Positions 1-64,000 of a stretch of 64,000 bases of DNA are shown here, piece by piece; positions within the stretch are counted from its first letter, which is position 1; the number at the start of each line of letters is the position of its first letter. The stretch spans positions 306,246 to 370,245 of the forward strand of contig JAQVIJ010000003.1 in NCBI GenBank assembly GCA_028695735.1. The letters are read 5' to 3'. The DNA is from Deltaproteobacteria bacterium. Lineage in GTDB: Bacteria > Desulfobacterota > Dissulfuribacteria > Dissulfuribacterales > DYLC01. The position numbers and the translations under genes were made by a program. A model generated the notes under the pieces. It saw only the letters and a program-made list of their open reading frames with translations, was not told where the DNA came from and searched no databases.

Positions 1-1906
1 CATTCGTGGTATCTGCAGGAGGTGTTGCAGCCGGCCTCTCTGTATTGGGCAACAGGGCCGCCTTCAGCCGTTTTTTCCAGACTTCATCGGGCATTCTGGT
101 CTTGCTGCGCCTGTCCACAGGTATGGTGAGAATAAAGGTGCTGCCCTTGCCCAGTTCACTTGAGACCGAGATATCGCCACCCAACATCTGAGCCAGTTTC
201 TGCGATATGCTCAGACCAAGCCCTGTCCCGCCGTATTTGCGTGTATATGAGCCGTCCACCTGTTTGAAGGGTTCAAAGATGAGCTTTTCATATCCCTTGG
301 GAATGCCTATGCCTGTGTCTATCACCGAAAATACGATATAATCCCTGTCTTTTGCTGTTTTCCCCGTGCATTTCAGGGTTATTTTGCCTTTTTCCGTGAA
401 TTTGACGGCATTTCCCAGGAGATTTGTCAGTATCTGGTTGAGCCTGCGCTGGTCTGTCACGATGGTTTCAGGGGCTTCGTCCATCTGTGTTTCAAAGGTG
501 AGGTCCTTTTTCTGGGCCAAAGGCGCTATGGAAAGCCCCAGTTTTTCTATGAGGTCCCTGGTTTTGACAGGAGTGAAGCGCAGCTCCTCCCTGCCTGATT
601 CGATGCGTGTGAGGTCCAGGATATCGTTTATGAGTTCCAGCAGGTTTTCGCCGTTTCTGAGCATGATATCCAGGTATTCCTTGTGGCGTTGGTCCTGCGT
701 GACCTGATAGTCGTCCAGCATGAGACGGGCCAGGCCTAAAATGGAGTTTAATGGTGTGCGCAGCTCATGGGACATGTTGGAGAGGAATATGGACTTCATG
801 CGATTGGCCTCTTCGGCCTCCTTGCTCTTTTTCTCCAGGGCGTCCCTCTGTGCTATCAGTTCTTCTGTCTGGGCCTGAATCTCCTCACTCTGCGCCAGCA
901 GTTCCTCGCTTTGCGCCTGTAATTCCTCGTTCTGGGCGTTCAATTGTTCGTTTTGCTGTTTCATGGTCTCGGAGAGCTTGACAATCTCCTGAGTGTGTAG
1001 GGCATTCTGAATGGCGAGGCAGGTCTGAGGCAGTAGGTTTTCCAGATAGGCCTTGTGCAGGGAGAGGTCGTTGAAGGAGCCCAGTTCCATGACCCCCAGC
1101 AGGGTGTCCTGCAGAAGCATGGGGATGCAGATGATGGAAAACGGATGCGCATCCAGAATGCCGGTCTTGAGCTTGAGGTGGTCAGCCGGCAGGTTCTCAA
1201 GCAGCAGGGTTTGTTTTGACTGGGCGGCCTGGCCTGGCAGCCCCTGACCCAGGCCGAACTCGGGCGGATTTGTGAACAGGGCATGGGCGGCCAGGGGGGT
1301 CAGCACACCGCGCTCCTGGTCCCATATATAAAACACACCTGTTGCAGAGGCAGTATTTTCAATGAGGACGGAAAGCAGCCGTTTTGCCATCTCTGAAAGA
1401 TCACCGGCCTCATGAAGAAGGCGAATGACCTTGTAGTGCATCTCCAGTGTCTGATAGTTGGCGGCCAGTTCCTGATTTTTTTGTTCAAGGGCGTTGGCCA
1501 TGGCCACATAGTGGCTGTCGTCCTGAATGGTCTGCACTATGCCGGCCAGTCGGCCGTGCTGGTCATAAAATGGAGAGGAGATGACTCGAGCCGGAAAGTT
1601 TTTTCCATTCCAGAGCTCGCATTCATAGAACAAAAGGAGATTTTTATTCTCGCCGCTGGCTATCTGTCTTATGGGGCAGTTTTCTGTATGACAAAAACCT
1701 GGTGCATGAGTGATCTCAAAGCATTTTTTGCCCAGACTTTCCGGATTGCTCATATCCACCATGGTATCCATGGCAGGGTTCTGAGTGAGCACATGACAGT
1801 TCATGTCTATCATGCGAATGGGTGTGGGAGCGCGCATGTAGAGCTGATAAACCGCCTCATAGGCGAGGATATGGTCATCATAGATTTGAAAAGGGCTGTT
1901 ATCCAT
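1..1906 (-). CDS. PAS/GAF sensor histidine kinase, 3' end cut by window edge
   Basis: Absent from the ORF track because it runs off the left edge. Hand translation from ATG at 1906 is stop-free to base 2. It shows a Cys-rich PAS-like N-terminus, a GAF-like middle, a Q/E-rich coiled coil, H-box [13 protein letters not shown], and G-boxes DTGIGI and [11 protein letters not shown]. The start overlaps the cheR stop by 8 nt. Confidence 0.85.
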
Positions 1907-2768
1907 GGTCAGCCGGTCCTTTTTTATAGATTTTTATGCCGTGTTTGACTGGTGCAAGGGATTCCAGAAGTTCATCCGGCATGCTTTCCGCTTTTCCCAG
2001 CACCAGATAACCGTCTGGGTTCAGGCATTCACAGAGTCTGCGCAGTGTATCGAGTTTCTGCTGGTAATCATAATAGATGAGCACATTTCTGCAATAGATG
2101 ATGTCATATTCGGTGAAGATGCCGATGGGCGGGGCAAGATGTTTCACTGTCGTGATATCGAAACACACAAACTGAGCCATGTCCTGAATCTCTGGAATGA
2201 GCTGCATGTGTTCAGGCATCCCTATTATGCGCTGAAAGGCGTCTGGATGTGTGGACAGGACATCTTCAATGGATTTGATGGGATAGACGGCTTTCATGGC
2301 CTTTTCTATGGCCATTTGGTCTATATCCGTGCCCAGCAGAGTGATATTCCATTTTTTTCTTTCTTTCTCCTCCATGCGCTGAAGGTATTCAAACAGCAGA
2401 ATGGCTGTGGAATACACCTCCTCTCCATAGGCGCAGGCAGTGCTCCAGATGCGGATGTTGCGGTCGTTCTGCTGGGCATGTCTTTCGAAGAGTGCAGGTA
2501 TGATCTGCTGTTCAAGGTAACTGAATATCTCGGTGTCTCGAAAGAATTCGCTGACCTTGATGGTAAGGGAGTGAAGAAGGGTCTGGTATTCCAGCGGGGT
2601 TTTCTGCAGATAGGCCTCATATTCGTCTATGTCGTATATGCCAAGGGCTGACATGCGCCGCAAAAGCCTTCTTTGAAAGGTTCCGGGATTGTAGTTTGAA
2701 AATCTGCAACCTGTGCGTTTTTCCACAAGCTGTTTCAGGTGATTGATACGTTCAGGCTCCATATTCAT
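1899..2768 (-). CDS. cheR: CheR-type protein-glutamate O-methyltransferase
   Basis: 289 aa. N-terminal CheR helical domain (FQRRLLRRM), SAM-MTase core IWSTACAYGEEVYS and IIYCRNVLIYY. Its start shares 1 nt with the upstream stop (TAATG). Confidence 0.85.
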   Translation of the reverse strand: MNMEPERINHLKQLVEKRTGCRFSNYNPGTFQRRLLRRMSALGIYDIDEYEAYLQKTPLEYQTLLHSLTIKVSEFFRDTEIFSYLEQQIIPALFERHAQQNDRNIRIWSTACAYGEEVYSTAILLFEYLQRMEEKERKKWNITLLGTDIDQMAIEKAMKAVYPIKSIEDVLSTHPDAFQRIIGMPEHMQLIPEIQDMAQFVCFDITTVKHLAPPIGIFTEYDIIYCRNVLIYYDYQQKLDTLRRLCECLNPDGYLVLGKAESMPDELLESLAPVKHGIKIYKKGPADHG

Positions 2769-4111
2769 TATAAATGTGTATGTATGATGCGCGGGACAGT
2801 GGCAAGGATGTCTTCTATGGCACGTTCGTCAAGGTCAAGGGCGGTGATGGCACTTTGGCTCAGTCCGTTGGTCATGGAGTCGTTGGAAAGCCCTATGCCG
2901 GCTATGTTGCAGATGTGATCAGCGACATGAATGATGCAGGGAAGGGGTGAGATTGTATTCATGTTTTCGGGCTCATGATGAAATGCTATTGCCTCCTCCA
3001 GTTCCGCAGGAAGCTGCCAGTTGTGGGCTATATACTGGCCTATGGCTGCGTGGTCCAGGCCGAATACGTCTTTTTCGGCCTGCACAAAGGATTCGTTTTT
3101 CAGCAGGACCCTGCTGGTAACCTGCGTGAACATGTCCATGCCGTAGCGTTCTATCACGATCTTGCCGATGTCATGCAGCAGACCGGCCAGATATGCCGTC
3201 TCCGGCTCCGTGCAGCCGGTTACCTTGGCTATTGCCTCGCTTATGCGGGCACAGGTTACGGAGTGATAGAAGAACGCCCCTTCTTCCATGTCATAGGTGG
3301 TGATACGCCTGTCATATATGTCTGCAAGACAGGTGTCCATAACGATTTTTTTAAATGTCCTCATGCCAAGGTATGCAACGGCCTGTGATAGGTTGTGCAC
3401 CTGTCTGGAAAGTCCGTAGTAGGCGGAATTGGCCTCCTTGAGCATATTGGCTGCCAGCACCTGGTCCTGGAGAATGAGTTGTTCCAATTCGCTGATGTTG
3501 GTGTCCTCGCCGTTGGTGAGTTGAAGGGCGCGAATGGCCACATTGGAACTGGGTTTCAGGTCTTCAGCATTCTGAAGAATGGAGGTGCGCAAGGTATTGG
3601 CATTCCATTGTTCGTCAATCTGCCGGCCCGCCTCTTCTGATGTGGGCATTCTGGATGTGCGGACATGAATCTGGCCGTTTCGCATGTACAGGCGCATTAC
3701 ACGCCCCAGATTGCCTGCCACGTGCTGGTATGAGACCTTTACATCCGCCTGTCTCAGACCCTCCATTACAGCGAGCAGATTCCGCTGACCTATTTTGAGG
3801 TCTGTCCCAGTATTTTTTGTCATGATGGATGCACCGCCTGCAATGGCCGTGGTTGCGGTTTTTCTCTCGCCTCCCAGTTCTTCAAAGGCATTCAGGAGGA
3901 ATGGAATGGCAGTAGTGGCATAGGCGGCTGGATGGGTCTGTTTCTTTTCAGCAGGGCCATCAGGCAGCAGGATGTGGCACATGCCGCCGATATGCCTGAC
4001 CGCATCGTATATGGCCACGCCGACACAGGAGCCGAGACAGGTCTCGAGGATGGTGTCTGGGTCTCCGGTGACCCGGCAGTCGCCTATGTGCACAAGTTGA
4101 ATCTCTTCCAT
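2768..4111 (-). CDS. CheD (chemoreceptor glutamine deamidase) domain fused to an HDOD domain
   Basis: 447 aa. Residues about 1-160 are CheD-like (LGSCVGVAIYD, GGMCHILLP). The C-terminal part is HDOD-like (LLHDIGKIV, AFHHEP). Confidence 0.8.
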   Translation of the reverse strand: MEEIQLVHIGDCRVTGDPDTILETCLGSCVGVAIYDAVRHIGGMCHILLPDGPAEKKQTHPAAYATTAIPFLLNAFEELGGERKTATTAIAGGASIMTKNTGTDLKIGQRNLLAVMEGLRQADVKVSYQHVAGNLGRVMRLYMRNGQIHVRTSRMPTSEEAGRQIDEQWNANTLRTSILQNAEDLKPSSNVAIRALQLTNGEDTNISELEQLILQDQVLAANMLKEANSAYYGLSRQVHNLSQAVAYLGMRTFKKIVMDTCLADIYDRRITTYDMEEGAFFYHSVTCARISEAIAKVTGCTEPETAYLAGLLHDIGKIVIERYGMDMFTQVTSRVLLKNESFVQAEKDVFGLDHAAIGQYIAHNWQLPAELEEAIAFHHEPENMNTISPLPCIIHVADHICNIAGIGLSNDSMTNGLSQSAITALDLDERAIEDILATVPRIIHTHL

Positions 4112-4251
4112 TTATATTTTTGAACTTTCCTTGGGTGATAATGTATGAATGTTTCAGGGGTTCCCTTAAAATATCAGAAATGGTTTGGGCAGTCAAAAGA
4201 TATTGTGGTTTCGGATTCCGCTGCCGCCCCCACAGTATCTTTTTGTTTTAT

Positions 4252-5154
4252 TCAATCGCGGAATTTGGGGACATTGTGTTTATTGCAGTTGAGCCTTTTG
4301 TATATCATCTGAATGGTCTCGGCCTTTTTAAGGGACCAGAGGGGTGCGAGCAGGACATCCGCAGAATGGTCTGCTGCCAGTCTGTGTATCACACATTCGC
4401 TGCCCAGGTGTCTGACGGCCCAGGCCACCAGCTCTGTGTAAAGTCCCTGTGAAATGGGTTGATAGTCACCGTCTTCCCACAGCCGCTGAAGGCAAGTCCC
4501 CTTCAACACGGAGAGCTGATGGAATTTTATGCCTTCCACCCCTGACATCCGCACTCGTTCTATGGTGTTTTGCATGTCTTCCGGTGTTTCACCGGGCAGC
4601 CCGAAGATCACATGGCAGCACACGGGTATTCCGAATTCGTGAGTGATATTTACCGCATTTACGAAGTCTTGAAAGCTATGCCCACGGTTTATGCGTTTTA
4701 AGGTGGCATCATTGGCGCTCTGAAGCCCGTACTCCATCCAGACCATCTTTCGGCCTGCCATCTCCTTTATAAGCATCAGGCGTTCTTCGTCGATGCAGTC
4801 AGGTCTTGTGGCGATACTGATTCCCACTACCTCGTCCGGCGCCAGGACGGTGCGATATATTTCGGCCAGGCGCTTCAACGGTGCATAGGTATTTGAAAAA
4901 GATTGCAGATAGGACAGGAATCTGGTGGCCCCATAGCGCCTCTGCGCCCATTTCATGCCGTCTTCCATCTGTTGATGCAGGTCTTTACCGCAGGCAGCCG
5001 CCCCTGTACCGGAGCCTGTCCCATTGCAATAGATGCAGCCGCCTTTGCCCTTTGTGCCGTCTCTATTGGGGCAGTTGAGTCCTGCGTCCAGAGGTATCTT
5101 CTGCACCCTGACGCCGAATTTGGCCTTCAGGTATTCATTCAGCGTGAGACACAT
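4252..5154 (-). CDS. radical SAM protein, TIGR01212/YhcC-like family
   Basis: 300 aa. Cys motif CPNRDGTKGKGGCIYC (C-x11-C-x2-C) is typical of this family, as recalled from memory. Confidence 0.75.
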   Translation of the reverse strand: MCLTLNEYLKAKFGVRVQKIPLDAGLNCPNRDGTKGKGGCIYCNGTGSGTGAAACGKDLHQQMEDGMKWAQRRYGATRFLSYLQSFSNTYAPLKRLAEIYRTVLAPDEVVGISIATRPDCIDEERLMLIKEMAGRKMVWMEYGLQSANDATLKRINRGHSFQDFVNAVNITHEFGIPVCCHVIFGLPGETPEDMQNTIERVRMSGVEGIKFHQLSVLKGTCLQRLWEDGDYQPISQGLYTELVAWAVRHLGSECVIHRLAADHSADVLLAPLWSLKKAETIQMIYKRLNCNKHNVPKFRD

Positions 5155-6595
5155 GCCATTCCCTCAACCAGTCAGCGGCCTGCTCGCGCGTCCTGACCCG
5201 GCCCTCCAGCTCTGCGATCTCCAGTTCGTTCAATGCCCTGCCTATTATGGGCCCTGGATGAATTTGAAGTATCTCCTGTATGTCCCTGCCGGTGAGCAGC
5301 CGTTTTCTGGTTTGAAGGGGGTGCAGTTCCTTTACATAGAAGTGATGTACTATGCACCAGAGTCTGGAGAGCCTTTCGTCCAGGTCAGCCGGTTTCAGAG
5401 GGCCGCAGCCTGCCATGCTGTCCGCCATTGCCAGCAGAAACAGGGCTGGATAGTCCTGCTTCAGGTGATTCAGGAGCCTGCGCATGGCCCGTTTGGTGGG
5501 ATGTGTCTTGCGGCGCTCCATATCCGTGAGCAGATGAAATGGCCTCATGTGCAGGGAGGCGAGGGTGGATGCCATGAGCATGGTGTGCCGAGGCCAGCGC
5601 AGCCGGGCGGCGATGGCCTTGATCATGCTGTTGCCTTGACTGTCGTGCTGATAAAAGGTGGTTCTTCCGTTTTTTTCAGACCGGCACACAGGTTTGGCTA
5701 TGTCGTGCAGAAGGGACGCCCATTTCAAGGCCTCGATATGCGAGGGGTTTCCCTGAATCCATGCCTCGATAGGCTCAACGGGAGAGAACTTTTTTCGGGG
5801 GTCCTGAAGCAGGATCTCCAGACAGGCCAGGGTCTCGAGGCTGTGTTGCAGGACATCCAGGTGGTGAAAGCCGGGCTGTTCCATGCCTGCTCCTGCCTTG
5901 AGTTCCGGCAGAATCTGAAAAAGAATGCCGTCGTCGGCCATTTGGTGAATAGTGGAAGAGGCATCGGAAACACCGAGAATCAGGCTCATCTCCTGTTGTA
6001 TGCGTTCACCGGCCACATGGCCCAGTCCTGGCATCACCTCTTGAATCCATTTTCTGGTTTGAGGCTCTATGATGAGGCCCAGTTGCCCCGCGAATCTGTA
6101 GGCCCGAATACAACGCAGGGGGTCTGAAAACAGATTGTTCAGCCCTATGGCTTTAATTACGCCCTGTTTCAGGTCATTCAGGCCGTTCAATGGGTCTATG
6201 AGATTGCAGGCGGCCTCATGAGCGGTTTTGAGGCTGAATGTCCCGCAAAGCAGGTCAACGGCCCTTTCAAAGGGTATGGCCATGGCGTTTATGGTGAAAT
6301 CGCGAGCCTTCAGGTCCCCGGTTATGCTGGCAGCGCCGTCTCGAAAGGAACTGAAGTCCACCACCATATTCCTGGACACCACTACTCGAGCCGTATCCGT
6401 TGTTGCGTCCAGGGGCACGAATGCGGCGTTCAGGCGAAGGGCTGTCTCCTGGGCCAGTTGCATGGCATTCTGTCTCACGGTTATGTCCAGGTCCTTTATG
6501 GGCCTTTCAAGCAGCAGGTCCCGAACAGCACCGCCTGCCAGATAGGGTTCATGACCTTTGATGATTTTATAAATTGCTTCAAGTAGATGTTTCAT
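5135..6595 (-). CDS. cca: CCA-adding tRNA nucleotidyltransferase / poly(A) polymerase family with HD domain
   Basis: 486 aa. Head-domain motif GGAVRDLLLERPIKDLDITV; HD motif LLHDIAKP. Confidence 0.8.
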   Translation of the reverse strand: MKHLLEAIYKIIKGHEPYLAGGAVRDLLLERPIKDLDITVRQNAMQLAQETALRLNAAFVPLDATTDTARVVVSRNMVVDFSSFRDGAASITGDLKARDFTINAMAIPFERAVDLLCGTFSLKTAHEAACNLIDPLNGLNDLKQGVIKAIGLNNLFSDPLRCIRAYRFAGQLGLIIEPQTRKWIQEVMPGLGHVAGERIQQEMSLILGVSDASSTIHQMADDGILFQILPELKAGAGMEQPGFHHLDVLQHSLETLACLEILLQDPRKKFSPVEPIEAWIQGNPSHIEALKWASLLHDIAKPVCRSEKNGRTTFYQHDSQGNSMIKAIAARLRWPRHTMLMASTLASLHMRPFHLLTDMERRKTHPTKRAMRRLLNHLKQDYPALFLLAMADSMAGCGPLKPADLDERLSRLWCIVHHFYVKELHPLQTRKRLLTGRDIQEILQIHPGPIIGRALNELEIAELEGRVRTREQAADWLREWHVSHAE

Positions 6596-6656
6596 TGAAC
6601 TTCAGGCATTAACCCCTCTCCGTCCCGCCCCTTGTCAGGGGAGGGAGATAACTCGC

Positions 6657-7751
6657 TCATTTTACAAAAAGTTCCCATAGCAGGTCATGTATGGCCGGCC
6701 TGAATCTGCGCATTTCATTCATGTTTTGGGTGTTATCCGCACGGGGAAACGGCCGATTGCACAAGAAAATCATTATAACCTCCTGTTTTAGATCCATCCA
6801 GAAGGAACAACCTGTCCAGCCAAGATGCCCCACTGTATGGTTTGAGAAATATCTGCCTGAGCTGGAGGAAAGGGAAGGGGTGTCAAAGGCCAATGCACGG
6901 GTATGCGGGCCTGCAACAGGAGTGAAAAAGGTCTGAAGCCAGTTGCCAGGAATAAGCCTTGAGCGAATGCGGCCATTGTGTATCTCCAGTAGCCGCACAA
7001 GGGCCTGAAGCAGAGCAGAGGCATTGCCAAAGAGCCCTGCATGGCCTGCCACGCCTTGAAGCCACCAGGCGTTCAGGTCGTTTACCTGGGCTGTTACCAT
7101 GGTCTTTCGTACGGGACAGTAGCCTGTTGGGGCAAAGGCCTCTTTTAACCTGCTTGACTCCATTGAATCTTCATGAATGGGCAGAAAAAAGAGCTGCTCG
7201 GTCTGAAGCCCAGGTAGAATCCTTTGTTCAAAAAGGACATGCAGGGGAGTTTGAGTGAGTTTTTCCAGAAGAATGCCCAGCAGGATAAAACCCAGGTCAC
7301 TGTATGTGGGGACCGGGGCCTCCAATGCCAGGGAGCTGATGAGCTTGAGGCAGGCGGCCTTTCTTTCACCAGGCCCTATGTCCTTTAGGAGCTCATATAG
7401 ATTCAGATGGGCTGCCAGGCCGGAGGAGTGGGACAACAGGTGTTTTAATGGAATATCAGCGAGGCTGCCTGCGTCCTTTCCCAGCAATCTGCTCATGGGC
7501 AGTTCCAAAGAAAGAAGCCCCTCGCTGCACAGATGAAGGGTGACAAGCCCGGTCACCAGGGGTTTGGTGAGGGATGCCAGGTCGTAATAGGTATCAGGAG
7601 TCACCTGATGAGAGCCTTCCTCGTATGTGAGCCTGCCGTGGGCCATGAGGTGCACCTCTCCCCTGTGCCAGACGGCTATGGAACAGCCCGGAAAGAGCCT
7701 GGTCTCAACGGCCCTGTTCAACATTGGAAATACGGCTTGAGATCGATGCAT
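6657..7751 (-). CDS. serine hydrolase, beta-lactamase/PBP4*-like family
   Basis: 364 aa. SxxK motif ASLTKPLV, YSD, and an HLG triad near the C-terminus. Confidence 0.75.
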   Translation of the reverse strand: MHRSQAVFPMLNRAVETRLFPGCSIAVWHRGEVHLMAHGRLTYEEGSHQVTPDTYYDLASLTKPLVTGLVTLHLCSEGLLSLELPMSRLLGKDAGSLADIPLKHLLSHSSGLAAHLNLYELLKDIGPGERKAACLKLISSLALEAPVPTYSDLGFILLGILLEKLTQTPLHVLFEQRILPGLQTEQLFFLPIHEDSMESSRLKEAFAPTGYCPVRKTMVTAQVNDLNAWWLQGVAGHAGLFGNASALLQALVRLLEIHNGRIRSRLIPGNWLQTFFTPVAGPHTRALAFDTPSLSSSSGRYFSNHTVGHLGWTGCSFWMDLKQEVIMIFLCNRPFPRADNTQNMNEMRRFRPAIHDLLWELFVK

Positions 7752-8181
7752 GGCTTATGATAGCAAAGCCCTTTAAAAATAACATCATGAAAAAAACACC
7801 AGATAATGAGCCAAGGTATAAAAATGAGAAAAATTTCAAAAAAATGAGAAAAAAAGAGAAAATAGAATGTTGAAAACCTGTTAAAAAACAATGTCAGCAT
7901 AACTTCTTTGATTTATTGGAGTTTTTATTCACAAAAAAGGCTTGGATTTTAAAGGGTTATCAAAATTCATTTCAAATAGCTAAACAAAACAAATCGTTAG
8001 GGCATATCCTGTAGTGCTATTTCTTTTTTCTGATAAGTGATTTTATAACAGGCACCATTGTTTGACAGTTGCGTGACGGTCTTGTATGAATCTGAAACAT
8101 TATTTTTGAGGAAGACCTGGTGACTTCACTCCGACGGCGAACGCCGTTCAGGGAAGTTTTGAAAATGGGAGAGATATCTAT
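7752..8181. other. candidate oriC / dnaA promoter region (AT-rich)
   Basis: 430-bp divergent intergenic region immediately upstream of dnaA, visibly far more AT-rich than its flanks. AAAATGAGAAAAA occurs at 7821 and 7841 with a 20-bp offset. One consensus DnaA box is present. Confidence 0.45.
7925..7933 (+). promoter_or_regulatory. DnaA box TTATTCACA
   Basis: Exact match to TTATNCACA. It is the only perfect box I found in the region; TTATCAAAA at 7956 has 2 mismatches. Confidence 0.4.
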
Positions 8182-9537
8182 ATGGAGAGTGTCTGGAATA
8201 CTGTCAAGGGCCATCTGCGTTCCAGTATTTCTGCAAGCAGCTTCGAGGTCTGGATAGAACCTATACAGGTAGTTGACATAAAGGAAGACACCCTGGTACT
8301 TGGATGTCCCAACCGTTTTTTTGCCTCATGGGTGCAGGAACACTATCTGCCCCTGATCTCTCAATGCCCTGAGCTCGAAAATCGTATAATCCGTCTGACC
8401 TGTGAGTACAAAAAAGAAAACTCCGCTGAGGCATTTCTGAAACAGCCTGAAAATCAGGCACAGCAGGCTGTTTTGCCGGATTTCAACCCCAGAAAACCTG
8501 CGGCCCCGCGTTTCAGCAGGCATTACTCATTTGATGAATTTGTGATCGGAGAATGCAACAGATATGCCCATGATGCCTGTAAGGCCGTTGCAAGTGGTGA
8601 AATAAGCCAGGGTCGTATCCTGTATCTGCATTCGCCTTCAGGGCTGGGCAAAAGCCATCTGTCTCAGGCCACCGGCCAGTTTATCCTTGAAAACAGGCCG
8701 TCCATGCGTATATCCTACCTTTCCGCCAATGAATTCACCAATCAGGTGGTTCGGGCTGCAAAGGATGGGCAATTCGAGGGTTTTAAGCAGAAATACCAGC
8801 AGGAATGCGATATCTTGCTCCTGGAAGAGGTGCACTGCCTCTCCGGCAGACATCGCACACAGGCGGAGCTGGCGCTGATAATAGACACCCTCAGAGACAG
8901 CGGCAAGACCATTGTCATGACCGCCAATCAGCCTCCGGTGCGCCTTGCAAATCTGCATGAAGGACTTGGCTCCCGTCTCAACGCCGCCATAGTGGCCAAT
9001 ATAGATGAGCCCGATAAACAGACCAGATATAACATACTGGCGGTAAAGGCACTGAGAAACGGCCTCGTGGTGCCTGACATGGTGCTGGATTATCTGGCTG
9101 AACGCCTGTTCGGGGATGTCAGACGGCTGGAAGGGGCTGTGGTGGGGCTTCTGACCCGTACTGCCTTGACGAAACAGGAGGTCACTCTTCAACTGGCCCA
9201 GGAGATGGTTGGAGACATGGTGGGGCAACCACTTGACCTGAATATTCAGGCCATTCAGGAGATATTGTGCCGTTTCTATAAACTGACCACCGCTGAACTC
9301 ACCTCCAGGAGCAGGAAGAGAAGTGTATTGTGGCCCCGCCAGATCGGCATGTATCTGGCCAGACAATACACATGTGAATCCCTTGAGGAAATAGGCAAGG
9401 CATTCGGCAGGGACCATGCCACCGTCATACACGCGGTCAAACAGGTGCAACAGATCGTTGAAGACGGCGGAAGATGGAAGGGCGAGATAGATTTTCTTTC
9501 CACTCAACTGGAGAAGATGAGGTGGCGTGGAAAATGA
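8182..9537 (+). CDS. dnaA: chromosomal replication initiator DnaA
   Basis: 451 aa. Walker A SPSGLGKSHL, Walker B DILLLEEVH, C-terminal DNA-binding signature DHATVIHAVKQV. Confidence 0.95.
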   Translation: MESVWNTVKGHLRSSISASSFEVWIEPIQVVDIKEDTLVLGCPNRFFASWVQEHYLPLISQCPELENRIIRLTCEYKKENSAEAFLKQPENQAQQAVLPDFNPRKPAAPRFSRHYSFDEFVIGECNRYAHDACKAVASGEISQGRILYLHSPSGLGKSHLSQATGQFILENRPSMRISYLSANEFTNQVVRAAKDGQFEGFKQKYQQECDILLLEEVHCLSGRHRTQAELALIIDTLRDSGKTIVMTANQPPVRLANLHEGLGSRLNAAIVANIDEPDKQTRYNILAVKALRNGLVVPDMVLDYLAERLFGDVRRLEGAVVGLLTRTALTKQEVTLQLAQEMVGDMVGQPLDLNIQAIQEILCRFYKLTTAELTSRSRKRSVLWPRQIGMYLARQYTCESLEEIGKAFGRDHATVIHAVKQVQQIVEDGGRWKGEIDFLSTQLEKMRWRGK

Positions 9538-9546
9538 CAGCGCCTT

Positions 9547-10935
9547 TTGAATCGCTGCATGAATACCCTTAAACCCTCATTTCTCGATGCCTTGAAGCAG
9601 GCCGTAGGCCCTGAAAACCTCTTTACAGAACCAGCCTCCATCTCCTGTTATTCCTATGATGCCAGTGGAATAACCTCGTATCCCGCCTGTGTCCTGATGC
9701 CGGTCAACACAGAGCAGGTCTCTCGCTCCCTCAAACTTGCCCATGAGGAAGGGGTGCCTGTGTTCTCGAGAGGGGCGGGAAGCGGCCGCACAGGCGCCAG
9801 TGTCCCTCAAAACGGCATCGCCCTGGTGCTTACGCGCATGAACCGCATCCTTGACATCTCTCACGAAGACCTGCTGGCAGAGGTGGAGCCTGGAGTGGTG
9901 ACCGGTGAGTTTCAAAGGCAGGTGGAGAGACAAGGGCTTTTTTATCCACCTGACCCTGCCAGCCTGGCCTTTTGCACTTTGGGAGGCAATGTGGCCACCT
10001 GCGCAGGCGGTCCCAGGGCCGTAAAATACGGAGTGACACGGGATTATGTCATGGGAATGGAGGTGGTCTTGGCCGATGGAGAGGTCATGGAGGTGGGGGT
10101 GCGCACTGCCAAAGGCGTGGTGGGCTATGACCTTGCCAGGCTTTTGGTGGGTTCTGAGGGGACTTTGGCCGTGTTCTCCAGGCTTTTTCTGCGATTGATT
10201 CCCAAACCTCAGGCCATAGGCACCCTGCTTGCCTTTTTCCCCAGTGCTGTCTGTGCCATGAATGCCATAGCCTCCATATTTGCCTCGGGTATTCTGCCTC
10301 GCACCGCTGAGTTTCTGGATGCCATGTGCCTTAAGTGTATCGCACAAGAGATGCCTCATGCAGTGCCTGAGGAGGCCCATGCCATGCTGCTTTTGGAGGT
10401 GGACGGCACGCCTGCGGCGGTCTCATACGAGCTGGAGGCGGTTTTGAATTGCTGTAGGTCAAACGCCGCTTTACTTTATAGAATAGCTGAAGACTCGCAG
10501 GATGTGGAAAGGCTCTGGGCCCTGCGAAGGGGCATATCGCCTGCCATAAGGCGGCTGAATTATCGCAGCCGCATCAGCGAAGACATCTGCGTGCCCAGGC
10601 ACAGCCTGCCAGAGGCCATTACACGCCTAAATGCCTTGCAAAACAGGTATGGAGGGGTACAGATTCTGACCTTCGGCCACGCCGGAGACGGCAATCTGCA
10701 TGTCAACTGCCTGTTTCAGGAGGGGCCTGAGAGCCCATTGATTTCAAAGGTGATGGCAGAGGTATTTGAAATAGCACTGAATTTAGGCGGAACCCTCTCT
10801 GGAGAACACGGCATAGGCCTGACCAAGAGGCCCTTTGTGAAAAGGGAATTGGGGGACAGGGCCGTGACACTTATGAAGGCCATAAAAGGGGTGTGGGATG
10901 AAAAGGGGATTCTCAATCCAGGAAAGGTATTTTAA
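9547..10935 (+). CDS. FAD-linked oxidase, GlcD-like
   Basis: 462 aa. FAD_binding_4-like VFSRGAGSGRTGASVP and C-terminal SGEHGIGLTK. Confidence 0.8.
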   Translation: MNRCMNTLKPSFLDALKQAVGPENLFTEPASISCYSYDASGITSYPACVLMPVNTEQVSRSLKLAHEEGVPVFSRGAGSGRTGASVPQNGIALVLTRMNRILDISHEDLLAEVEPGVVTGEFQRQVERQGLFYPPDPASLAFCTLGGNVATCAGGPRAVKYGVTRDYVMGMEVVLADGEVMEVGVRTAKGVVGYDLARLLVGSEGTLAVFSRLFLRLIPKPQAIGTLLAFFPSAVCAMNAIASIFASGILPRTAEFLDAMCLKCIAQEMPHAVPEEAHAMLLLEVDGTPAAVSYELEAVLNCCRSNAALLYRIAEDSQDVERLWALRRGISPAIRRLNYRSRISEDICVPRHSLPEAITRLNALQNRYGGVQILTFGHAGDGNLHVNCLFQEGPESPLISKVMAEVFEIALNLGGTLSGEHGIGLTKRPFVKRELGDRAVTLMKAIKGVWDEKGILNPGKVF

Positions 10936-10969
10936 GCCTCGAAAAATGCCTTGTTTCTCACAACTTTTT

Positions 10970-11082
10970 GAGCGAGGTCAGCCGATATTTGTTTCATGCC
11001 ACACATAATCGCCCTCCATGGCGATGATGTGTGGCCGGCGCCCTCGTGGCGCCTATTCCACAAACACCGGCTGCCCTCGCCC
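10970..11082 (+). repeat. 113-bp foldback (palindromic) element, copy A
   Basis: Homologous to 56159..56274 and, inverted, to 56560..56673. It has a long outer stem, inner hairpin CCACACATAATCGCC/GGCGATGATGTGTGG, and the constant segment CCGGCGCCCTCGTGGCGCC. ORF 10932..11186 is just its translation. Confidence 0.8.
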
Positions 11083-11426
11083 TTCGGGAACTCCACGCCC
11101 AGCCTCAGAAGACGCCTGAAAAACCCCAAGCCCTTTGAGCTGTGGTGAACAGAGGGAATAAAAGCCAATTCTACGATTCTTATCAACAGAAGCGGCGATC
11201 ATTCATCACAGCAGTTTAATTCTCTATCAGGGGGGTTATAAGAAAAGAGAGATAGGGAACTCATTATGAACACGGGGTTCCGTAGAAACAAAAAAGGCGG
11301 CAGTGGAGGAAGACATTTTACGAAATAAGGCAATCAGTGTAGAAATTAGACGATTTTGAATATATTTTCAGTTGCAATGCTAATTTTTCAAAGAATCTTT
11401 GAATGACACGGTTTTGAGGTGCTGAT

Positions 11427-12668
11427 ATGAATGTTTCAGGCATAGTTGCAGCAGGTGGAAGCGGTGTGCGTTTTGGCTCGCCCATTCCCAAGCAATTTTT
11501 GTTGCTCGCTGGTAAAAGCGTGCTTCATCACAGCGTAAGCGCCATGCTTGCGGCTGATTCCATTCAAGAGGTGGTGGTGGCAGTGCCAGCGGCATATATG
11601 GAGCAGGCCAGCCTGGCCCTAAAGGACCTCATGAGTGTCAAGCCCATACGGCTGGTGGAGGGCGGCACCTCCCGTCAGGAATCCGTCAAAAACGCCCTGT
11701 TGGCCACTGACTCTGCATTTCTCTGGGTGGCGGTGCACGACGCAGCAAGGCCCCTTGTGCGGCCTGAGGCCATAGAGGAGGTCTGCCTGCTGGCCCAGGA
11801 GGTGGGGGCAGCCCTTCTGGCCTGCCCTGTGCAAGATACGGTGAAGCAGGTGGACGAGAATGGGTTTGTATTGCGCACCTTGCCTCGCCAACAGCTCTTT
11901 TTGGCCCAGACCCCTCAGGTCTGCAAAAAGGCGGACCTGCTAAAGGCCTATGAGGAGGCCGAGTCCCAGGGCATCTCTGCCACGGACGAAGCAGGCCTTT
12001 TGGAGCTGGTGAACATACCCGTGGCCGTACTGGTCTCCCAGTGGAGCAATTTCAAGATCACAGAGCCTCCTGACCTGGAACTGGCCGAACTCGTTTTGAG
12101 GGCACAAGAAAGACGGCCTGAACGCCCAAGACAGGCAGGCCAGCCTGCATTTCAACCCAATGCCTCTTCTCAAGCGCTCAACATAAGGGTGGGTATGGGC
12201 TATGATGCCCACAGGCTGGTGCCCAATAGACGGCTCATGCTTGGCGGGGTGCAGATTCCCTATGAATTGGGGCTGGAAGGCCATTCCGACGCAGATGTCC
12301 TGTTACATGCCCTGTGTGACGCCATTTTGGGCGCCATGGCTAAAAGGGATATAGGCGCCCATTTTCCAGACTCGAATATGCGCTACAAAGACATCTCGAG
12401 CCTTTTGCTGCTAAAAGAGGTCATGGAATTGGCCCATGACCAGGGTTTCAGCCTTCTAAATGCAGATATCACCCTGGTGGCCCAGGCCCCCAAGCTCTCT
12501 TCCTATTTTGAGGCCATGCAGGCTCAAATAGCCCAGGTCTGCGGGGTTTCAGCCGAGGCCATCAATATCAAGGCCACCACCACCGAGGGCATGGGGTTTA
12601 CCGGCAGGGGTGAGGGCATGGCCTGCTATGCCACGGTGCTCTTGCAAAAAGGCCATTGGGCGCCCTGA
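11427..12668 (+). CDS. ispDF: bifunctional IspD/IspF (MEP cytidylyltransferase / MEcPP synthase)
   Basis: 413 aa. IspD motif AAGGSGVRFG; IspF motifs YDAHRL and HSDADVLLHALCDAILGA. Confidence 0.9.
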   Translation: MNVSGIVAAGGSGVRFGSPIPKQFLLLAGKSVLHHSVSAMLAADSIQEVVVAVPAAYMEQASLALKDLMSVKPIRLVEGGTSRQESVKNALLATDSAFLWVAVHDAARPLVRPEAIEEVCLLAQEVGAALLACPVQDTVKQVDENGFVLRTLPRQQLFLAQTPQVCKKADLLKAYEEAESQGISATDEAGLLELVNIPVAVLVSQWSNFKITEPPDLELAELVLRAQERRPERPRQAGQPAFQPNASSQALNIRVGMGYDAHRLVPNRRLMLGGVQIPYELGLEGHSDADVLLHALCDAILGAMAKRDIGAHFPDSNMRYKDISSLLLLKEVMELAHDQGFSLLNADITLVAQAPKLSSYFEAMQAQIAQVCGVSAEAINIKATTTEGMGFTGRGEGMACYATVLLQKGHWAP

Positions 12669-12680
12669 GATAGCCTTTTT

Positions 12681-13403
12681 ATGGGATATCTCAAAAAACG
12701 AGTCAATCATTTGGTGGGAGAGGCCATTCACCGATACGGCCTGCTGCAAAACGGCGACCGCATTCTGGTGGCGGTCTCAGGCGGTTCTGACAGCCTGTTG
12801 TTGTTGTGGTTTTTGAACCACTGGCTGAAAAAGGCGCCCATTAACTACTCTCTTCTGCCAGTGTATCTGGACATGGGCTTTCATGCCCAGGCTCAAGGCC
12901 TGCTTCCTGACTTCTTTCGAAAAATGGGGCTTTCCTTTCACATGGAGGCCACGGATTACGCTGTCCTGGCGCATTCCTCGATAAATCGGGGTAAAAGCCC
13001 GTGTTTTCTCTGTGCCATGTGGCGCAGAAAGAGGCTCTTTCAATTGACTGCGGCCCTGGGCTGTAATAAACTGGCCCTGGGACACAATCAGGACGACCTC
13101 ATTGAGACATTCTTTTTAAACCTCTGCTACGCAGGTGAGATGAGCACAATGGTACCAAGGCAGGAGATGTTCAAGGGAAGGCTCACCATCATTCGGCCCC
13201 TGGCCCTGGTGGCCAAGGAGCGAATAGACCGCATGGCCCAGGAGCTTGGGCTTCCGGTCTCCTCGAACCCCTGCCCATCTGCCGGCAAGACTCGCCGTGA
13301 GGCCATAAAATCCATGCTTGCAACCCTTTACCGTACGGATCGCCGCATTCGGGACAATATCTTTCGAGGGCTGTCCAATGTGAGAAGGGAATATCTGTTA
13401 TGA
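12681..13403 (+). CDS. PP-loop ATPase, TtcA-like tRNA thiolation enzyme
   Basis: 240 aa. PP-loop VAVSGGSDSLLL, Cys motifs CFLC and PCPS. The stop overlaps the next start (ATGA). Confidence 0.75.
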   Translation: MGYLKKRVNHLVGEAIHRYGLLQNGDRILVAVSGGSDSLLLLWFLNHWLKKAPINYSLLPVYLDMGFHAQAQGLLPDFFRKMGLSFHMEATDYAVLAHSSINRGKSPCFLCAMWRRKRLFQLTAALGCNKLALGHNQDDLIETFFLNLCYAGEMSTMVPRQEMFKGRLTIIRPLALVAKERIDRMAQELGLPVSSNPCPSAGKTRREAIKSMLATLYRTDRRIRDNIFRGLSNVRREYLL

Positions 13404-15814
13404 AGGTTAAAGCGGCATTATCTCGGCTATATGGGGCTATTCTTTCAACCCTAACAATGTTTTTGGCTGTGGTCTTTCTGTGGCCTTCGCAGGTGCAGGG
13501 CCAGCGCACCTCCATTACAGTAGTCTTGGACGACAACTATCCCCCTTATGTCTTTAGAAATGAGCAGGGTAAATTGGTGGGTAAACTTGTGGATGAGTGG
13601 AGGCTTTGGCAGGAAAAGACCGGCATAAGGGTCATTCTGACAGGTATGGACTGGGCGGATTGTCTGCATGCCATGGCGTCAGGCAAGGCGGATGTGATAG
13701 ATACAGCCTTTCGCACTTCGGCCAGAGAGGAGGTTATGGATTTTCTGCCGCCCCATGCCGCCATACCCGTGGCCATCTATACCCATAAGGACATCACAGG
13801 CATTGCGGATCTGAGCAGCCTTCGAGGGTTTGTGGTGGGCGTCAAGGCAGGCGATGCCTGTGTGGACTGGCTCAATGACCATGGCATTCGTGACCTGCGT
13901 CCCTACTCCAGTTATCAGGCCATTCTAAATGAGGCCGTAAGAAAGAACATTCAGGTCTTTTGTATGGACGAACCGCCGGCCAATTTCCTGATTCATCGCC
14001 AAAAGGCCGAAAATGACCTGCGATACGCATTTCATCTCTACAACGGCGAGTTTCACAGGGCCGTCAAAAAGGGGGATAAAGAGCTGCTGGAGCTGGTGCA
14101 AAAAGGCTTTTCCAGCATTACTTCACAGGAATATGAGCGAATTCACAACAAATGGATGGGGAAACCCCTTACACGACCATTGGATACCAGGCTAATCCTG
14201 CTGATGTGGTTGGGGGCCGGCCTGGTGGTCATTCTGACCTTGACCGTGGTCATTTTGCGTTACCTGGTCATTCGGCGCACACAGCAGCTCACAGCCGTCA
14301 AAAATCACCTGGAGGCCACTTTAAATGCCATTCCTGACCTGCTCTTCGAGGTGGATATCTCAGGCCGTTTTTATGACTTTCACTCCTCCAACCCTCAGCT
14401 CTTGTTTTTGCCCAAGGAGGCCTTTCTGGGCAAGACCCTTGTGGATTGCCTTCCGCCTGAGGTGGCTGAGGCCGGCATGAAGGGCCTGCAGCAGGCATTG
14501 AGAGAGGGTAGGGCCACTGGAGAATACGCCCTTTCCATCAATGGTGAGCTCAAATGGTTTGAATTTACTGTGGTCCCCAAACAGATGCCTTTCAACGAGC
14601 AGCAGCATTTCATTTTCCTTTCCCGGGATGTCACAGCGCAGAAAGAGGCTGCATTAAAGGCACTCGAGGCCCAGAGGCAATCGCTTCAATCCCAGAAATT
14701 AGAGGCAGTAGGCAGGCTGGCAGGTGGTATCGCCCATGACCTCAACAACTTCCTGATGCCTGTGCTGGGCTATGCAGAGATGGGCATGCACGCCTTAAAC
14801 CCGTCCGACAAGCTGTATGGCTATTTTCAAGAGACCAAAAGGGCTGCTGAACGGGCTGCCCTGGTGGTGAAACAGGTCTTGACCTTTAGCAAAAAGGCAG
14901 AGGCCGTTTCAGAGAGAGTGCAATTAAATAGCGTGATAGAGGAGCTGAAAAACGGCCTCTTTCAACTCTTGGGCGAAGATATTCAACTACAACTAAATCT
15001 GGCGCCAGACCTCTTTTCAGTGTTTGTAAATAAAAATCAGATGGAGCAGGTGCTGATGAACCTGGTCTTAAATGCCAGGGATGCCATGCCTCAGGGTGGC
15101 GTCATCAACATCGAGACCAGCAATCAAGAGACTCATACTCCAGATGGAGTGGTTAAGCAGGTGGTCTTAAGGGTTAAAGACACTGGTTGCGGCATGAGTA
15201 AGGCGGTGCAGGAGAGGATATTCGACCCATTTTTCACCACAAAGGGCCCTGAACACGGAACCGGCCTCGGACTCTCCAATGTCTATGGCATCGTCAAACA
15301 GTATGGCGGCGAGATAGCCGTAGAAAGTGAAGTGGGCAAGGGAACCACCTTTATCATCACACTGCCTGCCATGGTGGAGGAGGAAAATGCCCTGAAAACA
15401 GCCGAAGCACTTCAGCAGGCTTCAGAGCCCTTAACGGCTCAAGGCCTGGAGGTCGTAGTAGTGGACGATGATGAGCATATAGTCAGCCTGGTCTCCATGG
15501 TGCTGCAGGCAGATGGGCATCGAGTTAGAGGCTTCAGTGACCCGGCGGAGTGTCTTCGTTTAATAGAGGATGAACGCCCCTCCATTGACATTCTGATCAC
15601 GGATGTTGCCATGCCAGGGATAAGCGGCCCGGAGCTAAGGGAGAGGCTGAAGTCCATCTATTCGGGCCTCAAGACCCTGTTTATCTCAGGCTACGGGCTT
15701 CCTGAGGAGGAGATGACGGTTTTGCAGGGCCAGGATGCAGCCATGCTTCAAAAGCCTTTTGGCATTCTGCAGCTGACTCATGCCATAGCGGAGCTTCAAA
15801 AGAAATCACAATAG
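13400..15814 (+). CDS. hybrid sensor histidine kinase (periplasmic SBP-like domain, TM, PAS, HisKA, HATPase, REC)
   Basis: 804 aa. H-box GGIAHDLNNFLMPVLGYAEM, N-box NLVLNARDAM, GTGLGLS, and receiver VVVVDDDEHI..ILITDVAMPGISG. Confidence 0.9.
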   Translation: MKVKAALSRLYGAILSTLTMFLAVVFLWPSQVQGQRTSITVVLDDNYPPYVFRNEQGKLVGKLVDEWRLWQEKTGIRVILTGMDWADCLHAMASGKADVIDTAFRTSAREEVMDFLPPHAAIPVAIYTHKDITGIADLSSLRGFVVGVKAGDACVDWLNDHGIRDLRPYSSYQAILNEAVRKNIQVFCMDEPPANFLIHRQKAENDLRYAFHLYNGEFHRAVKKGDKELLELVQKGFSSITSQEYERIHNKWMGKPLTRPLDTRLILLMWLGAGLVVILTLTVVILRYLVIRRTQQLTAVKNHLEATLNAIPDLLFEVDISGRFYDFHSSNPQLLFLPKEAFLGKTLVDCLPPEVAEAGMKGLQQALREGRATGEYALSINGELKWFEFTVVPKQMPFNEQQHFIFLSRDVTAQKEAALKALEAQRQSLQSQKLEAVGRLAGGIAHDLNNFLMPVLGYAEMGMHALNPSDKLYGYFQETKRAAERAALVVKQVLTFSKKAEAVSERVQLNSVIEELKNGLFQLLGEDIQLQLNLAPDLFSVFVNKNQMEQVLMNLVLNARDAMPQGGVINIETSNQETHTPDGVVKQVVLRVKDTGCGMSKAVQERIFDPFFTTKGPEHGTGLGLSNVYGIVKQYGGEIAVESEVGKGTTFIITLPAMVEEENALKTAEALQQASEPLTAQGLEVVVVDDDEHIVSLVSMVLQADGHRVRGFSDPAECLRLIEDERPSIDILITDVAMPGISGPELRERLKSIYSGLKTLFISGYGLPEEEMTVLQGQDAAMLQKPFGILQLTHAIAELQKKSQ

Positions 15815-15925
15815 GCAATGACAATGTAGGGGCAACCCCCTGTGGTTGCCCCGAATATGGGCGGTCATTGCTACCTGGGCGGCCACAGGGGGCCGCCCCT
15901 ACCGGCCACAGGGGGCCGGCCCACT
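15814..15925 (+). repeat. REP cluster (GTAG-type hairpins) between convergent genes
   Basis: GTAGGGGCAACCCCCTGTGGTTGCCCC at 15826..15852, GGGCGGCCACAGGGGGCCGCCCCTAC at 15877..15902, and a partial third hairpin. Flanked by CAATGAC/GTCATTG. Nearly identical to 25153..25241. Confidence 0.85.
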
Positions 15926-15970
15926 GGTCTGTGCGCACCCCTCTCTCTCATTGCGATGGAATATGCCGGC

Positions 15971-18475
15971 TCACTCGCCCCAGATGCGAGTCTGGTTTCT
16001 GCCGGCATTTTTGGCCTGATAGAGGGCATCATCAGCACATTTGAGCAGTCCTGTGAGGTCGTGAATTTCGCCTGTAAGGCCGGCTACGCCCAATGAGATG
16101 GTAAATGGAATGCGGGCCTCGCCGCACACCACGCAGGCCTCTTCCATGGCCTTTCGCAGCCTTTCGGCCAGGATATAGGCATTTTGAGGCGAAACATGGC
16201 AGATGACAGCAAATTCCTCTCCGCCTAATCTGCCTGCAAAATCGGTCTCGCGCAGGGTTTGCCTGACTCGCTTGGCCAGCTCCCTTAAGACCTCATCGCC
16301 TATTGCATGGCCGAAGGAGTCGTTTATTTGCTTAAAGTGGTCTATATCGAACATGATGAGTGAAAGGGGTGTCTTATAGCGCAGGCTGGTCTGAGCCTCC
16401 TTTTCAGCCAGTTCGAGAAAATGCCTGCGATTGAACAGCCCTGTCAGCCCATCGGTGGTGGCCAGTTGCACGAGCTGCCTTTCAAACCTGAATTTATACA
16501 GGGCGTTGGTGATGATATCCGTGGCAAAGACCATGCGGCTTATGAAATCCTCTGTGAATTTCTGTGGAGTCATGTATTCAAAGGCATAGCAACCCGTTGT
16601 GATGGCGTTGTCAATGACCGGAATGAGCACCAATGCACTTATTTGCCCCTTTATCATGGCATCCCGCTCACAGTAGGCGCTTGCAGGCAACTGGTCTATG
16701 CTGGAGATATAGACGGCCTGCTGCCGAAAGAGCCGGTCTATGAACCAGCTACATCTTTTGACTGCCTCCAAACAGGAGACGCCGGCCTCATTTAAGCCAT
16801 TCCTGTGCCAGCTATAACTGGCGGTCAGAAACTCGTAGTCCTCAGAAAAGTGACAGAGGTAACAGCGGTCGGCCTGGAAAAACTGGGCTATCTGGCCGAT
16901 GGAGTAATGAATGGTCTCATCCATGCGCTTATGGTCTGTTGTGAGAAACAAGGTGGTGATATCCATGAGCATGGAATAGAAATTGGATGAGGCAAGAAGC
17001 TCACGCTTGTCTGCAACCTGTTCAGAGATATCCCTGAAGATTATGACATGATGCGGGGCATTCTGTCCTGTTGCAAAAAATGACTTGCAAGAGAGGTGGG
17101 CATCAATGGACCTGCCATCTTTTGTTTTCAATTCCGTCTCGCCGCTGTAACTGCCTGTCTGTGTGATTGCCTTATAAACCTGGCAGTCTTCTTGTGAAAT
17201 GGGATTGTCTCCGTGATAGTGCAAGAGATAATGGGGGTTTTGCCCTATGAGTTCCTCTCTGGAGTATTTGAGAATGAGGCAGGCGGCCTCATTTGCATCC
17301 TTTATATTCCAGTTTGAATCTACTATCAAAAGTCCATCCGGAATACTTGCAAACATGCTGGAGAGAAAACTGGAGATATCATTTTGTTTCCGCTGGAAAA
17401 CTACTAATAGATATGTCATGCTGCAAAGCAGTATGGTGATGCCTGACAGGTATAGAAGCATGGTTTTATAATGCGTGTGAAGCGCCATATATTCCATGTC
17501 TTTTGGTATGAATACCACGGTATAGGCCTGTAAATCATCTTGTATGCCTGTAATGGGCAGAAAGATGAGAGAGGAGAAGGCATTTGTAAAAGGGAGCTGA
17601 ATTGCAAATGGTTTGGATGAGGCGAGATTGTGTTGGAATTCCTCTATTCCTTTAGTCAGGGCGGCCCCATCTAATAGGTCTTTTAGGTAGATTTCCTGTC
17701 CATTTATGAAAACCTTCTGCTCTATGGGCATGAGCCATTGGGAAAGATGCTGAGATTCTTTATACCCTTTGAGTCCTTCTGAAAGGTGTTGAGCCATCAA
17801 ATGGTCTTTTTTGAAGAGTATGGCATAATCCGTATATCCCAGAATCTTATTGCTGTCTTCTTTTAGTTTAGCCAATATGGCATCATATGAGTAAACAAAT
17901 TCTGCTATGCCTATCTGCTTGTCCTCTAAAAGGATGGGAAAGATGTGATGAAGTGTTATGCCCTCGTTAGAGGTGTTGAAGCAGGTGAGGGGTTTTCTTT
18001 CCATGCTGGCCTGAAGGATTTCAGGCCGTTGTTCCGCAGGAGGGAGTAAAAAAACCGTCTTCTCAATGGCCAAAAGCGGCGTGAGTTGTGTGTCATGGAG
18101 ATACAGGCCATTTAAGCCCATGGGCTTGAGAAGGGCATGGGCAGGCCCCACTATATCCTCCAGGTTCTGCTGCAGCCCCTGTCTCAATGTCCATGGAGAT
18201 GAGGCAATTGCCTGCAAGACTTGAATGACCTCGGGTTGCAATACAAAAAGACGAAAGTGGATTTCACTGTCCTTGTACAGACTGGCCACCATGCTGTCAT
18301 GCAGACCCTTTTGAAGGGTGATATGTGCGGCTTCGTGTATTGCGACTCGATGCTCCAGCTCGTTTTTGAGATAGGTATAGCCCAAAAGAAAGATAGCCAG
18401 GCCTAATACTACAGCAAATAGAAGAGGGGATTTTTTAAGGATATCACTCAAGGATCTAATTTTTTTGTGTGTCAT
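15971..18475 (-). CDS. diguanylate cyclase with periplasmic sensor, PAS and GAF domains
   Basis: 834 aa. N-terminal TM plus a large extracytoplasmic region, a second TM, PAS, GAF-like, and GGDEF domain (RLGGEEFAVI). Confidence 0.9.
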   Translation of the reverse strand: MTHKKIRSLSDILKKSPLLFAVVLGLAIFLLGYTYLKNELEHRVAIHEAAHITLQKGLHDSMVASLYKDSEIHFRLFVLQPEVIQVLQAIASSPWTLRQGLQQNLEDIVGPAHALLKPMGLNGLYLHDTQLTPLLAIEKTVFLLPPAEQRPEILQASMERKPLTCFNTSNEGITLHHIFPILLEDKQIGIAEFVYSYDAILAKLKEDSNKILGYTDYAILFKKDHLMAQHLSEGLKGYKESQHLSQWLMPIEQKVFINGQEIYLKDLLDGAALTKGIEEFQHNLASSKPFAIQLPFTNAFSSLIFLPITGIQDDLQAYTVVFIPKDMEYMALHTHYKTMLLYLSGITILLCSMTYLLVVFQRKQNDISSFLSSMFASIPDGLLIVDSNWNIKDANEAACLILKYSREELIGQNPHYLLHYHGDNPISQEDCQVYKAITQTGSYSGETELKTKDGRSIDAHLSCKSFFATGQNAPHHVIIFRDISEQVADKRELLASSNFYSMLMDITTLFLTTDHKRMDETIHYSIGQIAQFFQADRCYLCHFSEDYEFLTASYSWHRNGLNEAGVSCLEAVKRCSWFIDRLFRQQAVYISSIDQLPASAYCERDAMIKGQISALVLIPVIDNAITTGCYAFEYMTPQKFTEDFISRMVFATDIITNALYKFRFERQLVQLATTDGLTGLFNRRHFLELAEKEAQTSLRYKTPLSLIMFDIDHFKQINDSFGHAIGDEVLRELAKRVRQTLRETDFAGRLGGEEFAVICHVSPQNAYILAERLRKAMEEACVVCGEARIPFTISLGVAGLTGEIHDLTGLLKCADDALYQAKNAGRNQTRIWGE

Positions 18476-18669
18476 GATGCAATTAATTTTAAATCAGCAG
18501 ATAGTTATTATTTAGAAAAAACAGGGTTGCAATTATTACAAAGAAATTCAAAAAGTCAATGGGAAAGAGTGAATCTGATGCAGGATGTGTGAGTACAAAT
18601 CATCTGGACAAGTTTTGATGTTTATGCTTAAAATCACAATGGCAGACTACCTTCACCACATCTTAACAT

Positions 18670-20079
18670 GTGTGGTTTATTCCTAAATTCGGTAAGGCGG
18701 GGCAGATGGGACTAAAACGGGTCATAGGCATATTCTTTGATCAATACCCCAATGAGCGTCTGGACCTGTTTCAGGCCTTTCCAGCCCTTAAACAGATTTT
18801 GCAGCGCAGGAAACTGCATGCCTCCATTCGCACCATAGGCGATGTGGTCTTTACCTTCATCATCCTTTCGGGCCTTTTCGGGCCTCAAGACCCTCACGAG
18901 AACATAGTCATCTTCCTTTCCTGGGGCCTCTGGTGGCCCAGCATGGTCTTGAGCTGGTTTTTTGTGGGCCGCATGTGGTGTGGTTTCTGTCCGTTTCCAG
19001 GTCTGGGCCGCGTTCTTCAGCGTTTGGGCTGGGTGCGATATAGGCCTGTTCCCCGCTGGCTTCAGAAATACGGCATTTACTGGGCTGTTTTTCTCTTTGC
19101 GGTCATCATCTGGCTGGAGGAAAGCATGGGCATCAAGGAGTCTCCCCGGGCCACGGCCCTATTGATTTTGGCCATTCTGGGAGGCGCCACATTCTTTTCC
19201 ATTCTGTATCCACTTCAGGCCTGGTGCCGCTATCTCTGCCCCATGGGCCGCATAACAGGTGTGGCCTCCACCATGTCCATGACGGAGTTCAGGCCTGACC
19301 ACAGTATCTGCAAGGGCTGTACATCCTTTGCCTGTAAGAGGGGCAGGGACGGACAGCGCGGCTGCCCTGTATATTTAGGCGCCTTCGGAGTCACCAACAA
19401 CCTGGATTGTCTCATCTGCGGCAGATGCGTCTCGTTGTGTGACAAAAATTCACCCCGCATAAATTTCAGAAGCCCCTTTGCCGAACTACTCATCAGTAAA
19501 GGCCGCTATATCACCTGTTCCTACATCATTCCCCTGCTTCTCGCATCACAGCTGGCCCGTTTCATGGATGCCGGTATTCTAAAGGCATTTGAACCAGCCG
19601 ATTACTCAACGGTATATCGAATGGCCATGTTTTCAGGCCTCTTGCTCTTTTGGTTTGTCATGACCGTGATGTTTTTAAAATTGGGCGCCAAGGTCTTTGG
19701 TACCACCGAGGACGAGCTGTTCGGCAGATTCTCTCCCATGGTGCCGGTGTTTGTGCCCACCGCCTTTGCCGGAGAGCTGGTCTGCCGTTTGAACTATGCC
19801 CTGCACGAGGCCCAGTTCTTTTTTCCAACCCTGGGCAGGCAATTCGGCCTTGACCTCTCTTCCTGGGAATTTCATGTGCCTTTTTGGATATATCCGCTGC
19901 TGGACCTGTTTTTGGTGATAAGCAGTGTGGCTGCAGGCCTGCATGTGCTGCACCGGCTGGTTTATGGAGACTTTTATGGGCTGGTAAGCCCTTTAAGGCA
20001 CAGGCTCTGTGAACTGCTGGTCTATGGCATGGGAGCCACCTATATCATTTTGCTGCCCTTCTGGTATGCGCCCATCTAA
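18670..20079 (+). CDS. polytopic membrane 4Fe-4S-binding protein (NapH/MauN-like)
   Basis: 469 aa. Multiple TM helices, CGFCPFPG, and ferredoxin-type CLICGRCVSLC. The start is uncertain (alternative M at 18712). Confidence 0.6.
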   Translation: MWFIPKFGKAGQMGLKRVIGIFFDQYPNERLDLFQAFPALKQILQRRKLHASIRTIGDVVFTFIILSGLFGPQDPHENIVIFLSWGLWWPSMVLSWFFVGRMWCGFCPFPGLGRVLQRLGWVRYRPVPRWLQKYGIYWAVFLFAVIIWLEESMGIKESPRATALLILAILGGATFFSILYPLQAWCRYLCPMGRITGVASTMSMTEFRPDHSICKGCTSFACKRGRDGQRGCPVYLGAFGVTNNLDCLICGRCVSLCDKNSPRINFRSPFAELLISKGRYITCSYIIPLLLASQLARFMDAGILKAFEPADYSTVYRMAMFSGLLLFWFVMTVMFLKLGAKVFGTTEDELFGRFSPMVPVFVPTAFAGELVCRLNYALHEAQFFFPTLGRQFGLDLSSWEFHVPFWIYPLLDLFLVISSVAAGLHVLHRLVYGDFYGLVSPLRHRLCELLVYGMGATYIILLPFWYAPI

Positions 20080-21224
20080 CTTCCCTGAGTATCCCTTTCA
20101 AACAGGGCGGCCACAAAATCCTTGGCATCAAAGGGCCGCAGGTCGTACATCTTTTCTCCGATGCCTATGAAACGAATGGGAAGCCTCATTTGATGGGCTA
20201 TGGCCGCCACTATGCCGCCCTTGGCAGTGCCGTCCAGCTTGGTAAGTATGATGCCGGTCAGGTCCGTGGCCTCTCGAAAGAGTTTGGCCTGAGACAGGGC
20301 GTTCTGGCCTGTGGTGGCGTCCAGCACAAGAAAGGTCTCGTGAGGGGCATCAGGTATCTTTTTGGCGATCACCCGGCGAATCTTCTTGAGCTCCTCCATG
20401 AGATTTGTCTTGGTGTGCAGCCTTCCAGCCGTATCTATGATGACCACATCCACCTTTCGTTTGATGCCTGCCTCTATGGCATCAAAGGCCACGGCGGAGG
20501 GGTCTGCACCGTGTTTGTGTTTGATCACAGGGGTGTTGAGGCGCTGACCCCAGGTATCTAACTGCTCTATGGCTGCGGCCCTGAAGGTATCGGCAGCCGC
20601 CAAAAGGCAGGTCTTGCCCTGTTCCTGCAGGAAATATGTGAGCTTGGCTATGGTGGTGGTCTTGCCCACACCGTTTACGCCCACCACCAGCACCACGCAG
20701 GGGTTCCCTTCCCAGGTAAGTGGAGGGGCATTCACATTCAAAAGTTCCAGGAGCTTGAATTGAATGCGCTCTCGCAGGGCGTCCACATCGTTTAGTTCCT
20801 TGCGTTTGACCTCTGCTCGAATCTGCTCAAAGATCTCGGAAGCGGTCTTGACGCCCACATCGGCAGTGACCAGAATCTCCTCCAGCTCATCCAGTATCTC
20901 TGGCGAGATCTCCTTTTTGCCCAGAAGCAGCTCGTCCATGCGTCTGACAAAGCCCTCTTTGCTTTTGGTGAGCTTTTGCTTTAGTCTTGCAAAGAAGCCT
21001 TCTGCTGGTGCGGTTTCCTCTTGAATGGCTGGTTCTGTTTCGTCCTCTTGAGGCTGTTGAGCTACTCTTTGCAAGGAATCAGCGGGTGAAAGGTCATCGG
21101 CCTTTTCAGGCTCCTCGGCTGTTTCTGCAAGTGTTGGGGCCTCAGCCTGGGCATCCTCTTGAAAAGAGGGAGACTGCGTCTCAATGGGTTCTCCCTTGAG
21201 TTTTTTCAATAATTTTTTAAACAT
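20076..21224 (-). CDS. ftsY: signal recognition particle receptor FtsY
   Basis: 382 aa. Acidic N-terminus and NG domain GVNGVGKTTTIAKL, DTAGR, TKLDG. Confidence 0.95.
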   Translation of the reverse strand: MFKKLLKKLKGEPIETQSPSFQEDAQAEAPTLAETAEEPEKADDLSPADSLQRVAQQPQEDETEPAIQEETAPAEGFFARLKQKLTKSKEGFVRRMDELLLGKKEISPEILDELEEILVTADVGVKTASEIFEQIRAEVKRKELNDVDALRERIQFKLLELLNVNAPPLTWEGNPCVVLVVGVNGVGKTTTIAKLTYFLQEQGKTCLLAAADTFRAAAIEQLDTWGQRLNTPVIKHKHGADPSAVAFDAIEAGIKRKVDVVIIDTAGRLHTKTNLMEELKKIRRVIAKKIPDAPHETFLVLDATTGQNALSQAKLFREATDLTGIILTKLDGTAKGGIVAAIAHQMRLPIRFIGIGEKMYDLRPFDAKDFVAALFERDTQGS

Positions 21225-21241
21225 GGTTACTCCTTACACAT

Positions 21242-22201
21242 TTATACCATCACGGTCACTGAATTGTCCAGAAAGTCAGGGTAATACTCCTCTTGTAGTG
21301 GTTCATAGGGCTGCATCCAGCCATTTTCCAGGCCGCATACCTCTGCAAATCTTATAACCTCTTCATATTCCTCTTGCAAAAGATACCTGCCAAGCGTTTC
21401 ATCTCCTTTGGCTCGAAAGGCCGGAAAATACTGAGACATGAGACTGATATGCACATTTGTGCCGTGGCAGAGTGCTATGCGCTTCAATATGGCCTTGGAG
21501 TCCTGGGCACAACCAGGCAAAACCAGGTGTCGAATGATTATACCCCGTCTTGCAATGCCAGAGGAGTCCAGCACCAGTTCAGTGCCCACCTGTCGTATCA
21601 TCTCGGCTATGGCGGCCTGATTGATTGCTGAATAATTTGGTGCCCTTGAAAACTGTAGGCCATACTTGCTGTTTTCATATTTGGCATCTGGCAGATAGAT
21701 ATCCACGATACCCTCTAAGAGTTTCAGGGTGTCTGGCAATTCATAGCCGCCTGAGTTCATCACAATGGGCAGGTTCAGGCCGTTACGCACACACCTTGCC
21801 AGGGCCAGAAGGGTCTGAGGCAGAAAATGGGTGACAGAGACCCATTCGATGTTGTGGCAGCCCTTTTGTGCCAGGTCCCACATGAGCTGCGCCAGCTCCT
21901 CTATACTGACCTCCTTGCCGTAGTGGAGGTGGCTGATCTGATAGTTCTGGCAATAGATGCAGGACATGTGGCAGTGGGAAAAGAAGATGGTTCCAGCCCC
22001 TTTTTGGCCCGAAAGCGGTGGCTCTTCGCCCATGTGCGGCACACCCCTGGCCACCTTTGCCACGGCCCCGGCCCTGCAAAACCCTACTTCGCCCTTCAGC
22101 CTGTTTACACCACACCTTCGAGGGCACAACCTGCACTCCTTCAGGCCGTCATAGAGCAGGTGGCCGATTTTCTCAATCTCCTGCCAGGTCTTTTGAGGCA
22201 T
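21242..22201 (-). CDS. radical SAM protein (PflX-like activating-enzyme family)
   Basis: 319 aa. CxxxCxxC motif CHMSCIYCQN. Confidence 0.7.
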   Translation of the reverse strand: MPQKTWQEIEKIGHLLYDGLKECRLCPRRCGVNRLKGEVGFCRAGAVAKVARGVPHMGEEPPLSGQKGAGTIFFSHCHMSCIYCQNYQISHLHYGKEVSIEELAQLMWDLAQKGCHNIEWVSVTHFLPQTLLALARCVRNGLNLPIVMNSGGYELPDTLKLLEGIVDIYLPDAKYENSKYGLQFSRAPNYSAINQAAIAEMIRQVGTELVLDSSGIARRGIIIRHLVLPGCAQDSKAILKRIALCHGTNVHISLMSQYFPAFRAKGDETLGRYLLQEEYEEVIRFAEVCGLENGWMQPYEPLQEEYYPDFLDNSVTVMV

Positions 22202-22202
22202 A

Positions 22203-23504
22203 TCAGCGGTGCATCGCCTTTCTCTGGGCCTGAATGCGGCGCCACTTCTCGAGGCGTTCCTTTATCACCAGCTCATGGCCTCGTGCCGTGGGACGATAGT
22301 AGATACGCTCCCGCAGTTCTCGCGGCAGGTGATCCTGCGTGACCACAGCATCTTCCATGTCATGGGCATATTGATAGCCTTCTCCATACCCTAATTCCTT
22401 CATGAGCCGTGTGGGTGCGTTTCTCAGATGCAGAGGAACGGCCAGCGCCCCGAATCTTTTGGCATCAGCCATGGCCTCTCCAAAGGCTGCATATACCGCA
22501 TTGCTCTTGGGCGCCGTGGCCAGATAGACGGCTACCTGCGCCAGGGCCAGCTCTCCTTCGGGTGAGCCCAGAAAATCAAAGGCCTGAAGCCCAGAGATGG
22601 CCAGTGTCAAGGCATTGGGGTCTGCATTGCCGATATCCTCGGATGCAAAACGGATCATGCGCCTTGCGATGTAGTGGGGGTCCTCGCCGGAGGCCAGCAT
22701 TCGGGCCAGCCAGTAAAGGGCTGCATCAGGGTCGCTTCCTCGCAGGCTTTTGTGCAGGGCGGAGATGAGATTATAGTGCTCTTCGCCAGACTTGTCGTAG
22801 CGAAGGGCCTTTTGTTGCATGGCCTCCTTCAGCAGTTCCATGCCTATCTCTTTTGTATTTCCGGAGAGTGCAAGTTCCGCTGCCACCTCCAGGCTGTTTA
22901 GGAGGTGACGGGCGTCTCCATCCGATGCTGCCACCAAGTATCCTGCTGCCTGTGAAGTGATGGTGAGCCCCAGCTTTCCAAGCCCGCGTTCAGTGTCGGT
23001 CAGCGCCCTGTCTAAAAGTATGTGCAGGTCAGCTGGCTCCATGGGCTGAAGCGTCAGCACACGGCACCTGGAAAGGAGAGGGGCTATGACCTCAAAGGAC
23101 GGATTTTCGGTGGTGGCGCCTATGAGGGTGATGAGACCGCTTTCCACATGGGGCAAAAAGGCATCCTGCTGGGCCTTGTTGAAACGGTGTATCTCATCCA
23201 CGAAAAGGGTGGTTCCAATGCCTTTTCCCGCCCTTTCCCTGGCCTCTTCAACTATGGAACGCAGTTCCTTGACACCGGACAGGACAGCGGAAAATGCAAC
23301 AAAATGCATACCTGCGACACTTGACAACAGTCTGGCCAGAGTGGTTTTGCCGCAGCCGGGCGGACCCCACAGGATCATGGACGGCAGTTTGCCGCGTTCC
23401 AGCAGGCCTGTCAGCAGTTTGCCTGGGCCTATGAGGTGTCTCTGCCCAAGAAATTCATCGATGTGTCGCGGCCTCATGCGTTCCGCCAGAGGTGAATTGT
23501 GCAT
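22203..23504 (-). CDS. rarA: replication-associated recombination protein A (MgsA/RarA)
   Basis: 433 aa. Walker A GPPGCGKTTLARL, FVDEIHRFNK, and the C-terminal MgsA domain. Confidence 0.9.
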   Translation of the reverse strand: MHNSPLAERMRPRHIDEFLGQRHLIGPGKLLTGLLERGKLPSMILWGPPGCGKTTLARLLSSVAGMHFVAFSAVLSGVKELRSIVEEARERAGKGIGTTLFVDEIHRFNKAQQDAFLPHVESGLITLIGATTENPSFEVIAPLLSRCRVLTLQPMEPADLHILLDRALTDTERGLGKLGLTITSQAAGYLVAASDGDARHLLNSLEVAAELALSGNTKEIGMELLKEAMQQKALRYDKSGEEHYNLISALHKSLRGSDPDAALYWLARMLASGEDPHYIARRMIRFASEDIGNADPNALTLAISGLQAFDFLGSPEGELALAQVAVYLATAPKSNAVYAAFGEAMADAKRFGALAVPLHLRNAPTRLMKELGYGEGYQYAHDMEDAVVTQDHLPRELRERIYYRPTARGHELVIKERLEKWRRIQAQRKAMHR

Positions 23505-23591
23505 AATCTAATCCTTGATTTACAAAGGTGTTGTCTGTATTTTAACTAAGAGAATCCATAATTCAATTTAAGGGCATATAGAGTAACTGCA

Positions 23592-24440
23592 ATGACCCAA
23601 GAGCAATCAAATGTTTCCATACCTATTGGAATACAGACTGCCATAAAAAATATCAAGCCCATTTCCCCTTATGTGCTGGAAATGGTGACCAATACCTCCC
23701 TTGAGGACCTCTCTCTGCTGGACCTGGCCAGAAAACTCAGCTTCGAGCCTGTGCTGTCCGCAAGGATACTCGATGCCACAAAGGCCGCAGCATACGGTCT
23801 TTCAAAGGAGGTGGAGTCCGTGTTTCAGGCGGTCTCCATTCTGGGCGGCAGAAGGGTGCTGGACATCATCGTTGCGTCGTCCCTGCAGGATTCCTTTGGC
23901 AAAAGCTTTTTGACGGTTGAATATGACATCTGGGAGCACAGTCTTCTGGTGGCATACGCCATGCAGGGTATGCTTCGAGAACTGGACATGTTCATCACAC
24001 CCTTGGCCCGCGGTTTTACCACGGGTCTTATGCACGACATCGGCAAGCTGGTGTTGCTGCAATATCTGAAAAACGAAAAAAGGGACGCTGAGCTGGCCGA
24101 GTTTTCAAAGTATGCCGTAAGCGGCGGGGATAAGGCCATTGATGCGGAACGCATTCTGTTCAGGGTAACCCACATGGATATAGGCGCATATCTGGCCAAA
24201 AGCTGGTCTATGCCTGAAGAGATGGTGACTGCCATAGCAAATCACCACATGAAAGACAAAAGGCGGTTTCCAAACGGCCTTACCAGGCTCCTGGTATGGG
24301 CGCATACGCTTGTGGACAAAAATCTCACGCCGGATCAGAAGAGAAGCATGCTTCCGTTTTCAATCATCGACAAACAGGAAGAGCTGCTGGCCTCCATTCA
24401 GAGGGAGGTGGACAACATCATCTTCTTTTTTGAAAAATAG
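23592..24440 (+). CDS. HDOD domain signalling protein
   Basis: 282 aa. GLMHDIGKLVL and ANHH motifs. Confidence 0.8.
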   Translation: MTQEQSNVSIPIGIQTAIKNIKPISPYVLEMVTNTSLEDLSLLDLARKLSFEPVLSARILDATKAAAYGLSKEVESVFQAVSILGGRRVLDIIVASSLQDSFGKSFLTVEYDIWEHSLLVAYAMQGMLRELDMFITPLARGFTTGLMHDIGKLVLLQYLKNEKRDAELAEFSKYAVSGGDKAIDAERILFRVTHMDIGAYLAKSWSMPEEMVTAIANHHMKDKRRFPNGLTRLLVWAHTLVDKNLTPDQKRSMLPFSIIDKQEELLASIQREVDNIIFFFEK

Positions 24441-24446
24441 CTATCT

Positions 24447-24765
<319 letters not shown>

Positions 24766-24789
24766 CAGCTTTTGCCGGAACCATGGGTG

Positions 24790-24924
24790 TGCCAGATCAC
24801 GCCTGCGCGCCGGTCGGTGTCCATCGGGGCCTATGTCCTCCTCGCGTTCGATGGTGTAATCAAGAGCGCGCAGCTGATTCAGCAGCGCAGTTTCGATTTC
24901 GGCCTCCGATAGAAACGCTATTAT
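24790..24924 (-). pseudogene. hsdR: hsdR N-terminal fragment (type I restriction R subunit)
   Basis: The translation AFLSEAEIETALLNQLRALDYTIEREEDIGPDG resembles HsdR N-termini. The SD TAAGGAGA is followed by ATA where a start codon is expected. The reading frame runs into a REP after about 45 codons. Confidence 0.6.
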
Positions 24925-24932
24925 GGTTCTCC

Positions 24933-25525
24933 TTATGGGCGGGCATTGAGCGGATTTTCTTGATCCAGCGCCCATTGCAGCGGATTGTTTACGATATATT
25001 CGCGAATGCTATCCAAATCTTGCCCATCGCGAATGATGTGTTCGTAATAGTTGCGCTGCCATAATCTGCCTGCAAATGGCGACCAGCCTGATTGTTTCAC
25101 GCCGTTGGCATACCGTTTCGTGGTCATCGTTTTGAATCGATGAACCACATCAGGCAATGACAATGTAGGGGCAACCCCCTGTGGTTGCCCCGAATATGGG
25201 CGGTCATCGCTATCTGGGCGGCCACGGGGGGCCGCCCCTACCAGCCTTTGGGGGGCCGCCCCTACGATGACGATGATTCCGTGTACATGATTGGGCATGA
25301 CCACAAATTCGTCGGTGGCGACACCAGGATAAAACGTCGGCAGGTCATTCCATACCGATTCAATCATTCGCCCCGCGTCATTCAGTCGTATGTCCCCGTC
25401 CACCACATCACCCAACAAACAGGCGCGACCCTGCGTGCAGATCGTCACGAAATACGCACCAGCCTGCGCATAATCGTATCCTTTTAAGCGGATGCTGCGC
25501 CGAGGGTGAATGTTGGCCAGCAAGA

Positions 25526-25529
<4 letters not shown>
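24933..25529 (-). CDS. REP-associated tyrosine transposase (RAYT, IS200/Y1 HUH family)
   Basis: 198 aa. HUH motif NHVHGII and C-terminal WQRNYYEHIIRD, typical of orphan Y1 transposases. The middle contains an in-frame REP cluster. Confidence 0.8.
25153..25265. repeat. REP cluster inside the RAYT ORF
   Basis: Hairpins at 25165..25191 and 25216..25241, plus a partial one at 25250..25265. I counted 3 mismatches over about 90 bp against the intergenic cluster 15814..15902. Confidence 0.85.
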
Positions 25530-26122
<593 letters not shown>

Positions 26123-26130
26123 TGCCTGCC

Positions 26131-26193
26131 CGCGGCTTTGAAGAGCTCGGCTTCGAAACCGAGATTGCCGCCGTTGGTGTCTTGATAGGGCCG
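26131..26193 (-). pseudogene. hsdM: hsdM N-terminal fragment (about 21 codons)
   Basis: An alternative frame reads TNGGNLGFEAELFKAA, matching the usual HsdM N-terminus (..LGFE..LW.AADKLRG), and then runs straight into a half REP. Confidence 0.5.
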
Positions 26194-26227
26194 TTATTTG
26201 CCATTGACGTTACGTCCTTTTACATTC

Positions 26228-26263
26228 AAATAACAGTCCGGTCATCCATCAGGCCTGTTATTT
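26228..26263 (-). terminator. candidate hairpin terminator after the pnp-NMO transcription unit
   Basis: AAATAACAG..CTGTTATTT, a 9-bp stem with a 17-18-nt loop, starting 3 nt after the NMO stop. The stem is AT-rich and the U-tract short, so it is weak. Confidence 0.3.
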
Positions 26264-26265
26264 AC

Positions 26266-27378
26266 TCACTTCTCAGCCTCTCTATACTGATCCACCAGTT
26301 CCTGTATCAGCTCATGGACATGCACGATCTTGTCCACTCGCCAGACATTTGAACCACAGAACACAAAACCTGCGTCTATATTCCCGCGTTGTGCATTTAT
26401 GAGGGCGGTGCTGATGCAATAGGGCGCTGTTTTATAGTCACATGGAGCGAGACATTTGTTGGGGCACTTGAAAGGCCTTTTTTTGCCTTCAGCCATCATC
26501 TCGATGAATTTGCCCTTTATGGCCCTTCCCGGCAGCCCTACAGGGCTCTTGATGATAGTGATGTCCTCCTTTTTGGCCTGGAGATACGCCTCCTTGAAGG
26601 CGTCGGAGGCATCACACTCGTATGTGGCCACGAAGCGGGTGGCCATCTGAACGCCTGCTGCACCGATATCATGAATGAAATGATAAATGTCCGCCCCTGT
26701 ATATACACCGCCTGCCGCCACTACTGGTATTGGTTTACCTGCAGGGGTTTTATATGGTTTGACTGCCTCTATGACGCCCTTTACCAGGTTTTCCAGCCGG
26801 TTTTCAGGGGCATTCAGCTCTTCCTTTTTGAAAGCCAGATGCCCTCCGGCCTCTGGGCCTTCCACTACGATGAGGTCAGGGAGTCTGCCGTAGTGATCCT
26901 GCCATCTGCGGCAGATGAGCTGCGCAGCCCTTCCCGAGGAAACGATCGGGGCCAATTTGGTGGAAACGCCCTGAGGCAGAAGCCCAGGCAGCTTGAGGGG
27001 CAGTCCTGCACCGCTGATTATGAGGTCAGCACCTGCATTGGCAGCGATGCGCACCAGTTCATCATAATCCTGAAGGGCCACCATGATATTTACGCCTATG
27101 ACACCGCCAGGCGCCTGTTTTTTGGCAAGGGCTATCTGCTTTGCCAGGGCGGTGCGGGTTGCGCCCATGGGGTCCTGCTGCCAATGGGGTTCTGTGATGC
27201 CTATCATGACAGCGGCTATAACCCCGATACCTCCGGAACGGGCCACGGCGGACGCCAGTCCTGCCATGGAGATACCTATGCCCATGCCGCCTTGTATTAT
27301 GGGAATCGGCACGGAGAGATCGCCGATTTCAAGGGGCGGCATGGTATTGTTTTGAATAGTTATGGTCTTCTCATCCAT
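26266..27378 (-). CDS. nitronate monooxygenase / FabK-like FMN oxidoreductase
   Basis: 370 aa. IIQGGMGIGISMAGLASAVARSGGIGVIA. Confidence 0.8.
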   Translation of the reverse strand: MDEKTITIQNNTMPPLEIGDLSVPIPIIQGGMGIGISMAGLASAVARSGGIGVIAAVMIGITEPHWQQDPMGATRTALAKQIALAKKQAPGGVIGVNIMVALQDYDELVRIAANAGADLIISGAGLPLKLPGLLPQGVSTKLAPIVSSGRAAQLICRRWQDHYGRLPDLIVVEGPEAGGHLAFKKEELNAPENRLENLVKGVIEAVKPYKTPAGKPIPVVAAGGVYTGADIYHFIHDIGAAGVQMATRFVATYECDASDAFKEAYLQAKKEDITIIKSPVGLPGRAIKGKFIEMMAEGKKRPFKCPNKCLAPCDYKTAPYCISTALINAQRGNIDAGFVFCGSNVWRVDKIVHVHELIQELVDQYREAEK

Positions 27379-27381
27379 ATT

Positions 27382-29490
27382 TTATTGATTTTCTTCCAGT
27401 AATACCTTACGGCTCAGTTTGATCTTTCCTTGTTTGTCGATCTCTATCACCTTGACGCGCACGCTGTCTCCTTCCTTCAGGTAATCCTGCACGGAATTGA
27501 CCCGTTTGGTATCGATCTGCGAGATATGCAGAAGGCCGTCGGTACCGGGCATGATCTCAACGAAGGCCCCGAAGTCCATGATCTTCTTCACCACACCGTC
27601 ATAGATTACACCGACTTCAGGTTCAGCGGTAAGCTGTTTGATCATCTGTATGGCCTTCTGTGCGGAATCTCCGGATGATGCAAAGACCTTGACCTTGCCT
27701 GCATTGTCCACGTCCACCTTGGCGCCTGATGCAGCCACCACCGCCTTGATGTTCTTGCCGCCAGGGCCTATGAGGTCCTTTATCTTTTCCGGATTGATCT
27801 GTATGGAAAAGACCTTGGGGGCATATTGACTCAACTCGGCCTTGGGGGTCGAGATGACCTCTTTCATTTTACCGAGAATGAATTGACGGCCTTCTCTGGC
27901 CTGAAGCATGGCCTTTTTCATTATTTCAGGTGTGAGACCGGATATTTTGATGTCCATCTGAATGGATGTAACGCCCTCATGAGTGCCCACTACCTTGAAG
28001 TCCATGTCCCCGAGATGATCCTCGTCTCCAAGGATATCGGAAAGGATTACCACCTCGTCGCCTTCTTTTATGAGCCCCATGGCCACGCCGGCCACCATAT
28101 CGCGAATGGGCACGCCTGCGTCCATGAGGGCCAGAGTAGCGCCGCATACGGTTGCCATGGAGGAGGAGCCGTTGGATTCCATGACCTCGGATACAACGCG
28201 AATGGTATAGACAAAGTCCTCAGGAGGGGGAATGACTGCGGCTATGCCGCGCTCCGCCAGTGCGCCGTGTCCGATATCGCGTCTGGCAGGACCCCTGAGG
28301 GGTCTGACCTCGCCCACACAGAACGGAGGGAAATTATAATGCAGCATGAAGTGCTTGAAAAACTCGCCTCCGATGGCATCAATGCGCTGTTCATCGTCGG
28401 CGCTGCCCAGTGTGGCCACAGCCAGCACCTGTGTCTCTCCACGCGTGAAGACCGCTGATCCATGAGTGCGAGGCAGTTCTCCGATGGAACATGAAATAGG
28501 CCGTATCTCGTCGAATTTCCTGGCGTCTATGCGGCGTTTCTCATTGACTATCATGGAACGCATCATGTTTTTTTCCATCTCTTTGAGGGCGGTTTTGAAG
28601 ACCTTTTCATAACCGGTCAGCTCAGTTGCAAATCTGGCGAGGAACTCCTGTTCAATGGCGTCCTTCAGTTTGCCGCGCTGCTGTTTGTCTGGAGTGGTGA
28701 TGACCTGGCGCATGGCGGATTCGTATTCATTCAGGGCCGTTTGAAGTGGCTCCGGCAGTTCCTTTTCAGGGGCAAGATCGAACTTGGGTTTGCCAAGCTC
28801 TCTGGCCAGCTCTTCCTGAAGGGCTATCAGGGGCTGCATCTCCCTGTGTGCAAAGAAGATGGCCTCCAATATGTCTTCCTCAGGCAGAACAGCCGCTCCG
28901 CCCTCCACCATCACCACTGCATCCCTGCTGCCAGCTACGATGATATTCAATTCTGATTCCACAAGCTGGGTCTTTGTGGGGTTTATGACCAGCTGACCGT
29001 TCACCTTGCCCACACGAACGCCTGCAATAGGCCCGTTGAAGGGGATATCCGAGATGGAAAGGGCCGCCGAGGCCCCTGTTATGGCCAGGACATCAGGGTC
29101 TATCTCAGGGTCTATGGAAAGGACGGTGGCGATGATCTGCGTGTCGTGGTGATAGTTCGCCGGAAACAGGGGCCGAATGGGCCTGTCTATGCAGCGGGAG
29201 GTCAGTACCTCCTTTTCGCTCGGCCTGCCTATCTCTCTGCGGAAGTAACTGCCGGGTATCTTGCCTGCTGCATAAAACATCTCCTGATAGTCCACCATGA
29301 GCGGCAGAAAATCCATGTCTTCCCTGGGCTGTTTGGAGGCGACAGCAGTTACAACGACCACTGTATCCCCGGCCCGTACGATTACCGATCCATTTGCCTG
29401 TTTGGCTATCCGGCCTGTTTCCAGGACAATCGTCTGTCCTCCCAGCATCGCCTCTTTTCGAGTCATTTCCGTTACTCCATTCATTTGCAT
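27382..29490 (-). CDS. pnp: polyribonucleotide nucleotidyltransferase (PNPase)
   Basis: 702 aa. Two RNase PH domains, GDEDHLGDMDFKV, and KH plus S1 at the C-terminus. The true start may be M9 at 29466 (GGAG 9 nt upstream). Confidence 0.95.
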   Translation of the reverse strand: MQMNGVTEMTRKEAMLGGQTIVLETGRIAKQANGSVIVRAGDTVVVVTAVASKQPREDMDFLPLMVDYQEMFYAAGKIPGSYFRREIGRPSEKEVLTSRCIDRPIRPLFPANYHHDTQIIATVLSIDPEIDPDVLAITGASAALSISDIPFNGPIAGVRVGKVNGQLVINPTKTQLVESELNIIVAGSRDAVVMVEGGAAVLPEEDILEAIFFAHREMQPLIALQEELARELGKPKFDLAPEKELPEPLQTALNEYESAMRQVITTPDKQQRGKLKDAIEQEFLARFATELTGYEKVFKTALKEMEKNMMRSMIVNEKRRIDARKFDEIRPISCSIGELPRTHGSAVFTRGETQVLAVATLGSADDEQRIDAIGGEFFKHFMLHYNFPPFCVGEVRPLRGPARRDIGHGALAERGIAAVIPPPEDFVYTIRVVSEVMESNGSSSMATVCGATLALMDAGVPIRDMVAGVAMGLIKEGDEVVILSDILGDEDHLGDMDFKVVGTHEGVTSIQMDIKISGLTPEIMKKAMLQAREGRQFILGKMKEVISTPKAELSQYAPKVFSIQINPEKIKDLIGPGGKNIKAVVAASGAKVDVDNAGKVKVFASSGDSAQKAIQMIKQLTAEPEVGVIYDGVVKKIMDFGAFVEIMPGTDGLLHISQIDTKRVNSVQDYLKEGDSVRVKVIEIDKQGKIKLSRKVLLEENQ

Positions 29491-29493
29491 AGA

Positions 29494-29763
29494 TTATTTA
29501 CGCAGGCCCAATTCAGAGATAAGGGTTCTGTATCTGTCCATATCCTTGTTTCTGAGGTAGTCGAGCAGACTCTTTCTCTGCCCGACCAGCTTGAGCAGAC
29601 CTCTTCTGGAGCTGTGGTCCTTTTTGTGGGACTTAAAGTGCTCATTCAGACTGTTGATGCGGGCTGTCAAAAGCGCGACCTGCACCTCAGGCGAACCTGT
29701 GTCTGCATCGCTGCGTTTGTATTTCCCGATGAGTTCCTTTTTGAGTTCTGGTTGTAATGACAC
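29494..29763 (-). CDS. rpsO: 30S ribosomal protein S15
   Basis: 89 aa. [29 protein letters not shown]. Confidence 0.95.
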
Positions 29764-29788
29764 CTTGGTAAACCTCCTTTATTGTTTT

Positions 29789-30538
29789 TTATGATAATTG
29801 CCCTGAAAGCTCAGGGGTAATGTCCAACAGTTCTTGTGAAATCAGCAGCCCGTCCATGGTATTGGCGCTCACCGCCTTTCTGATGTCATCCATGGAAACA
29901 GCGTGGCCCATGTGGAATATCCCGTTTTGAGTGCGGTGAAGCCGTGCAAGGCATGCGCCGCATCCTAATTTTTGCCCGAAATCATGGGCCAGGGTCCTGA
30001 CATAGGTGCCCTTTGAGCAATGCAGCGAAAAACCCATTACGGGCGGTTCCCATGAGGTCACGACAAAGGAAAATATCTCGATTTCACGGGCGTTTTTTTG
30101 AATGAATATCCCTTTTCTGGCCAATTTATACAGGGGCTGTCCCTTGTGTTTCACAGCGGAAAAGACAGGAGGGACCTGAAACAACCTGCCGGTAAACGTA
30201 TCGGCGAGCTGTTGCAGGCTTTGCATGGTCAGGTTTGCTGGGACCGGTTGTTCTGAGACAATGTCGCCTTCCTTGTCGTAAGTTGTTGTCTCCATGCCGA
30301 GCTGCATCAGACCGTCATAGCGTTTGTGGCCCATCATAAGTTTTTCAGAGAGTTTTGTGGCCTTGCCTATGCACAGGGTCAATATCCCTGTGGCCAGTGG
30401 GTCCAGCGTGCCTGTATGCCCGATCTTTTTGATGTTCAGGAGCCTTCTGGTCAGCTTTATCACCTGGAAAGAGGTCATTCCAAGGGGTTTGTCTATTACG
30501 AGAACGCCGTTTAATTCCATATCATTGCCATGTGACAT
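29789..30538 (-). CDS. truB: tRNA pseudouridine55 synthase
   Basis: 249 aa. VIDKPLGMTSF and HTGTLDPLATGIL. Confidence 0.9.
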   Translation of the reverse strand: MSHGNDMELNGVLVIDKPLGMTSFQVIKLTRRLLNIKKIGHTGTLDPLATGILTLCIGKATKLSEKLMMGHKRYDGLMQLGMETTTYDKEGDIVSEQPVPANLTMQSLQQLADTFTGRLFQVPPVFSAVKHKGQPLYKLARKGIFIQKNAREIEIFSFVVTSWEPPVMGFSLHCSKGTYVRTLAHDFGQKLGCGACLARLHRTQNGIFHMGHAVSMDDIRKAVSANTMDGLLISQELLDITPELSGQLS

Positions 30539-31553
30539 CAGCCAGTTTGGCGAGTATCATGCCTTTGATCTCCGCTATGGGCCTGTTCATTCGAAACCCG
30601 GCTGCATGAAAATGACCCCCTCCTCCAAATGATGCCGCCAGCTCTGCCGCATTGAAATAGCTTTTGGAGCGCAGACTTACATTGCTCTGACCGTTACTGG
30701 TCTCTTTAATAAATACAGCCAGTTCCACTGTGTCTATGGACCTGAGACAGCCTACAAAATCGTGTGCGTCCTCTTCGTTGGCGCCGCTCTGCAGGAACAT
30801 CTCTGGCGACACATACATAAAACCCACCTTGCCGTTATATTCAAGCTCAAGGGTGTTCAGGGCCATGGCCAGCAGCCTGTGTCTGGATACAGGGTATTGC
30901 TGAAAAAGTTGTGATGAAATCCTGTGCGGATTTGCGCCAGCCCTCACCAATGCCGCAGCCATTTCCAGGGCATCCGCATTGGTATTGCTGTGACAGAAAG
31001 AACCGGTGTCAGTGACCACTCCTGTGTAGATATTGGTGGCTATCTCCGGAGTCAGGGGGCGGTTCATGGTCTCCAGCAGCCAGTAGACCAGGGCGGCCGT
31101 TGAAAATGCCTCTGTGTCGATATAGAGGAGGGGGGGCTTTGAAAATATGCCTGCAAATTCCGAAAGGGGTTCCGGCCTGGCTATGTGATGATCGAGCACG
31201 ACGGCTGTCTCAAAGAGATGCGCAGGTAAAAATGGAAGGATACCGGTGCGTTGCAGTTCATTGCAATCCAGCACAATCAGGATGGTGTCTTGTGGAAGGG
31301 TAGGGGAGCGACCGGAAGCCAGGTCTGAAGCGAATACAATGGAGCCGCTTTCCGGCAAAAAGAGCAGGTTCTGCGGCACAGGGTCGGTGAGACAGGGTAT
31401 GACGGTCTTACCCGCCTGAGTAAGGGCCAGATAAAGGGCCAGAAGCGACCCTATGGCGTCTCCGTCCGGTTTCTGATGCGCGGTGATCAGAAAATTCCGG
31501 GATTCCTCTATGAGTTTTGCTATCTTTTCAAGCTGCTGGTCGTTTTTTTTCAT
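30522..31553 (-). CDS. DHH/DHHA1 phosphoesterase (NrnA-like)
   Basis: 343 aa. HQKPDGDAIGS, a DHH-type motif, and C-terminal GGGGHFHAAG. Confidence 0.8.
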   Translation of the reverse strand: MKKNDQQLEKIAKLIEESRNFLITAHQKPDGDAIGSLLALYLALTQAGKTVIPCLTDPVPQNLLFLPESGSIVFASDLASGRSPTLPQDTILIVLDCNELQRTGILPFLPAHLFETAVVLDHHIARPEPLSEFAGIFSKPPLLYIDTEAFSTAALVYWLLETMNRPLTPEIATNIYTGVVTDTGSFCHSNTNADALEMAAALVRAGANPHRISSQLFQQYPVSRHRLLAMALNTLELEYNGKVGFMYVSPEMFLQSGANEEDAHDFVGCLRSIDTVELAVFIKETSNGQSNVSLRSKSYFNAAELAASFGGGGHFHAAGFRMNRPIAEIKGMILAKLADVTWQ

Positions 31554-31576
31554 ATATGATCACAGGGTAAAAAATA

Positions 31577-32005
31577 TCATTTGCCATTCTTGTCGATATA
31601 CCCGGCGCCGCTGGTTTTAACGCTGGGTGTCTCAAGGGTCTCCGCAAGCGTGGATGAATGGGGAATAGTCGCCAGGACATCCTCCAGATGCAGTTGCCGT
31701 TCAAGTGTGGTATCGAGCGAGAAATTCAGCTCGGGTATCTGTCTCATCTCTATACGGTGGGCCAACATGGTCCTGATGAAGCCCTTGGCCTGTTTGAGCC
31801 CTTTCATGACATCTTTTTTGTCCTGCTCGGAACCCGCAACCGCCACAAATATCTTTGCATACTTGAGATCAGTGGAGACCTCTACATTCATTACAGTAAC
31901 AAGTCCGTGTATGCGGGGATCCTTTATCTCATCAAGCAGCAGATACGCCAGTTCTTTCTTGATCATATCCGCTATTCTGTATGCCCTTGGAAATCTATGC
32001 GCCAT
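31577..32005 (-). CDS. rbfA: ribosome-binding factor A
   Basis: 142 aa. The position in the operon and RIADMIKKELAYLL support the call. Confidence 0.85.
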   Translation of the reverse strand: MAHRFPRAYRIADMIKKELAYLLLDEIKDPRIHGLVTVMNVEVSTDLKYAKIFVAVAGSEQDKKDVMKGLKQAKGFIRTMLAHRIEMRQIPELNFSLDTTLERQLHLEDVLATIPHSSTLAETLETPSVKTSGAGYIDKNGK

Positions 32006-32021
32006 TATATATACCTATAGT

Positions 32022-32336
32022 CTATCTATTGCTTCGAATTTCATGTTTACCCATGTTGATGATTTCCATCTCTGCATCCGTAAGGTCAACGATGCCGATG
32101 TTTTCAACGAAATCTATTATCTTGTTCAGTACCGAATCCAGTACGCTTGCGCTGTTTCCCACGACTGCAACACCAATCTCAGCGCTTTGCCATAGATCGT
32201 GATGGTCTGTCTCCGATGCAGCGGCTTCGAAACGGTTTTTTATCTGCTGTAGAATGCTCTTTATCACCCGCCGTTTTTCTTTTAATGAGTGATTTTCAGG
32301 TAAACTCAGGGTGATACGCAAGATTCCTGTAAACAT
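32022..32336 (-). CDS. DUF503 (YlxP-like) protein
   Basis: 104 aa. SLKEKRRVIKSI motif, and the canonical position between infB and rbfA. Confidence 0.7.
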   Translation of the reverse strand: MFTGILRITLSLPENHSLKEKRRVIKSILQQIKNRFEAAASETDHHDLWQSAEIGVAVVGNSASVLDSVLNKIIDFVENIGIVDLTDAEMEIINMGKHEIRSNR

Positions 32337-32346
32337 CAGGCTCTAA

Positions 32347-35300
32347 TCAGCTTGCAAGCACATGTTTGGTTTCTTCCAGCACAAACGATTCAATGACATC
32401 GCCTTCCTTGATATCATTGAAGCGTTCCAGCCCGATACCGCACTCGTAACCGGATCCCACCTCTTTTACGTCCTCTTTGAACCTGCGCAATGAGATGATC
32501 TTGCCCGTATATACCACTACATTGTCCCGTAAAAGCCGCGCCTTGGAATTCCTCTGTACCACTCCATCGGTTACGGCGCAGCCGGCCACAGCGCCCACCT
32601 TGGGCACCATGAAAACCTGCCTTACCAGTGCCCTGCCAAGGGTCTTTTCTTTGAATACAGGCTCAAGCAGACCGGTCATGGCGTTTTTGATATCATCTAT
32701 GAGATTGAAGATGACATCATAAAAACGGATGTCAACCTTTTCCTGCTCAGCCAGATTTCTGGCCTGGGGATTTGGTTTGACATTGAAACCTATGATGATG
32801 GCATTGGATGCGGAGGCCAGCAGCACATCCGATTCAGAGATGGCGCCTATGCCGCTTGCAACTATCTTCAGTGTGACATCCGGAGTGCTGAGCTTGTTTA
32901 GGGCGTCCGATATGGCCTCAACCGAACCCTGGACATCGGTCTTCAGGATTATGCCCAGTTCTTTCATGTCCTGGGCCTTTATGCGGTCGAATACATTGTC
33001 GAGACTGATTTTTTGTATGCTCTTGGCCAGTTCTATCTCCCGATTTTTTCTCTGACGGTATTCCGCCACCTCTCTCGCCTTTTTCTCGTCAGGCAACACA
33101 ACGAATTCATCTCCGGCGGAAGGCACTCCGGAGAGGCCCAGTACCTCAACAGGCATGGAGGGGCCCGCTGATTTGATGGGCAATCCCTTGTCGTTGTTCA
33201 TGGCGCGAATCTTTCCGTAGTGCATGCCGCAGACTATGCTGTCTCCCACATGCAGCGTGCCATCGGATATGAGCAGAGTGGCCACAGGACCACGACCCTT
33301 GTCCAATTTACTTTCTACGACATGCCCCTTGGCGGATCTGGTGGGATCAGCCTTCAATTCCATTACCTCGGATTGCAGGGCCAGCATCTCCAGAAATTCA
33401 TCTATGCCTATGCGTTTTTTGGCAGAGATATTCACGAATATGGTATCGCCGCCCCATTCCTCCGGCACAAGACCATATTCCGCCAGTTCTCTTTTGACGC
33501 GATCGATGTTGGCGTTCGGTTTGTCGATCTTGTTGATGGCCACGATGATGGGCACCTTTGCGGCCTTTGCATGGTCTATGGCCTCTTTTGTCTGGGCCAT
33601 AACGCCATCGTCAGCCGCGACTACCAGTATCACGATATCAGTTACCTGAGCGCCTCTGGCCCTCATGGCTGTAAATGCCTCGTGGCCGGGTGTGTCTAAA
33701 AAGACCACATCGTGTCCGGATGCCAGGGTGACATGATAGGCGCCTATGTGTTGAGTGATGCCGCCGGCCTCCTTGGAAACCACATCCGCCTCTCGAATGG
33801 CATCGAGAAGAGAGGTTTTGCCGTGGTCCACGTGCCCCATGACCGTTACCACAGGCGGACGCAGGACCAGCTCCCCTGAACCCTGCTGTTCAAATTCCAT
33901 CAACATATCCTCTGCGACAGTGCGTTTTTCCACTTCAAAATTGAACTCGGTTGCGAGAAGCGCCGCTGTGTCATAATCTATGGATTGGTTGATGGTGGCC
34001 ATGACCCCCATGCTCATGAGCTTGCCGATGACATCCCCGATCTTGACCCCCATTTTTTTGGCAAGGTCACCCAGTTGTATGGCATCATCGAGTATGAGTC
34101 TTTTCCTGCCGGCTTGGGCGTCGGAGGATACATGACCTGCTTCGGCTTGAGGCGAAGAAAGCGGCCTGGTTGTTTTTTTTCTGCCAGGCCCTGATTTACC
34201 CGTGCCGGTCCTGAAAACAACAGGCTCAAGGATTGCTTCATCAGCGGATGTTTCAGGCAGCAGGACATCCGTCACATTTAAATCGGTGTCCAGTTCCTCG
34301 GACAGCAACTTGGTTATCGGTTTGAGCCGTTCGGTCTTTTTGGCTGCGGCCTTGCGTCTTCTGGCGGCCTCTTCCATCTCGGAGACCTGAACCACCCGCT
34401 TTGGCAGGTCTTTCTTTTTGGTCTTTTTGTCTATTTCAAGCACCGGAGCCGTTATATCAATGCGCGGGGTCGTCCTGTCAGAAAAGGATGGGGCAGACGG
34501 TGTTGTTTCAGGTCTGCGGTTTTTCCCTGAATAGGAGCCTGGCGCCCCTGGGCCGCCGGGTCGCGACGGCCTTGGCTGCTGTTTTGATGAAGGCGGTACG
34601 GGTTGGGGCAGGACAATACGTGGTCTATCGACTATCTTGACATAACTTTTGGGCTGCTGGGCGGTTTTTTGTGTGGATGGCTCATGTCTTTCATGTCCCT
34701 TTTCTCGCTTGCCCATTACAACCTCTCGAAGAGGGTGTTTCTTCTCTTCCTTAGCCTCTGTCTTTTCGATAGCTACTTGCTGACGGGTTGTGTCCGGTCT
34801 TTCAGCCTCAGGCGTTTCTACCGGTGATACAGGAGCGGTCTCTGTCACTGGTGCCTCGGCAGATTTTTCAGGGGCTGTTTCAGGCTTGGGGTGGTGTATT
34901 TTGCTTGTTTTGGGTTCCATCTTGGCCTTCACAGCGGTTTTGTCCATGGATTCAGTGGCTGGAGGCGGAGTTTCTTTTGGGGCAGTAGCCGAAGTTTTTG
35001 GGGGAGCCGCCTGCGGAGTTTCTTTGGGGGGCTCTTTTTTGATGACCTTTACATAGGATTTGGGAGGCGCCGGCGGAAGATGTTTTGGGGTTGGTGCCTC
35101 TGAGACTTCAGCCCTTTCTTCACGGCCCGTGGAAGCGGTCTCTTCCAATGATTCCTCTGCGGCCGTCTCGCCATTGTGAGTGATCTTGGTGAGCCTGATG
35201 CTGGGGCGGCGTCTGATGACGGTTGTTTGCCTGGAGGCCGTGTCTTCAGACATTTTGTCCAGTGTTTTGTGCGACTGTCTGGCGTGGGGGCCTTCACCTT

Positions 35301-35490
35301 CAACCACTGATGAGACGGATCGGGCAGCCCTTTCCTCACGGAATTTCATCCTTATTTCATGAACCTCATGGTCTTCAAGGGTGCTGCTGTAATTTTTTAT
35401 GGGATAGCCATGGTTTTTAATCCATGCCTCCATCTCTTTTGGAGCCAGGGAAAACTCCTTTGCCAACTCATGCACTCTAATTTTACTCAT
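32347..35490 (-). CDS. infB: translation initiation factor IF-2
   Basis: 1047 aa. GTPase motifs [24 protein letters not shown]. Long P/K/E/T-rich N-terminal region. Confidence 0.95.
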
Positions 35491-35496
35491 ATTTTA

Positions 35497-36750
35497 TTAC
35501 CTCAATGCCCCATTGGTTGATTCATTACTGCCTTTCGCCTCCTCGATGACCGCTTTGGCCATATCCCTTTTCATGTGTGAGATATGCGCCAGGTCCACAG
35601 CATCCATTTGGGCTATCTTTTCCACGGAATCTATGCCGGCGGCAAACAGTTTATCGGCTATATTTTCCGTTATTCCACTCAGCTTCAGGAGGTTACGGTA
35701 TTCCGGATTCTCAAGATTGGCGTGTCTGGTTTCGGTTTTGACATCTATCTTCCAGCCCAGGAGCTTACCTGCCAGTCTTACATTTTGCCCCTGTTTCCCG
35801 ATGGCCAGGGAGAGCTGATCATCTGGAACGATGATTTCAAGGACATGATTGTCCTCATCCACTATAACCTTGGAACATTCAGCCGGTGCAAGGGCGTTAT
35901 AGACGTATCTGGCAGGGTCCGGATTCCAGAGCACGATATCTATGCGTTCACCCCTGAGTTCCTGGACCACTGCCTGCACTCTGGAGCCGCGCATACCCAC
36001 ACATGCCCCGATGGGATCAACGTCCGAAAGATTGGACGAAACAGATATCTTTGACCTGCTGCCAGGGTCCCTTGCCACCGCCATGATCTTGATGGTGCCG
36101 TCAGCGATTTCAGGCACCTCCAACTCGAAGAGTTTGACCAGAAATTCTGGACAGGTGCGTGACAGGATGACCTGAGGGTCCTTGGCGCCCTTTCGAATCT
36201 CCATGATATACGCCCGAATGCGTTCTCCTCTTCTGAGATTTTCGTGAGGAAGCTGTTCGGATGTAGGCAGCAGGGCGTCCGTCCTGCCAAGATTGATGAT
36301 TGCCCCCGAAGAATCTACACGCTGGATAATGCCGTTTACGATTTCACCTACCCGGTCCTTGAATTCTTCGTAGATGAGGTCGCGTTCCGCTGTGCGGAGT
36401 TTCTGCATGATTACCTGACGGGCTGATTGCGCAGCGATGCGGCCAAAGGCGGCTATGTCCAGTTTGACGCCGATACTGTCACCCAGTTGGCTTTCAGGGT
36501 CCAGCCGCTGGGCCTCTTCAAGGGACATCTCCATATCTTTATTGGAAATCTTTTCCACGACGGTTCGATATTGAAATATATCTATCTCTCCGTCATCGGG
36601 ATTGTATTTGATCTCTATGTCCATTGGATTGGCGGCCTGTTTTTTGATGGCGGATGCAATGGCCTCTTCAATGGTGGAAATCAGGATGTTTTTGTTGAGC
36701 CCTTTTTCCTTGCTGACCTGATCTATGATTCGTTTCAACTCTAAAGACAT
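35497..36750 (-). CDS. nusA: transcription termination/antitermination factor NusA
   Basis: 417 aa. N-terminal domain, S1, two KH domains and a C-terminal HhH-like region. Confidence 0.95.
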   Translation of the reverse strand: MSLELKRIIDQVSKEKGLNKNILISTIEEAIASAIKKQAANPMDIEIKYNPDDGEIDIFQYRTVVEKISNKDMEMSLEEAQRLDPESQLGDSIGVKLDIAAFGRIAAQSARQVIMQKLRTAERDLIYEEFKDRVGEIVNGIIQRVDSSGAIINLGRTDALLPTSEQLPHENLRRGERIRAYIMEIRKGAKDPQVILSRTCPEFLVKLFELEVPEIADGTIKIMAVARDPGSRSKISVSSNLSDVDPIGACVGMRGSRVQAVVQELRGERIDIVLWNPDPARYVYNALAPAECSKVIVDEDNHVLEIIVPDDQLSLAIGKQGQNVRLAGKLLGWKIDVKTETRHANLENPEYRNLLKLSGITENIADKLFAAGIDSVEKIAQMDAVDLAHISHMKRDMAKAVIEEAKGSNESTNGALR

Positions 36751-36770
36751 ATTTTTTCGCCCTTTACATA

Positions 36771-37253
36771 TTATAAGATATCCAGTCTGGCCTTTCTGAT
36801 CTGTTCAATTGGTATGCAGTGATCTGCTCCATCTACAGAAATAATAACGTTTCCATTCTCAACCCCTAAAAGCAGCCCTTTGTATCTCTTGCGGCCAGAG
36901 ATGGGGATTTTGGTCTCTACCAGGGCCTTTTGCCCTGCAAATCTCTGAAAGTCCGCCTGCTTCTTGAGCGGACGGTTTATGCCCGGGGACGAGACTTCCA
37001 GGATATAATGACTCGATATGGGGTCGTGCGCATCGAGGATATCCCCTGCCAGACGGCTTATCCTTTCGCAGTCAGCCAATGTCACACCCTCCGGCTTGTC
37101 GAGCAGAATGCGAAGGGTGATGCCTCCAGGGGCCTTCACAATGGCGAGATCCACCAGTTCATATCCGGAATTGATGATAACCGGCTGTAATAATTCCGTC
37201 AGTTTGTCTTCCAATCGTTCTTTCTCAGGCATATAAAATAAAAAAGTGGGCAT
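36771..37253 (-). CDS. rimP: ribosome maturation factor RimP
   Basis: 160 aa. Sits upstream of nusA and has LEVSSPGINRPL. Confidence 0.85.
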   Translation of the reverse strand: MPTFLFYMPEKERLEDKLTELLQPVIINSGYELVDLAIVKAPGGITLRILLDKPEGVTLADCERISRLAGDILDAHDPISSHYILEVSSPGINRPLKKQADFQRFAGQKALVETKIPISGRKRYKGLLLGVENGNVIISVDGADHCIPIEQIRKARLDIL

Positions 37254-37392
37254 AAGCCCACTTCAAATAGCAGAGAGAGTATATTTTCCATTCATTATAC
37301 ATTTCTCCACTAATTGAAGTAATAGCCAAGCCCAGGCCGATGGGCTATTATATAAGGCCAACCTCAAATAGGGCAATTACAGGCCGTTTTTC

Positions 37393-37468
37393 TGGAGCGG
37401 GCGACGGGGTTCGAACCCGCGACCCCAAGCTTGGGAAGCTTGTGCTCTACCAGCTGAGCTACACCCGC
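37393..37468 (-). tRNA. tRNA-Gly (anticodon CCC), CCA encoded
   Basis: Reverse complement is GCGGGTGTAGCTCAGCTGGTAGAGCACAAGCTTCCCAAGCTTGGGGTCGCGGGTTCGAACCCCGTCGCCCGCTCCA. It folds as a cloverleaf with a 7-bp acceptor stem, anticodon loop TTCCCAA, and GTTCGAA T-loop. Confidence 0.9.
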
Positions 37469-37561
37469 AAAAAAACCTTTTATTTAATAAGGGATTTTGG
37501 ATATAATGTCAAGGAACATTATCGCGGGATTTCAACCAAAGGGATTTTAAAAGACATTCAC

Positions 37562-39052
37562 ATGACACTTACGACATTTCAAGAGTTTGAGACCATCGCT
37601 CATGACGCCAATCTGGCGCCTGTAACCGACACAGTTTCAGTGGACATGGACACGCCCATCTCCATTTATCTCAAGGTGGCGTCAGGTTCCCACTCCTTTC
37701 TGCTGGAAAGCCTTGAAGGTGGTGAAAAATGGGGACGTTACAGTTTTATCGGCCTTTCCCCCATTCTTGTATTCGGTTCAAAGGGCAGACAGGTATTTCA
37801 GGAATACGCAGGAGAGGAGAGGCAATGGCAGGATTCCACCGATCCCCTGCAGGATTTTCAGAGGATACTGGCGCAGTTCAGGCCAGCACACATACCTCTT
37901 TCCGAGCCGCCTCGATTTTCAGGCGGGGCAGTGGGGTATCTTGGCTATGATATGGTGCGTTTCATGGAGAGGTTGCCGGAACGTCTCACAAACAACACCG
38001 GCTTCAACGATAGTGTTTTCATGGTGCCGCGATTGGTGCTTGCCCATGACAATATCAAGCACACCCTTCAGATAATCTGCTGGGCGCGGCTCGACGGCTC
38101 TCCGTTGAACAAGATATATGAAAAGGCCGTGGAAGATGTGAGGCAGGTGCGGAACCGCCTGTTGCAGGGCTGTCCATATCCATCTGATTCCATTACAGAA
38201 ACGACCTCTCTCACCCCTGAGGTGGAACAGTCTGTGTTTGAGGCTGATGTGAGAAAGGCCAAGGAATACATTCGTGCCGGAGATATCATTCAGGTGGTGC
38301 TGTCACAGCGTTTCTCTGGCAGGAATCGTATCCCCCTTTTCGAGATATACAGGGCATTGAGGTGTATCAACCCTTCTCCATATCTGTATTTTTTGCAGAT
38401 GGGCGATGAGTCCATGGCTGGTTCTTCTCCTGAGATATTAGTCAGACTCACGAACAGACATATCGAGCTGCGGCCCATTGCAGGGACACGTCCAAGGGGA
38501 AGGGACGATGCCGAGGACAAACGGCTGGAAAAGGAACTGCTGGCCGACCCCAAAGAAAGGGCAGAACACCTCATGCTCGTAGATTTGGGCAGAAACGATG
38601 TGGGCCGTGTGGCCAGGCTTGGAACCGTGAAGGTCAGCGAACTGATGCATATAGAGCGTTATTCCCATGTGATGCACATAGTTTCCAATGTGACCGGTGA
38701 ACTGGACGAGGGTCTGGACATGTTTCATGTGTTGAAGGCCTGTTTTCCTGCTGGCACTGTCTCAGGCGCCCCCAAGATTAGGGCCATGGAGATCATAGAG
38801 GAACTGGAGCATACGAGACGAGGACCTTATGCAGGTGCGGCAGGTTATATGGATTTCTCGGGCAATATGGACATGGCAATCACCATTCGGACCCTCTGTC
38901 AGAAAGGGGATCAACTCTATCTTCAGGCAGGGGCCGGCATAGTGGCTGATTCGGATCCTGCAAAGGAATGGGAGGAGACCATAAACAAAGGCAAGGCCTT
39001 GATGAAGGCCATAGATAAGGCGCAGGGTTTAAAACTTGATAAAGGAATTTAA
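37562..39052 (+). CDS. trpE: anthranilate synthase component I
   Basis: ORF-track entry 37340..39052 overlaps the tRNA. I place the start at ATG 37562 (MTLTTFQEF). Motifs LESLEGGEKWGRYSFIG and GAGIVADSDP. Confidence 0.9.
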   Translation: MTLTTFQEFETIAHDANLAPVTDTVSVDMDTPISIYLKVASGSHSFLLESLEGGEKWGRYSFIGLSPILVFGSKGRQVFQEYAGEERQWQDSTDPLQDFQRILAQFRPAHIPLSEPPRFSGGAVGYLGYDMVRFMERLPERLTNNTGFNDSVFMVPRLVLAHDNIKHTLQIICWARLDGSPLNKIYEKAVEDVRQVRNRLLQGCPYPSDSITETTSLTPEVEQSVFEADVRKAKEYIRAGDIIQVVLSQRFSGRNRIPLFEIYRALRCINPSPYLYFLQMGDESMAGSSPEILVRLTNRHIELRPIAGTRPRGRDDAEDKRLEKELLADPKERAEHLMLVDLGRNDVGRVARLGTVKVSELMHIERYSHVMHIVSNVTGELDEGLDMFHVLKACFPAGTVSGAPKIRAMEIIEELEHTRRGPYAGAAGYMDFSGNMDMAITIRTLCQKGDQLYLQAGAGIVADSDPAKEWEETINKGKALMKAIDKAQGLKLDKGI

Positions 39053-39055
39053 ATA

Positions 39056-39625
39056 ATGTTGTTAGTAATCGACAATTACGACTCTTTTACCTATAATCTC
39101 GTGCAGATGTTGGGGATACTCGGAGCTGATATGAAGGTCATCAGAAACGACGACTTAACCCTGGAACAGGTCGTTTCCCTGAATCCGGACCGGCTGCTCA
39201 TATCGCCTGGTCCATGCACGCCCAATGAGGCAGGTATATCCGTGGCCGCCATTCAATATTTTGCGGGCAGGATACCCATCTTGGGTGTATGTCTGGGGCA
39301 TCAGTCCATAGGAGTGGCGTTTGGGGGCAGGGTGATTCGGGCTGCACGGCTCATGCACGGCAAAACCTCCATGATTCGTCATGACGGCAAGGGTGTATTC
39401 AAGAATATGCCCAATCCCTTTGAGGCCATGAGGTATCATTCCCTTTTGGTGGAGGAATCCTCTCTGCCTGCCTGTCTGGAACCCAGCGCATGGTCTGAAC
39501 AGGATGAGCTGATGGGCATGAGACACAAAGAGTTCGCCATTGAAGGGGTGCAGTTCCATCCGGAATCCATTATGACTCAGGATGGCTTGAAATTATTGAA
39601 GAATTTTTTGCAATTAGGAGAATAA
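39056..39625 (+). CDS. trpG: anthranilate synthase component II (glutamine amidotransferase)
   Basis: 189 aa. GVCLGHQSI and the HPES triad residues. Confidence 0.9.
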
Positions 39626-39627
39626 TC

Positions 39628-40656
39628 ATGTCGAATCCACTCAAGGCCAGCCTGCTGAGGGTCATGGAGCGCCATGATTTGACGCAGGACGAGATGGCGG
39701 ATGCCATGGAAACAATCATGTCAGGTCAGGCCACAGCCGCCCAGATTGCAGGTTTTTTGGTAGCCCTGCGGGCTAAGGGTGAGACAGTGGATGAGATCAT
39801 CGGAGCGGCCCGCGTCATGCGTCGCCATTCACAGCGCATAGAGGTACATCTGCCGGAAAACGATGTGCTGTTGGATACCTGCGGAACAGGCGGTGACGGA
39901 GCCTCCACCTTCAATATCTCCACTACAGCGGCCTTTGTGGTGGCTGCAAGCGGCATAAAGGTAGCAAAGCATGGGAATCGCTCCATTTCCAGCCGTTCAG
40001 GCAGCGCCGATGTCTTGGAGGCATTGGGTGTAAGGCTCACCATGACACCTGAACAGGTGGCCCGGTGCATTCAGACCATCGGTATCGGCTTTTTGTTTGC
40101 GCCTTCCCTGCATCCTGCCATGAAATATGCGGCAGGGCCGCGTCGCGAGCTTGGTATCCGCACAATCTTCAATGTCCTTGGCCCCCTCACCAATCCAGCC
40201 GGGGCAAATGTGCAGCTCATGGGTGTTTATGACCGGAAACTGTGTATGCCGCTTGTCAGGGCCCTGGCAGGTCTCGGAGCCAGACAGGCCTGGGTGGTGC
40301 ATGGCCCTGATGGCCTGGATGAACTTGGGCTTTCCGGCCCAAATCATGTAGCCCAGTGGAACGGGAAGGATTTCATGGAATTTGATTTTTTTTGCGAAGA
40401 AGTGGGGCTGGACATGGCTGATCTCAATGCAATCAAAGGCGGGGATGCCAAAAGAAACGCTGAAATATGCCGTGAGGTGTTGAGCGGCAAAAAGGGCCCT
40501 CAAAGGGATATCGTGGCATTGAATGCAGGGGCCGCCATTTATCTGGGCGGCAAGGCCCATGAGCTGAAACAAGGGATTCAAATGGCGCAGGATGTACTGG
40601 ATTCAGGGCTTGCGATGAAAAAACTCGAAGAGCTGATAGCGGCAGGAAAGGAGTGA
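39628..40656 (+). CDS. trpD: anthranilate phosphoribosyltransferase
   Basis: 342 aa. DTCGTGGDG and KHGNRS. Confidence 0.9.
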   Translation: MSNPLKASLLRVMERHDLTQDEMADAMETIMSGQATAAQIAGFLVALRAKGETVDEIIGAARVMRRHSQRIEVHLPENDVLLDTCGTGGDGASTFNISTTAAFVVAASGIKVAKHGNRSISSRSGSADVLEALGVRLTMTPEQVARCIQTIGIGFLFAPSLHPAMKYAAGPRRELGIRTIFNVLGPLTNPAGANVQLMGVYDRKLCMPLVRALAGLGARQAWVVHGPDGLDELGLSGPNHVAQWNGKDFMEFDFFCEEVGLDMADLNAIKGGDAKRNAEICREVLSGKKGPQRDIVALNAGAAIYLGGKAHELKQGIQMAQDVLDSGLAMKKLEELIAAGKE

Positions 40657-41441
40657 AGATGTCCATACTGGATGTGATACTGGAACACAAACAGGAAGAG
40701 ATCAGGGCGCTCAAGAAACATGGTATCCCTGAACCGGATGAGGATACAGGACCGCCACGAGGGTTTATTCGGGCTCTATTGCAGGATAAAGCCGTTTCCA
40801 TAATTGCCGAGGTCAAGAAGGCGTCTCCGTCCAAGGGGCTTTTGTGCCCTGATTTCAACCCGGAAAAGCTGGCGCTGGAGTATGAGGCCGCCGGCGCAAG
40901 GGCCGTCTCTGTACTGACGGATGAACGTTTCTTTCAGGGCAGCCTGTCATTTCTGCCGCAAATCCGGCATGCCGTGAGTCTTCCGTTGCTGCGAAAGGAT
41001 TTTATTATCGACCATATCCAGATAGAACAGGCCAGACGATGGGGTGCGGATGCCATTTTGCTCATAGTGGCCGCTTTAAGCGATATGCAGCTACAGGAAT
41101 TTTTGGCACATGCAGGGGAATTGGGCATGGACTGCCTTACGGAGGTTCACGATGAAGGGGAACTGGAGCGCGCCATGAGACAAAAGGTGGAGCTCCTCGG
41201 CGTCAACAACCGCAATCTTCAGGACTTCACCGTCTCTCTTGAGACAACCTTTAGACTTAGGGCCATGGCACCTGCCGAGACACCCATGGTGAGCGAAAGC
41301 GGCATCTCTACTCCTGAAGACATTCGGCGTCTGAAAGAGGCCGGTATCGTGGCGGCGCTCATAGGAGAGAGTCTGGTTAAAAGCCCTGACAGAAGGGCGG
41401 CAATCGCCGGTCTTCTGGGTATTCAAAGGGGACGTTCTTGA
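40653..41441 (+). CDS. trpC: indole-3-glycerol phosphate synthase
   Basis: 262 aa. IAEVKKASPSKG and LRKDFI. Confidence 0.9.
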   Translation: MKMSILDVILEHKQEEIRALKKHGIPEPDEDTGPPRGFIRALLQDKAVSIIAEVKKASPSKGLLCPDFNPEKLALEYEAAGARAVSVLTDERFFQGSLSFLPQIRHAVSLPLLRKDFIIDHIQIEQARRWGADAILLIVAALSDMQLQEFLAHAGELGMDCLTEVHDEGELERAMRQKVELLGVNNRNLQDFTVSLETTFRLRAMAPAETPMVSESGISTPEDIRRLKEAGIVAALIGESLVKSPDRRAAIAGLLGIQRGRS

Positions 41442-41456
41442 CGGTAGGGCAATTTT

Positions 41457-42011
41457 TCAGGGTTCCCTGCTATATGTCCCCATTAGCACAGCCTCTTCCA
41501 GCACATGCCCCTTCATGGCCTCCAGCAAAGCTGCCTTGCTTGGGTGATGCAGGTCAGGAAGCATTGTATCCAGGGCGTAGAGTTTGAAAAAATAGCGGTG
41601 CCTGCCGATAGGAGGTGCCGGCCCGCCATAACCCGTGCGTTTCCAGTCATTCAGGCCTTCCAGGGTGCCTGTGGGCAGGTCTTGAGTCTTTACGGCCTCG
41701 GTCAATCCTGTGGCATTTGCTGGAATGTTGTAGAGCACCCAATGAACCCATACCATGCGGGGCGCCTTTGGATCCGGCGCATCGGGGTCATCCACCACAA
41801 GGGCCAGGGACTTAGCCCTGCCCGGCGCGCCTTCCCAGAAAAGCGGAGGAGAGACGTCGGCTCCATCGGCTGTATAACGTTTGGGGATTGCCTTGCCATT
41901 CTCAAAGGCCGGTGAAAATATCTTCATACCTACCTCCTTTTCGCCTGCAACCGCTGGTTGAAGGACTGAAAAAGTCATGAACAACAGGCTCAAAAATATG
42001 ATCTTTTCCAT
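41457..42011 (-). CDS. secreted YbhB/YbcL (PEBP) family protein
   Basis: 184 aa. Signal peptide and GGPAPPIGRHRYFFKLYALD. Confidence 0.8.
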   Translation of the reverse strand: MEKIIFLSLLFMTFSVLQPAVAGEKEVGMKIFSPAFENGKAIPKRYTADGADVSPPLFWEGAPGRAKSLALVVDDPDAPDPKAPRMVWVHWVLYNIPANATGLTEAVKTQDLPTGTLEGLNDWKRTGYGGPAPPIGRHRYFFKLYALDTMLPDLHHPSKAALLEAMKGHVLEEAVLMGTYSREP

Positions 42012-42035
42012 ACACTGCCTCCAGGATGCCTTTTT

Positions 42036-42944
42036 TCAGCTTATACGCAACCCGCTGAGTTCAGTCAAGCCTCTTTGTTTCATATAATTCTCTATGCCGG
42101 TGATAATCTCCTGGCCTGTCTTGGGATTGATCAGAGTGGCTGTGCCGATCTGGACAGCCGCCGCACCAGCCATCAGGAACTCCAGGGCATCTGCGGCCCT
42201 TACGATGCCGCCTATGCCGATAACCGGTATGGACACAGCCCGCGCCGTCTGCCAGACCATGCGCAGCGCCACAGGTTTTATGGCAGGACCTGAAAGGCCG
42301 CCGAATATGTTGGCCAGCACAGGTCTTCGCCTTTGAATATCTATGGCCATGCCTGAAAGCGTATTGATGAGGGAAACAGCGTCTGCCCCAGCCTGTTCCA
42401 CAGCCCTTGCAATAACCGTTATGTCCGTTACATTGGGCGAAAGTTTTACGATGACGGGGAGTTTGGCGGCCTCCTTGACCGCCCTTGTCACCTCGGCTGC
42501 AGCGAATGGGTCTGTTCCGAAGGCGACCCCTCCGCTTTTGACATTGGGGCATGAGATATTGACCTCCAGGGCGCTTATGCCTTTCTGTTCACTCAAGACA
42601 GATGCGAGCTCTGCGTACTCCTCAGGGGTGTCACCCAGGATGTTGACAAATATGTGCGTACGCAAACCGCACAGCCAGGGCAGTTTGTCGCGCAGAAATG
42701 CCTCCAGACCCACGTTTTCCAGCCCGATAGCATTCAGCAGGCCGCTTGGGGTTTCCACTATGCGGGGAGGAGGATTTCCTGTCTTGGGCCTGATGGAAAT
42801 GCCCTTTACCACTATTCCGCCGAGGATGTTGATGTCAGTGATATCGGCTATCTCCGCCCCATAGCCACAGGTTCCGGATGCCAGCAATATGGGGTTTTTA
42901 AGGGTCAATCCGCAAAACTTTGTGGAGAGGTTGACTGTGGACAT
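42036..42944 (-). CDS. pyrD: dihydroorotate dehydrogenase, catalytic subunit (class 1B)
   Basis: The ORF-track start at 42992 is a TTG. ATG at 42944 (MSTVNLSTKFCGL..) fits PyrD N-termini better. GGLSGPAIKP is present. Confidence 0.9.
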   Translation of the reverse strand: MSTVNLSTKFCGLTLKNPILLASGTCGYGAEIADITDINILGGIVVKGISIRPKTGNPPPRIVETPSGLLNAIGLENVGLEAFLRDKLPWLCGLRTHIFVNILGDTPEEYAELASVLSEQKGISALEVNISCPNVKSGGVAFGTDPFAAAEVTRAVKEAAKLPVIVKLSPNVTDITVIARAVEQAGADAVSLINTLSGMAIDIQRRRPVLANIFGGLSGPAIKPVALRMVWQTARAVSIPVIGIGGIVRAADALEFLMAGAAAVQIGTATLINPKTGQEIITGIENYMKQRGLTELSGLRIS

Positions 42945-42978
42945 TTGGGAGTTATTGAATCCTGGCAATGGAACGGTT

Positions 42979-43971
42979 TTATGGTGTGACAAGGACCACT
43001 TGCAACTCCTCAGCCCTTGGTTTAGCCCCTTCTGTGGCCTCCTTGCCTATGGCTATGGGTATGCCAGGTAGTTGCACAACCCTACTGACGATCTCGGCCC
43101 TCTTAGCTGCCCGCTCCACATCCACTCGATCCACCTTGACAGAGACCTCTGCGACCAACACCACCTCTCTATTGGGATCATGCCTTGAAAGACCCCTGGC
43201 TACCACATCTACATTGAGTATCTCATATCGTTCATCTTCGCTGATGATATGTTGATCGAGGGCCTCATCCAGGGCATCCGCCAGCATCTCATGGCTTACC
43301 ACCCTACATTTTTTGATGAGTTTCCCAAAATAAGACGGCGCCCTTTCCCTCACTCTTCTTTCAAAGTCATTACCCTTGAGATCACCCACATCTATCTCTA
43401 TTTTATTTACCCTGCCTGTGAGTTTAGCGACATCAGTCTTAAGTACAGCAACATCGGTTTTGAGCTCCGCTACATCGGTCTTAAGTACAGCAACATCGGT
43501 TTTGAGCTCCGCTACATCGGTCTTAAGTACAGCTACATCGGTCTTAAGTACAGCTACATCAGTTTTGAGCTCCGCTACATCAGTCTTAAGCACTCTTACA
43601 TCGGTTTTGAGCTCCGAGACATCGGTCTTAAGGACAGCCACATCGGTCTTAAGGACAGCAACATCGGTTTTGAGCACCCCCACATCGGTCTCTACAACTC
43701 CTACTCTATTTTTGAGCTCACTTACATCGGTTTCTATGTTCCCTACCTTTTGGGCAAGGGGTTTGAAGTCATCTTTTACAAAGGCATCAAAGCGCTGTGG
43801 CAGACGCATCAATTCTTCGGTTAAAATAAGGCGTCTTATCTCCTCCAACCAATGAGGATGGGTTTTTAATGCCACGATGATGTCATTTACTGTATGGATT
43901 TCAACGACTTCTTCTTGAGATGGCTTTGATGAGATGGAATATGCAATAGATGGTTCTTCTATTTGTGTCAT
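42979..43971 (-). CDS. hypothetical protein: N-terminal helical region, about 14 [T/E]DVxxLK heptads, C-terminal alpha/beta domain (possibly degenerate PD-(D/E)XK-like)
   Basis: 330 aa. Has its own AT-rich upstream spacer and an RBS-like GAGGGA. The C-terminus LNVDVVARG..VLVAEVSVKVDRVDVERAAKRAE is reminiscent of restriction-endonuclease-fold proteins, but the ExK motif is not canonical. Confidence 0.6.
   Translation of the reverse strand: MTQIEEPSIAYSISSKPSQEEVVEIHTVNDIIVALKTHPHWLEEIRRLILTEELMRLPQRFDAFVKDDFKPLAQKVGNIETDVSELKNRVGVVETDVGVLKTDVAVLKTDVAVLKTDVSELKTDVRVLKTDVAELKTDVAVLKTDVAVLKTDVAELKTDVAVLKTDVAELKTDVAVLKTDVAKLTGRVNKIEIDVGDLKGNDFERRVRERAPSYFGKLIKKCRVVSHEMLADALDEALDQHIISEDERYEILNVDVVARGLSRHDPNREVVLVAEVSVKVDRVDVERAAKRAEIVSRVVQLPGIPIAIGKEATEGAKPRAEELQVVLVTP
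43381..43731 (-). repeat. 21-bp coding tandem array (core 43423..43689)
   Basis: Units ACATCGGTCTTAAGTACAGCA and ACATCGGTTTTGAGCTCCGCT alternate about 13-16 times, in frame, giving TDVAVLK/TDVAELK heptads. Confidence 0.9.
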
Positions 43972-44053
43972 GGCGTGAATCCCTCTGATAACCAGTTTTT
44001 AGCCTGTCTTATTTAAAAGATAATACAAAGCCTGCAAATAATAAAGACAAAAA

Positions 44054-44839
44054 CTATAAATCCCAATGCACAAGCCTGGCATTTACCACAGGGCCATCCT
44101 TGCAGACATGCAGATAACCGCCGTCACGCGCCTTGAGCGCGCAACCCAGACATGCCCCTATGCCGCAGGCCATGTGCGCCTCCAAAGAGACCTGACATGA
44201 AACCCCGAATTCTTCAGCCAGGGAGTTAACTGCACTCAGCATGGGCAACGGGCCGCATGCAAGAATGGCATCGGTTTTTTGCTGTTGCAGCACCTCTGCA
44301 AGATCGTCTGTCACCAAGCCTTTTTTCCCAAGACTGCCATCCTCAGTCAGCAGATAAAGTGCATGGGATGCCGCCTTAAAGGGCCTCAATACCCGTTCCG
44401 GCAGCTCTGCTGCATTTCTGGCGCCCAGCACAACCACGGTCTTTTTGTTGCGCGCATACAGGTCTTCAGCCGCAAAGAGTATGGGCGCTATTCCCATACC
44501 CCCTCCCACCAGGACATAATTGTCATTTGTGAGATCAAAACCCTGACCGAGAGGGCCTATGAGTTCAAGACATTCGCCTGTCTTTCTCTGAGACAGCAGT
44601 GTGGTTCCATGGCCTATCCGTCTGTACAGAAAAGACAATACGCCGTTATGCACACTGTGAATGGAAAGCGGACGTTTCAGCAAGGGGTCCGTGGTCTGGC
44701 CGTGCGGCATGGCGGCAATCATACAGAATTGCCCCGGCATGGCCGACTGAGCAATCAGAGGCTCAAAAATCGTGAGGAGAAATATCTGTGACGCCACCTC
44801 CTCATTGGCTGTTATTTCTGCTGTGGAAACAATGCGCAT
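44054..44839 (-). CDS. pyrK: dihydroorotate dehydrogenase electron-transfer subunit
   Basis: 261 aa. FNR-like fold and C-terminal 2Fe-2S motif CGIGACLGC..C. Confidence 0.85.
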   Translation of the reverse strand: MRIVSTAEITANEEVASQIFLLTIFEPLIAQSAMPGQFCMIAAMPHGQTTDPLLKRPLSIHSVHNGVLSFLYRRIGHGTTLLSQRKTGECLELIGPLGQGFDLTNDNYVLVGGGMGIAPILFAAEDLYARNKKTVVVLGARNAAELPERVLRPFKAASHALYLLTEDGSLGKKGLVTDDLAEVLQQQKTDAILACGPLPMLSAVNSLAEEFGVSCQVSLEAHMACGIGACLGCALKARDGGYLHVCKDGPVVNARLVHWDL

Positions 44840-44857
44840 ATTCTTCCTTTCGTTGGC

Positions 44858-45718
44858 TCAATACAGGAGTGAAATAGCGGTAAATATAAAAAGTACGATA
44901 CTGATGGCGCCGTTAAATGTAAAAAATGCAAGATTCAGGCGTGATAAATCGTTCGGCGCCACCACCCTCCTCTGTGCGAGTAGCAGAAGGCCTGTCAATG
45001 CCAACCCTGTATAATAAATCCAGTTCAGATGTCCAAGAATGCCCACGCCCAAAAAGGCCAGAAATGCCGCAAGATGCAGCCCTGCCGAGATGCGAAAGGC
45101 ATTTTGGAGCCCGAAACAGGCCGGTATGGAGTAAAGCCCTGTGTCTTTGTCGAAATCCGCATCCATACAGGCATAAAGTATGTCAAAGCCCGCCACCCAG
45201 CACAGCACTCCGCATCCAAGCACGACTGGAAGGAGTTGAATGTCACCCCGCACAGCGATCCAGCCTGCTATTGGAGAAAGCCCCAGGGCCATGCCCAAAA
45301 AAATGTGACAGAGGGCTGTAAATCTCTTTGTGTAGGAATAAGCCAGCAGCACAGCCAAAAAGAGCGGTGAAACCATCAAGGCCAGGCGATTGAGCATAAA
45401 GGCCGACAGAAAATAGAGGGCGATAGCCATCAGCACCAGACCCCACGCCTCTGTGCGGGCTATCAGTCCTCTGGGCAGGGCCCTGTCCCTTGTGCGTGGA
45501 TTTTGAAGGTCGTAACGGATATCCACTATGCGATTGAAACCCATGGCAGCAGTTCTGCCGCCCACCATTCCCATAAGTATCCAGAAGGCCTGGCGTAGAG
45601 TGGGTTCGCCATGGGCCGCCAGGAATGCCCCCATGTAGGCAAAGGGCAGGGCGAAGATGGTGTGTTCAAATTTTATCATTTCAAGAAAGATACTGATTTT
45701 AGATATGATATGCGTCAT
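44858..45718 (-). CDS. UbiA-family aromatic prenyltransferase (4-hydroxybenzoate polyprenyltransferase-like / MqnP-like)
   Basis: 286 aa, polytopic. FEHTIFALPFAY and NRIVDIRYD. Confidence 0.75.
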   Translation of the reverse strand: MTHIISKISIFLEMIKFEHTIFALPFAYMGAFLAAHGEPTLRQAFWILMGMVGGRTAAMGFNRIVDIRYDLQNPRTRDRALPRGLIARTEAWGLVLMAIALYFLSAFMLNRLALMVSPLFLAVLLAYSYTKRFTALCHIFLGMALGLSPIAGWIAVRGDIQLLPVVLGCGVLCWVAGFDILYACMDADFDKDTGLYSIPACFGLQNAFRISAGLHLAAFLAFLGVGILGHLNWIYYTGLALTGLLLLAQRRVVAPNDLSRLNLAFFTFNGAISIVLFIFTAISLLY

Positions 45719-45721
45719 ATT

Positions 45722-46315
45722 TCAAGCCTTTTCTGAAATGCCTTGCCATCTTTTTAGACCCGGCGGTTCCAGCCCCAGAAACGCCGCCACGCGGCCTGCA
45801 AAGAAATAGGCGAGGTCATGAATGGACTCGGGCAAGTGATAAAAACCTGGCATGGCCGGATATATGACGGCCCCGGCCTCATGGACAGACAGGAGGTTTT
45901 TGAGATGGGTGGCATTGAGCGGTGTCTCCCGTGGGCATAACACCAACGGCCTGCGCTCTTTCAGAAAACAGTCCGCTGCCCGATGTATCAGGTTTTGACT
46001 CATGCCGTGGGCTATGGCGGCCAGTGTACCCATGGAGCACGGCATGACCACCATGGCCTTCCATGGGCTTGAACCGCTGGCCGGAAGGGCCGTGAAGTCG
46101 TTTACATCATAGGCCGCTTCGGCAAGGGAAAGAAGCCGGGCGCAGCCCTTCTCTCCAAGTTCCAATGCCGCCACCTGTTTCCCGGCCCCTGATATGACAA
46201 GGTGTGTTTTCTGGTGCAGTTGGGCAAGTATTTCAATGAATTGAAGGGCATAAATGGAACCGCTCGCGCCAGTTACACAAAGAAGGACCGGCGCCTCAAT
46301 ATCGTGATTCATCAA
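45722..46315 (-). CDS. ubiX: UbiX-family flavin prenyltransferase
   Basis: 197 aa. VTGASGSIYA and MPCSMGTLAAIA. Confidence 0.8.
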   Translation of the reverse strand: MMNHDIEAPVLLCVTGASGSIYALQFIEILAQLHQKTHLVISGAGKQVAALELGEKGCARLLSLAEAAYDVNDFTALPASGSSPWKAMVVMPCSMGTLAAIAHGMSQNLIHRAADCFLKERRPLVLCPRETPLNATHLKNLLSVHEAGAVIYPAMPGFYHLPESIHDLAYFFAGRVAAFLGLEPPGLKRWQGISEKA

Positions 46316-46576
46316 GTGTCTCCATTCGAGGCTGTTTTTTAAAAATCTTCCGTATGTTATACGAAATCAAAGAATCATGTCAAACGGTTTATACCATCAG
46401 GCTTTCTTTTCGCCTGATTCCTGTGCCGCTCATCGCTCACAAAAACAAAAAACCATGTCATAACATTCATAATATTGCAAGATTCCCTTAAAACTCGACA
46501 AATTATATGCTATAACTAATGGCGAAGCGGGCATGATGGTGTGCATTGGATGCTGCCCAATAGCTTCAAGGGATAA

Positions 46577-47062
46577 ATGATGAATACACTGATAACCGTC
46601 ATATTGGGTATAATTCTGTTCGTGCTGGAATCCGTCTGGCACGGGGTTTTTCTGGGGCGATTTCTGATGTTCAATGGAATCGTAGCGCTTTTGACCTGGC
46701 ATGCGCTGCGCCATGAATTTCCCTACGGTGTCCTTGCCCCGATTGTGCTCGGTTTTTTGTCCGGTATCTTTACCATTGTTGCATCATTTTTATATCTCAT
46801 TGTCTTTTTGATGGTTTTTTTTACGGTCAGGTATCTGAGACAGTATATCTTTTTTTCACCCCTGCCACATAGAATGATTCTGGTTCTGGGAGTGAGTTTT
46901 GCCTATACTGCAACACTGATGATCATGACTGATGCAATCGACCTGATCTGGCCGTGGGCATTGCTTCAGGCGGTTATCAATGCGGCGTTAAGCCCATTTC
47001 TTTTTTGGTGTTTCAATGGATTTTCCAGCCTCGTGCTGCGTTTTGCAGGGAAGAAATGTTAA
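46577..47062 (+). CDS. mreD: probable rod-shape protein MreD
   Basis: 161 aa with 5 predicted TM helices. It overlaps the start of the PBP2 gene, which is the canonical MreD position. There is no diagnostic motif. Confidence 0.5.
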   Translation: MMNTLITVILGIILFVLESVWHGVFLGRFLMFNGIVALLTWHALRHEFPYGVLAPIVLGFLSGIFTIVASFLYLIVFLMVFFTVRYLRQYIFFSPLPHRMILVLGVSFAYTATLMIMTDAIDLIWPWALLQAVINAALSPFLFWCFNGFSSLVLRFAGKKC

Positions 47063-48945
47063 AAAAAGCACAATTACAGCCTTTTGCCAAACCAAAATTT
47101 TTCAATGACGCTGAGCTCGGCATCTATCGTCAGCGCTGTTATATTCTATCAGTTGTTCTGATGCTTACGGTGGCGCTTCTGGCTGTGAGGCTCTGGTATC
47201 TTCAGGTGATACAGGGCGAGGAGATGCGCGCCAAATCCGAGCGCAATCGCGTGAGATACCTGCGCATTCAGCCGCCCCGCGGAAAGATACTTGATCGTTT
47301 TGGCAGGGTGATAGCAGGCGTCAGGCCAGGCTACAACCTGTGTCTCATTCGGCAGGAGGTAAAGGAGCAGGACATCGAGCCGCTTCTGGCCCGATTAGCG
47401 CCGATCATAAAAGAGGATATGGCGGCCATCCGCAGCAGGCTGCATGTCTCCCGTTCCGAACCCAGATACCTACCCGTAGTGCTTGCCAGGAATTTAGATT
47501 GGGAGACCCTCTGCTATGTGGAGGCGCACCTCTCAGAGCTGCCGGGCGTGATGATCGAGATAGCCCCGGCCCGTGAATACACCAACGGCAATTTAGCCCC
47601 TCACTTCATCGGTTATCTGGGAGAGGTGAGCGAGGATGAATTGAAAAAAGAGGGTTACAGCAATGCCAAACCAGGGGATGTGGTGGGCAAACTCGGTGTA
47701 GAGGCCCGTTACAATCAGGAGTTGATGGGGGTTGCCGGCAGCCGTGTGTTGGAGGTGGATGCCGTGGGCAGGTTAGAGCAGGAACTGGATAGCCAACCCT
47801 ATGTTGTGGGAAGCGATGTATATCTCACTCTTGACTTAGAGCTGCAGAAGGCGGCCGAAGAGGCAATGGAGGGTCAGGTGGGGGCCATAGTGGCCATGGA
47901 GGCCAATACAGGCCGTATTCTGGCCATAGTCAGCAGCCCCAAGTTCGACCCGTCGGTCTTTGAGGGAGGGCTCTCCCAGCAGAAATGGAAGGAGCTGAAC
48001 GACCCTGTATATAAGCCTCTGTTTAACAGGCCCCTGCAAGGCACCTATGCCCCCGGCTCCACATTTAAGCCTGTTTTGGCCGTAGGGGCATTGGCAGAGG
48101 GGGTTGTAAATGAAAATACGGCATTTTTCTGCAGGGGTTCCATGGAGTTTGCCGGTCATACCTTTCGCTGCTGGAACGAACACGGCCACGGCTCCACAAG
48201 CCTCTATCGGGCCATCGTGGAGTCTTGCGATGTCTATTTTTACAATGTCGGCTTGAAACTGGGAGTGGACCGCATCGCCAAGTATGCCCGGCTTCTGGGG
48301 CTTGGCGAAAAGACCGGCATAGAGCTGCCCAACGAACATGCAGGCATCATTCCAGATACGGCCTGGAAAAAGAAGAGATTCAAAGACAAGTGGCACGAGG
48401 GCGAGACATTGAGCGTATCCATTGGTCAGGGGTATGTGTCGGTTACGCCCCTACAGATGGCAAGGGCCTATGCCGCCATAGCCAATGGAGGCACCCTCTA
48501 TCATCCGCAATTCGTGGAAAAGATAGTGCGTCCCACCGGCGAGGTGAGCCGGTCTTTTCATGCTCAAGCCGATGCTGTCCTGAATACAGCCAAAAGGAAT
48601 CTGGAACTGGTGCGAAACGGATTGATGGGTGTGGTACAGGACGAAAGGGGGACCGGAAAGAAGGCCCGTGTGCCCGGAGTGAATGTGGCCGGCAAGACCG
48701 GCACAGCCCAGGTGGTCAAGCAGGAGAAGCGCAAACAAGACGAGTCAATGGCATGGAAATACAAGGATCACGCATGGTTTGTGTGTTATGCGCCTGCTGA
48801 AAATCCGGACATATCAGTGGCTGTCCTGGTGGAGCACGGAGGACACGGCGGTTCCGCTGCAGCCCCCATCGCCCAGAAGATATTGGCAAAATGGTTTGAG
48901 CTTCAAGCCCCAAGACCTCAGGCGGCACAGGGCAGAACCACATGA
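47056..48945 (+). CDS. mrdA: penicillin-binding protein 2
   Basis: Start moved from 46954 to ATG 47056 (MLKKAQLQPF). Motifs STFKP (SxxK) and KTGTA. Confidence 0.9.
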   Translation: MLKKAQLQPFAKPKFFNDAELGIYRQRCYILSVVLMLTVALLAVRLWYLQVIQGEEMRAKSERNRVRYLRIQPPRGKILDRFGRVIAGVRPGYNLCLIRQEVKEQDIEPLLARLAPIIKEDMAAIRSRLHVSRSEPRYLPVVLARNLDWETLCYVEAHLSELPGVMIEIAPAREYTNGNLAPHFIGYLGEVSEDELKKEGYSNAKPGDVVGKLGVEARYNQELMGVAGSRVLEVDAVGRLEQELDSQPYVVGSDVYLTLDLELQKAAEEAMEGQVGAIVAMEANTGRILAIVSSPKFDPSVFEGGLSQQKWKELNDPVYKPLFNRPLQGTYAPGSTFKPVLAVGALAEGVVNENTAFFCRGSMEFAGHTFRCWNEHGHGSTSLYRAIVESCDVYFYNVGLKLGVDRIAKYARLLGLGEKTGIELPNEHAGIIPDTAWKKKRFKDKWHEGETLSVSIGQGYVSVTPLQMARAYAAIANGGTLYHPQFVEKIVRPTGEVSRSFHAQADAVLNTAKRNLELVRNGLMGVVQDERGTGKKARVPGVNVAGKTGTAQVVKQEKRKQDESMAWKYKDHAWFVCYAPAENPDISVAVLVEHGGHGGSAAAPIAQKILAKWFELQAPRPQAAQGRTT

Positions 48946-48953
48946 GGTAATAT

Positions 48954-49337
48954 GTGATTGACAGGGAGCTGTACAGGGAACAACTACAGGCCGTTTTGCT
49001 TCTATCTCTATTGATATTGCTCTTCTGGCTGGCCATGTGGGCATTTTCGTTCCATAATTCAAATTCACCCATACACATGGTCAAGAATGTCGTTGGCAGG
49101 CACTACGCCGTATTGTATTTTGAACCCATGGAAATCAATTCCGCCACGATGGAGGAGCTGGATCTCCTGCCTGGTGTTGGTCAAAAGACCGCTCAGGCCA
49201 TCTTGAATCTGAGGCAGGAACACGGATTTTTTTTGTTGAATGAGGAATTGAGGGAGGCAATGGCTGAGGCACATCTGCCCCGCAGGCATTTGAATGCCCT
49301 GGTGGGTTGTTATCTCACCGCCCAACCTGTTAGATAA
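48954..49337 (+). CDS. ComEA-like helix-hairpin-helix DNA-binding protein
   Basis: 127 aa, GTG start. N-terminal TM helix and INSATMEELDLLPGVGQKTAQAILNLR. Confidence 0.7.
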   Translation: MIDRELYREQLQAVLLLSLLILLFWLAMWAFSFHNSNSPIHMVKNVVGRHYAVLYFEPMEINSATMEELDLLPGVGQKTAQAILNLRQEHGFFLLNEELREAMAEAHLPRRHLNALVGCYLTAQPVR

Positions 49338-49356
49338 TTATAATGAGGTGTATCTT

Positions 49357-50130
49357 ATGACAACTATTCCCAAAACCGCCGAGATCATAGCCATGGCAGG
49401 CAAGGGTGGCACAGGCAAGACCACCATGTCAGCACTTTTGATCCGCTATCTCCTAAAAAGGCATTTGACGCCTGTGCTGGCAGTGGATGCCGATGCCAAT
49501 GCCAATCTGAACGAACTGCTGGGCATACCGGTGGAGGTCACTATGGGCGATATTCGCGACCGCATGAAGACCGAAACACCTCAGGGAATGACCAAGAGCG
49601 ACTTCATGGAGATGGAGTTCAACAAGGCATTGATAGAGTCCGAGGGCTTTGATCTCCTGGTCATGGGGCAGCCGCAGGGGCCTGGGTGCTATTGCATGGC
49701 CAATTCCATTCTGGCCGGTCTGATGGAGCGGCTCTCTTCCAGCTATCGCTATATGTTGGTGGACAATGAGGCAGGCATGGAGCATCTGAGCCGCTTTAAC
49801 CTGCGAAAGATAGGCCTGCTCTTTGTGGTATCGGATGCCTCGGCCCGAGGCGTCACTGCTGCGCGGCGCATAGCTGACCTCACCAAAAGCCTTGGAGTAG
49901 AGGTGGGCAAAAAGGTCTTGATAGTCAATCGTGCGCCGGATGTAATTCCAGAGGCCTTAAACGGGCACATACAGCAGAGTATAGCCGAAAGCGACCTGAT
50001 ATTCGGTGGTTATGTGCATGCAAGCCCTGAGATATTTGCCTATGAGACCTCACAGCGCTCCCTTTTGACCCTGTCAGACGATGTAAGGGCGGTGCAAGAG
50101 GCAGAGGCCATCTTTAATAAAACGCTGTAG
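49357..50130 (+). CDS. cooC: CooC-family Ni-insertion/MinD-type ATPase
   Basis: Start moved to ATG 49357 (GAGGTG RBS). P-loop AMAGKGGTGKTT and the CxC metal motif GPGCYCM. Confidence 0.75.
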   Translation: MTTIPKTAEIIAMAGKGGTGKTTMSALLIRYLLKRHLTPVLAVDADANANLNELLGIPVEVTMGDIRDRMKTETPQGMTKSDFMEMEFNKALIESEGFDLLVMGQPQGPGCYCMANSILAGLMERLSSSYRYMLVDNEAGMEHLSRFNLRKIGLLFVVSDASARGVTAARRIADLTKSLGVEVGKKVLIVNRAPDVIPEALNGHIQQSIAESDLIFGGYVHASPEIFAYETSQRSLLTLSDDVRAVQEAEAIFNKTL

Positions 50131-50152
50131 TAGTTAACACAGGAGGAAACCT

Positions 50153-53100
50153 ATGAAATGCAGTCTGTGCAGGGGGTTAAGGCCTGGCTCCATTCGGTTC
50201 AAGCTGGTGCTGGGTATGCTCATCTTCTGGTTGGCATTTGTATTGCTGTCTGCGGTCATGGGTTTTTATATGGTAAAAAGGTCACAAGAGGAACTCATTA
50301 CACAAAAACAGGCAGAGACCGTCTCCGTGCTGGCGGACGAGCTGGACATGAGGCTTGCCATGATGCATGGTCTGCTCATCGCAGAGGCAAAGGAGCTGCA
50401 AGAGGAGCCCTCCGTTCTGGCCGATGTGGAAAGGGCACAGAAGTGGCTGGACGACCATCAGGACCTGCACAGCGTGTTCGACAATCACCTGTTCATCTTT
50501 ACGCCTGAGGGAAGGCTTTTTGTGGAATCCCCCTTTATCTCTTTGGATAGAAGGGGTCTGGACCTCTCCTTTCGGGAATATATACAAAAGACCCTGGAGC
50601 TGAAGGCGCCCTATCTCTCCAACCCCTACATCACATCCCAGGCCCATCAGTCCCCTGTGGTCATGTTCACCGCCCCTGTATTTGACGAAAATGGCGGAAT
50701 AAAGGCCATTTTAGGGGGATCTTTGAACCTCTTCGGCCAAAACGGCCTGACGCATATCAGGGACATGAAAATCGGTCGCAATGGTTTTCTGGTGATTTTG
50801 TCTTCTGACCGTCGCATATTGCTGCACTCCAATCCAGCCCGCATCTTTACTATTGTGGAGCCTGGAACCCTGCCCACAGCAGATAAGGTCCTGAATTCAC
50901 ACCTTGAAGGCACCCTTTATGAGCCGGCAGGTCATGACAAAAAGGGATATATGGTGACGGTTAAGTGGCTTAAATACAAGGACTGGGTGATATTGGCCCA
51001 TCATCCCATGGAGGAGATAGAAGAGTCCATAGCTAAATATCAGCAATTCATCTTGTTGCGTGCGGTGGCGGTGCTGTTGCTGGGTATTGTAGTGATTTTG
51101 TGGCTTGTGAACCGTTTTCTTGCGCCTCTGGAGGCCTTTGCAGCCCATATTCGAGGGCTTATGGCCAAGATCGGGAAAGACCGTTATTTCCATTATACTG
51201 GCAGGGATGAGATTTCGGAGGTCTCAAGCGCCTTTAACTCCCTCATAAAAGAATTAGATGGCAGATATGAAGAGCTTCGAAAGAATCAGGAGATCTTCAA
51301 GACCCTCACCATCTTTTCCACGGATGTGATCTTTTGGCGTGACATGGCGGATAACCTCATCTACATCTCTCCCAACTGCCTTGGCCTTACCGGCTATACG
51401 GATCAGGAGTTTCATACCTATCCTGAATTGCTCATTCGTATAATCCTACCGGAAGACCTGCATCTGTGGCTTGGGCATATACACGGCAAGGGAGATGCCG
51501 TCGTATTTCGTATTCGCCATAAAAAAGGCCAAATCCTTTGGATTCGCCATGAATGCAACGCCATTCTAAATGAACAGGGCGAGCCCATTGGTTATCGTGG
51601 AAACTTTATCAACATCACCTCCCAAAAAATGGCGGAGCTGGAACTGGAAGAGCAGAAGGAACTGCTGAGGCACCTCATAGACGCATTGCCTGTGGCTGTA
51701 TGCCTGAAGGATGGTGAAGACCGTTGGCTGGTGGCCAATCAACAGACCCTCAGGCTGTTCGGCCTGCCGGAGGACCTGGACTATTTCCAGATGAATGAGG
51801 CTGAGCTGGCGGCCTTGTCTGCGCAGAGAGAGGTATTGTTGCAGCTCAAGGCCATAAATGAGGAGGCCTGGCAACATAAAGGGCTTTGGCGAGGCTATGA
51901 GGAGTTTGCTACAGCGGATGGTGTAAAACACATTTTCGATGTGTTCAAGCTTCCGGTCTTTAATGAAGACGGGAGCAGGAGATATCTGATAGTTGTTGCA
52001 GTGGATGTGACTGACCTGAAGCATACCGAGGAACGCCTGCGCCAGGCCCAGAAGATGGAGGCCGTAGGTCAGCTCGCAGGCGGCATAGCCCATGACTTCA
52101 ACAATGTCTTGATGGCCATGCAGGGCTATGCGGAACTCCTTAAAATGCGGCTTACTGACCCATTTCTTGTCAAGTTTGTGGACAACATACTGAAGGGGGC
52201 TGACAGGGCGGCTCAATTAGTGCGGCACCTCTTGGCCTTCAGCCGCAGACAGCAGTTGAAACTGGAACACCTGAATCTCAATGAGGTGATAACAGGTGTG
52301 GAGCCATTGCTCAAAAAGACCATTCGAGATGATATTGCACTTCAAATACACCTGGCTTCAGACAGGCTGCCGATTTATGCAGACCGTCTGCAGATAGAGC
52401 AGATACTCATCAATCTTGCGGCCAATGCCAGGGATGCCATGCCCAATGGCGGCAGCTTACACATCGAGACAGGACTTGCACAATTAGACGAGGCTTATTG
52501 TCAGAATTATGTGGATGTAACCCCAGGGAATTATGCAATGCTTTCGGTCTCTGACACCGGTTGCGGCATGGATGAGGATGTCAAAAATCATATCTTTGAT
52601 CCCTTCTTTACCACCAAGGAATTCGGCAAGGGTACAGGGCTTGGGCTCTCTATAGTCCATGGAATCGTTGTCCAGCACAAAGGGTTGATAAATGTGTACA
52701 GTGAAAAGGGGATAGGCACCACCTTCAAGATATATCTGCCGCTAACTCAGGAGGCTGAAACCACTCAAGCCGGGCATACGCCGCAAGAAACAAGGGCGAT
52801 CAAGGGTAGCGGCGTGATTCTGATAGCCGATGACGAGGAGATGGTAAGGGAGATCGCCACATCTGTGCTCAAGGAGGCGGGTTATGAGGTGCTGGTCGCT
52901 CGGGACGGCGAGGAGGCTGTGCATGTCTTTGAGGCCAATGCACAGCGCATTGACCTCTTGCTTCTGGATGTATTGATGCCCAGGAAAAACGGTAGGGACG
53001 CTTATGAGGAGATAAAGGCCAGGCATCCCCATATCAAGGCGGTATTTTTAAGCGGTTACAGCCAGGACCTTTTGATGAATCAGGGTAAGCTTCTAAATGG

Positions 53101-53176
53101 ATACGATTTTCTTTCAAAGCCCATTTCACCAACTGAACTGCTTCAAAAGATTCAGGCTGTGTTGACGAAGCCTTGA
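50153..53176 (+). CDS. hybrid sensor histidine kinase (Cache-like periplasmic domain, HAMP, 2 PAS, HisKA, HATPase, REC)
   Basis: 1007 aa. H-box GGIAHDFNNVLMAMQGYAEL, GTGLGLS, and receiver VILIADDEEMV..LLLLDVLMPRKNG. Confidence 0.9.
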   Translation: MKCSLCRGLRPGSIRFKLVLGMLIFWLAFVLLSAVMGFYMVKRSQEELITQKQAETVSVLADELDMRLAMMHGLLIAEAKELQEEPSVLADVERAQKWLDDHQDLHSVFDNHLFIFTPEGRLFVESPFISLDRRGLDLSFREYIQKTLELKAPYLSNPYITSQAHQSPVVMFTAPVFDENGGIKAILGGSLNLFGQNGLTHIRDMKIGRNGFLVILSSDRRILLHSNPARIFTIVEPGTLPTADKVLNSHLEGTLYEPAGHDKKGYMVTVKWLKYKDWVILAHHPMEEIEESIAKYQQFILLRAVAVLLLGIVVILWLVNRFLAPLEAFAAHIRGLMAKIGKDRYFHYTGRDEISEVSSAFNSLIKELDGRYEELRKNQEIFKTLTIFSTDVIFWRDMADNLIYISPNCLGLTGYTDQEFHTYPELLIRIILPEDLHLWLGHIHGKGDAVVFRIRHKKGQILWIRHECNAILNEQGEPIGYRGNFINITSQKMAELELEEQKELLRHLIDALPVAVCLKDGEDRWLVANQQTLRLFGLPEDLDYFQMNEAELAALSAQREVLLQLKAINEEAWQHKGLWRGYEEFATADGVKHIFDVFKLPVFNEDGSRRYLIVVAVDVTDLKHTEERLRQAQKMEAVGQLAGGIAHDFNNVLMAMQGYAELLKMRLTDPFLVKFVDNILKGADRAAQLVRHLLAFSRRQQLKLEHLNLNEVITGVEPLLKKTIRDDIALQIHLASDRLPIYADRLQIEQILINLAANARDAMPNGGSLHIETGLAQLDEAYCQNYVDVTPGNYAMLSVSDTGCGMDEDVKNHIFDPFFTTKEFGKGTGLGLSIVHGIVVQHKGLINVYSEKGIGTTFKIYLPLTQEAETTQAGHTPQETRAIKGSGVILIADDEEMVREIATSVLKEAGYEVLVARDGEEAVHVFEANAQRIDLLLLDVLMPRKNGRDAYEEIKARHPHIKAVFLSGYSQDLLMNQGKLLNGYDFLSKPISPTELLQKIQAVLTKP

Positions 53177-53187
53177 AAAATTAGGGC

Positions 53188-53868
53188 CTATGCGACCTCC
53201 AGCCTCTTTTTTAGCTCCTCCAGGCCCATCTTCTGTATGAGTTTGTCCACACGGGCCTTGAGTTTCACCTCCTGAGAGAAGATCTCGGCAAGCTTGCCCA
53301 GTATGCGGCCTGCCTCTTCGTGAGTGGTGATGCGGCACAGCTCCACTGCGGCCTTGGGCTTGGCCCCGCCGTGCCCGCCGATCATGACGATATACCCGCT
53401 CTTTATGCCCACAAACCCCAAATCCAGGCAATTTGACCAGGAACAGGCGGCAGGGCATCCGGAGACCGCCACCTTGAGTTTGGGTGGAATGGGAGTGCGG
53501 GCCAGGGCCTTATAGAGGTACTCGCCCAGGCTGAAGGTGTCTTGCAAGGCCAGTTTGCAAAAGGGTTTTCCCACGCATACGCGCGGCTGTGACAGGTCCC
53601 TGGCCTTTCTCACGGACACACCCAATTCATCCAATGCCTTGAGGGCCTTTATGCCCGCCTCTTCTTGCATGCCCAGCAACATGATCTTTTGGGCTGTGGT
53701 GATGTGAAGAATGGCCTTTGCCTCCTGGGCTATGCGAGCGATTTCAATGAGTTGCTGTGGGCTGACACAGCCGTTTAGGCATTCGATGCTCAAGGCCACG
53801 GAGCCGTCTTTTTGGGGCACCAGGCCTGGAATAGGTTTTTTTTCGGTATCTTCTGCGGTCATGATCAA
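53188..53868 (-). CDS. small nitrite/sulfite-reductase-domain protein (assimilatory-type low-MW SiR-like)
   Basis: 226 aa. Siroheme/4Fe-4S-type spacing CVGKPFC ... SGCPAAC (C-x5-C...C-x3-C). Confidence 0.55.
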   Translation of the reverse strand: MIMTAEDTEKKPIPGLVPQKDGSVALSIECLNGCVSPQQLIEIARIAQEAKAILHITTAQKIMLLGMQEEAGIKALKALDELGVSVRKARDLSQPRVCVGKPFCKLALQDTFSLGEYLYKALARTPIPPKLKVAVSGCPAACSWSNCLDLGFVGIKSGYIVMIGGHGGAKPKAAVELCRITTHEEAGRILGKLAEIFSQEVKLKARVDKLIQKMGLEELKKRLEVA

Positions 53869-53874
53869 GTCTCC

Positions 53875-54705
53875 TCAATTCATTTTATTTAAATGTCTTT
53901 TTAATTTTGGGCGTCTGCCCATTCGCAAGTATATAAAATCCTTGAGTGCCTGCAAATAGAATTCAGAGGTGGACCCAAAGAGGTTGTTTCGGCTGGGGCT
54001 TGGCACCACCTGAAACTGTGTGGCCTTGGAGCGGCTCTCCATGACCAGCCACTCCACCTGCGTAAGGGTGGTGTATTCATCCCTGGAGCTGTGCAGAAAG
54101 AGCACAGGCTTGGTGTAGGTGCGCATCTTGGCCCTGTTGGAAAAGGGGTCTTCCGATAGTTCCAATGTGTTCTTGCCCATCTTTTGAAGCAGGTCTGCCG
54201 TGTTGGCAAAACCGCTTTCCACCACGAGGCAGGCAGTGCGCTTACACATGCAGGCAGCGCTGTGAATGGCAAAGGCGGAGCCGATGGACCTGCCCATCAC
54301 TGTAAGCGGTCCATTTCGACTCCCTTGTTCCATGTGCGCCGAGACAGACTGTAAGGCATGGGTAATGGCCTCGCACATGGCCTCGATGGAGAGATGCGGG
54401 GCCTTGCGCCAGAGGGCCGAATAGTCACAATAGAAGATGCTGAAGTCCAAAAGCTTGAGGGCCTCAAAGAGGCTAAAGAGGGAGTCAAGGGTGTCATATT
54501 CCGAGGGAAGATAGAAGAGGTGTGGTTCGTTAGGGCTTCCTTCCCAATAAAAGACAGGCAGCTCAAGACAGGTCCCTTGTGCCTCTGATTTGCATGGTAA
54601 GGCCTTCCAATCAGGCATGACGATGTCTTTTTGGCCCTGAAAGAGGAATGAGATCAGGCCGTCCTCTGCGGCTTTCTGTTGTGTGGAATGGTCTAACGAT
54701 ACCAT
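53875..54705 (-). CDS. alpha/beta hydrolase
   Basis: 276 aa. Nucleophile elbow GRSIGS. Confidence 0.6.
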   Translation of the reverse strand: MVSLDHSTQQKAAEDGLISFLFQGQKDIVMPDWKALPCKSEAQGTCLELPVFYWEGSPNEPHLFYLPSEYDTLDSLFSLFEALKLLDFSIFYCDYSALWRKAPHLSIEAMCEAITHALQSVSAHMEQGSRNGPLTVMGRSIGSAFAIHSAACMCKRTACLVVESGFANTADLLQKMGKNTLELSEDPFSNRAKMRTYTKPVLFLHSSRDEYTTLTQVEWLVMESRSKATQFQVVPSPSRNNLFGSTSEFYLQALKDFIYLRMGRRPKLKRHLNKMN

Positions 54706-55100
54706 AGCCGTTTCTCCATAAATTCCTTGATGCGTCTGTTCATGAAGCGCTGTTCGAAGTCCTTGTGTTTCATGTAGTGCAGCACATGGGCCTTGAAGTT
54801 ATTGAGCATGCTGTCCCAGAGCTTGTCCCGTTCCTGCTGGTCTATAAAATTTCGTTCCTTTTTTATCTCGAAATATGTGACAGCGCCATGTTTGTCCTTG
54901 AATTCGGCAAATAACTCCGGCACTTGAGATGCATACTTACTGTCATTTCTTAAGGCCTTTGAAAAGTGTTCCTCTTTGATTTCCACCGGCACTCGCGCCA
55001 TGAAACCAACAAACCACCTGTCTCCCGCCACTTTTCTCGAATAGTCGTATATCTCTATTTCAAGACCGTTTGGAAGCACTATATTTTCCACAAGACGCAT
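54693..55100 (-). CDS. hypothetical protein
   Basis: 135 aa. No motif recognised. It overlaps the hydrolase start by 13 nt and is lower in GC than its neighbours by eye. Confidence 0.4.
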   Translation of the reverse strand: MRLVENIVLPNGLEIEIYDYSRKVAGDRWFVGFMARVPVEIKEEHFSKALRNDSKYASQVPELFAEFKDKHGAVTYFEIKKERNFIDQQERDKLWDSMLNNFKAHVLHYMKHKDFEQRFMNRRIKEFMEKRLWYR

Positions 55101-55194
55101 GGTATTTTCCTTTCAAATCTCATTGACTTGGTATGGAGTGTCCCTGTGACCACAGAAACTCACATAACCTCCTTTGATGTTATTCTACCTTTTC

Positions 55195-55473
55195 CTAAGG
55201 CTCAAACACATCCTCGATGCATTTGGCATCCAGAATCTGTTCTAACCAAATGTCCAACTGCTCAATGGAGGCATTTCGTATTTTTTCCAAATACATGGGC
55301 GCTATTTCGCCAAAACGCTTGCGCAACAGGCGCTCCAAGGCAGCGGCACGACCTTTAAGGGTGCCTTCCATAAGACCTTCTTTGCGACCTTCCTTGCGGC
55401 CTTCTTTGCGGCCTTCCATAAGACCTTCTTTTTTCCATTCGCGAGTCCAGTGAGTCACTGTCTCGGCAAGCAT
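55195..55473 (-). CDS. DUF4351-like C-terminal module of an Rpn/YhgA-type PD-(D/E)XK transposase-like protein (stand-alone remnant)
   Basis: 92 aa. EGRKEGRKEGRKEG repeat followed by LLRKRFGEI.....I......L..W. A strong SD AAAGGAGGT lies 5 nt upstream. Confidence 0.55.
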   Translation of the reverse strand: MLAETVTHWTREWKKEGLMEGRKEGRKEGRKEGLMEGTLKGRAAALERLLRKRFGEIAPMYLEKIRNASIEQLDIWLEQILDAKCIEDVFEP

Positions 55474-55487
55474 GGGGGTTACCTCCT

Positions 55488-55625
55488 TTAAATCTTGAAA
55501 TTCTGGAATGGGTTGAACAGGTGATTCACCCAGTCTCCTTTTACGAAATTTTTGAGCAGGCCTTCCACCATTTGAGGCTGGGAGAAAAATTCCTTGTAAA
55601 AGGCATCATATTTGGCGTGACTCAT
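55488..55625 (-). pseudogene. Rpn/YhgA-like N-terminal fragment (45 codons)
   Basis: Hand translation MSHAKYDAFYKEFFSQPQMVEGLLKNFVKGDWVNHLFNPFQNFKI* matches the typical N-terminus of this family. The nuclease core between it and the DUF4351 part is missing. Confidence 0.55.
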
Positions 55626-55762
55626 AAGGCCAATTTAGAGTGAAATATGGAGAAAATCAAGGTGAACCCCCACCCAATTCATCTTCACTTACCCCATCCT
55701 CCAAGAGAAAAAAAGAGAAAGAACATACACATTCCTGAACAACTTTTTTAATTAAATCTCTT

Positions 55763-55808
55763 GGGGCGGCAGTGGTGAAGCATTTGTTCCATGCGGCGCA
55801 TAACTGCC
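55763..55808 (+). repeat. half copy of the 113-bp foldback element
   Basis: GGGGCGGCAGTGGTGAAGCATTTGTTCCATGCGGCGCATAACTGCC equals the left half of 56159..56274. Confidence 0.75.
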
Positions 55809-55834
55809 AAGGAAGGAGGGGCGGTACAGACTCA

Positions 55835-56024
55835 TCGTCATTGCGAGCCTGTCTGCGTGCAACGCACAGGCAGGACGGCGATAGCCGCCGAAGTAGGGGC
55901 GACCGGCCGGTCGCCCCTACATTCTTTTGTACAGGTGATTGCTTCGCTTCGCTCGCCTTCGCGCCAAGGCCTCGGAGCGAGCACCCTTCGGGCCGAGGCC
56001 TTCAGCGCGTGGCGCAATGACAAC
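55835..56024 (+). repeat. 190-bp inverted-repeat-bounded element (MITE-like)
   Basis: Ends TCGTCATTGCGAGCC and GGCGCAATGACAAC are inverted repeats. It encloses the perfect 28-bp REP palindrome GTAGGGGCGACCGGCCGGTCGCCCCTAC (55893..55920) and a 10-bp-stem hairpin AAGGCCTCGG..CCGAGGCCTT. Confidence 0.65.
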
Positions 56025-56072
56025 CGCCTGTACCATCGCTGAAGAAAAAGGATCATTCTTCGGACAGAAAAG
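55937..56072 (+). repeat. direct repeat copy 1 (partner 56991..57152)
   Basis: Both copies share GATTGCTTCGCTTCGCTCGCC...GGCGCAATGACAAC.GCCT...CATCGCTGAAG.AAAAGGATCATTCTTC. Copy 2 has an extra internal GGCC-rich unit. Confidence 0.8.
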
Positions 56073-56158
56073 CCAGAACAAACAACAAAAGCAAGCAACA
56101 AAAGGATGTTCACATTCCTAAATAACTTTTTCATGGATATAAAAAGATATCATTTTTT

Positions 56159-56274
56159 GGGGGCGGCAGCGGTGAAGCATTTGTTCCATGCGTCGCATAA
56201 CTGCCCTCCATGGCAGTATGCGCCGCCGGCGCCCTCGTGGCGCCTATTTCACAAACACTTCACCACTGCCGCCC
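56159..56274 (+). repeat. 113-bp-class foldback element, copy B
   Basis: Outer arms GGGCGGCAGCGGTGAAGCATTTGT / ACAAACACTTCACCACTGCCGCCC, inner hairpin CGCATAACTGCC-ctccat-GGCAGTATGCG, and second hairpin GGCGCC-ctcgt-GGCGCC. Confidence 0.85.
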
Positions 56275-56559
56275 TTCTCGTCCCTGCGGAATTCCATGTC
56301 CATAACGGGTTCCCTACCCATTCCTGATGTAATCCCACTGATAACTGATTGACCTGCTGTGATGGACAACCTGGCGTTTCTGCCAATAAAAATCGCAGAA
56401 TTGGCCTTTACCATCATTATTCACTCAAGTGCAAAGGGTATGTGCTGCTTTGAAGCGTCGTTTACGGTTGGGCGTGGAGTTTCAGGAAGGGTATTAAAAA
56501 AGTTCAAGGGGTCTATGTCTTTTTTAAGCGGCTTCTGATGTAGAATGTGGAGGTGGGGA

Positions 56560-56673
56560 GGGGCGAGGGTAGCCGGTGTTTGTGGAATAGGCGCCACGAG
56601 GGCGCCGGCCCCACATCTCCGCCATGGAGGGCGGTTATGTGGGGCATGGAACAAATACCGGCTGCCCTCGCCC
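56560..56673 (-). repeat. 113-bp-class foldback element, copy C (inverted orientation)
   Basis: Same architecture as copies A and B. ORF 56547..56876 is its translation. Confidence 0.85.
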
Positions 56674-56727
56674 AGAAAAGATTAAATATGAACAGGCACA
56701 CAAACAATAAGGGCAGGCACAGCATAA

Positions 56728-56754
56728 GGGGCAGGCACAGGGGCCTGCCCCTAC
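56728..56754 (+). repeat. REP hairpin
   Basis: GGGGCAGGCACAGGGGCCTGCCCCTAC, preceded by a half copy at about 56711. Confidence 0.75.
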
Positions 56755-56782
56755 ATTTTTTGGTTAGGACGTTTCCTCTGTA

Positions 56783-56857
56783 TTACCAGTCCCCTGAGGC
56801 ACCGCCGCCGCCAAAATCTCCTCCACCGCCGAAGAAGCCGCCATCAAAACCACCTGG
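56783..56857 (-). pseudogene. C-terminal fragment of a Gly-rich-tailed (TPM/YgcG-like) protein
   Basis: Reads PGGFDGGFFGGGGDFGGGGASGDW*. It is truncated upstream by a half foldback element (56856..56901). Confidence 0.4.
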
Positions 56858-56990
56858 GCGGTTATGTGGGGCATGAAACAAATACCGGCTGCTCATCGCC
56901 CACAAAAATAAAAAACATGATGCCTCGCCCATAAAACAAAAACTATGTCATCAATCTGCCGCATACTATAATCTACAAAAAACATCTGGA

Positions 56991-57152
56991 GATTGCTTCG
57001 CTTCGCTCGCCCTCGGGCCGAGGCCTCAGCGCGAGCGCCCTTCAGGCAGAGTCCTCTGGCCGAAGCCCTCGGGCCAAGGCCTTCGGCGCGTGGCGCAATG
57101 ACAACTGCCTATGACATCGCTGAAGGAAAAGGATCATTCTTCTGAACAGAAA
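56991..57152 (+). repeat. direct repeat copy 2 (partner 55937..56072)
   Basis: See copy 1. Confidence 0.8.
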
Positions 57153-57290
57153 AAGGACACGGTCAGGCCGGACGCGCATGTAATCTTTCCCTGCAATGAC
57201 ACGTGATTTTGCAAAAAATGTAATGGATATGTAACATTACGGCTGTTATATTCCATTCAATTTTCAAAAATCCTTACAGGTGGTAAGCTT

Positions 57291-57983
57291 ATGGGCAGAC
57301 AGCGTATCTGTGTCATAGAGGACGAGGAAGACATCGCCGAACTCATTCGATTCACTCTGGAGCAAGCCAGATTCGAGACATTGATACTCCACAACGGCCT
57401 GCAGGCCCTGGAAAAAATAAAGGCATTCAAGCCTGACCTGATTCTGCTGGACCTCATGCTGCCGGATGCAGACGGCCTGGATATCTGTAAGTCCCTGAAA
57501 AAAGACACACAACTCTCCTCCATACCGGTCATAATGCTGACCGCCAAGGGCACAGAAATGGACCGCATCGTAGGATTTGAGCTGGGAGCGGACGACTACA
57601 TAGTCAAACCTTTCAGCACACGCGAGCTGGTATTGCGCATCAAGGCCATTTTGTCCCGCCTCTCCGCCACCTTCGACACATCGCCGCCTGATGTCATTCG
57701 GCAGGGCATTATTTTGATGGATGTCTCACGCCATAAGGTGCAGGTGGATGGCAAAGACATAGAACTCACGGCAACGGAATTCAATCTGCTGCACGAGTTC
57801 ATGACCAACATCGGCAGGGTGAGGACCCGGGATGTGCTGCTGGATCGCGTGTGGGGCTATTCATTTGACGGATATGCCCGCACAGTGGATACGCATATTC
57901 GCAGACTTCGCCAGAAATTGGGGCCTGCCATGGACTACATAGAGACCATACGAGGCGTGGGTTACCGTTTCAATGTTGCATGA
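57291..57983 (+). CDS. OmpR/PhoB-family response regulator
   Basis: 230 aa. Receiver ICVIEDEEDI..LILLDLMLPDADG and winged helix TVDTHIRRLRQKL..IRGVGYRF. Confidence 0.9.
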   Translation: MGRQRICVIEDEEDIAELIRFTLEQARFETLILHNGLQALEKIKAFKPDLILLDLMLPDADGLDICKSLKKDTQLSSIPVIMLTAKGTEMDRIVGFELGADDYIVKPFSTRELVLRIKAILSRLSATFDTSPPDVIRQGIILMDVSRHKVQVDGKDIELTATEFNLLHEFMTNIGRVRTRDVLLDRVWGYSFDGYARTVDTHIRRLRQKLGPAMDYIETIRGVGYRFNVA

Positions 57984-59208
57984 AGCCCTGTATTCAGCCA
58001 TTGTATGTCTGGCCGTATTTTTGGGATATAGATTTGCACGATACCGCCTTTCTTCAGAGCTCTTCCTTGCGCAACAGGTTAAACCCCTTCTAAACAGGCT
58101 CAAGAGGATTTCCGGTGCCTCGGAGCCTGCGGAGATCTGCGGCCATGAAATTCAGGGACTGGACGCCTTTTTGCAGCAATTGGCCTTTCAGCACGATCTG
58201 CTCAAGGATGTAGTGCAAACGATCAGCGAGGGCATACTGATTCTGCAAAACGGGGCGATCCTGTTTGTAAATCAGGCCGTCATGAAAATGCTGAATATTC
58301 CAGGCGGACTTGAACAATGGCATGGAAGGCCGTTTCTGGAATTTTGTCGGCATCTGACTGTGCAAAACGGACTTGCAGCATGGCAAAATTATAAAGAAAA
58401 ACAAGTAGTTGTCCTGGAGCTGCAAACTGCCGTCCTGGAGGTGGAGATATGCGGAATTGCAAATGATTCCCTTGTCCTGCTTCTCTGGAGGGACATCACA
58501 CCGATTTCTAATGCAGAGGCACACGGCAGGGAGCTGGTGGCAAATGTTGCTCATCAACTGCGCACTCCCATCACTGTCATTCGAGGTTACGCAGAGACCC
58601 TGTTGGACAACGAATCCTGTGATGCAGCTGCGCTGAAACGTTTTCTTGAGGTAATTCTTCGCAATTCCAAGCGGTTATCCAGATTCATAGAAGATATTTT
58701 GACCATCGCCATGCTGGACAGCAAGGGTTTGACTCAAAAAGAAGAGATGAGCCTTGACGAGCTGCTGAAGTCCGTCCTGGAAATGGCGGGTGAGGAGGCC
58801 AGGGCAAAGGGTGTGCGGATTCAGGTGCAAAACGAATTGAAGCATGACCTGCTGCTTTCTGCATCTTCGCTCCTGGAGCAGGCCGTGTTCAATGTGCTGC
58901 ACAATGCAGTGAAATACACGAAGCCTGATTCCATGGTGAGGGTCGTGGTCACAGCATTCAATGAGCGGGTCATTCTGCGCATAAGCGACCAGGGTCCAGG
59001 CATTCCAAAGGAAATGCAGCGACTTGTATTCGAACGTTTTTTCCGCATGTCAGACGGCCCTGCCTCGCAAATTCCAGGGAGTGGTCTGGGCCTGGCCATA
59101 GCAAAAGAGGTGATAGTCGCCCATGGCGGCAGTATTTATGTGGAAAGCGAGGGAAACGGCAGGGGCAGCACCTTTGTTATGGAATTGCCTCTTTCAATGA
59201 GTGAATGA
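57973..59208 (+). CDS. PhoR-like sensor histidine kinase
   Basis: 411 aa. TM, PAS-like, H-box VAHQLRTPITVIRGYAE and GSGLGLAIAKE. It overlaps the regulator stop. Confidence 0.85.
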   Translation: MLHEALYSAIVCLAVFLGYRFARYRLSSELFLAQQVKPLLNRLKRISGASEPAEICGHEIQGLDAFLQQLAFQHDLLKDVVQTISEGILILQNGAILFVNQAVMKMLNIPGGLEQWHGRPFLEFCRHLTVQNGLAAWQNYKEKQVVVLELQTAVLEVEICGIANDSLVLLLWRDITPISNAEAHGRELVANVAHQLRTPITVIRGYAETLLDNESCDAAALKRFLEVILRNSKRLSRFIEDILTIAMLDSKGLTQKEEMSLDELLKSVLEMAGEEARAKGVRIQVQNELKHDLLLSASSLLEQAVFNVLHNAVKYTKPDSMVRVVVTAFNERVILRISDQGPGIPKEMQRLVFERFFRMSDGPASQIPGSGLGLAIAKEVIVAHGGSIYVESEGNGRGSTFVMELPLSMSE

Positions 59209-59338
59209 GACACTCATTGCAAAAATCAAGGCCAGGCATAGCGAAATTTGGGTTTATTTGTGCAGGGGGGCTTGTTTTTTATGAGCATATGCTTATAATT
59301 ATGCACGTCTCATCATTTCAGATTCAGGAGGTTTTTTT

Positions 59339-59689
59339 ATGAAAGTAGCTATTCCATCAAGGGATGGTCGAGTGGACGATCACTTCGGGCACTGTGATTA
59401 TTTTTCCATATTCACTGTCAACGATTCCAAAGAAGTGGTGGCCGAGGAGGCCCTGCAATCCCCTCAGGGTTGCGGCTGTAAATCAGGTGTGGCAGTGGAC
59501 CTGGCCAAAAAGGGTGTGCAGGTGATGCTGGCCGGCAATATGGGTGAAGGCGCCAAGAATGTGTTGCAAAACAATGGGATTCAGGTGATCAGGGGTTGTT
59601 CCGGAGATGTAAAGACGGTGCTTGCCTCATGGCTTGCTGGTAATCTCAGGGATTCCGGCATATTGTGCACCAGCCACGAGTGCCACTGA
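59339..59689 (+). CDS. NifB/NifX-family cofactor-binding domain protein
   Basis: 116 aa. DDHFGHCDYFSIF. Confidence 0.7.
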   Translation: MKVAIPSRDGRVDDHFGHCDYFSIFTVNDSKEVVAEEALQSPQGCGCKSGVAVDLAKKGVQVMLAGNMGEGAKNVLQNNGIQVIRGCSGDVKTVLASWLAGNLRDSGILCTSHECH

Positions 59690-59794
59690 TACACGGTTTT
59701 TGTTCAATTGGCCTGTTCCCCGGCCTATTATTTGACGGGTAAGACATACCTATTGCCTCGTCAGACCAGGCCGGGTCTTAATTCCTCTGGTATC

Positions 59795-60274
59795 TTATTC
59801 CGCCTCATTCTGGCCGGGCCCTTCCTTGAGTTCGGCCTCTTCTTCTACGGCACGCATGAAGGTCTGAAGCTGACCGCGAATCCTGTTGAGATTTTCCCTG
59901 TAGATACGCATAAGCCGCATGTTTTCCTCCGCAGTCCGCTCGGTCTTCTTTTCGGCCTCGTTTAGAATGCGGCTCGCTTCCAGCCTTGCCTTTTCCAGCA
60001 GGAGTTCCGCCTCCTTCTCCGCCTGTTTGCGCAGTTCATCGGAGAGTTTTTGGGCTGCTGTCAAGACGGCCTTGAAGTCCTCTTCCTTGGCCCGGTATTC
60101 CTCAAGTTTTGCAGTGGTTTGAGCCAATTGCGCCTTAAGGGCGTTTCTTTCCTTTATGACCTGTGTGAGCTCTTCCGCCACCTCTTCAAGAAAGGCGCTT
60201 ACCTCATCCGGATCCACACCTAAGAGCTTGGTCTTGAATTCCTTTTCAAGTATGTCGTTGGGTGCAATGGTCAT
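59795..60274 (-). CDS. DivIVA domain protein
   Basis: 159 aa. ILEKEFKTKLLGVDPDEVSAFLEEV followed by a coiled coil. Confidence 0.8.
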   Translation of the reverse strand: MTIAPNDILEKEFKTKLLGVDPDEVSAFLEEVAEELTQVIKERNALKAQLAQTTAKLEEYRAKEEDFKAVLTAAQKLSDELRKQAEKEAELLLEKARLEASRILNEAEKKTERTAEENMRLMRIYRENLNRIRGQLQTFMRAVEEEAELKEGPGQNEAE

Positions 60275-60288
60275 GGTATCCTTCTCCT

Positions 60289-60588
60289 TTACATGAGTCT
60301 GAAAGCCAGGGATTTGAGGGTGGCAATGAGAAAGCTCTGCACAAACACTATAGCGAGAATGAGAATCATCGGCGAAAAGTCGATACCGCCGAAATACAAG
60401 GGGACAATGCGTCTGATTCTGTAAAGAACCGGATCTGTTACGCTGTAAAGGAATCGCACTATGGGGTTGTATGGATCAGGGTTGACCCATGATATCACAG
60501 CCCGGGCTATGAGTATCCACATGTAAAGACTCAAGGCCAGGTCCAGAATGGTGGCTACAGCATTTAACAAATGGCCTATAATGAACAT
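60289..60588 (-). CDS. YggT family membrane protein
   Basis: Start moved from 60678 to ATG 60588 (GGAGGA RBS); the longer form would overlap the upstream gene. ARAVISWVNPDPYNP. Confidence 0.75.
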   Translation of the reverse strand: MFIIGHLLNAVATILDLALSLYMWILIARAVISWVNPDPYNPIVRFLYSVTDPVLYRIRRIVPLYFGGIDFSPMILILAIVFVQSFLIATLKSLAFRLM

Positions 60589-60598
60589 AATTCCTCCA

Positions 60599-61624
60599 TT
60601 AGTCCTTGCCAAAGGGGCATACAGGATACCTGCACGTCTTGCAGGACAGGCACAGGCCGCCATGCCCAAGGGCTGCAATATCCTTGCGAGTGATGCGTTC
60701 TCCAGCTAACAGCCTGGGAAGAACCAGGTCAAAGACAGTAATCTTGAAGAACATGCCGCATGCCGGAATGCCGACTATGGGAATGTCGTTTAGATAGCCC
60801 ACCAGGAACATGGCCCCTGGCAGCACAGGCGAGCCGTAACAGATATCTGTAGCGCCTGCCTTGGCTATGGCCACACGAGTGACATCGTCAGGGTCCACAG
60901 ACATGCCGCCGGTGCAGAGCACGATACCGGCGCCCTTTGAAACAGCGGTCCGAATCTCCTGCGTGATGATGTCCGTATCGTCCGGAACAATGGTATGATA
61001 CACTACATCTATGCCGAATTGCTGCATCTTTTCCGTCATGACAGGGCAGAAGGCGTCTTTTATGCGGCCCTCATAGACCTCCCGGCCGGTTACCACTATG
61101 GCGGCCTTTTTTATGCGCCATGGAAGCACCTTTACCAATCCGCCTGCATCTTCCGCTATGCGCACCGCCTCCTGCACGATGTCCTTTTTTATGACTAAAG
61201 GAATGGCCCTGCCTGCCGCCACCGTCTTTTGTGGTGCGACTACTGTATTGTCGTGCAGGGTGGCCAGCATCACCTCGCCCAGCATGTTGAAGCGGAAAAG
61301 CGCCTCCTGCTCCACCCTTAAAAGCCCGGAAATGGTGCTTTTGAACCCGACCTTGCCCTCGACTGGCTGGTCGTCATGAGTGATGTTTGCGCCGGCTATG
61401 GCCTTTGCCAGAAGCAAGGCGGCATCGTTTTCATGATATTCATCTTCGGACATGGTCAGCACATATATGCGGTTTTTGCCGATGCGTTTCAGATGCTCTA
61501 TGTCTTCGGGCCGAATCACATGGCCCTTTCGAAAGGCCGGCCCCTTCTTTTCACCCCTCACGATCTCGGTGATGTCGTGAGGCAGCACCATGCCAACGGC
61601 CTCTTCCACAGGAATGGTTTTCAT
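60599..61624 (-). CDS. molybdopterin-binding (MoeA/MogA-like MoCF domain) protein with Cys-rich C-terminus
   Basis: 341 aa. IVLCTGGMSVDPDD and C-terminal CLSCKTCRYPVC. Confidence 0.65.
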   Translation of the reverse strand: MKTIPVEEAVGMVLPHDITEIVRGEKKGPAFRKGHVIRPEDIEHLKRIGKNRIYVLTMSEDEYHENDAALLLAKAIAGANITHDDQPVEGKVGFKSTISGLLRVEQEALFRFNMLGEVMLATLHDNTVVAPQKTVAAGRAIPLVIKKDIVQEAVRIAEDAGGLVKVLPWRIKKAAIVVTGREVYEGRIKDAFCPVMTEKMQQFGIDVVYHTIVPDDTDIITQEIRTAVSKGAGIVLCTGGMSVDPDDVTRVAIAKAGATDICYGSPVLPGAMFLVGYLNDIPIVGIPACGMFFKITVFDLVLPRLLAGERITRKDIAALGHGGLCLSCKTCRYPVCPFGKD

Positions 61625-61627
61625 GTG

Positions 61628-62233
61628 TTATGCCTCCAGGATTTGATAATAACTGCCGTTCAGACAGTTTTTGCACAGGGTCTCCCCATTTTTTTGCACA
61701 TCCCTACAGTCCTGGACATATTCTCCGCAGCGGCTGCACGGGACGCGACGAATGGGCCTGCCAGGAAGGTCGCATTGGGGAATCTCCACCTTCACCCTCT
61801 GAACCGCAAAGAGTTCCTCATCCTTCATGCGTTTATAGGCCTCAAGCTGTCTTTTGTATTTGTCTTCTATTTCAGGGCAGTATTTATCGGCGAGTTCTCG
61901 CGTCTCCTCCCTGGCCAGAATGCGATAGCCCATGCCGTCGCTGACCCGTACAAAGGTGGCGGCCATCTTGCCGAAGTCCATGAATTTGAGGGAGCGTTTG
62001 CCAAGAGTGGCGCCGGTGACGGACTGAATGGCGTCTGTTGCGCAGCGGTCTATCTCCACATATACCAAAAATGCCTTGCGATCCCTGCCTTTAGGGTCGT
62101 TTATTCCCAAAAGTTTCAACCCCAGCATGGCAAGCCTTACCCCTAACACCTGGCCTGCGCATAGGTGGCCGTGTACCCTCACCGATTCCTGAAGTAGTGC
62201 CTCAAATGCGTTCATATCCATATTCATGGTCAT
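61628..62233 (-). CDS. FmdE-family protein with C-terminal zinc ribbon
   Basis: HGHLCAGQVLGVRLA and CSRCGEY..CKNC. Start chosen at 62233, downstream of the SD AGGAGA; the ORF track starts at 62254. Confidence 0.75.
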   Translation of the reverse strand: MTMNMDMNAFEALLQESVRVHGHLCAGQVLGVRLAMLGLKLLGINDPKGRDRKAFLVYVEIDRCATDAIQSVTGATLGKRSLKFMDFGKMAATFVRVSDGMGYRILAREETRELADKYCPEIEDKYKRQLEAYKRMKDEELFAVQRVKVEIPQCDLPGRPIRRVPCSRCGEYVQDCRDVQKNGETLCKNCLNGSYYQILEA

Positions 62234-62664
62234 ATTTATGTTATCTCCTGTCATGCCCTCGGCTCAAGGCCAGAGGAGTTGAGCTGAGGGCCAGCGCACC
62301 TTCTGATTGCGAATGTATTCTGAGACTCCTTAAAAATACAATGCCTATTCTAAGAATAAGCATTGGCAGATTGCAAGAAAAAAGTGACCCTTCGGTAACT
62401 CCACGCCCAGCATCAGAAAACGCTTTAAAAACACCACATGCCCTTCCATCGCTCTCAAGCTCCAGATTGGGAAAGAGGGGAAAAGGGAACAGGAAACCCG
62501 TTAAGGGCATGGAGTTCCACAGGGACGAAGAGCCATAATTTTCTGCTTGACTGCCGGTTTTCATGAGACTATATACAGTTTTGATATTTATTGCTAATCT
62601 AACGCTTTGATTTAATTTTAGTTTATAACTTCCCTAATGTGAAAATTGATACAGGAAGGCCGTA

Positions 62665-64000
62665 ATGCGTCTGCCAGCCCCTTTTTGCCATATCCTGCTC
62701 TGTATTCTTCTTTTTTTCTGCACATCTACCGCCTTTGCAAAGGATGTCTTGAAATTAGGTGTGTTGGCCTATGAGGACAAGGACTCAGTGGCTGCCCAAT
62801 ATGCCCAGGTGGTCAATGCCTTAAATGAACGGTTAACGTCTGTGGAGATACAAATGGAGGTCCTGAGCCAGCAGGAACTGAACTCCAGAGTGGAAGACGG
62901 CTCCATAGACATTGTCACCACCAATCCCGTTCATTACCTCTTGTTACGGCATAGATATGGTCTTTCAAGGCTGCTGGCCACTCAGGTCAAGGCAATAGGT
63001 GAATCGGCGACACCTCTATTGGGTGGAGTGATCTTCACTCGCGGGGACAGACAGGACATCAACAACCTACAGGACCTCATGGCGCGCACCATCGCCTGCC
63101 CAGGCAGATATTTTCTGGGGGGTTTTGCCCTTCAGGCCCATGAACTCATGCACGCAGGCATAAGGATCACGGATTGGGCAAAGACCATTCTGGAGTTGAG
63201 TGACCATGATGAAGTGGTTCAGGCCGTGCTGAAAGGTCAGGCGGATGTGGGTTTTGTGCGCACAGGCGTGCTTGAGGCCTTGTTTCAGAATGGGCTTCTG
63301 AGGCCGCAGGACATCAAGGTCATAAATGCCCGGCAGTACCGTGGCTTTCCTTTTCTGGTCTCCACAGAGCTTTATCCAGAGTGGCCTGTGGCTGCCATGC
63401 CCCATGTAAATGAAGGTCTTCGCCACACCCTCACAGCCACCCTGCTTGGCGTGCAATTTTCAAATCCGTCTTCGAATACTTCATATATTGCAGGATATAC
63501 CCTGCCTTTGAGCTATGACGAAGTGGAAGAGATAATGCTTGAGCTGAAATTCCCCGGCTTCAATGCCCTTGAAATCTTCTGGAATGACATGCTGCGTCTC
63601 AATAAATGGCATGGATACCTGATGTTGGGAGGGCTGCTTCTGATATGCTGTCTGGTGCTGCTGTTGGGTCTGGCCCTGCTAAATGCAACCGAGGAAAAAC
63701 GCCGCATGCAGGCCATGCTGAACGGAATGCCATACCCAGGGCTGCTGGTAAACAGAGAGCACCGAATAATAGCCATCAATGCGGCGGCAAGGGAGTTATT
63801 CAATGCAAGAGAAGGCGCATATTGCTGGGAACAGCTCTGGCATTACGAGTTTCTGCCGGAAGACCAGAGGAAACATTACGAATGTCATGGTCCCAATTCC
63901 AATATGTGTTGCTCTTTCTGCCGTTCTGAGGATGCCCTGAACACAGGGAAAACCGTTCACACCGAGCTTTTTATTCGAAGCCGTTACTGGGATTCCTGGT
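62665..64000 (+). CDS. sensor protein: signal peptide, PhnD-like periplasmic binding domain, TM, Cys-rich PAS; 3' end cut by window edge
   Basis: Absent from the ORF track. Hand translation from ATG 62665 is stop-free to the window end (445 codons): MRLPAPFCHILLCILLFFC..KLGVLAYEDKDSVAAQY..TNPVHYLLL..; TM LMLGGLLLICCLVLLLGLALL; then PAS-like with CHGPNSNMCCSFC. Confidence 0.8.
   Translation, partial: MRLPAPFCHILLCILLFFCTSTAFAKDVLKLGVLAYEDKDSVAAQYAQVVNALNERLTSVEIQMEVLSQQELNSRVEDGSIDIVTTNPVHYLLLRHRYGLSRLLATQVKAIGESATPLLGGVIFTRGDRQDINNLQDLMARTIACPGRYFLGGFALQAHELMHAGIRITDWAKTILELSDHDEVVQAVLKGQADVGFVRTGVLEALFQNGLLRPQDIKVINARQYRGFPFLVSTELYPEWPVAAMPHVNEGLRHTLTATLLGVQFSNPSSNTSYIAGYTLPLSYDEVEEIMLELKFPGFNALEIFWNDMLRLNKWHGYLMLGGLLLICCLVLLLGLALLNATEEKRRMQAMLNGMPYPGLLVNREHRIIAINAAARELFNAREGAYCWEQLWHYEFLPEDQRKHYECHGPNSNMCCSFCRSEDALNTGKTVHTELFIRSRYWDSW

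Follow-up and report, generated by a model that had tools for sequence, protein, structure and literature searches.

A CheR and a CheD–HDOD protein encoded with a candidate methyl-accepting histidine kinase

Histidine kinases with a methyl-accepting coiled coil (MAC), a prediction of 2010, occur commonly in genomes. In later work, the classes MAC1 and MAC2 are credited to Wuichet and Zhulin (2010, Sci Signal 3:ra50) (bioRxiv 10.1101/2022.05.07.491037; PMC6943060), and a 2022 survey describes MAC proteins as experimentally uncharacterised in any respect and reports that chemotaxis systems are also present in most MAC-bearing species (bioRxiv 10.1101/2022.05.07.491037). The cfcABC genes of Pseudomonas putida encode the kinase CfcA together with CheR3 and CheB3 (PMC4951495). 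MAC1 proteins are CheB-CheR-PAS-kinase fusions; in MAC2 systems CheR and CheB are separate proteins. We take cfcABC to be a likely example of MAC2, on the assumption that CfcA carries the heptads. The concept of a methyl-accepting kinase is not new, and at the locus described here only the exchange of CheB for a CheD–HDOD protein looks undescribed; a literature search found no paper mentioning CheD and HDOD together. We propose, with a probability of roughly 60%, that the locus encodes a MAC2-type two-component system whose kinase serves as the methyl-accepting receptor.

The window (the whole stretch of DNA analysed, 64 kb) carries cheD-HDOD, cheR and the kinase gene in that order on the minus strand (Table 1). 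The sequence-only reading had described them as a stack of overlapping genes, and ORF calls and direct reading of the DNA confirm this: the cheD-HDOD stop and the cheR start share the pentanucleotide TAATG (2766-2770), and the 3′ end of cheR overlaps the kinase start by the 8 nt ATGGATAA (1899-1906). The window start cuts the kinase; a contig with the same genes (L001) shows the whole protein to be a 935-residue hybrid kinase whose two receiver domains fall in the part outside the window.

Table 1. Positions of genes, domains and a candidate promoter at the locus, numbered within the window.
Feature	Position	Strand	Remarks
Candidate sigma-70-like promoter, TTGACT-17-TATTTT, with TG	4168..4196	-	In the 140-nt gap upstream of cheD-HDOD
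cheD-HDOD gene, 447 aa	2768..4111	-	ORF call; Pfam CheD, HDOD, HD; two domains in AlphaFold
CheD deamidase domain, aa 1-155	3647..4111	-	Cys29 codon 4025-4027, His46 codon 3974-3976; putative catalytic dyad
HDOD (HD-related) domain, aa 173-447	2771..3595	-	Pfam HDOD and HD; PDB HDOD matches
cheR gene, 289 aa	1899..2768	-	Pfam CheR_N and CheR; last 8 nt overlap kinase start
Hybrid sensor histidine kinase, aa 1-635 of 935	1..1906	-	Translation; full length on contig L001
PAS-like sensor region, aa 32-129	1520..1813	-	PAS_9 below gathering score; four conserved Cys, one conserved His
GAF domain, aa 169-285	1052..1402	-	Pfam GAF_2, 4.9e-11
Methyl-accepting-type coiled coil, five heptads xEE[L/I]xAQ, aa 319-353	848..952	-	Ends 26 residues before the phospho-accepting His
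HisKA (DHp) domain, aa 371-438	593..796	-	Pfam, 1.8e-20; His380 codon 767-769; H-box SHELRTP
HATPase_c catalytic domain, aa 484-598	113..457	-	Pfam, 5.7e-31

The first protein matches Pfam CheD (PF03975) over residues 48-152 (1.8e-21; 76.8 bits against a cut-off of 25) and HDOD (PF08668) over residues 189-381 (2.3e-55; 187.6 bits), with HD (2.2e-14) also above the Pfam threshold, and its AlphaFold model (mean pLDDT 81.7) comprises two domains. More than 438 homologues of the CheD–HDOD fusion were found. The CheD domain aligns with Thermotoga maritima CheD (PDB 2f9z_C) at 4.4e-18, its model superposes on that structure with a TM score of 0.87 and an rmsd of 2.1 Å, and Cys29 and His46 are invariant across 41 homologues. 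Alignment and model show a CheD domain that retains its fold and its Cys-His dyad. The third residue of the triad, Thr21 in Thermotoga, is not conserved, being Glu23 here (with Thr24 adjacent) and Gln or Ala in the wider family. Against its best NCBIfam equivalog the domain scores 112 bits, below the cut-off of 251; NCBIfam labels the Thermotoga CheD a deamidase/methylesterase. In the HDOD domain His283, His313-Asp314, Lys317, His354 and His378 are invariant in the homologue alignment and His379 is kept in at least 90% of sequences. This domain matches the HDOD proteins 3hc1 (7e-32), 3m1t, MmoQ and SadB in the PDB, and the fold of its model corresponds to those of 3hc1, MmoQ, SadB and Cj0248. 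The CheC-CheD-MCP systems of Bacillus subtilis and Thermotoga maritima (PDB 2f9z) share with the present locus the CheD fold, the Cys-His dyad and a second module that possibly regulates CheD. Here, however, the partner is HDOD and is covalently fused, no MCP turned up in the 64 kb, the substrate is presumed to be a kinase helix, and the Thr of the triad is replaced.

Pfam finds GAF_2, HisKA and HATPase_c in the kinase, together with PAS_9 at 22.6 bits, which is under the gathering score; Cys62, Cys72-His73, Cys77 and Cys95 of the PAS-like region are conserved in three orthologues. The sequence-only reading had pointed to receptor-like EE heptads in this kinase, and all five that we find match Tar methylation sites in their E-E-x-x-A context. 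AlphaFold predicts one continuous helix of 121 residues (aa 282-402) that spans the heptads and enters the DHp domain, with a pLDDT of ∼89-96 across the heptads. The other kinases in the window do not have the heptads, and in a six-frame search of loci L001-L090 and the window the strict three-heptad pattern matched only cassette kinases. The pairs are nearly always Glu-Glu. Gln is rare and is seen in heptad 4 of the L006 kinase (EQ) and heptad 4 of the L085 kinase (QE); heptad 1 of the present kinase has Gln at a pair position where other orthologues have Leu, Ile or Ala. Because of this scarcity of Gln, the case for deamidation is thin.

The CheR protein contains both CheR_N (PF03705) and CheR (PF01739, 6.4e-38), and its motifs FFRD, IWSTACAYGEEVYS, GTDID and CRNVLIYY align with E. 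coli CheR as SAM-binding motifs, as do the basic-helix motifs of its N-terminus. Neighbour-joining separates CheRs linked to CheD–HDOD, fused in MAC1 or adjacent in MAC2 from those of che clusters and E. coli in 100/100 and 200/200 bootstraps; judged by its sequence, the present CheR belongs to the kinase-associated clade and is not of the chemotaxis-cluster type. It is 33-37% identical to the CheR domains of MAC1 fusions, which share the heptad motif NEELQSSNEELETAKEE... (for example Nitrobacter hamburgensis WP_011505251.1 and Leptolyngbya WP_198808535.1). MAC1 proteins unite both enzymes with the kinase in one chain and have CheB as the esterase, whereas here the enzymes are separate proteins, no CheB domain is present and the partner is CheD–HDOD. 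The likeness to MAC2 extends to the EE heptads N-terminal to the DHp domain, a neighbouring but separate CheR of the kinase clade, the lack of MCP, CheA and CheW, and the placing of a GAF domain before the coiled coil, an arrangement shared by many sampled relatives. The heptad coiled coil, the adjacent separate cheR and the kinase-lineage CheR that mark MAC2 are thus all found, but not the associated CheB, which is replaced by CheD–HDOD, and the enzymes are encoded upstream of the kinase.

For comparison, genes were read within the stored flanks of 120 metagenomic loci with MAC-type heptads. A kinase core is encoded at 97 of the 120 and a CheR gene at 52, and in 87 of 98 heptad kinases the phase of the heptads relative to the His is that of the present kinase. 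CheB was seen at 8 of the 120 loci and CheD or HDOD at none within these flanks. No CheB or CheD lies in the stored flank, often a short one, at 44 of the 52 CheR-bearing loci, so that a reversing enzyme may be non-obligatory.

Seven further loci (L079, L080, L006, L007, L085, L087 and L089), in Desulfobacterota and Nitrospiria, repeat the order CheD–HDOD, CheR, heptad kinase, REC-kinase, with flanks that are unrelated from one locus to another. All eight cassettes hold a kinase with four or five heptads xEE[L/I]xAQ, ungapped to the H-box; in L085 it is the second kinase downstream. It had been asked whether cheD-HDOD/cheR homologues adjoin kinases or MCP genes, and the answer depends on the distance. 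The nearest CheD–HDOD relatives (33-46% identity) always adjoin heptad kinases, whereas remoter CheD and HDOD pairs (∼30% identity) lie inside classical CheA-CheW-CheR-CheD-HDOD-CheY-CheB-MCP clusters or are orphans beside selA. Six such clusters from Desulfobacterota, KSB1 and related MAGs (L014, L015, L024, L025, L036 and L045) have the order CheA-CheW-CheR-CheD-HDOD-(CheY)-CheB. They resemble the present locus in placing CheD and HDOD partners beside a CheR, and differ in encoding CheD and HDOD separately, in having a CheR of the chemotaxis clade, and in carrying CheA, CheW, MCP and CheB. Their CheD domains are related to the present one and intermixed with it in a poorly resolved tree. Since neighbouring CheD and HDOD genes also belong to classical clusters equipped with MCPs and CheB, the pair is not in itself specific to kinases.

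The sequence-only reading had suggested that CheR and CheD act on the downstream kinase instead of on an MCP, and this is partly supported: the comparative evidence favours it through the linkage at eight loci, the conserved heptads, the presence of heptads in CheB-CheR fusions and the CheR clade, whereas the deamidation part of the proposal is weak, the pairs being almost all Glu-Glu. We propose that the PAS-like and GAF sensors feed a single long predicted helix into the DHp helix with His380, and that the Glu-Glu heptads seen along it in the EExxA context of chemoreceptor methylation would be methylated, with SAM, by the co-translated CheR. Methylation would neutralise charge on the coiled coil and shift the kinase/phosphatase balance, as in chemoreceptors. 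CheD may provide an opposing or priming activity in the place of CheB, through Gln deamidation and hydrolysis of glutamyl methyl esters. The latter reaction has been reported for Thermotoga CheD. The fused HDOD domain might act as a regulatory or adaptor module, perhaps linking CheD activity to the phosphorylation of one of the operon's three receiver domains in the manner of CheB's receiver, and phosphoryl groups would flow from the hybrid kinase to its own receivers and to the downstream REC-kinase. A fuller version of this scheme, possible but doubtful, is that CheD–HDOD is a functional analogue of CheB in which HDOD senses a phosphorylated receiver and gates the CheD deamidase/methylesterase, giving, with CheR, the heptad kinase and the REC-kinase, a self-contained two-component system that adapts by feedback-controlled methylation of the kinase helix.

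Alternatively, CheD could be mainly a binding partner on the EE helix, as Bacillus CheD is on receptors, with a CheC-like HDOD domain that sequesters or releases CheD according to the phosphorylated receiver, or that dephosphorylates the receiver. The scarcity of Gln in the heptads is in keeping with this, as are the order CheD-HDOD-CheY, kept in four of the six classical clusters, the full HD-type His/Asp set and the above-threshold Pfam HD match of the HDOD domain, and the adaptor function of the HDOD protein SadB (PMC12075610). The invariance of Cys29 and His46 in the 41 homologues nevertheless argues for retained catalysis, and we regard a mainly binding role as unlikely.

It is less likely still that CheR and CheD–HDOD are ordinary chemotaxis adaptation enzymes serving MCPs elsewhere in the genome, their adjacency to the kinase reflecting co-regulation only. 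The occurrence of CheD, HDOD and CheR in classical clusters with CheA, CheW, CheB and MCPs is compatible with such a role, and relatives are probably motile and MCP-bearing, as L079 holds a flagellin gene and a gene for a PilJ-type MCP lies close to the cassette of L087. However, the CheR falls outside the chemotaxis-cluster type in 100/100 bootstraps, a heptad kinase is found in every cassette despite the differing flanks, and the stop/start overlaps link the amounts of the enzymes made to the amount of kinase. The earlier claim that MCP, CheA, CheW and CheB are missing from the 64 kb is also borne out: in tblastn searches of the window in six frames with E. coli queries, Tar, Tap, CheW and CheZ gave no match, and Pfam found no chemotaxis domains in the 10 plausible signalling ORFs (kinases, one GGDEF protein and a second HDOD protein), the other ORFs being judged housekeeping from their translations. 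The only matches of the E. coli CheA query were to ATPase cores of ordinary kinases, and the only ones of the CheB query were to receiver domains. MCP, CheA and CheW genes are likewise absent from the eight cassettes, and no CheB methylesterase is encoded in the window, within 10 kb on L001 or in the seven other cassettes.

Least probable in our judgement is that the heptads form a structural signalling helix only, and that CheR methylates the REC-kinase, a receiver domain or CheD–HDOD or is non-catalytic, for although long helical linkers into DHp domains are common among sensor kinases and the 2022 survey indicates that methylation has been demonstrated for no MAC protein (bioRxiv 10.1101/2022.05.07.491037), the heptads match the chemoreceptor context EExxA, accompany CheR in MAC1 fusions, in MAC2 neighbours and in the present clade, and are missing from the window's other kinases, and the catalytic motifs of CheR are conserved.

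Under the reading that we prefer, with the kinase as methyl-accepting receptor, the compact, translationally coupled cassette and its five candidate-site heptads at fixed phase to the His make a convenient system in which to test the tuning of an ordinary histidine kinase by reversible methylation of glutamates. The CheD–HDOD fusion, together with the separate CheD and HDOD pairs of che clusters, also provides a testable lead on HDOD function. Were HDOD to gate CheD, this would be the first mechanistic role for a widespread, uncharacterised domain, and would account for the conserved CheD-HDOD-CheY order in a class of chemotaxis clusters.

The sigma-70-like match upstream of cheD-HDOD is a candidate promoter only, because promoter-like sites in this region are no commoner than in shuffled sequence. 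The proposed operon of three genes holds as far as the stack itself is concerned, but not in its extent, since on L001 a REC-HisKA-HATPase protein (408 aa) starts 16 nt after the kinase and is followed by trkH and trkA.

The tight packing that the sequence-only reading had proposed for three minus-strand genes at the left end of the window is borne out by their ORF coordinates (table), by their junctions and by their Pfam domains. Direct reading gives TAATG at the cheD-HDOD/cheR junction and ATGGATAA, an overlap of 8 nt, at the cheR/kinase junction. The first protein contains CheD (aa 48–152), HDOD (189–381) and HD matches, the second CheR_N and CheR, and the third GAF, HisKA and HATPase_c with a sub-threshold PAS. 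A radical-SAM gene lies upstream of cheD-HDOD across a gap of 140 nt, in which the one sigma-70-like match was not above chance in a promoter scan; a terminator scan likewise stayed at chance level. In the nearest public annotations the first protein is only an 'HDOD domain-containing protein' of a Deltaproteobacteria or Dissulfuribacterales MAG.

Coordinates of the features described, in the window unless another contig is named
Feature	Position	Strand	Remark
cheD-HDOD	4111..2768	minus	447 aa
cheR	2768..1899	minus	289 aa
Kinase gene	start 1906, continues beyond window start	minus	truncated by window edge
PAS-like region of kinase (aa 32-129)	1520-1813	minus	
dnaA	8182..9537	plus	
dnaA with AT-rich intergenic gap	7751-9537		
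Second HDOD protein	23592-24437	plus	282 aa; Pfam HDOD 2e-37
REP-like repeats	24437-26122		at least 5 copies
212-nt direct repeat	24503-24714 and 25911-26122		99% identity
IS200/RAYT-like transposase ORF	24933..25529	minus	
Coiled-coil protein ORF	42979-43971	minus	
21-nt tandem repeat	43426-43691		12.7 copies
trkH and trkA	L001 14929-16940		outside window start
CheD and HDOD, Nitrospiria	L007 8001-9299		
REC-HTH_17 gene	L080 7431-8000		
REC-HTH_17 gene	L087 6414-7004		
Heptad kinase, CheR and partner-switching module	L095 6077-13071		

Five public contigs (L001-L005) encode a CheR identical to that of the window, and the remainder of the operon can be read there. At full length this hybrid kinase has 935 aa and carries, in order, PAS-like, GAF, coiled-coil, HisKA, HATPase and two REC regions; a 408-aa REC-HisKA-HATPase protein starts 16 nt past it, and the operon thus encodes three receiver domains. 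The REC-HisKA-HATPase gene is followed after 15 nt by trkH and then by trkA, and a connection of the cassette with potassium or osmotic regulation is possible; neither trk gene lies downstream of the REC-kinase at L080, L087 or L089, the loci with readable downstream genes. In the PAS-like region of the kinase, C62, C72-H73, C77 and C95 are kept in three orthologues, and this Cys/His set could serve in metal or Fe-S sensing.

Neither tblastn of the whole window in six frames nor Pfam analysis of its ten plausible signalling ORFs found classical chemotaxis partners within 64 kb. The tblastn queries were E. coli proteins, all taken from locus L084: Tar, Tap, CheW and CheZ had zero matches, those of CheA were confined to ATPase cores of ordinary kinases, and those of CheB to receiver domains. 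Besides kinases and one GGDEF protein, the ten ORFs include a second HDOD protein, which stands alone and shares ∼30% identity with the HDOD portion of CheD-HDOD.

Searches for CheD-HDOD fusions returned at least 438 matches, with sources that are nearly all Desulfobacterota-like. In relatives at 33–46% identity, readable neighbourhoods always have the order CheD-HDOD, CheR, multidomain kinase, (REC), REC-kinase, with flanks that differ and are unrelated between loci. This cassette was found in Ca. Desulfofervidus (L080), Syntrophobacteraceae (L006), Nitrospiria (L007), Desulfobulbaceae (L089), a MAG (L087) and two metagenome contigs (L079 and L085). A REC-HTH_17 (MerR-like) response regulator gene, a candidate output regulator, abuts or overlaps the start of cheD-HDOD at L080 and L087 and is absent from the window version of the cassette. 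Relatives at ∼30% identity occur in two other contexts. Some are orphans, four of them adjoining selA (L009, L011, L082 and L083) and two with no recognised neighbour (L010 and L023). Others belong to six classical clusters of Desulfobacterota, KSB1 and related MAGs (L014, L015, L024, L025, L036 and L045) that share the order CheR-CheD-HDOD within CheA-CheW-CheR-CheD-HDOD-(CheY)-CheB and have MCPs. The expected linkage to kinases rather than MCPs therefore holds for the nearest clade, but distant CheD/HDOD pairs also lie in true MCP/CheA clusters, where the CheR-CheD-HDOD class seems regularly to include an HDOD protein that stands alone. CheD and HDOD are separate adjoining genes in these six clusters and also at the Nitrospiria locus, so that fusion everywhere was rejected. 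At that locus a TGA in the same frame lies between CheD and HDOD, and an ATG follows one codon beyond it, which points to a split gene pair or, alternatively, to a readthrough or sequencing artefact. A CheD-domain tree was unresolved, with ∼1% bootstrap for both the kinase-linked and the che-cluster groups. An alignment scan of genome contigs for CheD-HDOD relied on a generic HDOD peptide, and its 73 loci were mostly plain HDOD proteins, with ∼13 full-length matches.

Each kinase-linked cassette has a kinase with the same 4–5 heptads, which align without gaps to the H-box and show the same E-E-x-x-A context as Tar sites 295, 302 and 309. In the window kinase a 35-residue heptad block is followed by a 26-residue spacer and then His380, and the L007 kinase likewise has a 35-residue block; at L085 the kinase with the heptads is the second one downstream, and the HisKA_3 kinase adjoining CheR lacks them. 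A strict three-heptad pattern, searched in six frames of L001-L090 and the window, matched cassette kinases only. An AlphaFold model of the kinase (alignment of 43 sequences, mean pLDDT 86.7) predicts an unbroken helix over aa 282–402 that takes in the final helix of the GAF domain, the heptads and helix 1 of DHp. When homologues were sought with the GAF-coil-DHp fragment, only short or partial proteins came back and true orthologues were missed, and among these proteins the heptads appeared widespread. Among single proteins sampled, the poly-HAMP kinase P0254 has neither heptads nor a CheR nearby, and the CheB-CheR fusion P0146 is at a contig end, its neighbour lying beyond the sequence.

CheB-CheR-kinase fusions from plasmids have the same repeat, for example NEELQSSNEELETAKEEMQSVNEELQ; they occur in Leptolyngbya, Nitrobacter hamburgensis and Spirosoma. 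A tblastn search of plasmids with the coil and kinase core matched the kinase core only and found no annotated MAC2 example. The Pseudomonas putida cfcABC system is a probable MAC2 example. It consists of a kinase, CheR3 and CheB3, and chemotaxis has been ruled out for it (PMC4951495). [quoted passage not shown] A 2022 preprint describes them as 'not experimentally characterized in any respect' (bioRxiv 10.1101/2022.05.07.491037).

A census with a degenerate DNA pattern for EELQxQxEELxxQxEE gave at least 120 metagenomic loci. Among the matches listed, the stored locus contained a kinase core in 97 of 120, CheR in 52, and CheD or HDOD in none; both CheR and CheB were present in at least 8 of the 120, a lower bound because many stored flanks are short. 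The heptads had the same phase relative to the His in 87 of 98 of the matches listed, and CheR adjoined two more heptad kinases that were looked up singly. In a neighbour-joining tree, kinase-associated CheRs, comprising MAC1-fused and MAC2-adjacent proteins and the CheD-HDOD-linked clade, split from chemotaxis-cluster and E. coli CheRs in 100 of 100 bootstraps (200 of 200 in a smaller set). At the locus L095, a CHASE3-GAF heptad kinase and adjoining CheR lie beside a partner-switching module (REC-SpoIIE phosphatase, sigma factor, anti-sigma kinase and STAS protein), which suggests that general stress sigma-factor control receives input from some MAC2 systems.

With the gene coupling, conserved synteny, fixed-register heptads, CheR lineage and intact catalytic residues established, the interpretation of the cassette with most support is a system of MAC2 type, where CheR would methylate the signalling helix of the kinase itself and CheD-HDOD would replace CheB. 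Like MAC2 systems it has a separate CheR and a heptad kinase, whereas the place of CheB is taken by CheD-HDOD. The proposal of a kinase, not an MCP, as the target of CheR and CheD pointed for the most part the right way, but amounts to the rediscovery of a class already named. Two elements appear to be undescribed: a CheD-HDOD fusion in place of CheB in a single lineage-restricted clade and, more broadly, CheD and HDOD as partners; in the literature searched no paper treated CheD and HDOD jointly, or CheD, HDOD and CheR. The cassette offers a good experimental way into kinase methylation and HDOD function.

The CheD domain aligned to Thermotoga CheD (2f9z_C, 4e-18), and an AlphaFold model including it (pLDDT 81.7) superposed on that structure with a TM of 0.87 and an rmsd of 2.1 Å. 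No variation was seen among 41 homologues at Cys29 and His46, which correspond to the catalytic Cys and His of the Thermotoga protein; the third triad position, Glu in the window protein, is variable. The SAM-binding motifs and basic N-terminal helix of CheR line up with E. coli CheR. Judged by these residues, CheD and CheR both look active. We infer that CheR methylates the Glu pairs, which would alter kinase output, and that CheD would reverse or prime the modification. Deamidation by CheD appears weak as an explanation, since few pair positions carry Gln: it is present in heptad 4 of the L006 and L085 kinases and in heptad 1 of the window kinase, at a position elsewhere not confined to Glu or Gln, and across the cassettes and the census such Gln/Glu variation was too rare to support it. 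A methylesterase role is more consistent with the missing CheB, and the NCBIfam name for Thermotoga CheD includes methylesterase.

The HDOD domain keeps the complete His/Asp set and passes the Pfam HD threshold, so that catalysis by it is conceivable; the best-studied HDOD protein, SadB, is an adaptor (PMC12075610). A receiver-responsive regulatory role is an attractive speculation, since CheD-HDOD-CheY is the gene order in 4 of the 6 classical clusters, with CheB afterwards, since HDOD occurs in database entries labelled as response regulators, such as MmoQ, and since the operon itself encodes receiver domains.

Elsewhere in the window, dnaA lies ∼4 kb from the operon beside an AT-rich gap and the window is therefore probably near a replication origin; DnaA-box matches in the window were not above chance. 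GC-rich palindromic REP-like repeats (GGGCGAACACGGGGGTTCGCCC) and a direct repeat flank a transposase ORF. A further ORF contains tandem copies of a 21-nt unit encoding a 7-residue repeat of the LKTDVAV type, and its product is a perfect-heptad coiled coil.

Follow-up and report, generated by a model that had tools for sequence, protein, structure and literature searches.

Four Glu-Glu heptads ahead of the H-box of a soluble hybrid kinase: a candidate methyl-accepting segment encoded next to CheR and a CheD-HDOD fusion

Reversible methylation of glutamate residues is the textbook memory device of chemoreceptors. To our knowledge, it has hardly been considered for ordinary two-component kinases beyond RsbK of Bacillus cereus. 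The window analysed here (the whole stretch of 64,000 nt from contig JAQVIJ010000003.1) raises the question of whether it may also apply to a hybrid kinase that is encoded at one of its ends. This kinase has four consecutive heptads with Glu-Glu (EE) pairs ahead of its H-box, and its gene follows those for a CheR methyltransferase and a CheD-HDOD fusion. The features are listed in Table 1.

Table 1. Features of the kinase and of the two genes that precede it, with positions in the window
Feature	Residues	Position	Strand	Basis
Hybrid kinase, cut by the window edge		1..1906	(-)	Pfam; full-length gene on contig L001
Continuous signalling helix, from the GAF end through the heptads to DHp helix 1	281-398	713..1066	(-)	AlphaFold2 model
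Codon of the phospho-accepting His380, H-box SHELRTP		767..769	(-)	HisKA match; invariant in orthologues
Four EE heptads	326-354	845..931	(-)	Translation; conservation in 34 orthologues; phase of the second Glu, His-(7n+3)
Degenerate in-phase heptad NEQLNAQ, with an E-Q pair	319-325	932..952	(-)	Translation; orthologue alignment
CheR methyltransferase (289 aa), CheR_N and CheR SAM-binding domain		1899..2768	(-)	Pfam 6e-38; Salmonella CheR 1AF7, E 1e-28
CheD-HDOD fusion (447 aa)		2768..4111	(-)	Domain matches; alignment to T. maritima CheD

The kinase is the third gene in an operon with the order CheD-HDOD, CheR, kinase and REC-HisKA-HATPase. Start and stop codons overlap: the stop codon of the CheD-HDOD gene overlaps the cheR start codon (TAATG), and the cheR stop and the kinase start overlap by 8 nt. 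Judged by these overlaps, the operon is translationally coupled. The full kinase has 935 residues and consists of a PAS domain (32-129), a GAF domain (169-285), the signalling helix (S-helix), HisKA (371-438), HATPase_c (484-598) and two REC domains, which fall outside the window. According to Pfam, the polypeptide contains neither a CheB nor a CheR domain, and there is no match to MCPsignal at E<0.01. No genes for an MCP, CheA, CheW or CheB were found within 20 kb of the operon. CheR retains the basic RRLLRR patch in helix alpha2. A C-terminal pentapeptide that tethers CheR was considered for the kinase and rejected, its end being SYWLNPEQ and not NWETF-like. The downstream REC-kinase, which has 408 residues, was rejected as a CheR substrate because of the lack of an EE array; such arrays are also missing from the two further hybrid kinases in the window.

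The operon is kept in lineages where the kinases are merely 35-50% identical. The four-gene module occurs with unrelated flanks in Thermosulfuriphilus and on two MAG/metagenome contigs, with kinases of 47-49% identity. Two loci from the genome scan described below (L011 and L012) likewise have the order CheD-HDOD, CheR, kinase.

The start codon of the kinase (ATG) is at 1906-1904 on the minus strand, and therefore the heptads correspond to residues 326-354, encoded by 845-931. A preliminary description, made from the sequence alone, had picked out the same block but placed it at 848-934, which is one codon off. The EE repeats that it reported just ahead of the H-box are present in the minus-strand translation, and all four have Ala at +4 and Gln at +5, counted from the first Glu. 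The block ends 26 residues ahead of the phospho-accepting His. In each pair, the second Glu is the candidate methyl-accepting residue; these residues (E328, E335, E342 and E349) are 52, 45, 38 and 31 positions ahead of His380, respectively. The degenerate heptad NEQLNAQ directly precedes the block and is poorly conserved in orthologues. After deamidation, it might serve as a fifth site, and in-phase EQ pairs are present in further CheR-linked arrays too.

An AlphaFold2 model was built with a 31-sequence alignment. It predicts residues 281-398 as a single unbroken helix with a pLDDT of 88-96 (94-96 over the heptads). According to the model and the heptad table, one heptad-periodic helix joins the sensor domain to the DHp domain with no break. 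One seam of the heptad helix is formed by Leu or Ile, the other by small polar residues (Ser, Thr, Asn). The polar column takes the a-position, and the single Leu seam continues the phase of the DHp core (L375, M378, L382). From this phase continuity, the EE pairs are assigned to the exposed b and c positions. The second Glu residues are all on one face, at His-(7n+3). The block is thus like an S-helix in that it is part of one continuous helix between GAF and DHp, with a polar a-position column and one Leu seam. It differs by its EE pairs, which a generic S-helix does not need; EE arrays are lacking in the CheR-less GAF kinases among the matches listed in the genome scan.

Conservation was analysed in an alignment of 34 orthologous kinases with 40-95% identity. 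Mean column identity is 0.88 for the heptad block, compared with 0.78 for HisKA, 0.71 for HATPase, 0.58 for PAS and 0.54 for GAF. By this measure, no other part of the kinase is as well conserved as the heptad block, not even the catalytic domains. The EE pair, the Leu/Ile and the Gln are present in 100% of the orthologues in three of the four heptads; in heptad 1, the first Glu may be Asp or Glu. Heptad position 4 is free to vary. The comparison of homologues that the preliminary description had proposed for the EE and AQ positions thus shows EE, Leu/Ile and Gln to be kept, with the Asp/Glu variation in heptad 1 as stated. The E/Q exchange that is typical of MCP sites is never seen in the four core pairs. 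In the wider kinase family, EE-L alone is constant; A-Q characterises a subfamily.

The consensus for MCP methylation sites is EExxA[S/T] (PMC1079850). All four kinase heptads agree with its EE-x-x-A part, but the Ser/Thr is replaced by Gln and is displaced by one residue, so that the match had rightly been called imperfect. The kinase helix shares with the methylation helices of MCPs the Glu-Glu pairs at 7-residue spacing on an exposed coiled-coil face, the Ala at +3 from the second Glu, and CheR and CheD as candidate modifying enzymes (PMC1079850, PMC7289035). It differs from them because the hydrophobic residue follows the pair and does not precede it. Moreover, the kinase has no MCP signalling domain, its helix enters DHp directly without an MCP hairpin, and it would act on its own kinase domain rather than on CheA.

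The link between EE arrays and cheR was analysed in a genome scan, in which loci were picked solely by similarity to the coil and the H-box. Among the matches listed, 72 loci could be evaluated. A cheR gene is nearby, and mostly directly adjacent, in 23 of the 25 loci with at least three in-phase EE[LIVM] heptads. With fewer than three such heptads, this holds for 8 of 47 loci, and the other 39 have none. The association is significant (Fisher p = 4e-10; 5e-8 if Streptomyces is collapsed), with the loci not being phylogenetically independent. Among the matches listed, the presence of an EE array predicts an adjacent cheR in about ten phyla. There are exceptions, among them L015, which has five in-phase heptads but no cheR in 12.8 kb, and the eight cheR-linked kinases with fewer than three strict heptads. 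The distance from the kinase stop to the cheR start is usually -43 to +73 bp, and about 20 of the listed loci have a catalytic-only cheB after cheR. A GAF-coil-HK-REC core is common to 27 of 28 CheR-linked kinases, and the kinase from the window has it too. The sensors differ (CHASE3, dCache, 4HB, PAS). The second Glu is at His-(7n+3) in 111 of the 123 EE motifs of CheR-linked kinases, as it is in the window kinase.

Widespread operons for CHASE3-, dCache- or 4HB-GAF kinases, e.g., the Pseudomonas BmsA cluster (PMC8175716), have the same kinase core, EE-L arrays and an adjacent CheR. A REC-HisKA-HATPase protein comes next in 9 of 10 loci checked. In contrast to the operon described here, either their eraser is a catalytic-only CheB or they have none, and their cheR gene comes after that of the kinase. 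The heptads have the form EELxxQ/T-N there and EExxAQ[S/T] in the window kinase.

An experimental precedent exists in B. cereus; in the literature searched, nothing relevant beyond it was found on the heptad sequences, on methyl-accepting histidine kinases or on two-component kinases with methylated glutamates. RsbK is a GAF-S-helix-HK-REC kinase, and its S-helix is methylated by the CheR-type RsbM, which is encoded in the same operon (PMC4574943, PMC9912610). RsbM functions without a cognate esterase (PMC4574943), and thus an eraser is not obligatory. Both systems have GAF, S-helix, HisKA, HATPase and REC as well as a co-operonic CheR-type methyltransferase. SEELQ[AS]Q heptads make up the S-helix in the Bacillales relatives that were compared, and the phase of their second Glu relative to the phospho-accepting His agrees with that in the window kinase. 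Of 115 RsbK-like kinases from Bacillales, 104 have the second Glu of an EEL both at His-66 and at His-59. By this conserved spacing, the two positions would correspond to E439 and E446, reportedly the methylation sites of RsbK (Chen et al. 2012), whose phospho-accepting His would be H505. The window kinase has four EE[LI] motifs, and in each of them the second Glu is in this phase, His-(7n+3), which is the type of position taken for the RsbK sites.

There are also clear differences between the two systems. RsbK is membrane-bound via CHASE3-HAMP, whereas the window kinase is cytoplasmic, with PAS-GAF and neither CHASE3 nor HAMP (Pfam). RsbK has the REC-PP2C phosphatase RsbY and sigma B as output, whereas the partner of the window kinase is a REC-HisKA-HATPase protein. 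In the RsbK operon, the kinase is followed by the methyltransferase without a cognate esterase; in the window, the order is cheD-HDOD, cheR, kinase. Given the PAS sensor and the REC-HisKA-HATPase partner, the kinase is a member of a broader family and not an RsbK ortholog. A Mesobacillus kinase with near-identical heptads is part of an RsbK/RsbM/RsbY-like module, its locus having a REC-PP2C protein. The CheR from the window was considered as an RsbM ortholog and rejected, because it belongs to another CheR lineage by its scores (50-95 bits against RsbM-type CheRs, 102 bits against Salmonella CheR). Thus, it seems that helices of this type have acquired a CheR on more than one occasion. Compared with known systems of this kind, three aspects are new: CheD-HDOD stands where others have CheB or nothing, the sensor is a cytoplasmic PAS-GAF, and CheR is from another lineage.

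The score of this CheR is higher (113 bits) against a CheB-CheR fusion from Nostoc than against every RsbM-type CheR compared, and such fusions are among its database matches with about 35-37% identity. The EELQSTNEEL runs that the preliminary description had mentioned for these fusions are real: the Nostoc protein contains an EE-L heptad array (NEEILSSNEELQSTNEELETAKEEIQATNEEL). CheB-CheR-PAS fusions have enzymes and heptads in one polypeptide (in cis), in contrast to the separate genes in the window. In the literature searched, no experimental work on the NEELQSTNEEL heptads of these fusions was found.

We consider it probable that the four EE heptads are the methyl-accepting segment of a methylatable signalling helix of the RsbK type. 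That they resemble receptor methylation sites had been proposed from a motif match. The support now exceeds that argument, because it comes from the cheR/cheD-HDOD operon context, the conservation of the EE pairs in orthologues, the association of EE arrays with cheR and the RsbK/RsbM precedent.

It is rather unlikely that the heptads are just a structural signalling helix, a weakly packed charged coiled coil from GAF to DHp, and that CheR and CheD-HDOD have their substrate elsewhere, e.g., in MCPs. The block is indeed a canonical S-helix in position and shape according to the AlphaFold2 model, its match to the MCP consensus is imperfect (PMC1079850), and EE-rich heptads occur in a few kinases without nearby cheR (L015). 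Also, Thermosulfuriphilus is flagellated, so that MCPs are probably present in at least that relative. However, this explanation does not account for a translational coupling of cheR and kinase that is conserved across distant lineages with no MCP nearby. It also offers no reason for the link between EE arrays and cheR adjacency in about ten phyla, nor for a conservation of the block above that of the catalytic domains. Finally, it has been shown experimentally for RsbK and RsbM that a helix of this type serves as substrate for a CheR-type enzyme (PMC4574943).

If the heptads are indeed methyl-accepting, the co-operonic CheR would methylate the second Glu of the pairs from SAM. This would remove up to four negative charges per chain (eight per dimer). 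With less charge, a coiled coil that is deliberately weak may change in stability or packing or, as proposed for RsbK, in its docking of the C-terminal REC domains. The altered helix would reset the kinase or phosphotransfer output towards the downstream REC-kinase. The CheD part of CheD-HDOD, which would stand in the place that catalytic-only CheB has in most related operons, might perform the reverse reaction (ester hydrolysis, perhaps deamidation), or it might merely bind the helix. We speculate that the HDOD domain may couple the CheD activity to another input. In this way, a soluble two-component kinase would have an adaptation or set-point loop in the style of chemotaxis, with no MCP, CheA or CheW involved.

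CheD has been described as a Gln deamidase/Glu methylesterase (PMC3447774, PMC7289035). Cys29 and His46 of the CheD-HDOD protein align with the catalytic Cys and His of Thermotoga maritima CheD (2F9Z). Cys29 is invariant in all six aligned sequences, and His46 in the five intact orthologues; the sixth, from L011, is a frame-disturbed read. The position of Thr21 in T. maritima CheD is Glu23 here, with Thr24 adjacent; in the alignments, Glu at this position is followed directly by Thr or Ser. A metagenome scan for CheD-HDOD, in which HDOD motif patterns were used, has 80 loci listed, most of which are HDOD-only because of these patterns. About 10 are full-length but more distant CheD-HDOD fusions (about 30% identity), and they are not beside heptad kinases; therefore, the fusion is broader than the module. 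In the literature searched, no paper was found on HDOD combined with CheD or CheR.

It is tempting to speculate that the operon codes for a complete, self-contained loop, in which CheR writes and CheD-HDOD erases on the four Glu residues of the helix, and HDOD couples erasure to the kinase output or to a second messenger, with no MCP, CheA, CheW or CheB. CheD would then be a dedicated demethylase of a non-chemoreceptor substrate, and methyl-accepting histidine kinases from many phyla would generally be recognisable by in-phase EE-L heptads at His-(7n+3). We hold this extended version as a tentative possibility only.

It seems unlikely that CheD-HDOD is no eraser but a binding regulator, acting on the helix or on the REC domains, with methylation as a slow or constitutive set-point, as has been proposed for RsbK/RsbM. 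It would fit that binding to receptors matters more than catalysis for the CheD from Bacillus subtilis (PMC7289035), that RsbM lacks a cognate esterase (PMC4574943), and that the Thr21 position is not conserved in register. The conservation of Cys29 and His46 speaks against it, as do most of the sister operons: there, the corresponding position is taken by a catalytic CheB, suggesting that such systems usually require an eraser.

The preliminary description had also suggested the AQ glutamines as CheD substrates. That these invariant residues are the modified ones, with CheD deamidating them to Glu, is very improbable, even though the Gln at heptad position 6 is found in 100% of the 34 orthologues and the operon codes for a CheD domain that has the catalytic Cys and His. 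CheD and CheB are known to target the Gln inside an E/Q-E/Q pair (PMC7289035), not two residues before it. Gln is the commonest residue at position 6 (about 50%) in kinases with cheR but without cheD or cheB, and is found in 44% of those linked to cheB, so that it does not track CheD; the proposal was rejected on this ground. The lack of E/Q exchange in the core pairs also argues against a role of deamidation. In the inferred register, the Gln would be at g, beside the core, which would fit a packing role.

At the DNA level, the heptads are a decayed 21-nt tandem repeat (3.2 copies, 74% match), and their periodicity is therefore maintained at the protein level. A chance or low-complexity repeat without specific function might be read from this weak repeat, but is practically ruled out, since four in-phase EE[LIVM] in a row were absent from 40,000 shuffles (20,000 of the whole protein and 20,000 of the coil residues only; maximum two) and the heptads are invariant in orthologues of 40-95% identity, with a conserved phase relative to the phospho-accepting His.

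Taken beyond this operon, the data suggest a large and phylogenetically wide family of GAF hybrid kinases with a recognisable methyl-accepting helix. They also suggest that this helix is served by CheR and CheB, by CheR and CheD-HDOD, or by CheR without an eraser. If true, a simple sequence rule would predict methylated kinases. A PAS-GAF kinase and two enzymes would be a compact soluble model of how charge neutralisation on a signalling helix tunes DHp, and for CheD, both the class of substrate and the partner domain would be new.

Translation of the hybrid kinase confirmed the heptad block that the preliminary description had read as a mimic of MCP methylation sites; the coordinates given there are one codon off and denote this block. 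In a more extensive version of this contig the kinase is complete, with 935 aa. Four in-phase EE[LIVM] motifs in a row occurred neither in 20,000 whole-protein shuffles nor in 20,000 shuffles restricted to the coil residues. The DNA under the heptads retains only a decayed 21-nt repeat (74% match).

Features of the window and of the hybrid kinase (nt, window positions; aa, kinase residues; domains from Pfam)
Feature	Position	Strand	Remarks
Hybrid kinase ORF	start ATG 1906-1904, runs off window start	minus	
PAS	aa 32-129		
GAF	aa 169-285		
Four EE heptads	aa 326-354, nt 845-931	minus	between GAF and HisKA
HisKA	aa 371-438		
HATPase_c	aa 484-598		
Two REC domains	after HATPase_c, beyond window edge		from full-length protein
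CheR (CheR_N + CheR)	1899-2768	minus	6e-38; directly upstream of kinase
CheD-HDOD fusion	2768-4111	minus	upstream of cheR
HDOD part of CheD-HDOD	2768-3580		
REC-HisKA-HATPase	downstream of kinase		408 aa
dnaA	8182-9537	plus	gene annotation of same contig
SBP_bac_3-PAS hybrid kinase	13400-15814	plus	short linker, no EE heptads; internal negative control
PAS-GGDEF protein	15971-18475	minus	further signalling gene
469-aa ORF	18670-20079	plus	no Pfam match at E<1e-5
Housekeeping stretch	27382-36750	minus	pnp 27382-29490, infB 32347-35490, nusA 35497-36750
dCache-PAS-PAS hybrid kinase	50153-53176	plus	short linker, no EE heptads; internal negative control

An alignment of 34 orthologues, 40-95% identical, gives mean column identities of 0.88 for the heptad block, 0.78 for HisKA, 0.71 for HATPase, 0.58 for PAS and 0.54 for GAF. 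Three of the four heptads keep both Glu without exception; heptad 1 has D or E as the first residue of the pair. The L/I after EE and the Q at heptad position 6 never vary. Position 4 is unconstrained, and positions 5 and 7 are restricted to A/S(/G) and S/T/A, respectively. EE and AQ, singled out from the one sequence, are indeed the conserved positions. The proposed likeness to the MCP consensus held in part: EExxA is matched, the remainder is not. E/Q exchange never occurs in the four core pairs of these orthologues; in-phase EQ pairs are present at array edges, in this and in other kinases. The A-Q signature characterises a subfamily, is also found in Bacillaceae kinases accompanied by cheR only, and does not track with cheD.

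In an AlphaFold2 model of the kinase (31 homologues), an unbroken helix (aa 281-398) begins at the GAF terminus, takes in the heptads (pLDDT 94-96) and continues into DHp helix 1 with the phospho-accepting His380. A hydrophobic seam follows this helix in sevens (I308, M315, L322, L329, L336, I343, L350, L357, A364 ... M378), and a small-polar column (S312, N319, N326, S333, S340, T347 ... N368) leads into the DHp-core residues L375 and L382. From this phase continuity with the DHp core we infer that L/I occupies d, S/T/N a, EE b/c, A f and Q g. The EE pair lies outside the coiled-coil core under either possible register.

The cheD-HDOD stop and the cheR start have one base in common (TAATG, window 2766-2770), and the last 8 nt of cheR, from the kinase ATG on, are shared with the kinase gene (window 1899-1906, ATGGATAA). 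Judged from these overlaps, the three genes form a translationally coupled trio. No MCP, CheA, CheW or CheB gene was found within 20 kb of the module on the same contig. The nearest named relative of the kinase is from a Dissulfuribacterales MAG. The four-gene module recurs with wholly different flanks in Thermosulfuriphilus ammonigenes and two MAG/metagenome contigs (kinases 47-49% identical), and the order CheD-HDOD, CheR, kinase also occurs at two loci of the genome scan described below (Desulfobulbia, Syntrophobacteraceae). The linkage is thus conserved rather than accidental. The position of dnaA places the module a few kb away from the probable origin of replication.

An alignment of coil plus HisKA was used to scan one genome per GTDB species, and the best 80 loci (more than 10 phyla) were searched with home-made CheR, CheB and CheD profiles; 72 were evaluable. 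With at least three in-phase EE[LIVM] heptads preceding the H-box, 23 kinases have cheR nearby and two do not; with fewer, the counts are eight and 39. Fisher's test gives p = 4e-10, or 5e-8 with eleven Streptomyces/Kitasatospora orthologues collapsed, the counts being phylogenetically non-independent. The positive class includes Bacillota, Bacteroidota, Cyanobacteria, Nitrospirota, Verrucomicrobiota, alpha-, beta- and gamma-proteobacteria, Desulfobacterota and others. At the scan loci, the start of cheR normally falls between -43 and +73 bp relative to the kinase stop; in about 20 of them a catalytic-only cheB comes next. The next gene encodes REC-HisKA-HATPase in nine of ten loci checked, as in the window. 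CheR-linked kinases nearly always carry GAF (27/28) and REC (26/28), and their sensors vary (CHASE3 13, dCache 5, 4HB 4, PAS 3); GAF is also found in 16 of 27 CheR-less kinases, yet without EE arrays. Both other hybrid kinases of the window lack the EE motif and cheR.

In CheR-linked kinases (loci L011-L090), the second Glu falls at His-(7n+3) in 111 of 123 EE[LIVM] motifs. The arrays thus enter DHp without stutter, with the candidate sites on one side relative to the phospho-His. E328, E335, E342 and E349 obey this rule relative to His380.

One exception to the association is a Firmicutes (UBA4053) GAF kinase (L015:2738-5068), which has five in-phase EE heptads and no cheR within its 12.8-kb contig. 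A Paludibacter 4HB-HAMP-GAF kinase right after cheR (L034:7871-11212) has single-Glu heptads (TELQEQK SELKAQS ... RELEIQK), in which the first Glu of the pair is lost and the Leu-adjacent one retained. The similar repeats that the preliminary description names for CheB/CheR fusions do exist: a Nostoc fusion protein has NEEILSSNEELQSTNEELETAKEEIQATNEEL. This protein (1424 aa, L037:12984-17255, minus strand) adjoins a 2162-aa poly-HAMP kinase on the opposite strand.

There is a precedent for such a system. In B. cereus RsbK (CHASE3-HAMP-GAF-S-helix-HK-REC), the signalling helix is methylated by the co-operonic methyltransferase RsbM (PMC4574943; also PMC9912610, PMC12848376, PMC10950880). This was shown in vitro with 14C-SAM, and methylation is required to keep RsbK off; 127 RsbK-like kinases from 10 phyla were described, and the lack of a cognate esterase was pointed out (PMC4574943). 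De Been et al. remarked on a genomic association of RsbK with CheR (cited in PMC12848376). Pseudomonas BmsA, a CHASE3/GAF kinase, has CheR, CheB and a hybrid kinase adjacent (PMC8175716). Many RsbK-like hybrid kinases bear the JGI/KEGG-style label "chemotaxis family, sensor kinase CheA", a misleading name, since they carry HisKA and lack CheA domains. Among the Bacillaceae homologues of the window kinase, one from Mesobacillus belongs to a kinase-CheR module that has REC-PP2C encoded close by, an arrangement we class as RsbK/M/Y-like. Of 115 Bacillales RsbK-like kinases, 104 have the second Glu of an EEL heptad at His-66 and at His-59. Chen et al. reportedly found in 2012 that RsbK E439A and E446A are defective, the phospho-His being H505. 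The Bacillales spacing agrees with these reported residues and with MCPs, where the second Glu of the pair is methylated (PMC1079850). The window locus is a variant of the RsbK/RsbM kind, differing in its cytoplasmic PAS-GAF sensor, CheD-HDOD partner, CheR lineage and REC-kinase output.

The nearest relatives of the window CheR are CheRs upstream of GAF kinases (compared loci L006-L012, L023, L034, L037). It scores 113 bits against the Nostoc CheB-CheR fusion, 102 against Salmonella chemotaxis CheR and 50-95 against CheRs after RsbK-like kinases. Being closer, by bit score, to the former two than to the RsbM type, it suggests that such kinases gained a CheR on separate occasions.

In the CheD domain, the catalytic Cys and His are conserved. 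The HDOD part also matches Pfam HD (2e-14), and six orthologues all keep H283, H313-D314, H354, H378-H379 and H395; it may therefore be a metal-binding, catalytically active domain and not a degenerate output domain. More distant CheD-HDOD fusions lie near flagellar/CheB genes or alone. The literature searched contained no paper tying HDOD to CheD or CheR.

Independent comparative evidence and an experimental precedent from within this kinase family support reading the heptads as predicted methylation sites. CheR would methylate the second Glu of the EE pairs, and the loss of charge would alter coiled-coil stability or REC docking and thereby kinase output. CheD-HDOD would reverse or modulate this methylation, in the place held by CheB in sister operons. 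CheD has been described as a Gln deamidase/Glu methylesterase, and since that of B. subtilis largely works by binding receptors (PMC3447774, PMC7289035), a role of CheD-HDOD as a binding partner is a live alternative. The principle of a methylatable kinase is already published, though little known; what is new is the CheD-HDOD arm and a simple predictive signature.
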